From positions 138,880,001 through 138,944,000 of the forward strand of contig OZ024742.1 of the NCBI GenBank assembly GCA_964016885.1: 64,000 bases of DNA. Direction: 5' to 3'. Both the position numbers and the translations under genes were made by a program. This document shows positions 1-64,000 of this stretch, one piece after another. The notes under the pieces are model-generated. The model was not told the origin of the DNA, did no database searches, and saw only the letters and a list, made by a program, of their open reading frames with translations. Each line of letters starts with the position of its first letter. Positions within the stretch are counted from its first letter, which is position 1. Origin of the DNA: Eledone cirrhosa. Its lineage: Eukaryota.

Positions 1-1089
1 CGGACTAACCTGGGACTAAATATAGTATATTTGCGCATTTCCTCGGATTTTACCACTTTCAACCTCACATCACGGGTGTGAATATATAATAATCGTTTGG
101 TAACACGTGATGATCTGACGGATGTGGCCGCTTTCCCGACTGCACGCCGGGCGCTCGGGTAGATCAGCCTTCCTTGAGTGCTTGGAAAAATAAATTTCCC
201 CTTCTTTCGGTAAACGAAATTACTCGGAACGGTTGCTTCGCCCTGGGGCCCTGTCAGACTTGGAACCCGCCGCGCCGCCAGCTTTGACCGCCAAATAGTA
301 CCTTTAGATTCTAGCCTTAATCATAACTATTAGCTGTATCATGCCTCCTTCTGCTAGCACTTAACTAAATCGCCTTCCTGTGTGAATTAATAGTAATCGT
401 TTGGTATATACGATGGCCAGCCAGCTGGCGGTGGCAGACTTCCCGCTTACACACCCGACGCCTAAGACAGTTACATTCCTGGAGTGCTCGGAAAAATTAA
501 TTTCCAACTCTTTCGCTAGACGATATTACACGGAACATTGGCACGTAGTTAGGGCAGGGCTGACCGGGGGTCTGCAGTCGTCGCTGGTTATTGACCGCTA
601 AGCAAGGGCTTAATCTTTACTCTATATCCTACCCTGAAAACTTATGGAGACTATCCATAATACACTTAAACTTTTTCATAAAAGCCTCCTTCTGTAAATT
701 CTTTAACTAAATCTCACAACCCAAATCTTAAACCTTATTTTTCTAATTTCATCTTCTAACTCTAAACATAAGTTTAACGTTTCTAATTGTTAACCGAAAT
801 TTCTGTTCACACATTATACCATACAGACGGCCACTATATATGTCTGTTGAAGATATATGTTCTTTGAAAAAACATTCTTCGCGGCAATTTCTAGCACGCA
901 GGATCAGCTTGATTGAGGCATGACCTCAACGCTGACATTTTTCTTTGACACATTATAAGCTTGCGCCCCCTCACCAGATGGTCATAAGCAGATTTAATAA
1001 TCAACACTTGAGGGCGGCCGACCGAGGTAGAAGCTGCCAAATAGTCGGTCGTCCTCTTGTCTCTAATTTCAGCCCCATGGATTTTATCT

Positions 1090-1350
1090 GTTATATTCCT
1101 TTGTTATATTTTGAATACCTGATGATGTCACCGGATTCATACTGAACCCGGTCATTGAAATGATCATAGTATAATAAACCTTTCAAGGATTTACACCAGT
1201 CCAGCCTCCTGTTATTTCATAATAATTAACTCCGTACTCGCACCACCAACTACACAAATGAAGACGGGTCAGTTGCATTACGTTGAGTACTCTCCATAAT
1301 ATTACATCGAGGATGACCATACGGAATGACCAGTTCTATCCAGTGGTGAA
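1090..1350 (+). mobile_element. Short PLE-like terminal-repeat element carrying an HHR
   Basis: Its 3' part (ttaactccgt..gcaccaccaac..ctatccagtggtgaa) recurs at ~5200-5326. Both copies end near (TA)n. Confidence 0.5.
1115..1172 (+). ncRNA. Hammerhead ribozyme motif (type I, minimal, long helix II)
   Basis: ATAC-CTGATGA-[hairpin ACCGG..TTCA tac TGAA..CCGGT]-GAAA-TGATCA (palindromic helix III)-TA-GTAT. Helix I is ATAC/GTAT, and AATAAA follows. The base of helix II is imperfect. Confidence 0.65.
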
Positions 1351-1416
1351 CCAACAAACCTAAATAAATATATTATATATATATATATAACAAATAGTTT
1401 TATCGTTCTATAATAT

Positions 1417-1542
1417 TAATAATATTCGATTCGTTTGCAGTTATACAAACAGCCTCTTAAGCTGTGTGAGTAGAATGACATCGTCATTCTACTCACATAA
1501 CTGCAAACGAATCGAATATTATTATTAATATTCGAAAAACTC

Positions 1543-1545
<3 letters not shown>
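1417..1545. repeat. Fold-back inverted repeat of an element end between (TA)n tracts
   Basis: taataatattcgattcgtttgcagttat / ataactgcaaacgaatcgaatattatta and tgagtagaatgac-atc-gtcattctactca. A related single-orientation copy lies at ~59825-59912. Confidence 0.75.
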
Positions 1546-1573
<28 letters not shown>

Positions 1574-2216
1574 ACGTGTGTGTGTGTGTATGTATACATA
1601 AGACTATGTGTGTTTGTGTATATATGTGGCGGTGTGTGGTGCGTGTGCGTGCGTGCGTGTGTGTGTTTGTGTAAACAAACATATATATATATATATATAT
1701 TTATAAACCCAACACACAAGAACTTGTTTTTTCTTTGAAACAATGCGATGCGTTGTGAAAATATAACTCTAATGGAAGTGAGACGAACGGCGACAAGAGA
1801 GTAAAATGAAAGTGGCGTGTTAAACAGGGCTAGTCAATGCTTGAATTCCTTGTTCTATTTCTAGTTGGTCGTATTTTATGCCTAACTAATGATGTTTGTG
1901 AAGGGAGAGAAGATGAGGTGATGTGTAATAACAGTACATCACAAATTAATCGCACACACGCCTAAACACATGCACGTATGTGCTTAAAGTTATATATATG
2001 ATGCTGCATCTCGATTTCAAGAATTGCCACCACATGATCCCCATCTCAAGCATGGGTGGCACAAACATGACTCTTTAGCCCTTCCAATGACTTACATTCC
2101 TTTTTGCATATGCTGCAGTGATGAAAATTATTTCCACTTTGATTCCCTACATTGTTTTGGTGAGCTTTCATATTACGTTGGGATCCACCGGGTAAGGCAC
2201 ACTGATTTGCACACTT

Positions 2217-4130
2217 TCAACAGGTTGAAAGGCCAAAGAGACCATAAACAACAACATTGTATACGTCGCTTCTATGACGACGTCTAAGATCACTGAGACA
2301 AATCTGACTACACGTATTGCACATAAAGTTATTTTGAGCATCTGAAAATCCCATTAAAGTAATATTGTGCAGACCCTTAACCAGACCCTTCAATAATTTT
2401 TCATGCTCCACACGAGATTTTTCATTTCCTGTTTTCCATGAAACACTGTTTTCCTCCAAGATGAGCGAAGTAATGTGTTCTGATTTTTTACTTTATCAAA
2501 GCTCTTTTCATGTGGTCTTTATACCTGAATTTTGGTTTATGCCTTTAAATAACTTCCCGTTCAGAAACTGCTTAGGAATACAAGAATTTGGTATTCTTAC
2601 GACACGGCCGCTTCGGTGCAATCTATATTGAATACTTTCAAAATGACTTTGTTCCAGGACCTCAACATCAAACATATAGGATTACCATTGGATGCTGTAT
2701 TCAGCAAAGACACTGTTGATGGAAATGTTCAAGCCTTTTTATATTTCTGTGGAAAGTGATCCAAGTTTCACATGCATACAACAACGAAGGCAATATTCAT
2801 GTTCTTTACATCGTTAACTTTGTATCAATTAAAACCCCACGTCGACATCAGAGATTTACCAAATAATCACTTACCTTCTTTAGTCGTTAAAATATTTCAT
2901 CATTAAGGGTGTTTAGCATTTAAACCGGCCGTATCCGGCCAGAATTCTCTCACCTCTTTCTGTTCAAACCAGGTGTAAATGGCCGCTCATATCGATGTTA
3001 ACGTATTGTTCTCAAAATAAATAATATCAAAATCTCATAGATTCGATATTATGTGAGATGATTATGTGTAGTAAAGCCTTTATCATGAAAATATAATAGT
3101 ATATATAGAGTAATGTAAATGCTAAAGGGTAAATCCCCTGCCTAAATACACAAATTTATCCACAACCTTCAATGATTTGCGATGCACATAAATGCTAGGC
3201 TCAGTGAAATCCTTGCTCAGAGCAGATTCCTACGTGACAAATGTAGTCGCGTGACTGATTGTCAGACCAATGCGTTGCATGCTTCCGAAAAAGAATCCAT
3301 CAGGTCCTGCATCAGAGTGAGCAACACGATTGCAATCATCGACATATAAAATGTTTTAAAGAAGTGAACACTTTTGGGGGTTTTAGCAGTAAACAGTTTG
3401 ATATTAAACAACTTAATCGTCGAACGATAATTGATATAACTTCTATGTGTGCAGTCCTCAAATGCCATAAAGAAATACAATGTAAGCAGCGTAGGTGCTG
3501 ATATATCCCCTTGCTTTATTCTAGTTTCAACAAACATTTAATCTGACTTATGTCCACCTATATTTACGCAAGTTTGCATACCATCATGGAAACCTCTCAG
3601 AATTGATACAGGTTTGTCAGGACAACCGAGCTGGGATAGAATATTCCGTATGACAGTCCTATTCAACGTATTAAGAGCCTTTGTCAAGTCAACAAAGGCA
3701 GGATACAAATTCAGTCCCTGTTCAATGCACATCTGTAGTTTACTCGCAGAGATGATCATGTCTGTTGTCATTCAGCCACTTCTAAAGTCACACTGCGACA
3801 CAGGAAGAACATTGATAGTGCTTTTATCAAGCAATCTGTCCAGCATGATCCTACACAACACTTTCCACAACTGACATAAGGGTTATCCCACGATAATTAA
3901 CACAATCATTCTTTACACTTTTCCTTTATAAAGTACCACCATCAATGCGTCTTTCCAGTCTTCGGGGAACGTATCGGGTTTGTAAAAAGTCGAATAATGT
4001 TTTCATTTCTACATTTCAGTATCTCAGCACAAATTACCAGCTTACCAACCATCTCTGGTGACATCCCATTATTGAATTGCTTTGCAGCCACTTCCACTTC
4101 CTGCGATGTATAATTTCTGCTAGTAAATAA
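2217..4130 (-). mobile_element. RTE-clade (BovB-like) LINE remnant, degraded RT
   Basis: Fragments translate to TTDMI..CIEQGLNLYPAFVDLTKA, LGCPDK..ILRGFHDGM, IKQGDISAPTLL and KVVDKFVYLG, with many stops and frameshifts. Confidence 0.8.
2910..3133. mobile_element. Probable MITE inserted in the RTE remnant (piggyBac-like end)
   Basis: Terminal inverted tttagcattt / aaatgctaaa, right end aaagggtaaa. It interrupts the RTE reading frame. Confidence 0.45.
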
Positions 4131-4885
4131 TTGTCTGCTAGTAATGCCAATTAGAAACTTAAAATTAAGTAACCTAACGGTTTACCAACAGCTTAATAAC
4201 GGTTAATACATGCCTAGAAAAGATAATTTACTGATAAAAAATGCATAAGATAATATACCTAGAATAACAACATGGCCAGTAATTCGGAGGAATTTACATT
4301 TAACAAACAAAGACCGATTGACTATAAACGACTCAAAATAATCCCATGGTTAATAGCTGTGAGTAACAAACAACACATGCACATAAATACGAAGTACAAC
4401 ACAAAAACACTTAAATGAAAATCACATACCGAACTCTATCTAGTGCTTTACATTACACCTTACATAACAAATACCTACATTATCACCACATGCTTCTCTA
4501 ACAAATTGCACACTATCTTAAATGTTTATAACAAATATAACATGATTTAACACCCCACACAAGATATGTTTATTTCAACTGCATTATAACTCTTTCCTCA
4601 TACATGCATTATTGACTGTATTGACTCCTGCATTGTGCACGAATTGTCCTTGTTTATAACTTCTTTCCCTGTGTTTTTTTGCTTGTGATTTTTTTATTGT
4701 GCTTTTTACTTTTACTTATACCTATTACACTTCCAACCAGTGCTGCCTGTAATTGTGTTATTTCAAGCGGAACATCTTTTTAACTCCTGAATCTCCACAT
4801 GATGCCTTTGACACTAATAACAACTATGTACCCTAAATGTTCTAAATGGCTGGGATTCTAGTTACACGTTTTCGACATTCCTTAT

Positions 4886-4930
4886 GCTCCGATGATTCCA
4901 GACTTCCCTCTGGAAGAAACAATTGTCAGC
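4886..4930 (+). ncRNA. Hammerhead ribozyme motif with CCGAUGA (U4C) core
   Basis: GCT-CCGATGA-TTCCAGA cttccc TCTGGAA-GAAA-CAATTG-TC-AGC-TAATAAA. Perfect 7-bp helix II, palindromic helix III, GUC cleavage triplet. Confidence 0.75.
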
Positions 4931-5056
4931 TAATAAATGTTCTAAACTAAAATTTGATCGTTTTAACACTTTGTATCTCGGCTCTATAAAACACTTGAAA
5001 ATTTGGATTGAGTCTTTTGTCATACCGGTAACTGGCTAGTACTTAGTACTACCCTA

Positions 5057-5058
5057 CA

Positions 5059-5138
<80 letters not shown>

Positions 5139-5323
5139 GTTCATTGCTTTTCCTGCTATTTCATCATGGTTTACTGTGACTTTATTCAATAATATTTTAA
5201 TATTTAACTCCGTTCACGCACCACCAACAGAATCTTATACCAAAGATGGTTGAGTTACGTTAAGTGCTTTTCCTACAGTCGCATCACGATTATCTATACG
5301 GAATAACCATTTCTATCCAGTGG

Positions 5324-5388
<65 letters not shown>

Positions 5389-5554
5389 TGTATATATTAA
5401 ATGTATATATTGAGTTAGGAACTCAAAATAGTCTCTTACAACAAAATAACTCTAAGAAAGAGATATTTCTGAGCCGTATATTATAATAGAATAGAAAAGA
5501 AAAACGAACACAGATATATAGATATATGTGTTCAAATCGTAAGGGACGTTTTAT

Positions 5555-5625
<71 letters not shown>

Positions 5626-5648
5626 ATTATTATTATTATTATTATTAA
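5057..5648. repeat. (TA)n and (ATT)n microsatellite cluster with short element ends
   Basis: Three (TA)n runs and an (ATT)n run separated by 150-200 bp inserts. Confidence 0.9.
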
Positions 5649-5731
5649 ATAAAGTACCAGTAATACACTGGGTAATTGCTGGCCTTGTGCTAAAAGTAGA
5701 AACAATTATTATTATTATTATTATTATTATT
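5648..5731 (+). mobile_element. SINE 3' fragment with (ATT)n tail
   Basis: aaataaagtaccagtaatacactggg…gtagaaacaattattatt matches the 3' end of the full SINE copies. Confidence 0.85.
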
Positions 5732-5936
5732 GGTCTAAGCGGACGTATTTTGCTCGCTCACAGTAAGTCGCTTTATTTGCCTGTTAAAATTATTTGTTGT
5801 TAAATAATTCTTGTTGTGTAAGGGATATAAGCCCTTAGACTTTGCCCCGTGAAGGGGAACGTATAATATTTGGGCCTTTTGGCCCAAATATTTGAACTTT
5901 TTTTACATGTTAAAAAATTTACGAAGAAAAAAAAAC

Positions 5937-7928
5937 ATGACTGAGCCACGCCCCCCAGCGATATGTCGGCTGTCGTGCGACAACGACGTAGAATTTGAGA
6001 GGAGCGCTACAGCGAAATTAACACACATTGATAACACAAACACCCCCACAAACAAGGTAAACAAAGACACTAATGATACCAATAAGAACTCTAATTTTGA
6101 AAAAAATGACAACGAAAATACAGATAACAAAAAAAAAAAAACAAATACAACAACAATATCAACACCACTAACATGAAAACAAATAGCGACAACACCAACA
6201 GCAACAATACCAACTGCACCGAGAACAACGGTGGCAACAAAGACAACAATGATAACAGCGACAGTGCTAACAACAACACCAACAAGAACAACGACAACAA
6301 TACCCCCAACGAAAACAAGAAGAACACTTTCGCTGCGGCAGCAGCAAAAAAGAGGCCATGCTTCAACATGGACCTCTCAAACAAAGATGTAATGTTGGCC
6401 CGGGCATGGAAGCTCATCAAGCAAAAGCAAACCTGGGCCAACTTAACTGTCCCGGTAGAAGCTATTGAGGCAGTGGAGCGCAGAACGGTGCATTATAGAT
6501 GCATCTCAGCACAAACCAAAAGGGCAGCTCTAATCCCACAAGAAGATGTCGAAGTCGCGCTGAGGTGCATCAGAGAAGACACCCAGTACATAGAGAGGGG
6601 CAGACAGTACGGCACCATTTCGGTGTTGTTCAAGTCAGAAGCCCTCGCTATGAAACACGCTATGACTCCTTGCAAAACCAGCAAGGTCATAATGTACCCC
6701 TCCCACATGGGAAAAAGAACGGCCCGTCTCCGCATTCCCAGAATCCCACCAGCACTTGACATGTGGTGGCTTCTGGGATGTGTGATTGTGGAGGGGACGG
6801 ATACCGTCCCTATAGAAGTGACCAGAACGGCCAGAGAGGACTGGTCCGGGGTTGACCTGGAGATCTTTCTCCAGATCAGGCCCGAGAATGTGAAGACAAT
6901 TCCGGACCACATCCGCCTTCAGAATGGGACGGTCATTCACATTATGACCGAAGGCAAAAGGCCGCAGTGTTTTGTTTGTGGGGAAAAACCCATTTGCGAG
7001 CCTTCTGCCCTCAACTACTGAAAGAGGCAAGGGGTCGAAAGGCTCCACTGCTGCCGACGCCGGTGCGAGGACCACAACCAACACCAGCACCGGCAAAACC
7101 ACCAACAACAACACCAATAGAAAGACCACCACCAACATTGACCACCCAGGGGGGAAACGAGGAAAGCTGTCAAATTCCCCCTCCCCCCCCCCCCAATACA
7201 CACACCAATAAAACCATAAACATACATACAGACACACTTACAGACATAGACCCCTCATCTACCAGTAGTGAAAATGAGGGAAAACCAAAATGCCCCAAAA
7301 TACAAAAAAGGAAACACAAAAAGAAAAAAAAAACTCAACAAAGCACAAAAGCACCCACAATAAAAAACGCAGACACCACCCACAATAAAAAACGCAGACA
7401 CCACCCACGCAAACATCTCTCCAATAACACCAACATCAACACCACCATCACCATCACCAGAATCCCCCAAACGCAAACAACCGAAACAGACGCAAGAACA
7501 AATATACATACAAACATCTGAAACCACAGACACCGCACTCACAACAAACACAGATACAACCGAAACAACACCACCAAACCATCACCACTACAGCCATGCA
7601 AACAAATAAAATCACACCAACAAAACATACAAAACTTCGTGCTCGTCAGGAGGGCCAACAATGAACTGATGGCCCTTGTAGCACGAAGTGAAAATATACA
7701 AAAAGAGGGGGAAAGTTTTAAATCGAGCACATTTCGCGTGCCGGAAGATTTGGTTCTGGTGTGAATGTCGCTCGACATATTCAAAGAAATACGAGACAGC
7801 TTTCCTCGGGACGTGGGAACCTCGAACGTAAAACCCACTTCAAGACTTTAAAGGGGTTCCCAAAAGAAACCCCACCAACTATGGAGGTCGAACAACCCAA
7901 CCTTCACAAGAGCCCGGAATGTAAGTAA
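5937..7928 (+). pseudogene. Tx1 ORF1 (gag-like, CCHC zinc knuckle), frameshifted
   Basis: MTEPRPPAICRLSCDND…, an Asn/Thr low-complexity region, and CFVCGEK/THLRAFC knuckle split by a frameshift. Homologous to ORF1 of copy 2. Confidence 0.8.
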
Positions 7929-7959
7929 ACATTCCTCTCTCTCTGTTTAACCTGCCAAC

Positions 7960-10900
7960 ATGGCCGTATTAAGAGTAGGATGTTTAAATGTTCGAGGCCT
8001 GGGATCGTCCTGAAAGCAGGGTCACCTGCTCAACGACCTCAGGTCTAATGGATGTAATTGAAGTCAGCGAGACCAGGATTTCCGACACAGGCGCACTAGC
8101 CCCCATTTTCGACGTCTATCAGATCTTTGCATGTTAGCCGGCCGGGAATGGGAGGCGGGGTGGAAGTGCTGTTTAGGAAAAGCCTGGATCTCGAGGTAAG
8201 GTCGATCTTCCGGGACCCGGACGGGAAGTTGGTGGTCCTAGACGTGAACAATAACGAAGGTGGTGCCTTTAGACTGGTGGCCGTCTATGCTCCTACTGGG
8301 GCAGGACGGCCGGACTTCTTTAGACGCCTGGAAGCCTTTCTGGGTACGTCTCGCCTTTTACTGTTAGCGGGGGTCTGGAACGGCATCTTAGATGCACGCT
8401 GGGACTGTGTGGGAGTATCCTATAGGAGCGGGGGGTGCAAAAGCCTCAAGAACCTGATCAGCCAGTTCCAACTGTCTGACAGGTACCGACTAGATTTCCC
8501 TAATGCGCCAGTGTGGACCTGGGCTAACCGCATAGGGTCATCTAGATCGTATATAGACAGGATCTTCATTAGGAAAATAGACAGAAATAGTGTAAGCTGT
8601 CCACGTTTTGAAACGGTCGCCTATTCAGATCACAAGTTTGTGATCTGTCTGGTCGACCTAGATAAGACGCGTAGGTTAGGACCTGGTTACTGGAAGCTAA
8701 ACATATCATTTCCGGCACGTAAGGCTTACAGGGACCAGGTCAACAATTTAGTTAAGAAAAAGTTGACTGGGGAGTCGTCAACAATAGATGGTGGGGGGCT
8801 CTCAAAAGAGAGATTAGAGTAATGTCGATAGAGTTTAGCAAAGAAGTAGCGTTAGAGAAAAATAGAAAGGAGGGGGAGTTGGTAGATAAGTTAGACGAGG
8901 CTATTGGTAGTGGCATTGCAACTGACGTGCTAGCGGCGAGAATGGCATTAGACCATTTCTTCAATGCGAAACACGAAGGTTGCATTGTCAGAGCTAAGGC
9001 GCGTGCTCTGAGAAACGAGGGAACCAAAGCTGTTCGATGGGCCCGCGTGGCAGAGGCGCAGCGTGGTAATAAAACCACGATTCGGTCTTTGACGGACCGA
9101 GACGGGCACGAGCTGAACGATTCCAAGAGGATGTGTGAGGCCTTTCGCCAACATTTTGCTCGGTTGTTCGGGGGAAGTGGCGGGTCAGAGATGGTGGTGG
9201 ACTTCAGTCCCTACCTCGATGGCTTGCCGCAACTCTCGACGGCAGACGCTGGGCGCTGCGAAAGGCCAATTACTTCAGCCGAGATTCAGGATGCCCTTGT
9301 CGGCTGCATGAGGCGCAAGTCACCCGGTTTGGATGGTCTGCCCTACGAGCTTTACGTAAATATGCTAGACTTGTTCTCCCATCTCCTCGAAACCCTCTAC
9401 TGCAACTGGCAGCAAAACGAGAGTATTTCCAGTTCTGTGAGCCGGGGCGTAGTGACGCTGATAAGTAAAGTTGAGAATAAGAGGGACACATTAGACAATT
9501 TCAGGCCCATAACTCTGCTCAACACAGAGTTTAAGATTTTGGCCAGGGTGTTAGCGAAGAGGCTGGCGCTTGTCGTCGGGGATTTGGTTCAGGGGGCGCA
9601 AACTTGTGCAATCCCAACCAGGTCCATACACGACAACCTCCACCTAATGCGATACATCATAGAGAGGGTAGGGTGTGAACCTGGCTTCGGTGGGGCTCTG
9701 ATCAATTTAGATCAATCGAAAGCATTCGATAGGGTCGACCATCGGTACCTGGAGGCTGTCCTCAAGGCGGCTGGCTTCGGCCCCGTCTTCAGAGTCTGGA
9801 TCGCTGCAATGCACAGCGGCACCTGCTCGATGGTCAAAATTAATGGCCACTTCTCGGAACCGTTTCAGGTTTCCCGATCGGTCCGTCAAGCGTGCCCTCT
9901 CTCCTCCCTTCTGTACGTATTGACTCTCGAGCCTTTACTGCGGAAGCTGGAGCTGTTGCAGGGCATCCCGCTCGAACCGGGACGCGGAAAGGCTGTGTCA
10001 GCTTATGCGGAAGACATCACCGTGATGGTGTCGGACACCTCAGAAATCGAGGTGGTCGGCAACTTATTGGAGGAATATGAAAGGTTGACGGGAGCAAAAC
10101 TTAACCCGGAAAAGTCGGTGGGCTTGCATCTCGGCACCTGGAGAGGCAAGTCCATGCCGTCCAACAGCGTCGTTAGGCGCTGGACGGACGGACCGGTAAA
10201 GTTGCTAGGGGTTTGGTTCGGGCCAGACCTCCAGGTGGATAAGAATTGGGACGAGGTGATGGGCAGGGTAGCCAGTCTCACGCAGAAATGGGCTGGGATG
10301 AAGCTATCACTGAAAGGTCGGGCGTCCGTCATCTACTACCGTCTGACCGTCGTCCCTAGCCCCCGTTTGCGCCTCCCCATCCTGGAGCGGCTCCTCTTCA
10401 AATTCTTGTGGAGGGGTCAGGTTCCGCTGGTGAGGCGGTCCATCTGCTGCCAGCACCCTCTTCGTGGAGGGCTGGGCATGCCGTGGCTAATGATGCGCAG
10501 GCACGCGCTGAGGCTGCGGCATCTCCAGATATTCTGCCTAAACGGTGAACAGGTGTGGTCGCCGTTTGTCAGACGGGCCGTTCCGCAGCTCGTTTCTTTG
10601 ACTGAGCTGCAGTCCTGGGTCAAGAAGAGACCGAGACTGGGTGACTGGCATCTGGAATGTTGCCAGGCACTCACTGCCCTCTACCAGGAGGGCAATGCGG
10701 TCAGTGGAACTTCCACTCTCGAGTTTTTTCGAGGATTAGTGGTGTGCAAGTGCGACGAGGCAGTCGGAGAGGCTCTGGGTGTCAACGAAGTCGAACTAAC
10801 CAGTCTGTACCGGAGGACTTTCGAGCCGGGGACGATGAATAATTTCCAAAAATCCCTCGCTTGGCAGTGCTACCGGCGGGGGGGGGGGGGGGGGCACTGC

Positions 10901-11345
10901 CGGTTCGAGATAAATTCTACAGGCGCGGAAGTGCTGTCAGACGGACCTGCCCGAGATGCGCGCAGAGCGCCGAAACCGTTCTGCACGCACCGTCCAGTGT
11001 CCGTGTATTACTGACTTGTGGAGTTATGTTTAACAGCTGTTGTCTCGTGTAGAACGGATCCGGCTATCGGCCGAGTCCATAGTGAAGATCGACCCGCCGC
11101 CTTCTTTTGGCCAGGAAGGGCAGGCAATTTTCCTCTGTCTGGTGGCAGTAGCGAAAGAGGTTGTATGGTGGACGAGGTTGAAAGGACTGAAGACAGACAC
11201 TTTTCTCTTCGGCCAATCCCTCATCAACTTTTTCAAGTTTCACTTGGAAAGGAAGGTGAGGGTGGAGAGAGAAGTGCTTCCCCCCCCCCCCCAGTACATT
11301 TGCTGAACGGTGGGTGAAAGCGGCAAGAATGGCCCGTGTGAGTCA
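7960..11345 (+). pseudogene. Tx1 ORF2 (APE endonuclease + reverse transcriptase + C-terminal Cys motif), disrupted
   Basis: MAVLRVGCLNVRGL, VYAP, SYIDR, YSDH, PGYWKLN, KSPGLDGL, FRPITLLN, LDQSKAFDRVDH and CPRC. The catalytic motif reads YAED instead of YADD, and there are frameshifts. Confidence 0.92.
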
Positions 11346-11513
11346 TCCTCCCTATTGGGGAATTTTTTCTTCTTGTAATTTTATTGTTACTTTATTGTTA
11401 TTCATGTTGTTTATTCGATTTTTCTGTAAAACCCCACTGTCCCAGTCTTTTGTATTGTCCCCTATATGTCGGCCCTTGTGGCCAATAAATGAAATCATTA
11501 TTATTATTATTAT

Positions 11514-11718
11514 TAGGGCGGTGGATTGGCAGTATCGGTAGAGGGTCGGACGCCATGCTTTGACGCATAGTGTTACGGCCCTTGCCATTCTGAGTTCAAA
11601 TCCCGCCGAGGTTAACTTTGCCTTTCATCCTTACGGGGTCGATAAAATAAAGTACCAGTAATGTACTGGGTAATTTCTGGCCTTGTGCCAATAGTAGAAA
11701 CAATTATTATTATTATTA
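11514..11718 (+). mobile_element. tRNA-derived SINE (major family), full length
   Basis: A-box-like tggcagtatcggtag, B-box gagttcaaatcc, core gcctttcatccttacggggtcgataaaataaagtacc, and an (ATT)n tail. Confidence 0.9.
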
Positions 11719-12052
11719 TCAGGGAAAATAGTGTGAACCAGACGCGGCTGTGGTGTTTCTACGTACTACTAAATCGTAGTGTGAGGTGTTAAACATATGT
11801 GTAGCCTTATCTTAGAATCGGTAAAGATTTCTTTATTTGATGGCAAGCAGGAGATTCTTCCACTGGTATTTGAAAAGTCATGTGCGATGGTGTGTGTGTG
11901 TGTGTATTCCTATATGTAGATGCTGCATTAGCTTGCCTGTGGCTAAGTTGGTGTGTGTGTATATTCCTGTAAGTGAATGTTGCATTAACTTCTCTGTAGC
12001 CAAGTTGAATAAAACATTAAAAAAAATTATGATACTTAGGTTAGTGTTGTGG

Positions 12053-12330
12053 TGGCGCGTGGCCTAGTGGTAAGGTTGTTGGACTTACCATCATAATGTC
12101 GGCGTTCGATTCCTTGACTGGGTTGCCAGTTGTGTTCTTAAGCAAAACACTTCATTTCACGTTGCTCCAGTATACTCAGCTGAAAATGAGTACCAGCTAT
12201 AGTTGGGGGGTTAACCCTACGATGGACTAGCGTCCTGTCCAACGCGTAGTCTTGTATTCTCAATCGCTTTATGCCATGAAACTGGGAAAAACACCGGCGT
12301 AATGAGCCGTCTGGCATATGACAGACTTTT
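12053..12330 (+). mobile_element. Second tRNA-derived SINE family
   Basis: tggcctagtggtaagg…gttcgattcc head, then gcaaaacacttcatttcacgttgctccag…aaaatgagtacc. Confidence 0.7.
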
Positions 12331-12929
12331 AGATTAGACTTTAAGTTAGCCTTTGGTAGCTTTTTTATGTGGAACTTTTTTAAAGATGTTATGTTTTATT
12401 TTTCTAAATGAATCATTTTGCGAGTTGGAATATAGCCATGCCACCATTTCTATCTATGTAAAATCAGAGACAGCAGCCCGCTTGAGGAAGGTACTCCGTG
12501 AGTTGGGATGGCTTTGCAATCGGTGTCTCTGGTAATTCTCCGTGGTAATAGCTTTGTTAGTTTGTCCGCATGGTGCAGCTGAAACACCCCCTCAGACTGG
12601 GGTGTAGTGCTGCCCCTCACCTTCTCCCTTTTTTAAATGTTTAATTCTTTTTCTTTTTCTTCTTTTCATTTCCTTTTTTGTTCTCTTTATAGCGTGTTTT
12701 GTTTTTGTATAAACAGTTTTGTGAAATAGTACAGAGCTTATATAAGACACACAAGCCAACAAGATCTTATATTCTTGCTTAGTGTAACGACTTTAAGTTG
12801 ACATTGAATAAACATATCAGCACTGTTAACCCATGCAGAATATTGATAAAAGATCAGAAATTTTCTAGCGTGCATCATCTATATTGTTTCATATCTGAAC
12901 GAATTTGTGGGCGCTGAGGAGTAAAGATA

Positions 12930-13205
12930 AAAGTCTAAACTCTGTCTTGAGCGCCAGTGCTTATCTCGGTTTCCGTGGCGTTAAGTGACTGAGAGTACAA
13001 GACTCGCTCCTAGACAGGACGCCAGTCCACCGCAGGTTTAAGCCCACTGCTATTTCTTGTATTTATTTTCAACTGAGTATATTGAAGCAACGTAAAATGA
13101 AAATGAAGTGTTTTCTTCAGGAACACAACCGAGTCTAGGAATCGAACCCTTGACGTTTTTATCGTAAATACAATACTCTCACCACTAGGTCAAGCGCCTC
13201 CACGA
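12930..13205 (-). mobile_element. Second-family SINE, inverted relative to the 12053 copy
   Basis: Reverse-complement similarity to 12053-12330 (ggaatcgaacc, caccactagg). Confidence 0.65.
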
Positions 13206-13564
13206 TGAGTAGCAATAGAAGAATAGAATACAACAATATTGAATTGAGTAAATTTCGGAGTCGTTTTTATTAAACCAGTTAATGAGACAACGGCTGTTAT
13301 TCTACTGTTGGTCATTCGATGACCTCCAAGTATTGCAGTTAAATTTGTAAAAGTATTCTCACGGATTAAACTCACCAGTATTCACATAATAATGCAAAAT
13401 GCTTTTGGTTTTACTAGTAAGGGACATGGATAGCGAGATTTCAGGCTCTTCAAGACCAAAGCTGGATTACTGCTCTTCTGTGTCAGCTGCACGCAAAGCT
13501 AGCGTCTGTTACGCGGCAGAGGACGTTGGAAGTAAAGATCATCTCTTATTATCTATGGGGAAAA

Positions 13565-14005
13565 TATGGCAGTAGAGCGTTGAAAAACAGGCTTTGCGAC
13601 AGAGAGTTACAGCGCTTTATGTCCTTAGTTTAAATCCCGCTGAGGTTAACGGTGCCTTTCATCCGTGCGGGGTCGATAAAATAATGTACCAGTAACGCAC
13701 TGTATTCAATTTAATCGACTTTTCCTTTCACCAAAATTGTTCCCCTTGTGCCTAAATCAGAAACCATTATTTATGGAAATAAAAGGGAAATAGCTGGTAG
13801 AATTGGTAGAGCATCGGACAATATGCTTGTGGCATAGAGTAACGGCCCTTTACCTTCTGATTTCAAATCCCACCGAGGTTAGCTTTGCCTTTAATCTGTA
13901 TGGGGTCGATAAAATAAAGTACCAGCAGCACACTGGACTCTATTTAATCGTGGTTCTCTTTCCATTCAAATTCCTGACTCTGAGTCAAAATTAGAAACAA
14001 TTATT
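13565..14005 (+). mobile_element. Two tandem, diverged major-family SINEs
   Basis: Two copies of the aaatccc..gaggtt..gccttt..ggggtcgataaaata..gtaccag core. Confidence 0.8.
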
Positions 14006-14091
14006 TCTGGAAAAACCATTAATAAAAAAGCACTTTAAAGTTACAGAGTAATTGATGAAATTTAACTTTCAATAGAAAGTCGATCCCTGTT

Positions 14092-15058
14092 AGAGTGGAA
14101 CACATAATATGAATGTGTGTTTAGAGTGGAACACATAACATGAATGTGCGTTCAGAGTGGAACACATAACATGAATGTGTGTTCAGAGTCGAACACATAA
14201 CATGAATGTGTGTTTAGAGTGGAACACATAACATGAATGTGTGTTCAGAGTCGAACACATAACATGAATGTGTGTTTAGAGTGGAACACATAACATGAAT
14301 GTGTGTTCAGAGCGGAACACATAACATGAATGTGCGTTCAGAGCGGAACACATAACATGAATGTGTGTTCAGAGTAGAACACATAACATGAATGTGTGTT
14401 CAGAGTAGAACACATAACATGAATGTGCGTTCAGAGTGGAACACATAACATGAATGTGCGTTCAGAGTGGAACACATAACATGAATGTGTGTTCAGAGTA
14501 GAACACATAACATGAATGTGTGTTCAGAGTAGAACACATAACATGAATGTGTGTTCAGAGTGGAACACATAACATGAATGTGTGTTCAGAGTGGAACACA
14601 TAACATGAATGTGTGTTCAGAGTAGAACACATAACATGAATGTGTGTTCAGAGTGGAACACATAACATGAATGTGCGTTCAGAGTGGAACACATAACATG
14701 AATGTGTGTTCAGAGTGGAACACATAACATGAATGTGTGTTCAGAGTCGAACACATAACATGAATGTGTGTTCAGAGTGGAACACATAACATGAATGTGT
14801 GTTCAGAGTAGAACACATAACATGAATGTGTGTTCAGAGTGGAACACATAACATGAATGTGCGTTCAGAGTGGAACACATAACATGAATGTGTGTTCAGA
14901 GTGGAACACATAACATGAATGTGTGTTCAGAGTCGAACACATAACATGAATGTGCGTTCAGAGTCGAACACATAACATGAATGTGTGTTCAGAGTGGAAC
15001 ACATAACATGAATGTGTGTTCAGAGTCGAACACATAACATGAATGTGTGTTCAGAGTC
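14092..15058. repeat. 31-bp minisatellite (~31 units) with internal hairpin
   Basis: Unit agagtggaacacataacatgaatgtgtgttc, with GAACACA/TGTGTTC inverted within each unit. Confidence 0.95.
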
Positions 15059-15499
15059 AATGAAGAAAAAGTTTTAGGAAAAAAATTCAAAGTTGTCCAG
15101 TAGGATGATTGAAAGGACGACGTTCTGGTTAATAGCACAACACGTTGATCTACTGAGATAACTAGGTCTTCAATTGTTTTATTTGAGAATTCAAGGCATA
15201 GATAAAACAGAGACGGGGATTAACATTTAGAAATACATAATAGATATGTTGTGTGGCAAATTGAGTTTTTAGAACGTCAGTTAGAATGTTTCTTTGAGTT
15301 CAAATCCCACTGAGGTCGAATTTGCCTTTCATATTCTCAATGTCGATAAAAAAGAACCAATTTATGTACTGTGTTCGTTTCTTCATCTATATCTCTTTTT
15401 CTCTCCCGCCTCTCATTTCCTCTCGCCTTCAGTGGAAAAAATCCGATGCTTTCTACCAGATTCAAAACGCCCAAGGGAAAGGAGAAGAGCAATAGACTT

Positions 15500-15920
15500 A
15501 ACACTCCAGTATATGCAGTATATCTGAATTGTGCCCTGCGAACAAAATATCCAATGAATTGCTGCAGAGAAGATCTTGTGACACCTACTACATCAGTTTC
15601 TTCACCTTGTTGGGTTCCTTCCTCAGGCAGGATATATTCCTCCCAATTCTGTGGTTTCGACGGCAACAGCAAGAAAAGAATGTGGTTGAAAGTCCTGGTA
15701 TATGGATATCTTCCTCTCTTCTGTTTTGCGGACGGCAGTGCACTGACTTAGAGATTTAACCCACCCTAACTGAAAAAGGTTTATCACGTCTGGACGCTTG
15801 CCATCACCACGGTCAATGCAATCACACACCAGTTGTGATAAGAAATCAGCCGCGTTAAGGTTTTCTTGTGATGATGTCATTCAGTGTGGGGTGGCGAGGA
15901 AACCGGGCACGCTGGGAGAC
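15500..15920 (-). mobile_element. Degraded CRE-like non-LTR retrotransposon C-terminus (restriction-like endonuclease)
   Basis: Fragments RFPRHPTLNDII, DRGDGKRPDVI and FLAVAVET match the RHxxxN / RPD / ET pattern of RLE domains. Confidence 0.55.
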
Positions 15921-16168
15921 TCCACCATATGCAAAAGGTAAACGGAAACAACACAGGACAATGAAGAAATATATTAGTTTTACATTTGATATAGTAGGAA
16001 GAGGCTTTACGTTTCGGGCTAGTCTTTCATTCAAAAAATTCAAACAACAAAAATTCCCCAAGAAGGAGGAAACCTCCGAGGGTCACTCGTGGTGAAAACC
16101 ACACAAAAGACCACGGCCACCCTGACCACCAGGGCAAGCGCCCTCTCTCACTTTTCCCACTCCTCAGT

Positions 16169-19100
16169 CTACAGGCGTATACTTAGAGCAGGCCCGTTCA
16201 CTCGGACCAGACTCACCACTTTCACCCACCTTTCAACAAACTTACTAGAAGACAGCACTTGCCTCTCCACCCTGATTTTCCTCTTCAAGTGAAACTTGAA
16301 AAAGTTAATCAGGGATTGGCCGAAGATGAAAGTGTCCGTCTTCACCCTTTCAGCATTGTCCACCACACAATCTCTTTCTCTATGGCCACTAGACAGGTGA
16401 AAACTGCCTGCCATTCCTCCTCTTTAAAGGAGGATGGCGGGGCTATCTTCACAATGGACTCAGTCGATAACCGGATCCGTCCTACACGCGACAGCAGCTG
16501 TTCGACATAGCTCCACAAGTCAGCAATCCTAGGGTACTGAACGAGTGCGTGCAGGACGGTGGCGTCGCCCTGCGCGCATCTCGGACAGTCTCGGCTGACA
16601 TCACCTCCGTGCCTGTAGAGCTAATCCCGAACAGGCAACGCTCCTGGTAGCACTGCCAGGCCAGGGATTTCTGGAAGTTGTCCATAGGCCCCGGTCTGAA
16701 AGTTCTCTTGAAGAGAGCGAACAGCTGATCTTCTTCGACACCCAGGGTCTCCCCGAGAACGTCGTCGCTCTTTCCCTCCACTAGCCCTCTATACGCCGAG
16801 GTGGATGTTCCACCGTTACTAGTTCCCAGCTGGTAGAGGGCGATGAGCGCTTGGAGACATTCCAGCTTCCAAGCGCTATCCCTCGGTCTTTTCCTGATCC
16901 AGGACTGCAGCTCCGTCAAGGAGACGAGCTGGGGAAAATCGCGTCTGGCAAACGGCGACCACACCTGTTCACCGTCAAGGAAGCAGCCGAGATGTCGCAG
17001 CCTCAGCGCATGTTTGCGCATCATCAGCCACGGCATGCCTAGTCCTCTACGCAACGGGTGTTGACAGCAAATGGATCGTCTGACCATGGGAGCACGTCCC
17101 TTCCACAAAAAGCGGAAGAGAAGGCGCTCCATTTTAGTCAGAGTTGGGCGGGGGCATGGTTCGACGGTCAGGCGGTAGCAGATGACTGACGTTATGTACG
17201 CATTCGCCACCTCCACCCGACCTTTCAGAGACAGCCTCCTCTCGGCCCATTTCTGAATGAGAGAAGCCACCCTGCTCGTCACCTCGCTCCAGTTTTTCTC
17301 CATCTGGAGGTCCGGACCGAACCAGACTCCGAGCAATTTAACCGGTCCTTCCATCCAGCGCCCCACGACGCTCGGACGGCATGGACTTGCCTCTCCAGGT
17401 GCCGAGTTGCAAGCCCACCGACTTTTCCTGGTTTATATTTGCTCCTGTCACCGCTTCGTATACCTTGAGAGCGGTGCCGAGAATCTGGACGTGTTTGATA
17501 CTCGACACCATCACGGTGACGTCGTCGGCGTAAGCTGACACGGATCTCCCGCATCCCAGTTCGCGTGGGACCCCCCTCATCGTCTCCAATTTGTGCAGTA
17601 ACGAATCGAGGGCCAGTACGTACAAGAGGGACGAGAGGGGGAAACCCTGGCGGACCGAGCGCATGATGCTGAAAGGCTGCGACAGGTGACCATTCACCCT
17701 CACAATCGATCCAGCCCCTCAAAACGGGCCCGAAGCCGGCCCCCTCGAGGACCGCAACCAGATACCGATGGTAGACCATATCAAATGCTTTAGATTGATC
17801 CAAGTTGATCAGGGCCCCACCCGTGCCAGGTTCCTTAACCACCCTCTCTATGATGTATCGCATGAGATGGAGGTTGTCGTGGATGGATCTGTCCGGGATG
17901 GCGCATGTCTGCGCCTCTCCCACCAGATCACCGACGACAAGCGCCAATCTCTTTGCTAACACCTTGGCCAAAATCTTAAACTCTGCACTTAGCAGAGTTA
18001 TGGGCCTGATGTTGTTTATAACGTCCCCCTTGTTCGGGTCTTTTCTCAGCAGCGCCACCGCTCCCCGGCTCACAAAACTAGGAATGCTCCCGTTCTGTTG
18101 CCAGTTGCAGTAGACATCTGCCAAGAGGTCGCCGAACAAGTCTGGCATATACGCATAAGGTTCGTAGGGCAGACCATCCAAACCGGGCAATTTACCCCTC
18201 GTGCAGTCAGACATCGCTTCCCGTATTTCACCTGCTATTATCGGCTTTTCGCCTCACTGCGCTGCGGTCGTCGAGAGCCGCGGCAGTCCGTCGAGATATG
18301 CACCGACTTCCATACTCCGAACCGGCCCGCCACCGCTCCCGAACAGTTCAGCAAAGTGCTGTTGAAAAGCCGTACACATCTGCTCGGGTTCGAGCATCAT
18401 GCGCCCGTTTTGATCAGGCAAAGACCGAATTGTGGACTTGTTGCCACGTCACGCCTCAACCACCCAGGCCCATTGAATGGCTTTCGTCCCCTCGTGTCTT
18501 AGAGCACGCGGTCTAGCTCTGACAACGCAGCCTTCATGCTTTGCGTTGAAGAATTGGTCTAGTGCAAATCTCGCCGCAAGCACGTCGGTTGCGATGCCTG
18601 TCCTAAACGCCTCTTCTACCTTTCTAACTAACTCTCCCTCTACTCTATTTTCCTCTATCACTACTCCTTTGCTAAACCTTATCGATTCTACTTTAATAGC
18701 CCTTTTCAGGGTAAACCACCACCTGTTGTTGACGATCGCAACCGTCAACGCACGCTTAACTAATTCGCTAATCCGGTATCTGTAAGCTTTGCGCGCCGGG
18801 AACGACGCGTTCAGCTTCCAGTAGCCGGGCCCTTGCCTATGGAGTCTATCTAAGTCAACTTCACAGATCACAAATTTGTGCTCCGTGTAGTCGACTACTT
18901 TAAATTGTGGACAACCTACACTAGCCTTATCTGTTTCCCTACAGAATACCCTATCTAAATACGATCTGGATGACCCGATGCGTTTTGTCCATGTCCACAT
19001 TGGCACATTCGGATAATCCAATCTATAGCTATCAGACACTTCAAAACGTCTGTGCAGGTTGTTGAGGCTTTTACACCCTCCTGCACTGTCTACTAGCCCC

Positions 19101-19556
19101 ACATAATCCCAGCGTGCATCTAAGATACCGTTCCAGTCACCCACTAACTCTAAAGAGCGGGACGTTCCAAGAAAGGTCTCTAGTCGTCTGAAGAAATCTG
19201 GCCGTCCTGCTCCTGTTGGGGCGTAGACGGCTACTAGCCTGAAAGCATTGCCTTCGCTGCCGGTCACGTCCAGCACCACCGACTTTCCTTCCGGGTCCAG
19301 GAAGATGGCCCGTATGGCGAGATCCAAGCCTCTCCGAAAAAGCACGGCAACGCTTCCCCCCGATCCTGGACGGCTGGGAGATGCGTATACATCGTAGCCG
19401 CCGAAGATCGGTGCGAAGGCTCGTGCTTCGGAGATTCTGGTCTCGCTGATGGCCACCACATCTGTTTAGTGACCTGAGGTTGTTGAGCAGGTGACCCTGC
19501 TTCCAAGATGACCCCAGGCCACGTACATTTATACTGCCTATTCTAAGTACGGCCAT
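16169..19556 (-). pseudogene. Tx1 ORF2 (APE+RT), frameshifted
   Basis: MAVLRIGSINVRGL, VGDWN, SYLDR, PGYWKLN, LDQSKAFD, VRQGFPLS and SAYADD. Confidence 0.92.
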
Positions 19557-19584
19557 GTTGGATGAGAAACGGGGTGAAAAAGGA

Positions 19585-21581
19585 TTACTTACCTTGATCG
19601 TGTGGTGAAGGGACAGTAGATCCGTCCCTTTGGCTGGTCATGGGTGTTTCCAAGAGGATGTCGGTATATATCCTCTTGGTAACCGATCCTCTGAACTCTC
19701 CAAATACGTTGGGGAATTTTTCTTTTAACAGTTTGTAATGTTCTATTTTGATTTCAATTATGTTTATGTTTTTCGGGGGAGTTCTTGGTGTTGGTGGGTG
19801 TAGCAGTTTTTTTCTGTGATGTCTGTGTGCGGCTTTATATGTTGTAAGAGTTCTTTATTTGCGATGTTTATGGCTGTGTACTTTTGGGGGGAAGGGGGAA
19901 TGTTGTTGCTGTTGGGTGTGTGTGTTTTGTTGTGTTTGCCATGTTGATGTTTTTGGTGATGCTGGTGGTGGTGTGGTTGTTGTTGGTGGTAATGCTTGTG
20001 GTGGTGATGGTGATGGTGGTGGTGTTGCTGCAAATCTCCTTGCAGCCTTTACTCCTCTTTGTTTGCCTTTGCTTTTGGAGGGTGAAGCTAAGGGGTTTTT
20101 ACTTTTTTGTTTTTTTGTGGCAGACCGTTTGCCACTTCCCTCCCGCCTCATACTCCATGTCGGATTCCGTACCGTCTAGGAGGGGTATGAGCTCCACTGC
20201 TGCTGATGGTGGTAGTGGAGCCCGCTCCAGCGATTTTAACGCCTGTGAAGCTATTGAGACTGTTGGTGATGCCGCCACTGCTGCTGCTGTTTTAGTTGTC
20301 CGTGGCCTTGGTATGGGTGCCACGGACGTTGCCCTCCTACTCACCATGGAAAGGTCTTCTGCTTCTGTTGTCTGCCCTGCTCTTGTTAGCAGCGTATCAG
20401 GCGTCGGAAGGAGGGGGGCTCTCTTCTTGGCTGTCTTCTGTGGGAAGAAAGCCCTGAGGTGACCATTTTGCTCACAGAGATAGCACTTTGGGCGCCTTCC
20501 TTCCCCGCTTATAGGGAGTTAGAGACCTTCCTCGAGGTCTATGATATATGGGATGGCCTCGATGCACTCCTGGTCAGTTTGTATTAGCATTTGCATGCCT
20601 ATACCTGACCAGTTCTCTCTTCCCATTCTCTGTATTTGCAGTACGGTGGTCCTGTCCCCGATTCCAGCAAGTACAGACGCGGCCAGCCAATGTATGGGCA
20701 CGTCGGGCGGGATCTGGGTCACTTTGACCCTCACAATTGTCTGCCCACAGTAGGAGGGTACCAAGACTATCTCCTCGCTCTTTAGGGTTTCCAAAGGGTG
20801 AGACTTCGCCTCTTGGGGGTTGGCAAAAAGTACGTCTACTGTGGCGTACTTTTTGCCTCGGGTGATGTGGGTTTTGCGCGCCCAGACGCACCCTAAGGCT
20901 TTTGGGATTTGAGCCTCCATGGCGCTCTCCACCCGATGTGACATTTTGCTTACGGTGCGGTATGTCCCCGTGCGCAACTACTGGTGTTTGAAGAAATCGG
21001 GTGGAGGTTTCAGGGAAACTCTATTTTCATTCCTTGACACCATGGCTCTTGCGACTGCCATCTCCTCCTCGTTGACTAGCACTGTCTCTATATTACGGGC
21101 CACACCTGCGAAAGAAGTGGCCCCTTTTTCAGCCGCATCATTATTGCTGCCGCTACTGCTGCTACTGGTCTTGTTGTTGGTGCTGTTGCTACTGTTACAA
21201 ACGGTGTTGTTGGTGTTGTTGCTATTATCACTGTTGTAGTCGGTTGTGTTTTTGGTGCCCCCGTTGTTGTTGTTTTCGGTGCAACTTGTATTGTTGCTGT
21301 TGGTGTTGTCGTTGTTTATTTTCTTGTTAGTGCTGTTAATATCGTTGTTGTATTTGTTGTCATTTTTTTCTGTTGTCTGTAATTTGGTTGACGCTGTTAT
21401 TGTTGTAGTTGGTGTGGTAATTTTTTTAAAATTAGTGTTCTCAGTGTTGTTGTCTCACGTTGTTTGTAGTGGTGTTTGTTGTATGAATTTCACTAACCCT
21501 CCTCTCAACTTTTACGCCGTTGTCACACGACAGCAGACATATTGCTGGGGTGGGGTTGGGGGTGGGGCGTGACTCAGCCAT
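19585..21581 (-). pseudogene. Tx1 ORF1, frameshifted
   Basis: Starts ATG GCT GAG TCA CGC CCC. Contains a CYLCEQNGHLRAF knuckle-like motif at ~20440-20490. Confidence 0.75.
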
Positions 21582-21829
21582 TTCTTTTTGTTTTTTTAAT
21601 TTTCAAAAGTATAATGTTCAAATATTGTTCAAATATTTGGGCCAAAGGGCCCAAATATTATACTTTCCCCTTCACTTATATCCCTTACACAACAAGAACA
21701 ATTTAACAACAAATAATTATAACAGGTAAATAAAGCGACTTACTGAGAGCGAGCAAAAAATACGTCCGAACAGACCAATAATAATAATAATAAATATATA
21801 TAATATATATGTAGGTATGTATGTACGGT

Positions 21830-23830
21830 TTATAGAGAGCAACTCTGAAATATATGATTTACTTCGGGACAAACACAATCTTTGTCAAAAACTTCTCTCT
21901 CAATCAATCAGTCCTAATTGTGATATATCTCTTATAAGCAACTAACAAGAAAAGTACAAAATGCTCTGGGAAGTATTAAGCATCAGTGGTAGCACAACAA
22001 AGTCAAACAAACACAAAAAGCAATAGATCGCAAGGACACAAATGCATTTTTCTCCTTCATTAAAGAAGTCTATGGTCCACAATCCTCCTCAGTAGCACCT
22101 GTAAGAACTGCAGATGATCACTGGGTAGAACACTTCTCTGAACTTCTTAACAGGCCCTCTAATGTTAGCATAAACTTTATTGAATCAATGAAAAGCTACC
22201 CAATTGTAAATGAAATGGCATCAGATCCAAATAGAAATGACATTGCTTCTGCTGTACAGAAATTAAACAACTATAAATCTCCTGGCCTGGATGGTATTAA
22301 TCCTGAGGTTCTCAAGCATAGAGGTGAGAAAATGGTGGAACATTTATACATTGTAATACTTCATTGTTGGAGGAAGGAGCAAGCACCACAAGACAAGATT
22401 GATGCTATACTGGTCACCCTTTTCAAATCTGGTGCCAAAGACCAATGCGGTAATGTTAGGGGCATTTTCCTATTGTCTGTTGTCGGATCATTTTGAAACA
22501 GCTTAATAAGTTCATGGTGCCAAGAGTTATATCAGAGTCAGAATGTGGTTTTCGTGCAAAAAGTGGCACTAATGATATGATTTTCACAGTCAGATAACTG
22601 CAAGAAAAATGTATTGAACATAACCTTGTTTTGTTGATCTCAGTAAGGCGTTCCATATCGTTAATAGGAATGCGCTGTGGTTGGTTCTGTCGAAATTTGG
22701 ATACCCTCAAAGGTTTGTAAATTTATTGAAAGTTCTCCACAAAGACATGAAAGCCAGAGTTAACTTTGGAAGAACACTCTCTGAGCCTTTTGCAGCGGAA
22801 AATGGTGTGAAACAGTGAGACCTTGATGCTCCTGCTCTCTTTGCGATATATTTTGCTGGCATGCTCTCTCACGCTTTCCAAAACAATGAAGGGGTACATG
22901 TAAGATATCGTACAACAGGAAATGTCTTCAATTTAGCACGAATGAAATTTAACACTAAAGTGTTCGCTTCACTAATAAGAGATCTTCTGTATGCTGATGA
23001 CTGTGACCTTGTCAGTCATACTGAGCATGGTTTGCACTGTTGATCTCTGCATTTGTTTCGGCATGTGATATATTTGGTTTGACCCTAAAATTAAAGAAAA
23101 CGGTAGTTTTATGTCAACCTGCCCCTGGTCAAGTTGTGCACCAACCGAAAATATATGTGAGGGGTAAACTTCTTAAGGTTGTTGAATCGTTCATATATCC
23201 TGGAAGCACAATCAGTAAAGATGGAACATTGGATCCAGAAGTACCTCTAAGGATTCAAAAGGCAGCAAAATCTTTTGGTAATTTAGAGTTTCGGGTTTGG
23301 CCACAAAGACATATCTAGATCGAAACAAAAATTTCTGTTTATAGAGCTTTTGTGTTATCCTTCCTTCTGTACTCATCTGAAATTTGGATATATTACAGAT
23401 ATCACATCAGATTCCTGGAGCGATTCCACCAAAAATGCTTACGTCATATTCTAAAAATAAAATTGAATACATTCACTCCTGACTCTGATGCTTTAGCTAC
23501 ATCTGGTATTTGTTCCATCAAAGCAATAATTCTGAAAAACCAACTGCGGTGGTCTGGACATATTGTCCGTATGGCTACCGAACGTATCCTCAAGCAACTA
23601 TTTTATGGGGGGAACTTGCTCAGGGAAAACGGAAACGGAGCAAGCAAAAGAAGAGGTTCAAGGATGCATTGAAGGAGAACTTGAAGAATGTAGGAATCAA
23701 TCCAAAAATCTGGAAAGACTTGCAGTGGATCGCTCTACCTGGCTCTCGAAAATATGGGACGGTGTGAAAACGTTTGAGCAAAATAGATTAATGCAAAAAA
23801 ATATTAAAAGGAATATAAGGGGAAAATAAC
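21830..23830 (+). mobile_element. RTE-clade (BovB-like) LINE remnant
   Basis: KSPGLDGINPE, LIRDLLYADDC, FGLTLKLKKTVVL, LERFHQKCLRHIL and QLRWSGHIVRM, with stops and frameshifts. Confidence 0.88.
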
Positions 23831-23950
23831 CAGTAAGTGAATACGAAATTAATGGGACTTTTTCTACTTGTCAGAGAGCTCATCCAGCATATTTATTTGC
23901 TTGTGGCCTAACGGAGATGTGAAAACACTTATATATATAATATATATATA

Positions 23951-23984
<34 letters not shown>

Positions 23985-24245
23985 CAATACCACCTTGCTA
24001 AACTAACGGCATAACAGTTAGTTATTTTATTCTATTGTGTTTTTCTGTCTTTCTCGCTAGTGAGAAAAATGGCAGCTGTTATGCTATCAATTGTTAATAA
24101 ATCTTCACTTGACAAAATAGAAAGAAAAACAAGTGGGAGAGTATGTTTAATCTCAAGAACATCGATCACTTTCTGCTGAAACTGAACTTAATAGTGAGTT
24201 ATTTCTTTATTGCTTGTGAAGCCCTTAGAAACATACATGTCCCAG

Positions 24246-24297
<52 letters not shown>

Positions 24298-24369
24298 AGT
24301 GTATGTATGTATATTGTTATACTTTGGGAGGGTCATGCTGCCAATAAAAACACACACACCTGTTGGTCT

Positions 24370-24560
24370 CTGGTTTTCCTCGCGTCCCTCTTTGAACCAT
24401 TTCTGACACTCGAAAACCCGTGAGCGCGACATCGTCTCATATCCGTACACTTGCTGCAGTATTCCGTGTGTTCTGGTGTGTTTCCTCAGTTGGACCAGAA
24501 ACTTCAAGTTGGTTCGTTGCTCTGTGCCCACCATTCGACGGCCTAAATTAGAGGAGCTGT
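24370..24560 (-). mobile_element. Mariner (Mos1-type) transposase N-terminal HTH fragment
   Basis: EQRTNLKFLVQL…LQQVYGYETMSRSRVFECQKWFKEGRE. Confidence 0.75.
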
Positions 24561-24789
24561 TAACAAAGATACGTGAAAAAACAAACAATGGATTCAGAGA
24601 GCTGAGATTGCAGTTATATAATCCCGGTATATAAAGTGTCTTGCTCAAGGATATAACGAATCGAACTCGCAACCTCACGATTGCTAATCGTATTCTCTAA
24701 CCACCAAGCCACGCGCCTTTATAAACACAATAATAGAGGGAAATTTTAATGCACCGCCAGAGGTTCAAATATTGTAGATGATCATTATT

Positions 24790-25172
24790 AGAGTGGATTG
24801 CAGTATCGGTAGAGGGTCGGACGCCATGCTTTGACGCATAGAGTTACGGCCCTTGCCATTCTGAGTTCAAATCCCGCCGAGGTTAACTTTGCCTTTCATC
24901 CTTACGGGGTCGATAAAATAAAGTACCAGTAATCTACTGGGTAACTGTTGTCCTTGTGCCAAAAGTAGAAACAATTATTAGAGTGGCTTGCAGTATCGGT
25001 AGAGGATCGAACGCCATGCTTTACAGCATAGAGTTACCTCCCTTTATGGCCTGAGTTCGAATCCCGCCACGATTAACTTAGCCTTTCATCCTTACGGGGG
25101 TCGATAAAATAAAGTACCAGTAAGGTACTGAGATAATTGATGGCCTTTTGCCAATAGTAGAAACAATTATTA
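24790..25172 (+). mobile_element. Two tandem major-family SINEs
   Basis: Near-identical to 11514-11718. Confidence 0.9.
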
Positions 25173-25519
25173 GAAATATCTCGAAATCAGCTCGCTACCC
25201 CATCCCAGGAAAACAGGAACTAAAAAGAAAATATATACACCTTCAACTTAAGTAACGATCTTGATCCCATTCTTCCAATAAACATACATAAGGCAATAGG
25301 GAAAACTAAAAACCCAAAAGGCCCTGCACCAAACAAAATTATAAATGTACACCCAAAGTGAGCCTACATAATAAAACATAAAAGACAAAAAATAAAGACG
25401 AAAGACAACCAGGACATACCTCGCTACTACCACTAACACTACAACATAATACCTCTATACTACAACCTGTTCAATAAGAACTACAATCTAATACCACTAT
25501 ACCAACACCACTACAACAT

Positions 25520-25710
25520 AATTGTTTCTACGTTTGGCACAAGGCCAGCAATTACCCAGTGCATTACTGGTACTTTATTTTATCGACCCCGTAAGGATGA
25601 AAAGCAAAGTTAACTTCGGCGGGATTTGAACTCAGAATGGCAAGGGCCGTAACTCTATGCGTCAAAGCATGGCGTCCGACCCTCTACCGATACTGCCAAT
25701 CCACCGCCCT
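25520..25710 (-). mobile_element. Major-family SINE inserted in the degenerate edge of the 45-bp array
   Basis: Reverse complement of the SINE, flanked by caacaccactacaac on both sides. Confidence 0.9.
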
Positions 25711-28700
25711 TACAACACCACTACAACCTAATACCACTATACTACCACTACCACTACAACACCACTACAACCTAATACCACTATACTACCACTATCACTA
25801 CAACAGAAAATAAAACCTAATACCACTATACTACAACTATCACTAAAACAGAAAATAAACCTAATACCACTATACTACCACTAACACTACAACTACAACC
25901 ACAACCTAATACCTCTATACTACCATCACTACAACAACCAATACAACCTAATACCACCACTACAACAACTACAACAACTACAACCGAATACTTCTATATT
26001 ACTACCACCACTTCAACCGAATATCTGTATACTACCACCACCACTACAACAACTACAACTACAACCTAATACCACTATACTACCACCACCGCTACAATCC
26101 AATACCACTATACTACTACCACCAATACAACAACAAAAGACCCAAATACCTCTATACTACCACCACCACTACAATAACCACTACAACCGAAAATCTGTAT
26201 GCTACTACCACCATTACAACAACAGCTACAACCTAATACCATTATGCTACCACTACCACTACAACAAGAGCTACAACCTAATACCACTATACTACCACTA
26301 CCACTACAACAACTATAACAACCTAATACCTCTATACTACCACTACCACTACAACAACAGCTACAACCTAATACCACTATACTACCACTACCACTACAAC
26401 AACAGCTACAACCTAATACCACTATACTACCACTACCACTACAACAACAGCTAGAACCTAATACCAATATACTACCACTACCACTACAACAACAGCTACA
26501 ACCTAATACCACTATACTACCACTACCACTACAACAACAGCTACAACCTAATACCTCTATACTACCAGTACCACTACAAGAACAGCTACAACCTAATACC
26601 ATTATACTACTACTACCACTACAACAACTATAACAACCTAATACCATTATACTACCACTACCACTACAACAACTATAACAACCTAATACCACTATACTAC
26701 CACTACCACTACAACAACAGCTAGAACCTAATACCACTATACTACCACTACCACTACAACAACAGCTACAACCTAATACCATTATACTACCACTACCACT
26801 ACAACAACTATAACAACCTAATACCTCTATACTACCACTACCACTACAACAACAGCTACAACCTAATACCACTATATTACCACTACCACTACAACAACAG
26901 CTAGAACCTAATACCACTATACTACCACTACCACTACAACAACAGCTACAACCTAATACCACTATACTACCACTACCACTACAACAACAGCTACAACCTA
27001 ATACCTCTATACTACCACTACAACAACAGCTACAACCTAATACCATTATACTACTACTAACACTACAACAACTATAACAACCTAATACCACTATACTACC
27101 ACTACCACTACAACAACAGCTACAACCTAATACCACTATATTACCACTACCACTACAACAACAGCTAGAACCTAATACCACTATACTACCACTACCACTA
27201 CAACAACAGCTACAACCTAATACCACTATACTACCACTACCACTACAACAACAGCTACAACCTAATACCACTATACTACCACTACCACTACAACAACAGC
27301 TACAACCTAATACCATTATACTACTACTAACACTACAACAACTATAACAACCTAATACCACTATACTACCACTACCACTACAACAACAGCTAGAACCTAA
27401 TACCACTATACTACCACTACCACTACAACAACAGCTACAACCTAATAACACTATACTACCACTACCACTACAACAACAGCTCCAACCTAATGCCACTATA
27501 CTACCACTACCACTACAACAACTATAACAACCTAATACCACTATACTACCACTACCACTACAACAACAGCTACAACCAAATACCACTATACTACCACTAC
27601 CACTACAACAACTATAACAACCTAATACCATTATACTACCACTACCACTACAACAACAGCTACAACCTAATACCACTATACTACCACTACCACTACAACA
27701 ACTATAACAACCTAATACCACTATACTACCACTACCACTACAACAACAGCTACAACCTAATACCACTATACTACCACTACCACTACAACAACTGTAACAA
27801 CCTAATACCATTATACTACCACTACCACTACAACAACAGCTACAACCTAATACCACTATACTACCACTACCACTACAACAACTATAACAACCTAATACCA
27901 CTATACTACCACTACCACTACAACAACTATAACAACCTAATACCACTATACTACCACTACCACTACAACAACTATAACAACCTAATACCTCTATACTACC
28001 ACTACCACTACAACAACTATAACAACCTAATACCACTATACTACCACTACCACTAAAACTATAACAACCTAATACCATTATACTACCACTACCACTACAA
28101 CAACTATAACAACCTAATACCACTATACAACCACTACCACTACAATAACAGCTAGAACCTAATACCACTATACTACCACTACCACTACAACAACAGCTAC
28201 AACCTGATACCACTATACTACCACTACCACTACAACAACAGCTACAACCTAATACCACTATACAACCACTACCACTACAACAACAGCTAGAACCTAATAC
28301 CACTATACTACCACTACCACTACAACAACAGCTACAACCTAATACCACTATACTACCACTACCACTACAACAACTATAACAACCTAATACCTCTATACTA
28401 CCACTACCACTACAACAACAGCTACAACCTAATGCCACTATACTACCACTACCACTACAACAACAGCTACAACCTAATACCTCTATACTACCACTACAAC
28501 AACAGCTACAACCTAATACCATTATACTACTACTAACACTACAACAACTATAACAACCTAATACCACTATACTACCACTACCACTACAACAACAGCTACA
28601 ACCTAATACCACTATATTACCACTACCACTACAACAACAGCTAGAACCTAATACCACTATACTACCACTACCACTACAACAACAGCTACAACCTAATACC

Positions 28701-31700
28701 ACTATACTACCACTACCACTACAACAACAGCTACAACCTAATACCACTATACTACCACTACCACTACAACAACAGCTACAACCTAATACCATTATACTAC
28801 TACTAACACTACAACAACTATAACAACCTAATACCACTATACTACCACTACCACTACAACAACAGCTAGAACCTAATACCACTATACTACCACTACCACT
28901 ACAACAACAGCTACAACCTAATAACACTATACTACCACTACCACTACAACAACAGCTCCAACCTAATGCCACTATACTACCACTACCACTACAACAACTA
29001 TAACAACCTAATACCACTATACTACCACTACCACTACAACAACAGCTACAACCAAATACCACTATACTACCACTACCACTACAACAACTATAACAACCTA
29101 ATACCATTATACTACCACTACCACTACAACAACAGCTACAACCTAATACCACTATACTACCACTACCACTACAACAACTATAACAACCTAATACCACTAT
29201 ACTACCACTACCACTACAACAACAGCTACAACCTAATACCACTATACTACCACTACCACTACAACAACTATAACAACCTAATACCATTATACTACCACTA
29301 CCACTACAACAACAGCTACAACCTAATACCACTATACTACCACTACCACTACAACAACTATAACAACCTAATACCACTATACTACCACTACCACTACAAC
29401 AACAGCTACAACCTAATACCACTATACTACCACTACCACTACAACAACTATAACAACCTAATACCATTATACTACCACTACCACTACAACAACAGCTACA
29501 ACCTAATACCACTATACTACCACTACCACTACAACAACTATAACAACCTAATACCACTATACTACCACTACCACTACAACAACAGCTACAACCTAATACC
29601 ACTATACTACCACTACCACTACAACAACAGCTACAACCTAATACCACTATACTACCACTACCACTAAAACAACTATAACAACCTAATACCTCTATACTAC
29701 CACTACCACTACAACAACTATAACAACTTAATACCTCTATACTACCACTACCACTACAACAACAGCTACAACCTAATACCATTATACTACCACTACCACT
29801 ACAACAACTCTAACAACCTAATACCATTATACTACCACTACCACTACAAGAACAGCTACAACCTAATACCACTATACTACCACTACCACTACAACAACAG
29901 CTACAACCTAATACCACTACACTACCACTACCACTACAATAACTATAACAACCTAATACCACTATACTACCACTACCACTACAACAACTCTAACAACCTA
30001 ATACCACTATACTACCACTACCACTACAACAACTATAACAACCTAATACCTCTATACTACCACTACCACTACAACAACTATAACAACCTAATACCTCTAT
30101 ACTACCACTACCACTACAACAACAGCTACAACCTAATAACACTATACTACCACTACCACTACAACAACAGCTACAACCTAATACCACTATACTACCACTA
30201 TCACTACAACAACTATAACAACCTAATACCTCTATACTACCACTACCACTACAACAACAGCTACAACCTAATACCACTATACTACCACTACCACTACAAC
30301 AACAGCTACAACCTAATACCACTATACTACCACTACCACTACAACAACTATAACAACCTAATACCTCTATACTACCACTACCACTACAACAACAGCTACA
30401 ACCTAATACCACTATACTACCACTACCACTACAACAACTATAACAACCTAATACCTCTATACTACCACTACCACTACAACAACAGCTACAACCTAATACC
30501 ACTATATTACCACTACCACTACAGCTAGAACCTAATACCACTATACTACCACTACCACTACAACAACAGCTACAACCTAATACCACTATACTACCACTAC
30601 CACTACAACAACAGCTACAACCTAATACCTCTATACTACCACTACCACTACAACAACAGCTACAATCTAATACCATTATACTACTACTAACACTACAACA
30701 ACTATAACAACCTAATACCACTATACTACCACTACCACTACAACAACAGCTAGAACCTAATACCACTATACTACCACTACCACTACAACAACAGCTACAA
30801 CCTAATACCATTATACTACCACTACCACTACAACAACTATAACAACCTAATACCTCTATACTACCACTACCACTACAACAACAGCTCCAACCTAATGCCA
30901 CTATACTACCACTACCACTACAACAACAGCTACAACCAAATACCACTATACTACCACTACCACTACAACAACTATAACAACCTAATACCATTATACTACC
31001 ACTACCACTACAACAACAGCTACAACCTAATACCACTATACTACCACTACCACTACAACAACTATAACAACCTAATACCACTATACTACCACTACCACTA
31101 CAACAACAGCTACAACCTAATACCACTATACTACCACTACCACAACTGTAACAACCTAATACCATTATACTACCACTACCACTACAACAACAGCTACAAC
31201 CTAATACCACTATACTACCACTACCACTACAACAACTATAACAACCTAATACCACTATACTACCACTACCACTACAACAACTATAACAACCTAATACCAC
31301 TATACTACCACTACCACTACAACAACTATAACAACCTAATACCTCTATACTACCACTACCACTACAACAACTATAACAACCTAATACCACTATACTACCA
31401 CTACCACTAAAACTATAACAACCTAATACCATTATACTACCACTACCACTACAACAACTATAACAACCTAATACCACTATACAACCACTACCACTACAAC
31501 AACAGCTAGAACCTAATACCACTATACTACCACTACCACTACAACAACAGCTACAACCTAATACCATTATACTACCACTACCACTACAACAACTATAACA
31601 ACCTAATACCTCTATACTACCACTACCACTACAACAACAGCTACAACCTAATGCCACTATACTACCACTACCACTACAACAACAGCTACAACCAAATACC

Positions 31701-34370
31701 ACTATACTACCACTACCACTACAACAACTATAACAACCTAATACCATTATACTACCACTACCACTACAACAACAGCTACAACCTAATACCACTATACTAC
31801 CACTACCACTACAACAACTATAACAACCTAATACCACTATACTACCACTACCACTACAACAACAGCTACAACCTAATACCACTATACTACCACTACCACT
31901 ACAACAACTATAACAACCTAATACCATTATACTACCACTACCACTACAACAACAGCTACAACCTAATACCACTATACTACCACTACCACTACAACAACTA
32001 TAACAACCTAATACCACTATACTACCACTACCACTACAACAACAGCTACAACCTAATACCACTATACTACCACTACCACTACAACAACTATAACAACCTA
32101 ATACCTCTATACTACCACTACCACTACAACAACTATAACAACCTAATACCACTATACTACCACTACCACTAAAACTATAACAACCTAATACCATTATACT
32201 ACCACTACCACTACAACAACAGCTACAACCTAATACCACTATACTACCACTACCACTACAACAACAGCTACAACCTAATACCATTATACTACCAGTACCA
32301 CTAAAACAACTATAACAACCTAATACCTCTATACTACCACTACCACTACAACAACTCTAACAACCTAATACCATTATACTACCACTACCACTACAAGAAC
32401 AGCTACAACCTAATACCACTATACTACCACTACCACTACAACAACAGCTACAACCTAATACCACTACACTACCACTACCACTACAATAACTATAACAACC
32501 TAATACCATTATACTACCACTACCACTACAACAACTATAACAACCTAATACCTCTATACTACCACTACCACTACAACAACTATAACAACCTAATACCACT
32601 ATACTACCACTACCACTACAACAACTCTAACAACCTAATACCACTATACTACCACTACCACTACAACAACTATAACAACCTAATACCTCTATACTACCAC
32701 TACCACTACAACAACTATAACAACCTAATACCTCTATACTACCACTACCACTACAACAACAGCTACAACCTAATAACACTATACTACCACTACCACTACA
32801 ACAACAGCTACAACCTAATACCACTATACTACCACTATCACTACAACAACTATAACAACCTAATACCTCTATACTACCACTACCACTACAACAACAGCTA
32901 CAACCTAATACCACTATACTACCACTACCACTACAACAACAGCTACAACCTAATACCACTATACTACCACTACCACTACAACAACTATAACAACCTAATA
33001 CCTCTATACTACCACTACCACTACAACAACAGCTACAACCTAATACCACTATACTACCACTACCACTACAACAACTATAACAACCTAATACCTCTATACT
33101 ACCACTACCACTACAACAACAGCTACAACCTAATACCACTATACTACCACTACCACTACAACAACAGCTACAACCTAATACCACTATACTACCACTACCA
33201 CTACAACAACAGCTACAACCTAATACCACTATACTACCACTACCACTACAACAACAGCTACAACCTAATACCACTATACTACCACTACCACTACAACAAC
33301 AGCTACAACCTAATACCATTATACTACCACTACCACTACAACAACTCTAACAACCTAATACCACTATACTACCACTACCACTACAACAACTATAACAACC
33401 TAATACCTCTATACTACCACTACCACTACAACAGCTACAACCTAATACCTCTATACTACCACTACCACTACAACAACAGCTACAACCTAATACCTCTATA
33501 CTACCACTACCACTACAACAACAGCTACAACCTAATACCACTATACTACCACTACCACTACAACAACAGCTACAACCTAATACCTCTATACTACCACTAC
33601 CACTACAACAACAGCTACAACCTAATACCACTATACTACCACTACCACTACAACAACAGCTACAACCTAATACCACTATACTACCACTACCACTACAACA
33701 ACAGCTACAACCTAATATCTCTATACTACCACTACCACTATAACAACAGCTACAACCTAATACCACTATACTACCACTACCACTACAACAACAGCTACAA
33801 CCTAATACCACTATACTACCACTACCACTACAACAACAGCTACAACCTAATACCTCTATACTACCACTACCACTATAACAACAGCTACAACCTAATACCA
33901 CTATACTACCACTACCACTACAACAACAGCTACAACCTAATACCACTATACTACCACTACCACTACAACAACTATAACAACCTAATACCTCTATACTACC
34001 ACTACCACTACAACAACTATAACAACCTAATACCTCTATACTACCACTACCACTACAACAACAGCTACAGCCTAATACCATTATACTACCACTACCACTA
34101 CAACAACAGCTACAACCTAATACCACTATACTACCACTACCACTACAACAACTATAACAACCTAATACCTCTATACTACCACTCAGGGACGTCTTAACAG
34201 CATTATAGGCCCCCGGGCAAAGCAGAGCACTGGGGCCCCTTCCTACACAACCACTCAGGGAAATAAAAATACAAATGGCCCCCTATCCTCGTGGGGCCCC
34301 CGGGCAACTGCCCAGCGTACCTACGCGTTAAGACGGCTCTGCTACCACTACCACTACAACAACTACGTGC
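25711..34370. repeat. 45-bp minisatellite array (~180 units) with higher-order structure
   Basis: Unit caacctaataccactatactaccactaccactacaacaacagcta (variant …caactataa). Homogeneous over ~26200-34183 with a degenerate left edge. Confidence 0.97.
34184..34341. mobile_element. hAT-type MITE (158 bp) with 8-bp TSD
   Basis: TIRs cagggacgtcttaac / gttaagacggctctg. TSD ctaccact at 34176-34183 and 34342-34349. Removing the element and one TSD restores a normal repeat unit. Confidence 0.85.
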
Positions 34371-34420
34371 CTAAAGTAGAAACAATTATTAGTGAGGTTC
34401 ATATTAATTCAACATGGAAT

Positions 34421-35169
34421 TAATAATTGTTTCTACTTTAGGCACAAGGCCAGCAATTATCCAGTGCATTACTGGTACTTTATTTTATCGACCCCGTAAG
34501 GATGAAAGGCAAAGTTAACCTCGGCGGGATTTGAACTCAGATGAATTAATAATAGTATTACTGTTGCATGATGATTGATAACTAGCATCCTTACGGGGTC
34601 GATAAAATAAAGTACCAGTAATACACTGAGGGTTATTGCTGGCCTTGTGCAATTATTAGACTCTTATTTTCCACACACGAAAGCAAAATAAAAAAAAACA
34701 TGCCAGATCACCAACCCATCGTGGGAAAGAGTCATTTTTGACACGTTGACCTGAAGAAATGGGAGAAAGAATGAACTTCCGTCGGTTTCGACGAGGAGCT
34801 GCTCTAGTTATTCGATCAACGAAAACAGTTAGCTCATGAAATTAACATGTATGTGGTCGGGCATTCCACATACACTAGTACACATGAAGGAATTCTCATG
34901 GAGATTCACGGTGATACAGTGTTTGACAAGTGTATTACTGGTACTTTATTTTATCGACCCCGTAAGGATGAAAGGCAAAGTTAACCTCAGCGGGATTTGA
35001 GAATGCTAGTTATCAATCATCATGCAACAGTAATACTATTATTAATTCATCTGAGTTCAAATCCCGCCGAGGTTAACTTTGCCTTTCATCCTTACGGGGT
35101 CGATAAAATAAAGTACCAGTAATACACTGGGTATTTGCTGGCCTTGTGCCTAAAGTAGAAACAATTATT
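34421..35169. repeat. Inverted duplication of a SINE-spacer-SINE composite
   Basis: 34421-34629 is the reverse complement of 34929-35169, including a non-SINE ~48-nt segment (atgaattaataatagtattactgttgcatgatgattgataactagcat). Confidence 0.85.
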
Positions 35170-35181
35170 TTAGCTGGCACA

Positions 35182-35482
35182 TATACTACTGCTACTGCTA
35201 CTGCTATTGCTGCTGTTATTGCTGTTGCTACTGCTGCTGCGGCTGTTGCTACTACTACTACTACTGCTACTACTACTGCTGCTGCTACTACTACTGCTAC
35301 TACTACTGCTACTGCTACTGCTGCTACTACTACTGCTACTGCTGTTGCTGCTGTTGCTACTGCTGCTGCGGCTGTTGCTACTACTACTACTACTGCTACT
35401 ACTACTACTACTGCTACTACTACTGCTACTGCTACTGCTATTACTGCTGTTGCTGCTGTTGCTACTGCTGCTGCGGCTGTTG

Positions 35483-35514
<32 letters not shown>

Positions 35515-35965
35515 GCTGCTACTGCTACTGCTACTGCTATTGCTGCTGTTGTTGCTGTTGCTACTGCTGCTGTGGCTGTTGCTACTACTACTACTACTGC
35601 TACTACTACTACTACTACTGCTACTACTACTACTACTACTACTGCTACTACTACTACTGCTGCTACTACTACTGCTACTGCTATTACTGCTGTTGCTGCT
35701 GTTGCTACTACTACTACTGCTGCTACTATTACTACTACTACTACTGCTACTACTACTGCTGCTGCTGCTACTACTACTACTACTGCCTCTACTACTACTA
35801 CTACTACTACTACCATTACTACTAGTACTATAACTACATCTGATACTACTACTACTGCTGCTACTACTGCTACTACTACTACTGCTGCTACTACTACTAC
35901 TACTACTACTACTACTGCTGCTGCTACTACTGCTACTACTGCTGCTGCTGTTGCTGCTGTTGCAT

Positions 35966-36005
<40 letters not shown>

Positions 36006-36019
36006 AGCTGCTGTTGCAT

Positions 36020-36068
<49 letters not shown>

Positions 36069-36294
36069 CATTACTACTAGTACTATAACGACAGCTGATA
36101 CTACTACTACTGCTGTGGCTACTACTACTACTGCTGCTACTACTACTACTACTACTGCTGCTACTACTGTTACTACTGCTACTACTGCTGCTGCTATTAC
36201 TACTACTACTGCTGCTGCTGCTGCTACTGCTACTTCTACGGTTGCTGCTACTACTGCTACTACTACTGCTCCTGTTACTGCTACTACAACAATA

Positions 36295-36326
<32 letters not shown>

Positions 36327-36590
36327 CATTACTACTAGTACTATAACTACAGCTGATACTACTACTACTGCTACTACTACTGCTGCTGCTACTACTGCTA
36401 CTACTACTACTGCTGCTACTACTACTACTACTACTACTACTGCTGCTGCTACTACTGCTACTACTGCTACTACTACTGCTGCTGCTATTACTACTACTAC
36501 TGCTGTTGCTACTACTGCTACTACTACGGCTGCTACTACTACTGCTATTACTACTGCTGCTGCTACTGCTACTACTACTACAACTCCTAC
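35182..36590. repeat. Compound (ACT/GCT)n trinucleotide tract
   Basis: Read directly from the sequence. Confidence 0.95.
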
Positions 36591-36764
36591 ACCTATTATA
36601 TTTGCCGCCACCACCATCATGATCACCACCATCACTTCTACGAAATCACCCAATTTTCAAGAAATAGGAGTCAAATCACCCTCATATCAAACCTCGTGTC
36701 TTTGAAAAAACGGAAGAATACGTTAGATAATGTATGATTCGATATAATATGCTTCAAGAGCGAC

Positions 36765-37253
36765 AAATTGGCAATATCGGTAGAGCGCCGGACAACATGC
36801 TTTGCAGCATATTGTCACGTGCCTTTACGTTGAAATCGATAAAATCCCGCCGATGTTAGCTTTGCCTTTCATCCTTACGGGATCGATAAAATATAGTACC
36901 AGTAATACACTGGAGCTGATTTAATGGTTTCCTTCTTCGCCAAAATTGTTGGCACTGTGCCTAAATCAAAAACCAATATAATGTGCTCCAACAAAAGATA
37001 CGGTATGGTCACAGCCGGATGACTTTAATAATATAACGATTTCTAGTATAGGTACAAGGCCAGTAATTTAGGGAGAGGGGAAAGTGGATTAAATCGACCC
37101 CAGTGCGTGACTGGTACTTTATTTTATCCACCCCGTAAGGATGAAAGGTAAAGTTAACTGCGGCGGGATTTGAGCTCAGATAATAAAGGGCCGTAACCCT
37201 ATACTGAAAAGCATGGCGTCCGACCCTCTACTTATACTGCCAATCCACCGCCC
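36765..37253. mobile_element. Tail-to-tail inverted pair of major-family SINEs
   Basis: + copy at ~36765-36980 and - copy at ~37035-37253. Confidence 0.8.
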
Positions 37254-37295
37254 CTTGATGACTTTAATAATATAACAACACGTAATATCAAAGTC

Positions 37296-37776
37296 ACAAC
37301 AACTGCCACTATTGGCAATACGTTACAACACAACTGCCACTATTGGCAATACGTTACAACACAACTGCCACTATTGGCAATACGTTACAACACTACTGCC
37401 ACTATTGGCAATACGTTACAACACTACTGCCACTATTGGCAATACGTTACAACACTACTGTCACTATTGGCAATACGTTACAACACAACTGCCACTATTG
37501 GCAATACGTTACAACACAACTGCCACTATTGGCAATACGTTACAACACTACTGCCACTATTGGCAATACGTTACAACACAACTGCCACTATTGGCAATAC
37601 GTTACAACACAACTGCCACTATTGGCAATACGTTACAACACAACTGCCACTATTGGCAATACGTTACAACACAACTGCCACTATTGGCAATACGTTACAA
37701 CACTACTGCCACTATTGGCAATACGTTACAACACTACTGCCACTATTGGCAATACGTTACAACACTACTGCCACTA
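37296..37776. repeat. 31-bp minisatellite (~15 units) with internal hairpin
   Basis: Unit acaacacaactgccactattggcaatacgtt, with the hairpin TGCCA-ctat-TGGCA. Confidence 0.95.
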
Positions 37777-37789
37777 CACCCATCACCTA

Positions 37790-38657
37790 AAAAAACAATA
37801 GCATCAACAACATTAGCAACAACAACAAAAACAACAATAGCAAAAACAACAGCAACATCAACAACAATAGCAACAACAATAACAACAACAGCAATAGCAT
37901 CAACAACTGTAAAATCAATAGCATCAACAATAATTACAACAATAGCAAAAACAACAGCATCAATAACATTAGTAACAACAGCTGTACCAACAGCAGCATC
38001 CACAACAGCATCAACAACAATAAAAACAACAATAACAACAACAGCATCAAAAACTGCATTAACAACAATAGCAACAACAATAACAACAACAGCAATAGCA
38101 TCAACAATAACAACAATAGCAGCAAGAACAACAATAGCAACAATAGCAACAATAGCAGCAACAACAACAACAATAGCAACAACGGCTGCAACAACAACAA
38201 CAACAAAGTAACAACAACAATAGCAACAACAGAAGCATCAACAACAATAGCAACAACAACAACAGCAACAACAGCAACAACAATAGCAACAATAGCAACA
38301 ACAACAATAGCAACAACAGCAGCAACAACAACAATAGCAACAACAACAGCAACAACAACAATAGCAACAACAGCAACAACAACAGCAACAACAACAACAA
38401 TAGCAACAACATCAACAACAACAACAGCAAAAACAACAGCAGCAACAACAACAGCAACAACAACGGCCATAGCAACAACAGCAACAACAACAAAGTATCA
38501 ACAACGGCAGCAACAACAACAACAATAACAACAACAACAGCAACAGCAACAACAACAATATCAACAACAGCAGCAACAATAGCAACAGTAGCAACAAAAG
38601 TGGCAACAACAATAGCAAGAATAGCAACAACAGCAGCCATAACAACAACAACAACAA

Positions 38658-38688
<31 letters not shown>

Positions 38689-39285
38689 AACAGCAGTATC
38701 AACAACAATAGCAACAACAACAGCAACAACAAAGTATCAACAACAGCAACAACAACAACAGCAACAACAACAACGACGACGACGACGACGACGACAACAA
38801 CAACAGCAGCATCAACAGCAGCAACAACAACAACAACAACAACAACAACAGCAACAACAGTAGCATCAACAACAATAGCAACAACAGCAACAACAAAGCA
38901 TCAACAACAGCAACAACAACAACAACAACAGCAACAACAGCAGCATCAACAACAGCAGCAGCAACAACAACAATAGCAACAGCAACAACAAAAATAGCAA
39001 CAGGAACAACAGCAGTATCAACAACAGCAGCCTCAACAACAATAGCAACAACAACAGCAACAACAAAGTATCAACAACAGCAACAACAACAACAGCAACA
39101 ACAGCAGTATCAACAACAGCAGCATCAACAACAGCAGCAACAACAACAATAGCAACAGCAACAACAACATCAACAACAATAGCAACAACAACAATAGCAA
39201 CAGGAACACCAGCAGTATCAACAACAGCAGCATCAACAACAATAGCAACAACAACAGCAACAACAAAGTATCAACAATAGCGCAT
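37790..39285. repeat. Compound (ACA/GCA)n trinucleotide tract
   Basis: Read directly from the sequence. Confidence 0.95.
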
Positions 39286-39484
39286 ATACAATAGAAACAG
39301 CAGCAGTTTCCACAACAATAACGACTCCTAATGCCAAAACCACAACTGCTAATGACAACGCAGCACCACTACCCCCACACCTACCAACATATAACGTAAC
39401 AACCATAAAATCGCCCACCTTTATTTAATTCCTTCATTTCCTCCACCCTCTTTCTCTCAAACTCTCTCTCTCTCTCTATCTAGT

Positions 39485-39865
39485 TATTCCTTCTTTAAGT
39501 ATCACTTTAGAAGGAGAATCAGAGTGGAGAGAGAGGCACTGCACCCCAGTAAATTTACTGAAAAGTGGGTGAATGAAGCGAAAATGGCCCGAGTGATTGG
39601 CCCTTCTCTGTTTATAAGCCTGTAGGTTAAAGAAAAGAGCAAAGGAAAGAAAGGGGCACTTGCACAACATGCTCCTGGAGTTGAGGGTTGTTCTATCGAC
39701 GGGGTATTAAACAACCCATTTGTGGTGCCTCCCCCCTATTGGGGATTTCGATTGTTATAATTGTTTGTTTCAATATTTTTACACGACTGTATGTAAAATC
39801 CCCGGCATGTGTCTTTGTTTTGTCCCCTTTTCTTGTGCGCCCTTGTGGCAAATAAATAAATATAT
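39485..39865 (+). mobile_element. Tx1 3' fragment (5'-truncated)
   Basis: FFKYHFRRRIRVERE…KWVNEAKMARV plus a 3'UTR ending cccttgtggcaaataaa. Confidence 0.85.
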
Positions 39866-40098
39866 CTTAGTCAACCTAATAAAGAAAGATATCTTAGTCA
39901 ACCTATCTTTCTATCTATAAATCTATCTATCTATCTATCTATCTATTTACATAATCTAGCTGTCGTCTGTTCGATAGCGTAGACGTAATTCACTTCGCGC
40001 AGAAGTTTTGTTCCAATTTATTGCGGAAATTTTGTAAGTTTAATTTTAATTTTGATACTATTGTGTAGCTTGACCCCCCCCGTCTGAACTGTCAGGCG

Positions 40099-40854
40099 GT
40101 GGGTCAGCTCATGTTCGCCCCTCCCAACCCCTCACTCAATAAAACAACACAACCACCGCAGCCACAACACACAACACAGTCTAACATAGTGACATCCATC
40201 TCCCCCACAAAGAAAACTAACACGGAAACATTACCAGCAAACATACCTCTTTCCTCCAACACTGAAGATAACCGAACGAATTCGGAGGAAGAAACGGAAT
40301 CCTTCAGACAGATTAAAAGGAAAAAAAGAAAACATGTGCAAAACACACAAGGCCAAACAGCCCCTACCCAAATGTCAACACAATCCAACAAAACACAAAA
40401 CCCCCCTCCAGCAACATACAAAACCAAACCTGCCCCTCCCCTCTTCGAAACACTCACACCATCCGAAAAAAAGACATTACACTATACTTACATCAACAGA
40501 AACAATAATAAATTAAATGAACTCATAAACAATAATCCTTCGGTACAAACCGAAGGTGTAAACTTTGTTTCTTCAGAAAGCTACCCACATTTAAAATTAA
40601 TAAAGATCCCAATGAACCTCTACCAAAAACTAAAAAAGGATTTTAAGGAGGACGTAGGACCACCCTCTGTCAAACCCATAAACCGCGTCCTCCTAAAAAG
40701 CTTTCTCCCTCCCCTTCCCCTCCCCAACACAACTCCAAACACCCCAACCCCACCACACACTGATGACCCCACACCACCACAAGACACCCCTTCATCCAAC
40801 ACCCCCGACCCCATGGAAGTCGTGCGACCCGAACCCCGGGAAGCAGAAAGGTAG
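40099..40854 (+). pseudogene. Tx1 ORF1 C-terminal part only
   Basis: Pro/Thr-rich and resembles the ORF1 C-termini of copies 1 and 2 (…PMEV…). Lacks the zinc knuckle region. Confidence 0.6.
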
Positions 40855-40887
40855 ATCTCTACACTCTCCTTTGGCTTTGCCGCCCAC

Positions 40888-43800
40888 ATGGATGTGTTAA
40901 GAGTAGGATGTTTGAATGCACGTGGCCTGGGCTCAACTTGGAAGCAAGCAAAGCTTCTAAATGACCTCAGGTCACGTGGTATAAATGTAATGGTTATCTG
41001 TGAGACTCGGATCAGCGTCGTGCGGCAGCTGGCCCCTACCTTCGATGACTTTGAGGTGCACGCATCTCTCTGTCAACCTGGAGGTGGGGGTGGGGTTGTC
41101 GTACTGCTGGAAAACCACCTGGGTCTCGCCGTACAGGTTGTTCACTCGGACCCGGAAGGTCGTTTGTTGGTGCTAGACGTTGGCAATAGTGGAGGTGCGG
41201 CCTTGAGACTGGTCGCCGTCTACTCCCCTTCCCGAGCTGAACGACCCGACTTCTTCCAGCCTCTGGAGACTTTTCTGGGAACGTCGCGTTCCCTGCTTCT
41301 AGCGGGGGACTGGAATGACATCCTAGATGCACGTTGGGACTATGCAGGAGCATGTCCTAATAGAGGGAGGTGTAAAAGCCTCAAGGGGTTACTCGACCAT
41401 TTTAACTTGGTCGATAGATATCGACTAGATTTTCCAACTGTGCCAACCTGGACTTGGACGAACCATAGTGGTCAATCTAGATCGTACTTAGATAGATTCT
41501 TAGTTAGAAGTAAGGATAGGGACATATTAAGCTGTCCAGAAATGTTCACGGTTGGCTATACAGATCACAAATTAGTGACCTGCGTAGTCAACCTTGAGAG
41601 AACACATAGACACGGTCCCGGTTACTGGAAACTTAATTTGTCTTTACCAGCAAAAGAGGCTTACAGAGACCGAATTAGCAGATTAGTTAAGGAGAGGTTG
41701 ACGGGTGCAATCGTCAACAGCCGATGGTGGGCATTTCTCAAAAGAGAGATTAGAACAGAATCAATAAGTTATAGCAAGATGTTAGCTGACGATAGGAATA
41801 GGAACGAGAAAGAATTAACAGGTAAATTAGAAGAGGCAATCAAGAGCGAAGATGTGGCCAGAGTGCTGGCATCGAGGACGGCCTTGGGCCAGTTTTTCGA
41901 TGCAAAGCATGAAGGCTGCGTCATTCGAAGTAAAATACGTGCTCTAGGTAATGAGGGGGCCAAAGCTGTTGGCTGGGCCCGCGTGACAGAAGCTAAGAGT
42001 GGAAATCGATCCACCATCCGGTCTTTGCAAGACGAGGATGGACGGGTGATCCGGGATCCTAAGCAGATGTGCGAGGCCTTTCAAAGGCACTTTGCCCGAT
42101 TGTTCGGGGGAGGCGGGGGTCCGGGCGGGGACGTGGATTTCGGTCCATACCTCGACGGCCTGCCGCGTCTCTCGAGCGAAGAGGCAGAGTCCTTCGAGGG
42201 ACCAATCTCGGCTGATGAGATCGGGGATGCGCTGAGCCAATGCAGCAGACGCAAATCTCCAGGTCTCGATAGTATACCTTACGAACTTTATTTGGCAATG
42301 CCGGTCTTCTTCTCCGAACTCCTCGAAGCAGTCTACTGCAATTGGCAGCAGAACGGGAGAATTCCTTGTTCTGTAGCCAAGGGCGTAGTCTCGCTGATGA
42401 GGAAGGATGAAAACAAGGGGGATAGTATAAATAATTTTCAGCCCATAACCCTGCTAAACACAGAGTTAAAGATTTTGGCCAAGGTGTTAGCAAAGAGGTT
42501 GGCGCTTGTCGTGGGTAGCCTGGTGGGAGATGCGCAGACATGTGCTATCCCATCCAGGTCCATTCACGTCAGCCTCCACCTCATGCGATACATCATAGAG
42601 AGGGTTGGCAACAAACCCGGTTTCGGTGGGGCCCTGATCAACTTGGATCAGTCTAAGGCGTTCGATAGGGTCGACCATGGTTACCTGGATGCGGTGCTAG
42701 CGGCGGCTGGGTTCGGTCCTGTTTTCAGAGGCTGGATCACTGCCTTACATAGCAACCACATCTGTTCTACGATCAAGGTGAACGGCTACCTTTCGAAGCC
42801 GTTCGAAATCACACGATCCATTCGACAGGGGTGCCCTCTCTCCTCCCTTCTGTACGTATTGACTCTCGAGCCTTTACTGAGGAAGTTGGAGTTGTTGCAG
42901 GGTATCCCCCTGGAACCAGGATTGAGCAAAGCGGTGTCGGCCTACGCCGATGACGTAACAGTAATGGTATCGACCGACTCGGAGATCGAGGCGATCGGCA
43001 CCTTACTGGAGGAATACGAAAGGTTGTCAGGAGCGAAACTGAACCGGGAAAAATCCATCGGGCTGCAACTCGGAACGTGGAGAGGCAGACCGATGCCTCC
43101 CGATGGTGTCGTCGGACACTGGACGGAGAGCCCGGTGAAGTTGCTTGGGGTCTGGTTTGGACCGGACCTCCAGGTGGAAAAGAACTGGGGCGAGGCTACG
43201 AGCAAGGTGTTTGCACTGACCCAGAAATGGGCCAAGTGTAAGCTGTCCCTGAAAGGTCGGGCGGAGGTGGCGAACATTTACATAGCGTCCGTCACCTACT
43301 ACCGCCTGACTGTCGTGCCTTGCCCTAAGGAAACACTCACCACCATGGAACGCATGCTCTTTCAATTTCTTTGGAAAAAGCGCCCTCCTATGGTGAGAAG
43401 ATCCATCTGTTGCTAACAACCTTCGAAAGGAGGGCTGGGGATGCCGTGGTTGATGATGCGTAGGCACGCATTAAGGCTACGGCACCTACAGGTATTCCTC
43501 ACTGGTCAACCGGTGTGGGCTCCGTTCGTGAGACGAGCCTTTCCGAGACTCGTCTTGCTCACCGAGCTGCAGTCCTGGGTCAAGCAAAGATCCGGAAAAC
43601 TGGGCGACTGGCACACTGAGTGTGCCCAGGCGCTCAGGGCTCTCTGGCAAGCGGACCCGGCCATCGGTGGAGAATATCCACCTCGTCATTCTATAGAGGG
43701 CTGGTGGCTAGCAGGGGCGATGACACCCTTGGAGAGTCGCTGGACATGGAAGAGGACGAACTGGCCAGCCTGTTCGGTAGGACTTTCGGCCCGGGACCAA

Positions 43801-44326
43801 TTGACAACTTCCAGAAGTCACTGGCCTGGCAGTGCTACCGGGGGCTCTACCCGTTCGAGAAAAGCTCTACAGACACGGGCGCCCGGGCAGGGATCCCTCG
43901 AAAAAGATTTGCCCTAGATGCGTGCGTCACGAAGAAACCGTTGCGCACGCATTGGTGCAATGTCCGGGCGTGGCTGATCTGTGGGGCTACGCCGAACGAC
44001 TGCTGTCGCGGGTGGCGCCGATTCGATTGACCGCCGAGTCTGTGATGACAATCAAGCCGCCTCCCCTCTTCACAAAGGAAGCAAAGGCGGTTTTTCTGTG
44101 CGTAATAGCCATGCTGAAAGAGGTTGTTTGGTGGACACGATTGAAAGGTCTGAGGTCAGGCGACTTCCTCTCTGGCCATAGTCTGGTCTACTTCTTCCGA
44201 TATCACTTCGGAAGTAGGATAAGAATGGAGAGAGAGGTGCTTGGCCACAGGCAGTTTTATGAAAGGTGGGTGATAGTGGCGAGAATGGCTCGTGTAAATG
44301 GGCCTTCTCTGTATACCATCCTGTAG
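40888..44326 (+). pseudogene. Tx1 ORF2 (APE+RT): 842 aa open, then a premature stop and frameshifts
   Basis: Intact GDWN, YTDH, RQGCPLS and YADD motifs. TAA at 43414-43416 replaces Gln in CCQxP. C-terminal CPRC…H…C lies in another frame. Confidence 0.93.
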
Positions 44327-44541
44327 GTAAAGAAGTGAAGGAGAAGGGAGCACCTTCTCCATGTGCTCCCCGGGCAAAGGATTGCACACTTTTTCGGGGG
44401 GGGTGTGCAACCCCCATCACGTCCCCTCCCTTTTGAGGTTGTTTTTGATTATTTTCATTTTATACCCTTTTTACTCGGTTTTATGTAAACTCCCCCTTTG
44501 TATTTGTCCCTTCTTTTTATGCCTTTATGGTAAATAAAGAA

Positions 44542-44578
<37 letters not shown>

Positions 44579-44579
<1 letters not shown>

Positions 44580-45141
44580 TGTCGCGGGTGGGACCAATCC
44601 AGTTTACCACCGAGTCCATTGTCATGATCAAACCGCCACCCTCCTTCAAAAACGAAGGAGAGGGGTTTTCCTTTGTGTGATAGCTATGGCGAAAGAGGTT
44701 GTATGGTGGACAAGGTTGAAAGGGCTGAGGTCAGACAACTTTCTCTCCGGCCAACAACTGATTCTTTTTTTCAAATACCACTTTGGAAGAAGAATCAGGA
44801 TGGAGAGAGAGGTGCTGTACCCCAGCAAGTTTTATGAAAGGTGGGTGAAAGTGGCGAGAATGGCCCGAGTGAATGGGCCTTCTCTCTATATCAGCCTGTG
44901 GGTTGAGGAAAAGGAGGAGGAGAGGAAAGGAGTACAAGCTCTTCGTACTCCTGGAGATGAGGGTTGCACATTTTTTTTCGGGGGTATGTGTTACCCATAT
45001 AAACTGTCTCCCTCTATTGGGGAAAATCGACTAACTTTTAAATTCCATCTGTGATAACATTTTACACGTTTTTATTGTATGTAAACTTCCCCCTTTGTAT
45101 TTGTCCCCTTCTTTTGTGCCCCTGTGGCTAATAAAGAAATA

Positions 45142-45172
<31 letters not shown>

Positions 45173-45735
45173 TGTCGCGGGTGGGACCAATCCAGTTGAC
45201 CACCGAGTCCATTGTCATGATCAAACCGCCACCCTCCTTCAAAAACGAAGGAGAGGCGGTTTTCCTTTGTGTGATAGCTATGGCGAAAGAGGTTGTATGG
45301 TGGACAAGGTTGAAAGGGCTGAGGTCAGACAACTTTCTCTCCGGCCAACAACTGATTCTTTTTTTCAAATACCACTTTGGAAGAAGAATCAGGATGGAGA
45401 GAGAGGTGCTGTACCCCAGCAAGTTTTATGAAAGGTGGGTGAAAGTGGCGAGAATGGCCCGAGTGAATGGGCCTTCTCTCTATATCAGCCTGTAGGTTGA
45501 GGAAAAGGAGGAGGAGAGGAAAGGAGTACAAGCTCTTCGTACTCCTGGAGATGAGGGTTGCACATTTTTTTTCGGGGGTATGTGTTACCCATATAAACTG
45601 TCTCCCTCTATTGGGGAAAATCGACTAACTTTTTAAATTCCATCTGTGATAACATTTTACACGTTTTTATTCTATGTAAACTTCCCCCTTTGTATTTGTC
45701 CCCTTCTTTTGTGCCCCTGTGGCTAATAAAGAAAT
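44579..45735 (+). mobile_element. Two near-identical tandem Tx1 3' fragments (~593-bp period) separated by (TATC)n
   Basis: 44579-45140 and 45172-45735 share the same 5' truncation point (ttgtcgcgggtgggacc). Confidence 0.92.
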
Positions 45736-45772
45736 ATATCTATCTATCTATCTACCTATATATATATATATA

Positions 45773-45815
45773 TCCTGATGATTTCCTTCGAATGAAACAG
45801 TTCTAGCCCTGTAGA
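45773..45815 (+). ncRNA. Hammerhead-like motif, helix I truncated by (TA)n
   Basis: TC-CTGATGA-tTTCcttcGAAt-GAAA-CAG ttctagcc CTG-TA-GA. Confidence 0.55.
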
Positions 45816-45941
45816 AGCCATTTCTATATTAAGAAATGTATATTCTGTATTGAGTACCTTATTTACTGTGGTTACCCCGGATTGAACTCGGGATATATTT
45901 ATATATATATATATAAAAACAATGAACTGTCTTCAGAAATA

Positions 45942-46073
45942 ATTATTTCTGAAGACAGCATGTATATGTGTAGGTATGTATATTCCCTCTGATAGTTTGT
46001 AAAATTTTTACATAGATCTATATGATATACATACCAACACACATATATATCCTAGAAACGATCGTAAAATGAT
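45942..46073 (+). ncRNA. Hammerhead motif with ~100-nt helix II
   Basis: ATTATTT-CTGAAGA-[atgtatatgtgtaggtatgtatat…atatacataccaacacacatatatat]-GAAA-CGATCG-TA-AAATGAT. Confidence 0.65.
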
Positions 46074-46284
46074 GAATTTTTTTAATATAAGGAACTGTTT
46101 CTTTGTTTTTATTCATTGTTTTTATTAATTTATCTTGACTCTGTTCTCCTGTGATTTTCATCGAAAGAATTTTTGAATACATCTTCTCTTTTCATGATAT
46201 TTGGATTACATTGAGTTCTTCATACGGATTGGACACTACCGTATGTTTTGGTAGATTTATCTACATATATATATATATATATAT

Positions 46285-46421
46285 AACGAAGGAAATGTGG
46301 TAAGGAACCAGGTGGACCATAACGCACCAAAGTACTCAATACTTAGTATTGAGTACTTTGTATTGAGTCCAGAATTAGCCGTCGAAACGGCTTGAGCTCA
46401 GCCGTCGGGGTCTTACTGGTT

Positions 46422-46425
<4 letters not shown>
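46285..46425. mobile_element. Rearranged PLE-like end with fold-back and 3'-half hammerhead, within (TA)n
   Basis: caaagtactcaatact-t-agtattgagtactttg fold-back, and GAAA-CGGC-ttgagctca-GCCG-TC-gggg. Confidence 0.65.
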
Positions 46426-46481
<56 letters not shown>

Positions 46482-46599
46482 TGTGTGTGTGTGTATGTGT
46501 GTGTGTATGTGTGTATGGGAGGGAGGGGTGTCTGTTTCAGTCCATCTGGCTATCTGTCAGTCTGTTTTTCTGTCTATCTACATAACTAACTCTCTCTCG

Positions 46600-46630
<31 letters not shown>

Positions 46631-46782
46631 CGTATGTGTGTATGTGTGTATGTATGTATGTATGTATGTATGTATGTATGTATGTATATATCTGTCAATC
46701 TATCTATCTTTCTATTTCTCTCCCCCATTGCTTCCTTCATTTTTCACCTGATATCAAAGAGTTATTTATTTATGTATGTGCG

Positions 46783-46833
<51 letters not shown>

Positions 46834-46891
46834 TCATGAAGTGTGTGTATATATATATATATATATATAGTGTATATATATATATATATAT

Positions 46892-47072
46892 ATAGGAACC
46901 AGTAAGACCCCGACGGCTGAGCTCAAGCCGTTTCGACGGCTAATTAGCCGTCGAAACGGCTTGAGCTCAGCCGTCGGGGTCTTACTGGTTCCTATTACCC
47001 ACTCTACTACCCTAAGTATTGAGTACTTTGGTGCGTTATGGTCCACCTGGTTCCTTACCACATTTCCTTCGT

Positions 47073-47073
<1 letters not shown>
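46892..47073. mobile_element. PLE-like end starting with a perfect 104-bp palindrome (46892-46995), within (TA)n
   Basis: Palindrome centred on gacggctaattagccgtc. Same family as 46285, 51918, 52038, 54995 and 56365. Confidence 0.75.
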
Positions 47074-47108
<35 letters not shown>

Positions 47109-47142
47109 GTGTATATATATATATATGTGTATATATATAGTG

Positions 47143-47174
<32 letters not shown>

Positions 47175-47189
47175 GTGTGTATATATATA

Positions 47190-47239
<50 letters not shown>

Positions 47240-47261
47240 TTTATATATGTATATATATATA

Positions 47262-47299
<38 letters not shown>

Positions 47300-47626
47300 G
47301 AATAAATAAACAGAGAACAAAAAACAGAGAGGCAGTACAAATGATATGGTTTTTAGTTTCACGCTTCAATTTACCTCCGACTGTGTTCGCCATTCAGGGA
47401 AGAAATAACCGCAGTGGGAGGTTGATGATCTACCGATCTACAGATTTACCGAACAGCATGCTATGTCTGCTATTCTCTTCTCGTAGAATTCATTTCACTT
47501 CTACTGATTGATAGATTCCCACCTAGCTAACATATGGTTTACACACTAATACTATTATTATATTGACTATATACATAACAACAAAGAGCGGTGTGTATAT
47601 TCAGAACGTGCGACTAAAACATCGTT

Positions 47627-47667
<41 letters not shown>

Positions 47668-47711
47668 CAAAAAAAAAAGAGAATCAGTGTTGCGACGAAT
47701 GGAATTTATTG

Positions 47712-47807
47712 GACATATTACAATCGTTTCTCTGGTGACCAGCTCGAGGCACGTTCGGTGTGATGATCGAACCTGACTCTGAAAATCGCCAGGTCCTCAG
47801 ATACGTC
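47712..47807 (-). ncRNA. Hammerhead motif with long helix II
   Basis: Minus strand: GACGTAT-CTGAGGA-cCTGGcga…tcaCCAGa-GAAA-CGATTG-TA-ATATGTC-cAATAAA, inside a ~270-bp insert between (TA)n runs. Confidence 0.75.
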
Positions 47808-47932
47808 TTGATTCTACGAAGCAGATTTTCCTAATGACTTTTTTTTTTTTTTGTGATATCATACTCTGCTCTATGAGAGCATCGAGTGCTCAAACAGCCT
47901 ACCGCAGACGAACGCTTTAAGCATCCAACACC

Positions 47933-48001
<69 letters not shown>

Positions 48002-48741
48002 ATCAACATCTTATACATAAGCATTATGTGACATATGACGTTTGTTTACAAAACAAAGTTAAAGTTTGTTTATATATAATGTGTTCACCTTTACCTGGGT
48101 AAGCCACCCTGCTCATAACAGATATTTTTTTTTATTAATATAAGATGTAGTTGCTTCTCTACTTGGTCGCTCCGCCTGTTAGAAATAGCAGCCAAATCTT
48201 CCTCAAGTCACACCTGACTGTCTTAAAAAGAAAAAAGGAATGAAACATGGGATAATTTTGTCACTGATACATTATTTCTGAATAAAAGACGTGATAGTCA
48301 CGGCTGGAATACTTGATTATAGATTTGTATATTTTACCAGAATCGCCATCATCATAATTATTAATTATTACCTCTCTCTCTGTCCTCAGATGAGAGATAT
48401 GACTGCGGTTAACTGAGTATAACCTGTCCAGTAGCTTATCTCCTACTGCACACTAGCGCTCATGAAATTACCATTTCTGTTAATGCATAGGATGTATACT
48501 GTTTTTTAAGCAACATACTGCATCGATTTTCTATAAAGCAAGATTATTAACATCCTCTATTTAATTAACCCTATTACAACACGATAGTGTCTCACATGTA
48601 AAGCCTATATAATCATAAATTCCCGTACGGAAACGTCATAATACCACATATTTCAAGCTTTTATATCAATATATTTTTCATCGTAAAATAATCTCACAGA
48701 AAACAAATATACTCAACTATTCTACTCCAGCAACGAATGCC

Positions 48742-49332
48742 ATGCTTTCTGATTCGGCCAGTAGTTTTATATTTACTAGTATTACTGTTACAAATATTAT
48801 TATTATCAACACACTTATTCCAATTCTATTTATTGGTTTGTTCACTGAATCTATGATGGTGTGCGGTGTTTCATTAACAGATCTACAGCACGACCGCTGT
48901 CTCTGTTTAAATGAAATCCACGCTGGTAAACTAAGGAAACCTATAGCATTTATATCAATCGATAGAGAATCGTTTCTGGTTGCAGAACAGAATGGTAGGA
49001 TATACCATTACATGTATAGAAGCATGAATACAACTAGACAGTCTGACGAATTACCGCGTCTGTTAGCAACGAAGAAGAAAATATTAGATTTATCAAATAG
49101 AATCGCTTACAACAATGAACGTCCGACTGACGAACGTGGTTTGATGTCTGTGACAATCCAGCCGCAGTTTAAAAGCAATAAAAAACTTTATGTTTATTAC
49201 ATCGCAGCGGGACATGAATCGGCTGTAATTAGTCAGTTCCATTTCCTGGACAACCAGCTAGAAAATGTGAGTTCCGAAGAAATAATTTTATTGCTACCCC
49301 GCCAGAGACCAAGTCAGGAAAACGGTGGACAG
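48742..49332 (+). CDS. HHIP-like protein (GSDH-type beta-propeller), first identified coding exon
   Basis: LCLNEIHAGKLRKP…FLVAEQNG…DERGLMSVTIQPQFKSNKKLYVYY…ENGGQ, donor CAG|gtaaga (phase 0). The start is uncertain because there is an alternative acceptor at 48880. Confidence 0.85.
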
Positions 49333-49394
49333 GTAAGAAATACAAAAAGAAAATATTTCTCTAATTTATATTTTATTATTATTTTAATGAGCTA

Positions 49395-49800
49395 TTAGCA
49401 GAGCATCGGACTATATGCTTTGCGGCATAAAGTTACGATGAGTTCAAACCCCGCGGGTGTTAACATTGCCTTTTATCCTTACGGGATCGATAAAATAAAG
49501 TACCAGTAACTCACTGTGGTCAATTTATACAACTTTCTCCTTCCCTGCACGTTACTGTCCTTGTGCCAAAAGTAAAAACAATATTACTTTAATGACTTGG
49601 GAAGTGGATTGACAGAATAGTTAGAGCGTCGGACAAAATTCGTCACGGCATTTGTTCTGGCTACCGACACTATGAGTTTATATCTCGCTGAGGCCGACTA
49701 TGCTTTTCATCTTCCTGGCGTCGATAAAATAAAGTACTGGGGTCGATGCCACCGATTTTTCCCTCCCACAACATTTTTGAGTCTTTGCTAGAAAGAATTA
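49395..49800 (+). mobile_element. Two diverged SINEs in HHIPL intron 1
   Basis: The SINE core …cgataaaataaagtac occurs twice. Confidence 0.75.
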
Positions 49801-50149
49801 TTTCTATAAGGATTTTTTTGAAACGGTTTACATCCGCAATATCTTTGTTGTCTGAGATTATAATTTAAAAAAAAAAGGATGAAATAATTACTTTTATCAG
49901 GTTTTTAATAGAGTACATTTAAACTGGTGATTAATATACGTTATTATCATGAATAAGCCACAAGCGAATCCAGTGATCGATTCGTCTGCGTGGCAACAGT
50001 GCTTGACCCCAAGGATCCATGTGTTAGGAACAGTACAGGGACAAGATACAATATAGATGAGTGTGTTACATCGAATAAAAAGAGAGAGCAACTAAAATGG
50101 ACCCCTAAAAGGTGTGGGTATTACCTGATGACAATCAACGAACTCCACA

Positions 50150-51380
50150 GATCCAAAATTATTCTAAAGACCAAGATCTCTCTTCCAGCTGTATTCCCTC
50201 ACCTACTGGCGCTTGCTGAGTAAAGGGCTATTTATTAGGGTCATGCTTAGCACTCTAACCCACCTTTCAACAATTTTACTGGAAGGGAGCACCGCATGAC
50301 TCCACCCTACGCCTACCTTCCCCACCATTTCCACCTTCACCTTTACCTCCACACTCACATTACTTTCTATCCCCGCCTTCTTCTTCATCTACAACTCCAC
50401 CCTCTCCTTTCTCACTACCTCCATTTTTCTTTCCAACTGAAACTTTAAAAAATCGGTGACAGTTTGAGTAAACAGAACAGTGTCTGTTATGTGTCGCTTC
50501 CGTTGTGTCCGCTATACAACATTTATCAACATAGCCGACAGACAGAAGAAAACGTACCCGCATTCGCTGGTCAAATGACGATGGTGCGGGGATATTCACG
50601 GTGGACTTGGTCGATAGCACGATTCATGCTGCAGACGACAACAACTGTTTGATAAATCTCCACACATTAGCAGTGGATGGATACTGAACATGTGCGTATA
50701 GGGGGTTTCGTCATATAACGCACATCTCTGATAGAACTGGCTGATGGTCCTTTCGTACCTTTAGAATTCATTTCGAATCGACAATATACCAACATTAGTA
50801 AAGTCAGGTAATGAATTTTTGTAAGATATTCGATATTTTCGGGTTAAAGGTCATCAAGAACAGACCAACTAGTTGATTCTCGTCGACTTTCAGATCTTTC
50901 CCGGGGATATATACACTCTTACCCAATACTAGTTCTATACAGAAAGATAACGTAGGAATTCTACCAACCAATTAATATAGACATTTTGGTACCATACAAT
51001 ATTCCATGTGTATTGGTTTTCACTTGACCCAGGAATGCTGTTCCGTCAAAGAGATGAGCTATGGGAAATGTGCCTGAGAAATGGCGACCAGATTTGCTGA
51101 TTGTTGAGGCCCCTTAGAAGATGTCACATCATCAGCCACTGCATACCATTTGAGGATAAGATACAAGATGTAACACCTAACAAATGGAATGTGTTACTTC
51201 TACAAGAAGCAAAGAAGCAGACGCTCCGGTTTGGTCTGAAGAAAACAGAACAATCACAAGAGTCAGGCCATAATATAAGACAGAGAAGAGGAACGTATTC
51301 ACCACCACTGCCTGACATTTCAGAGATAGATTCTTCTTAGCTGTGAATGATACTGACAACTCTGCTCGTAACCTCATTCT
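50150..51380 (-). mobile_element. Old, degraded Tx1 ORF2 3' region
   Basis: SSKIVERWVRV… and remnants collinear with the C-terminus of copies 1-3. Confidence 0.6.
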
Positions 51381-52037
51381 AGTTTCTATAGGCTCAAACC
51401 AGACCTTAATAACATAAGCAGTCCATCAGTTCAGAGCCCAATGCTGGTTGGTGACATCCGCCTAACCGCTCTAAGTGCCGGAATGTGAGTCTACTGACTT
51501 GTCCGAGTTGAATTGAGCTCATATTACTACCTCAAGCATGGTGTTGGTCATCTCAAACTCCATGGTAACTGAAAGCCACTACAGTAACGTTGTTTACATA
51601 TGCCAACATGGCACTCCGGCCAGGGCCAGAATTTCACCTGTTGAGGGCCTATGTTGGCCTTTCTCTGAAAAAATATAATTATTATTTTTCGAATTATTTT
51701 TTATATGTTAATGATAAAGAATATATATATATAAGTATGTATACGTACATACATATATGTATACAGACGTACAGTAGTATGTATATATATATATACATAC
51801 TACTGTACGTCTGTATACATATATGTATGTACGTATACACACTTATATTTAAGTAACAGCCCTACTAAGAGTGAGAAATGAAATTTCGTTTCATTTTTTC
51901 CAATATATATATATATATTAGCTGTCGAAACGGCAAGAGCTCAACTGTCGGGCCCTGACTCGCTCTAATATATATATACGCACACACACACGCACTCACA
52001 CGGCTCCCCCCCCCCCCATATATATATATATATATAT

Positions 52038-52832
52038 AACAACAAAGAGGGTGTAGTAAGATACCAGGTGGACCATAAGGCACCAGAGTACTAAAAAGTT
52101 AGGGTAGTAGAGTGGGTAATAGAAAAAGAGTCAGGACCCCTAGCTTTCGAAGCAGCCGGAGTTCATATATAGTGAAAACTGGAACGGGAACAAAAACAGA
52201 GAGGCAGTCCAAACAATGGTTTATTAGTTTCATGCTCTTGAGAGTGGGGGGACGTTTCGGGCATAAGCCCTTCTTCAGAAGAAAAGTGAGTGGGAAGAGA
52301 GTTCCGAGGGTGTGTGGGGGAGTGGGGGAGAGACATTTAGAAAAAAGCGGGGAGAGAAAAGGGAAGAAAAACGGTGCAAGAGGTACAAATAAAAATAAAC
52401 ATAAAGATAAACAAGTGGTGGAAGGTTGTGGGGCGTGTAAGGGTGGTGGCGGGTGGAGTAGGGAGAGAGAGGCGGGGGGTCCGAGCGGGAAAGGCTGAAG
52501 GTGGTGTTTGTGTATGTGTGTAGGTGTACGTGTGTGTGTTTGTGTGTGAATGTGAGAGTTGGGGGAAGAACGAGGTTCCATGTTCAGGAAAAGGTGTGTA
52601 TGGGGGGTGGAGTGTAGGTCGGTGTGTGCGTGCGTGTGGATAGGGAGGGGTCAGAGCGGAGAGAGGGGGGATTCCGGAGGCTGAGTGTGTATATGTGGGG
52701 GTACGCACGTGTGTGTTGGTGTTTATACGTGGTGTGGATGTAGGTGGTGTGGTTCGAAAAAAAATTGTGAGTGTATGTCCGTGGGTAAGTTCCTAAGGTA
52801 GTTCCGAGGAGTGTGCGATGAGATGCCGGATA
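52038..52832 (-). mobile_element. PLE-like 3' fragment between (TA)n tracts
   Basis: Terminus shared with 46285, 47000 and 56365 (ccaggtggaccataa.gcacca.agtact). Contains an HHR core. Confidence 0.55.
52251..52278 (-). ncRNA. Minimal hammerhead core (helix I not formed)
   Basis: CTGAAGA-a-GGGC ttat GCCC-GAAA-CG-TC. The flanks do not pair. Confidence 0.5.
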
Positions 52833-52868
52833 TATATATATATATATACATTTAGCAATAAATCATCA

Positions 52869-52926
<58 letters not shown>

Positions 52927-53089
52927 TGATGATTTATTACTAAAGAATAAAATCTAATGATAAAATAAAAATATATTTTGAAAAATTAAGCCCTCGAGGG
53001 TGTGTGACCCTAAGCTATATCATATTCAGCTTATAGATAAGTCCAGCACTCACTCAAGCGTCCCAAGACTGTTGAGATGACCTGCACAA

Positions 53090-53700
53090 TAAGAAATTAA
53101 ATGACACTCTTCGGGAATAAATCATGTGAATGGAACCGACAACAGCCTTTGCCCAACTTTTGACCATACGCACGAAGAATCTTATTGCCACTAAGCAGGT
53201 GACACTGTATCGTAAAATAACCTAACCCCTGAAAACGAGACGGCAACTGGCCGCAATGATAATAGTTGCCAAGTAACCATAGTTGACCGATTGGAAATTT
53301 TCGATTCATCTAAATTAATCATAAATTTATCAAAGACAGGTTTGTTTCCTACCTTCTCTACAATGTATCGCATGTGACGGAAGTTGTCGGGGAAATATCT
53401 GCCTGGTATCGCACAGATTTGTACTTTCCAGACTACACAACTGTCAATCTCTTTGTTAACATCTTGGCCAAAATCTTAAACTTTTCATTTAACAATGGTG
53501 GACTGAAAATTATCAATAATATTTCTCCTTCCTACGTATCGCTAACACTCTCCAGCTTGCATGACTAATGATTCTCCTGTTGTGTCACAAGTTGCGTAGA
53601 GACGATGAACAAGTCTGTTATGTATACTTTGTAGGACAGACCATCCAAACCTCGTACAACCACTTAACTGCTGACAGTATGAAATATCCCATGTGCTGTT
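53090..53700 (-). mobile_element. Old, degraded Tx1 RT fragment
   Basis: MRYIVEKVGNKPVFDKFMINLDESK and FKILAKML resemble the RT of copies 1-3. Confidence 0.7.
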
Positions 53701-53950
53701 ATCGGTATATTTGCAAGACTTTTAGGTGTATGTTCGTAATTTTGTCAGGTCCCAAGATTTTGGTACAAGGAAGGTGTCATATATTTGATGGTAGACATCC
53801 ATCCAGCATTTTCCGCTTCTGTTTCCTTTGAGCAAATTTGGTAACTGACTTTGTAAAAAGGTTTAATTAGGGAGTTTGCTTCTGAAAGTGTGTTACCTGA
53901 AGTTGTCATAGTCATTTACTGCTTGCTTTGTGGTTTGTTAGATACAAATA

Positions 53951-54108
53951 TAGGCGGTGAATTGGCAGAATCGTTAGAATGTCGGATAGAATGCTTTGCG
54001 GTATTCGTTCCGGCTCTCTGCTCTTGGAGTTCAAATCCTGCCGAGGTTAACTTTGCCTTTCATCCTTTCGAGGTCGATAAAAAATACCACTCTAGTACTG
54101 GGGTCGAT
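53951..54108 (+). mobile_element. SINE (older subfamily)
   Basis: ggcggtgaattggcagaatcgttag…gagttcaaatcctgccgaggttaactttgcctttcatcc. Confidence 0.8.
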
Positions 54109-55332
54109 CTTTCCTCTAGATCTTTTCCTTATTTCCTCTCTTCCTCTCGCTCTCTCTCTCTCTCTCACTTTCTATCATTCTCTGGAAGAAATCTGCTGGA
54201 GAGGGATGGGCTCCGTCAGGCTTAAAATACGGCGCCCCTACGACTCTACCAGGAGTTACGGGGGGAGGGAGGAAAAGGAAAGAAAAAATACAAATATTTG
54301 CCAGTCTTCTGCTTTTCTTTCTTTATTTCTTGACTAATTCCTTGATGCAGAAGTATATTTCTGTTGTGATAGTATTACAGTAATTTTTATCCATCGTTTT
54401 TATCAGTTTGACTACATTTTGCCTGGTGGAAATTTTCTTTAGTATATATAGTTGCAAAGGACTTTTAATATGTTTGTTTTTGAGACCATATTTTAACGTC
54501 AACTTTTCTGTTTTGTTGAGCATCTCATATCATATTAAAGATGCTATGTCTCTCGGAATGACAAGTGGAACATCGTTACGATTAGTTACATAACCAATTT
54601 ACTTAAGTATCAAATCCATGCTATTTCAAATTTCTAGATAGAATGGGATAAAAGATGGGCATTTTCTTTTTCTTTCTGAATGAGTATTTACGATGTAGGT
54701 GCCAACTCATAACGCACCTTGTTAAACATTTATCCCTATAAGGACATTTTATACGTGATTCACCACAGAATCACGCAACTCAATCCTAATTTCTTAATAA
54801 GTCTTCAAACTTTATATGATACCTGTCGTTTAGATCTAATATATATAACCTAGACTTCCACTGTTTGCTCTCTGTTTAATCAGTGCTGGATTTATATAAG
54901 TGGAATAAGCTATCCTTAGGGCGCAAATCCTCGTTGAGCTCGTTCTTTTAAAGTATATTATTTCATCATTAGTTTTTAAGCATAAAAAAAATGGAACTGG
55001 CTGTTGAAACGGCAAGAGCTGGGCCATCAGGGTTCCTACTCTTTATAATATATATATAAATAATTTATTCTTTATCATTAACATTAACGTCGAGGTTAAC
55101 TTTGCCTTTCATCCTTACGGGTCAATAAAATAAAGTACCAGTAATGTACTGGATAATTGCTGGCCTTGTGCCAAAAGTAGAAACAATTAATATATAAATA
55201 ATATTTTTGAGAAGGGCCTCAAATTTCATATAGATTAGAGCATCAGTAGTTGAAAGTTCGGCCCTGTGTATAATCAATACATAATGACAAGGATGTTAAA
55301 TTTCCCAAATGATTCTACTATTTTTATTTCAG

Positions 55333-55412
55333 ATTTTATTTGGTACAGATGGTTTGTTATATATATCAGTAGGAGCAGGCTTTGGTTACTGGACAAATTT
55401 AGCTCAGAACAT
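55333..55412 (+). CDS. HHIP-like protein, exon 2 (not in the ORF track)
   Basis: tttcag|ILFGTDGLLYISVGAGFGYWTNLAQN(M)|gtaagt, phase 0 to 2. Matches the LLFGxDGYLYI…AQN segment of the HHIPL family. Confidence 0.88.
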
Positions 55413-56199
55413 GTAAGTTTCGCTAATGTCAACCAGTTTTCACTTTCATTTTCTTCTTCGCAGATATCTTCTTCGCCGATAATTCCTGGGAGGGTCCTGG
55501 GGGAAGAGTCTTCAAACACTCCTTCCGGTGCGGCCGGTCAGAAGCAATCGTTTCTAATTGATTTGTCTGCATCCCTAAGCGAGACTAGCCGAGTTCATGG
55601 ATGTTATCTAACCATGTTGCTCGGGGTTTACTCATGGATCTCTTGCAGTTTGGTTTTGTCCGTAAAATCTGTCCAGAGATTCTTTCCTAAAACATTCTAA
55701 TCATCATATACCCGTAATAGCGGAGCTGCGATCTCTCAATTAGGATACATCAACACTAACATAGATGAAACATTATCAGCAATAGTATTTGTGGCGGCAT
55801 GGTTAAAAGTTCGATAACTGGGTGGTTTGAAGTTTGCCCCCACCTCCACCCCATTCCAATATGCAGCACCTCAGATCAACTGAATGAAATTTGGTAGACG
55901 GAATCTGTTCTATCACCAGCTGAAGCTCCAAGCTATATGAAATTTGATGCCCTTCTCTAAAAAAATTTTAAATAATTATACACGATTATGTTTTATTGAT
56001 GATTACAAATTATATATATATATATGTCTGTGTGTGTGTGTGTGTGTGTGTTTCAAAATGTTATCTTTTCAATAATGTCACTTTGGCGAATCAAAGAAAG
56101 GATAAAAAAAGAAAAACAGACCCTTAGATATATTTTCCGTGCTATTTCCAATCTCACCTTTTCTCTATATCCACTGTTTTGTATAGAACCTTACTTCCC

Positions 56200-56238
<39 letters not shown>

Positions 56239-56562
56239 TATTTTTTTATACTATTCACACTCTGCTCTGTAAGAATATTGAGTGCTAATTTTGGTATACC
56301 GCCTATGGAAGCACCATAGCTACCATTATACACACGTATATATATATATATATTTATATATATAACAAAGGAATTGTGGTAGATGGACCATAACGCACCA
56401 GAGTACTCAATACTTACGGTAGTAGAGTGGGAAATAGGAAAAAGTATGACCCCGACGGCAGAGCTCTAGCCGTTTCGATATATATATTAAACTTAAGCCA
56501 AAATCTCAATTTGGGAAGATATAAGCTAGACCAACTGAAATAAGTTGGTTCTACTTATACAG

Positions 56563-56664
56563 TTCCCTGACCATGGTTTCTGGAACTCAAGAAATAACAT
56601 TAATCATTCTAAGACATTGGAATAACCAATATTGGAAGAATTACAGTTCCTTCATCGGGAGGAG
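56563..56664 (-). ncRNA. Hammerhead motif, CCGAUGA core, long helix II
   Basis: CCGATGA-aGGAAC…GTTCCa-GAAA-CCATGG-TC-agggaa. Helix I is imperfect. Confidence 0.6.
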
Positions 56665-56945
56665 AATTCTTCGGAATAAGGGGGAGAAGTTGAATACATA
56701 TCATATATATAGCATGTCGTTGTTAGATCGCATGGTGTTAACGTGTTGCGTCACTGAATTACTATATGAATGTATCCCACTCAAGTTGTCTCAGGAAATA
56801 GGAGCCAAAATCACCGAAATCTGCTAAAAAAAATGGGGATATATTCATTTAGTAATTCAGCGAAGCAACACATTGACACCATGGGGTTCGGCAACGACAT
56901 GGGATATATATGTATTCAACTTATCCCCTTATTCCAAAGAATTCC

Positions 56946-57043
56946 TCCCCCGATGAAGGAACTGTAATTCTTCCAACATTCGTTATTCCAAAGTCTTGGA
57001 ATGGTTAATGTTGCCTTTTGTGTTCCAGAAACCATGATCGGGA
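56946..57043 (+). ncRNA. Hammerhead motif, CCGAUGA core, long helix II
   Basis: TCCC-CCGATGA-aGGAAC..CAACATT..ATTCCAA agtc TTGGAAT..AATGTTG..GTTCCa-GAAA-CCATGA-TC-GGGA. Confidence 0.65.
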
Positions 57044-57377
57044 AATTGTAAAAGTAGATCCGATTTATTTTAGTCGGTCTAGCTTATATCCTCCCAAACT
57101 GAGATTTTGGCTTAAGTTTAATATATTTTATTACTTCTAGTAGATAATTTATTAATATATTTTATCCTTTCATTAAGATGTCTACGTATTAGAGACAGCT
57201 AACTTTAAAAATTAATATCAACTGCTCTATCATTGTTGAGCAGATTTAAACGGTTTTGGCTGCTATTTCCAGCAACATTATGGGCCCGTCGTATTGTCCT
57301 AATACATTGAGTGGGAAATATTCACATAGTAATTCAGTGATGCAACACGTTGACACCATGCGGTTCGGGAACGACAT

Positions 57378-57450
<73 letters not shown>

Positions 57451-57587
57451 GTTAAAATACTGGAGCGTGTTGGAGTTAAACACCCTCTTCGTATTATAGA
57501 AATGACAGTAAAAGGTATAGCTCAATGTAGTTAAACAGAGCCGAAAAATTAAGAAAGTAAAACAAAGAAGCCTTCAATACATCAAAA

Positions 57588-57625
57588 GCCGACAATGTTT
57601 CGTCCTATTAAGGACTCATCAGGGC
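57588..57625 (-). ncRNA. Canonical minimal type I hammerhead ribozyme
   Basis: GCC-CTGATGA-GTCC ttaata GGAC-GAAA-CATTG-TC-GGC on the minus strand. Confidence 0.88.
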
Positions 57626-58182
57626 AATTAAAACAACAAGAAGTAATATCGGCAGATACAAGCCGGAAGCTCCGAAGAATATGGAGTGTACATACACTAA
57701 AGTATTGCAAGATTATGGGTAAAAATATATAATAAAAATAATAAAAATATATAATAAAAATTACTAAGGATGTATATAACATTAAGAACCATATTACAAA
57801 TATAGTCCAAAGCAAAAGAAACCTAGAGCTAAACAAAGGTGGTTATATAGAGCAGGAATTATATATAATACAATGTAATATAATATAATATACCTTTACC
57901 AATATTAAAATTACAATAAAAATCAAAAGGTACAATATGCATATGTATATATGTACGCACACGTACACATACATACACATACAACAATACACATATCCAT
58001 ATTCAACTGCACAAATTAAACCTTATTAAGAGTTTGAATATAAAAATAAGCATGATAGGAATGAAAATAATAATAATAATAATACTAATACATCTACCCA
58101 ATATACATGAGGTAATAATATGATATAATTATAAGTAGCACATATAATAAATAATAAACTATTCTATTATATTATATTATAT

Positions 58183-58372
58183 AGGGCGGTGGATTGGCAG
58201 TATCGGTAGAGCGTCGGACGCCATGCTTTCCAGCATAGTTACGTCCCTTTACGATCTGAGTTCAAATCCCGCCGAGGTTGACTTTGCCTTTCATCCTTAC
58301 GGGGTCGATAAAATAAAGTACCAGTAATGCACTGGATAATTGCTGGCCTTGTGCCTAAAGTAGAAACAATTA
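58183..58372 (+). mobile_element. Major-family SINE at the palindrome centre
   Basis: Full SINE flanked by the direct repeat attatattatata. Confidence 0.9.
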
Positions 58373-58924
58373 TATTATATAGTATATAATTGTATTGTTT
58401 ATTATTTATTATATGTGCTACTTATAATTATATCATATTATTACCTCATGTATATTGGGTAGATGTATTAGTATTATTATTATTTTCATTCCTATCATGC
58501 TTATTTTTATATTCAAACTCTTAATAAGGTTTAATTTGTGCAGTTGAAGATGGATGTGTGTATTGTTGTATGTGTATGTGTGTGTACGTGTGCGTACATA
58601 TATACATATGCATATTGTACCTTTTGATTTTTATTGTAATTTTAATATTGGTAAAGGTATATTATATTATATTACATTGTATTATATATAATTCCTGCTC
58701 TATATAACCACCTTTGTTTAGCTCTAGGTTTCTTTTGCTTTGGACTATATTTGTAATATGGTTCTTAATGTTATATACATCCTTAGTAATTTTTATTATA
58801 TATTTTTATTATTTTTATTATATATTTTTACCCATAATCTTGCAATACTTTAGTGTATGTACACTCCATATTCTTCGGAGCTTCCGGCTTGTATCTGCCG
58901 ATATTACTTCTTGTTGTTTTAATT

Positions 58925-58962
58925 GCCCTGATGAGTCCTTAATAGGACGAAACATTGTCGGC
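58925..58962 (+). ncRNA. Canonical minimal type I hammerhead ribozyme (sense to HHIPL)
   Basis: GCC-CTGATGA-GTCC ttaata GGAC-GAAA-CATTG-TC^GGC-TAATAAA, with predicted cleavage after 58959. Confidence 0.9.
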
Positions 58963-59007
58963 TAATAAAGACTTTTGATGTATTGAAGGCTTCTTTGTTT
59001 TACTTTC

Positions 59008-59044
<37 letters not shown>

Positions 59045-59920
59045 TTAGGGTAAATATTGATGCAATTCAATTCAAGCACTCAACGTACTTTTTCCACATA
59101 GGAGTGACGGAGTAAATATCGAATAAGTAAAAGCGAAGTAGTTTCAGATGTTCAAGTCCTTTAATAATAATGCTGTGATATTATAGTACATTAGAACGGT
59201 GGGTAAACTACAGTATACAAGGCAGTAGTCAATCTGGTACACAGTCATAATTTCCATCACATGGAACAAAACCAAAGAAAAACAGATATAAAGTACACAA
59301 AAGAAAAGAACCAATAATGAATAAATGCAAAAACACAGAGTACATATATGCAAAATGATCCATATGATTGTCAATTTGTTAATGTATAGATTGAATTTAC
59401 TGTAGTTTACCCTCCGTTCTAATATCGTTCAATATGTGGATAGTGTAACAGGGACATTGGAACCCCTCTCAGAACTTCTTACTTAAACATCTCTCTCCAT
59501 ATTATTTACTCACTTCAATCTATATGTTTTTTACTCACCTCAATTCGGATTCTCACTTGAAATTTTTTTTAATTTCTAATTGTTAATTTTTTAATTGTTT
59601 AATTTATAATTTCTGATTTTTGATTTAGGATTTTAATTTTTATTTCCAACTCTCACTCATAACTTCCAATGTAAAACCATGATACCTAGAATTAAATATA
59701 TTTTCTCTTGGGAATTGATGGTCAGTCGTACTGTCCATGCTTGGTGAGAGGTAGTATTGTGACCTGTAAAAACTAACACTCTCCAGTTCTATTTACATGC
59801 CAACACAAGAGCAAGAACGAGGAGCTCATTCTACTGACATGGCTTTAAAAAAGTGTCTGTTTGCATAATTTCAAATGAATCGAATATTATTATTAATATT
59901 CGAAAAACTCAGATTACATT

Positions 59921-59966
<46 letters not shown>

Positions 59967-60544
59967 AATTGGCGTATACCTTCCTAGGTACTTCGAGTCT
60001 CCCGTAGCAAGTTGATTTTACTGCGTTCGTCAGACTTCAGATATTCACAGCCGGTGATATTTCAATAAAGTTCCTCTGAAAAAACATGCTTCGGGATACA
60101 TATAAAATATACATACACAAGCACACACACATATAATTACAAGTATGAACGAACACACACACACACTCACACTCACACACACACAAATATATGTCTTGTT
60201 AATCGGCACAGGAAAGGTACAATATTCTGACAGTCTTTCTAATTTGGAATATTTCGTTATTCAGTTTCCGAAAGAGTTATGATGGTTGCCCAGAGGTCTT
60301 GGATTATGCTCTCCGTGCGGACTGGTGGCTGTCTGGATATTTGATGACCACAACCGAAGAATATATTTTGTTCTATGCGGGCATGGCTTAGATATATCGT
60401 TCTTCGTCTTAAGGTATGAGTTTGCGTCCAGTGAATTTGTTCATATAAGCCATCCCGCGGTGTTGCAGAGTCCGCACCACAGAACCATTGACGTAGGGTT
60501 TACATTCATTATTCTACTGGAAAAAAAATTGGAACAAACCTACT

Positions 60545-60840
60545 GCATATATAGCAAAACTAAAATTCAGTAAGTTATTTAATGATTTTCAAAACGCACT
60601 AAAAATGATATCCACAGCGTAAAAACACCAGGTAAGGCTCTATTATTCTCTGACAAAACAAAAACATATACCAGGTAGACAGAAGCACCTACGACCAATT
60701 GCTCATAAATAACATTACCAGTAATTACAAGAAAGCCAAGCCAAATACATACGATAGCATCAACAAAAAGACGAAAGAAATAGCAGCCGTGTTACATTTG
60801 GACGATAGAATAGAGACACGACCCAAATAACATGCATTTT
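60545..60840 (+). mobile_element. Penelope-like (Naiad-type) ORF fragment upstream of the RT core
   Basis: LKFSKLFNDFQNALK/DIHSVK…FSDKTKNIYQVDRSTYDQLLINNITSNYKKA…INKKTKEIAAVLHLDDRIE, matching the (A/S)DK(T/G) motif of PLE RTs. Confidence 0.65.
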
Positions 60841-60952
60841 ACTAAGCCATTAAACAAATAATAACAAAAAACATAGCACAAAATAATATCAGTTTGCAAC
60901 ACGGCTAAAATAGCAAATGTTTTCACTTTTTCACTTTTTTTTTCATTCTAAG

Positions 60953-61131
60953 GAGCTCGTTCATCGGAAAAATGCTTCGTATAAATGCAAATGTCTCATC
61001 AACTGATCAGCTCTACAGTATACCCACGGCTAACCCTTTCGTCAACACAAGTGATGCAAAACCAGAGATCTATGCTCTTGGGATTAAAAATGCCTGGAGG
61101 TGTAGCGTCGACCAAGGTGATCCGCTAACTG
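60953..61131 (+). CDS. HHIP-like protein, exon 3
   Basis: ctaag|g SSFIGKMLRIN…YSIPTANPFV…PEIYALGIKNAWRCSVDQGDPLT g|gtaagt, phase 2 to 1. Confidence 0.92.
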
Positions 61132-62174
61132 GTAAGTGTCGGCTATTTGTTAGCAACAGAAGTCTTTTGTTAATTAAAACAAAGCAAAGCATAATTGAAA
61201 TAAAAGAAATCTGTGCTAAGTATTCTACACTATATACATTTGACTCTTGATTCTCAGTGAAAACCTCGGCAGAACTGTCTTTGTCTTTCAGCAATTGCTC
61301 ATAGACTGATATTTGCAGAGAAGTTCCCGAGTCATGTAAATGAGATGAATTCATTAGTATTACCTTTAGCTGTGTCCCAGTTGATTCGATCAATTAACCT
61401 GCAAGTGGATGAGCATTTCACAGACTGATATACTCTCAACTTAGTCATCAGGGTGATTCAGTGTGACATGAGAACTTTTTTTGCCAGTTGAGTGGACTCC
61501 GGCAACGTGTCATGCTCAATGACACAACGTGGCACCCGGTCCGGGGATAGAATCTCCTAACCTACGTGCCTTCACAAAGAGTTATTGCTTTGTGTTCTTT
61601 CAGAGTCAACATTACTCTTTATCCTAATTGGATGAAAGAATAAAGGGAATTTAATCGCCTTGAAACCTCACATACCAAAATTTAGTTGTGTTCCTATAAG
61701 AGGGTACTCGATTCTTGATAGTTCTATAGAAAGGATGAGAAGTTAAATGTTACCTATATCTTTTTATAACTGCAAGTTAAAATCTTCTAAGGATCTTGTT
61801 TTTTTACAAACGATATAAGAGAAATACCTTAGTCGATGAGTTGGTTGCTTCTTATTGGTAGCTTCTGACTTCCAGGATATAAATAAATATCTCTTTAACG
61901 CTCAATCCTCTATAAATATATTTTTTTATTGTCGAAAGGAATATAGTAGGAGTCATTCTGTAATAATTCTTCACACTTCCGTAGTCATCTCCTTGTCTTC
62001 CGTGTACTGTGGCTTTTCACCAGGGAGAGAGTGACCATGTATTCATACGCAATTTACCATGTCTTTTTAACCTTATTGCATATGAAAATGTTGCTATTGC
62101 GAGGTATGACGTAGTTCCACTACAGTTCCATTTACAGGATTCTAAAAATTGATTTTTTTTTCTGTGAAATTCCT

Positions 62175-63220
62175 GGTGGATTAGCAGTATCGGTAGGGCG
62201 TCGGACAACCTGTTTTATGGCATAGGGTTACGTCCCTTTACGATCTGAGTTCAAATCATGTTGTTTTTTTCATAGACAGAATAAATACATTTCTAAATAT
62301 AATTTTAAGTTATTCGCAGAATAAATATTACATACATTTTATCAATCATTGATTCTACCTTTGGCACAAGGCCAGCAATTTGAATGGAAAAGGAAAATCA
62401 ATTAGATCGATTCCAGTGCGTTACTGGTGCTTCATTTGTATCAACATTGTAAGGATGAAAGGCAAAGCCACTATGGTGGAATTCGAACTCAGAATGTAAA
62501 GAACTATAACTATATGTCGCAAAACGTTTTCTCCGACGCTCTATCGATTCTACCAATCTACTGTCCTATATATTTCATTAATAATGGTTTCTTATATAGG
62601 CACAAGGCCAGCAATTTTGGGGGAGGGGAAAGTCGATTAAATCGACCCCAGTGCGTGACTGGTACTTTATTTTATCGACCGCGTAAGGATGAAAGACAAA
62701 ATTAACCTCGGTGGGATTTGAACTCAGATCATAAAGGGGCGTAACTCTATGCTGCAAAGCATGCTGTCCGACGCCCTACTGATACTGCCAATCCGCTGCC
62801 CTTATACTTTTCATTAATAATGGTTTCTCATATAGGCACAAGGCCATCAATTTGGTGGGGAGAGGAAAGTCGATTAAATCGACCGCAGTGCGTGACTGGT
62901 ACTTTATTTTATCGACTTCGTAAGGATGAAAGGCTGGATTTGAACTCAGATCATAAAGGGACGTAACTCTATACTACAAAGCATGGCGTCCGACCCTCTA
63001 CCGATACTGCCAATCCACCGCTCTATACATTTCATTAATAATTGTTTCTACTTTAGGCACAAGGCCAGCAATTACCCAGTACATTACTGGGACTTTATTT
63101 TATCGACCCCGTAATGATGAAAGGCAAAGTTAACCTCGGCGGGATTTGAACTGAGACTGTAAAGGGACGTAACTATGCTAGAAAGCATGGCGTCCAACCC
63201 TCTACCGATACTGCCAATGA
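62175..63220. mobile_element. Cluster of five SINEs (one + fragment, four - copies in tandem)
   Basis: Repeated reverse-complement SINE cores at ~62350, 62580, 62815 and 63035. Confidence 0.85.
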
Positions 63221-63755
63221 AAAGGAATTTCACAGGCAAAAATCAATTTTTAGAAATCTTGTAATCTCAAACATTGACCTAGTATGGTTAATAGTTCCCG
63301 GTTTCGATCCCTCTGCATGGTATCTTAGGCAAGTGTAATTTACCAAAGTCTTGAGAGACCCATACATTGTAAGTGAAATAGGGTGAAAATGGAAACTGTT
63401 CTGAAGTGCGTTGGGTGGACAATACCTGTGATTTAAAGGGCCAGCTTCATAGCACACTGTATTACTCTGAATCCCCGTAACTGTTCCAGTTGTTCGATTA
63501 AAGCAGAGATTCTCAAACTTTTGACGTGCTGGACCACATGGATAAAAAGCATGACAATATATTTACCGACAATGTATTTTGTATGGCGATGAATTTACCA
63601 ACGATTTTGGCTCGTAATGTAATTACAGTGATAACATTACCAGATGAAGAAATTTTAGATGACGAGTTTACAGTGAGGAATTTACCGAACAACATTAAAA
63701 TATCGATGAAAGTGTTCTTAAGCATTGTAAAAAGCACTAATTGCTATTATTTCAG

Positions 63756-63906
63756 GAGCAGGCCGTGGCCGTATCTTCTGTGGAGACGTCGGTGATCAAA
63801 TGTTTGAAGAAATCAATATTATATATAAAGAAGGTAATTACGGATGGAACTTACGAGAAGGGCGTCAATGTCGACTAAACCGTATTTGTAACCAAGCAAC
63901 AATTTC
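63756..63906 (+). CDS. HHIP-like protein, exon 4
   Basis: ttcag|ga [38 protein letters not shown]…|gtgagt. The phase-1 entry matches exon 3. Confidence 0.92.
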
Positions 63907-64000
63907 GTGAGTAGAGTCATAATTTTTTACTGTTTCTTATATTATTTTTCCATAAAAAAGGATTTATGGATTATTTTCAGTCAGTAATGACCATGGGATT

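Follow-up and report, generated by a model that had tools for sequence, protein, structure and literature searches.

A probable head-to-head insertion of a hammerhead-bearing PLE in an HHIP-like intron of Eledone cirrhosa, and the single-tail state of its family

Results

The inverted repeat that interrupts an HHIP-like gene of Eledone cirrhosa is very probably a young, doubly truncated, head-to-head insertion of a hammerhead-bearing PLE into an intronic (TA)n tract, which was later hit by a SINE; the hairpin that its RNA is predicted to form is then likely to be a passive by-product and not a ribozyme switch. Only one of its two arms carries the tail of the element, and the same asymmetry holds across the family, with exactly one tailed arm in 42/42 outward pairs for which both ends were read. 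Throughout, "the window" is the whole stretch of DNA analyzed, i.e. 64,000 nt of the E. cirrhosa assembly GCA_964016885.1 (contig OZ024742.1, positions 138,880,001 to 138,944,000, forward strand).

Architecture of the Insertion and Its Host Intron

The preliminary description of the window placed the repeat in intron 2 of a plus-strand HHIPL gene, and this location is borne out: an exon set with GT/AG sites (48742-49332, 55333-55412, 60953-61131, and 63756-63906), an open frame of 333 codons without a stop when the four exons are joined, and a match to HHIP-like protein 1 of Octopus bimaculoides (260/349 aligned columns identical) put the insertion in coding intron 2 (55413-60952), the number counting coding exons only, with 5′ UTR exons outside the count. 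The features concerned are the following.

55333-55412, plus strand: HHIP-like gene coding exon 2
57381-57447, no strand: left-hand part of the target site, a (TA)n tract; in the fetched loci, family ends lie directly against (TA)n
57448-57547, minus strand: 100-nt PLE tail, lacking from the right arm; where copies are in tandem, it runs on into the ORF start
57548-58159, minus strand: left arm, a 5′-truncated PLE 3′ end (pLTR / 3′ UTR)
57588-57625, minus strand: left-arm type I hammerhead, which the host pre-mRNA carries as antisense
58160-59010, plus strand: right arm, a second 5′-truncated 3′ end of the same PLE, tail-less and SINE-interrupted
58185-58368, plus strand: abundant SINE with a presumed A/B-box-like head; 14-nt duplication at 58171-58184 and 58369-58382
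58925-58962, plus strand: type I hammerhead, sense in the host pre-mRNA; helix I 3 bp (extendable), helix II 5 bp, helix III 2 bp
58964-58969, plus strand: AATAAA, the normal state of the family; in the monomer it is predicted to belong to distal helix I
59011-59043, no strand: right-hand part of the target site, a (TA)n tract
60953-61131, plus strand: HHIP-like gene coding exon 3

The near-identical inverted arms of about 610 bp that had been described are real: by alignment, 57548-58159 (minus strand) pairs with 58397-59012, giving 606 aligned bases with three substitutions, one 6-nt indel, and one 10-nt indel (four further mismatches, beyond the inversion junction, are left out of the substitution count). 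The inverted repeat does occupy the span 57548-59012 first assigned to it, but the true limits of the element are 57448-59010, since the left arm continues into a 100-nt tail (57448-57547) that reaches the (TA)n tract and had been missed. The arms are joined at 58159 with a 1-nt overlap, and the two putative cDNAs of the window copy would have stopped about 725 and 765 nt from the tail end. Both arms carry C at 58732, where T is found in 17/17 compared arms, so the two come from a single source.

Several smaller observations concern the same region. Both element ends fall right after CTT. The tail with its adjoining bases (57448-57560, minus strand) is predicted to form two hairpins (z −2.35, 3/200 shuffles as good). 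To the left of the insertion lies a second inverted repeat (56482-57126; 202-nt arms, 87%) that looks like a small DNA element, with internal repeats at 56836-56915 and 57313-57392.

A SINE had been placed at the center of the palindrome. The SINE is there, but it sits off the symmetry axis, inside the right arm and 25 nt from the 58159 junction. It belongs to an abundant type (118,315 genome matches to a 30-nt probe), and its head is presumably A/B-box-like. The 14-nt sequence duplicated at its flanks is present once in the sibling copy L031, so the SINE arrived after the PLE. The HHIP-like gene holds further inverted SINE pairs. The central SINE, which occupies the hairpin loop, shows 82-94% complementarity over 58193-58373 with an intron 3 array of inverted tandem SINEs (62648-63218; period 235); the two flank exon 3 and could favor exon skipping or back-splicing.

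Elsewhere in the window, a LINE at 40855-44326 has an 853-aa frame with Pfam PF03372 (endonuclease) and PF00078 (RT) and a frameshifted 3′ end, and related copies lie at about 8756-11011 (plus strand) and 16485-19465 (minus strand). The region 25711-39266 consists of coding-looking tandem arrays (a 45-nt unit repeated 190 times, (CTA)n, (AAC)n, and Thr-rich open frames), for which a mucin-like exon or a satellite are candidates.

The Parent Element, by Its Motifs a Hydra-Like PLE

A PLE origin of the inverted repeats, as originally proposed, is borne out by their identity to the 3′ end of longer genomic siblings. The right end matched 40 scored copies at 95-100% among 2236 candidates, and the exact 38-nt hammerhead has 1018 copies in the genome. 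The first 100 hammerhead matches listed, all on contig C1, comprise 14 outward, 0 inward, and 3 direct pairs; extrapolation from these matches suggests roughly 140 outward palindromes genome-wide. The direct (tandem) pairs are spaced by 4757-4867 nt, which is the unit length, and such pairs were used to define full-length copies because a first tail probe also caught ends running into TA.

The longer siblings represent an element of about 4.8 kb with a single ORF of about 890-900 aa, which includes an Asn/Ser-rich stretch, and an AT-rich 3′ region of about 2 kb. At 891-898 aa, the ORF has an RT-like YRDD motif and a C-terminal IGST/CxxC region. Pfam and NCBIfam scans of the ORF called neither an RT nor a GIY-YIG domain, and a PDB search with it gave no match; its homologues and Atlas neighbors carry PF26215, PF28514, PF01541 (GIY-YIG), and PF00078 (RVT_1). 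Assignment to the PLEs rests on motifs, homologues, and Atlas neighbors. The family also has these traits of PLEs: partial tandems forming pLTRs, inverted 5′-truncated copies, a tail at one end, and a hammerhead in the pLTR. The outer ends of the fetched loci run into TA repeats, a few after 1-7 extra bases.

Within the PLEs, the Hydra clade is marked by DKT in place of DKG, RWK, the lack of an N-terminal GxKF/Y, a cysteine linker, and (TA)n targets (PMC8557442). The element ORF has DKT at residue 129, RWR at residue 38, and the motifs CxCx5C, CxxC, and CxH; no match to an N-terminal GxK/R-F/Y was found in it. Around the conserved E and N there are CxxC and CxH with a CxCx5C linker and without a CX2-5CxxC finger, which fits the Hydra definition. 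By these motifs the element is classed as a Hydra-clade PLE, a placement in which the reference proteins were compared by eye. Like the Hydra elements (Craig et al., 2021; PMC8557442), it has a single ORF, a hammerhead near the 3′ end, and (TA)n targets. It differs from them in its length of 4757-4867 nt, where Hydra elements are generally under 3 kb (a tendency, not a diagnostic trait), in its 100-nt tail compared with 30-40 nt, and in RWR for RWK (PMC8557442); the ORF is also longer than the approximately 700 aa of most homologues, and its Asn/Ser-rich stretch and the AT-rich 3′ region of the element are further differences. A Hydra element from O. bimaculoides, Hydra-1_Obim, has both (TA)n preference and a hammerhead (PMC8557442, supplement), but its hammerhead sequence is, by eye, unlike the one described here, so we regard the two families as separate. 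On present sequence comparisons, this is a long Hydra-like PLE family with no match to a described one.

Two other affiliations were considered and rejected. Naiad membership was dropped, as Naiads carry an N-terminal endonuclease. A non-LTR retrozyme consists of short head-to-tail tandem units, each with a type I hammerhead (10.64898/2026.07.22.740005); here the copies are inverted, and the direct pairs lie 4.8 kb apart.

Other PLE families adjoin copies of this one on the same strand (L039:4421-5910, L046:4482-6533, L049:4179-5847, and L041:5441-7036), an arrangement suggesting that the same (TA)n tracts are used repeatedly by different PLE families.

Every Scored Outward Pair Has One Tailed Arm

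The 42 outward pairs comprise three groups. Among 39 fetched stretches and the window, 26 outward pairs had both ends readable, and all 26 were mixed, i.e. one arm tailed and the other tail-less; L045, in which one arm is broken before its end, was left out, and the other stretches are solo or tandem. In three more (L040, L044, and L064) the tailed arm is very short, with still one tail per pair. Finally, 16 further stretches gave 13 mixed pairs and three copies without an inverted arm, although 11 of these 13 had been preselected as mixed and are not independent.

Two sets are free of this bias. Pairs picked on the hammerhead alone were mixed in 14/14 cases. Complete genome-wide exact-match lists of 59 tail-less and 53 tailed ends gave, for pairs within 10 kb, 19 mixed, 0 tail/tail, and 0 tail-less/tail-less combinations, an outcome with P of about 2e-6 if the ends were independent. 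Not every insertion is paired: four of six tail-less ends without an exact tailed partner had no inverted arm.

Either arm can be the longer, in that the arm reaching farther 5′-ward is the tailed one in 19 pairs and the tail-less one in 21, with two pairs equal. The end point of the tail-less arms hardly varies, lying 101-105 nt from the tail end. At most junctions the two joined positions differ from each other, and they meet with a short overlap or a small insert. The two arms were mutual nearest neighbors in 16/25 scored pairs, several of the misses coming from short arms and a misaligned window center. Separately from the 42, five near-identical short inverted pairs with equal spacing lie within 0.5 Mb (G000:C4:204112472-204597532); they are likely a segmental amplification.

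Truncated copies in inverted arrangement, tails that are often confined to one end, pLTR hammerheads, and (TA)n targeting are already published for PLEs (PMC8557442, PMC3846280, PMC4209133). Compared with the inverted-pLTR insertions reported earlier (PMC8557442, Figure 2 legend; PMC3846280), the difference here is that the one-tail state holds without exception (42/42) and that either arm can be the longer. Our literature search, with older reviews and figures outside it, found neither a counted one-of-each rule nor a twin-priming model for PLEs; the strict count, not found in print, is a modest mechanistic lead.

The Hammerheads and Their Predicted Folding

The proposed pair of outward-pointing hammerheads, one at each arm end, is present, with cores at 58925-58962 (plus strand) and 57588-57625 (minus strand). 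A core-plus-stem-II scan identified only these two in the window, and thus no second hammerhead on its plus strand. The predicted cleavage site of the sense hammerhead is C58959/G58960. The word "textbook" applied to these motifs suits the core but not helix III, which has 2 bp, in the sense copy with a near-palindromic loop; Rfam gave 0 matches at gathering score in the whole window, and ARAGORN likewise gave 0. A conserved core, a helix III of 1-2 bp, and a palindromic loop are shared with metazoan type I and PLE hammerheads (PMC4209133, PMC11167929), from which the present motif differs in its 5-bp helix II and in having no extra base before helix II.

AATAAA is indeed present on the right arm and gone from the left, where a 10-nt deletion at 57587/57588, just after the hammerhead, also shortens helix I to 3 bp. 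The deletion junction has one match in the genome, i.e. the window locus alone, and the loss affects the arm that the host pre-mRNA carries as antisense. In the predicted long arm-arm duplex AATAAA lies in a 10-nt bulge, and only because of this deletion private to the left arm; the plus strand of intron 2 has 10 AATAAA hexamers. In a related abundant subfamily (L050:1450), T replaces C at the position of cleavage (58959), and this subfamily makes up about 65% of contig depth in run X1. Hammerhead identity of 38/38 in copies of an older subfamily is circular, the copies having been chosen on that match, and is not used as evidence.

It had been proposed that the antisense arm, being made first, can sequester the sense hammerhead. 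In the equilibrium fold of the plus strand, 38/38 hammerhead bases pair with the far arm at a mean probability of 0.998, within a total of 617 cross-arm pairs, so that sequestration is thermodynamically sound as predicted. Nothing marks it as special here, however, since any outward pair, read from either strand, has by its geometry the antisense arm first. The further claim, that sequestration prevents cleavage of the intron, is not supported by the fold predicted for an isolated right arm, in which helices I and II form at 0.75-1.0 but helix III pairing is at most 0.001 even without the antisense arm. Closing the 2-bp helix costs about 2.6 kcal/mol, and the stable helix III of monomer-active hammerheads is absent. 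These are equilibrium values, with which activity in vivo is compatible. Because helix III has 2 bp and the motif is of the dimer-dependent type, a lone hammerhead would likely show next to no activity, whether the antisense arm is present or not.

Published work on related hammerheads bears on this prediction. A helix III of 1-2 bp impedes monomer cleavage, a single PLE motif showed no activity and dimers low activity, and Schistosoma has dual hammerheads, one on each strand, at a spacing of 100-700 bp (Cervera and de la Pena, 2014; PMC4209133). A Poseidon PLE hammerhead from Anolis cut only with protein, and Anolis RNA-seq gave no ends at the hammerhead site (Frangieh et al., 2024; PMC11167929).

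The duplex had also been put forward as a candidate ADAR substrate, which is plausible given the 617 predicted cross-arm pairs and the precedent of squid, where editing at sites other than neural recoding sites coincides with intronic and UTR repeats (PMC9068888). By this analogy, ADAR editing of the hairpin would be plausible and ordinary.

Discussion

Formation of the Insertion

The one-tail rule, together with the finding that either arm may be the longer, points to a pair of independently truncated cDNAs, primed from opposite target strands and each at its own fixed site on the template, and the 42/42 pairs likely reflect two coupled reverse-transcription starts. In the mechanism we propose, the element protein would nick the symmetric (TA)n target on each strand. 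From one nick, reverse transcription would start at the tail end, and from the other at the pLTR end, which lies 100 nt upstream; each cDNA would stop early, and the two would then be joined end to end. In L1 twin priming, both target strands likewise prime cDNAs that are then joined to give an inversion, with the second primer at variable internal sites and with parts that do not overlap. Here, by contrast, the two starts keep constant positions, 100 nt from each other, and the arms are copies of one and the same sequence. Whether such two-site twin priming is obligate for every inverted insertion, one (TA)n strand always priming the tail end and the other the pLTR end, we regard as an evenly balanced question. 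An RT dimer that holds one RNA, with each subunit at a different start site, would make it so. The two fixed sites match those of an in vitro PLE study, which observed two start sites bounding the tail and extension from both strands, but the start site was no different between strands (PMC11167929).

Inverted arms would also result if one cDNA, or an antisense template, folded back and primed its own copying. This route has been proposed for rotifer Penelope elements, and PMC3846280 argues for self-priming from palindromes at junctions. The private variant shared by the window arms agrees with it, as do L088 and L090, whose two arms share one truncation point and overlap by 6 and 14 nt. Fold-back of one cDNA nevertheless predicts a longer tailed arm, and the tailed arm is the shorter in 21/42 pairs, including tail-only arms of 24-108 nt; with the near-fixed end of the tail-less arm (101-105 nt from the tail end) and the differing positions joined at most junctions, this makes self-priming an unlikely source of the family's pairs. 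A fold-back chimera of the assembly is a far more remote explanation, to which we give almost no weight. No contig of runs X1-X4 covered 58161-58164 (checked over 58105-58214), an absence that proves nothing; contigs of X1-X3 and RAD reads of X5 across 56900-60000 are swamped by repeat copies and stop at TA tracts, so that the locus is not confirmed in these data and no empty site was seen. The arms differ by three substitutions and two indels, a tail is found on one of them, the loop holds a SINE with its duplication, and 41 other loci show the same asymmetry of design, all of which argue against an artefact.

The model of the preliminary description concerns function: the antisense arm would shield the intron from an otherwise active hammerhead, and the pair would be a regulated element with ADAR or Dicer opening the duplex. 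The capture of all 38 hammerhead bases by the far arm, the intact state of the host exons seen, the AAUAAA in its 10-nt bulge, and the editing of repeats by cephalopods accord with this model. Set against them are a helix III that is not formed even without the antisense arm in the fold, a window without a second sense hammerhead, identical geometry at many sibling loci, and an AATAAA that is one of 10 on the plus strand of the intron. The arms, moreover, are 0.5% apart and nearly identical to dispersed copies, so there has been little time for selection. We therefore hold shielding to be improbable, more so than self-priming is as a route to the arms. If true, it would be a new route for tolerating ribozyme-bearing insertions in introns, and nothing here points to it. 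Under the preferred reading, a doubly primed insertion with a passive hairpin, the arms would zip up in the host pre-mRNA, bury the sense hammerhead, and probably attract ADAR like other inverted repeats.

Implications for the Family

The locus itself is ordinary, being one of many recent insertions, and its antisense-first layout is shared by the class as a whole; the tail rule of the family matters more than the locus. PMC8557442 treats it as an open question how PLEs come by their inverted repeats and tails. A strict one-of-each rule makes a sharp prediction for a reconstituted reaction, and in this family there are copies that retain long open frames, while the target, (TA)n, is a simple one. 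If two-site priming is true, this genome would be a natural record, likely of more than 100 pairs, of how PLE inverted repeats form, and one that speaks against self-priming.
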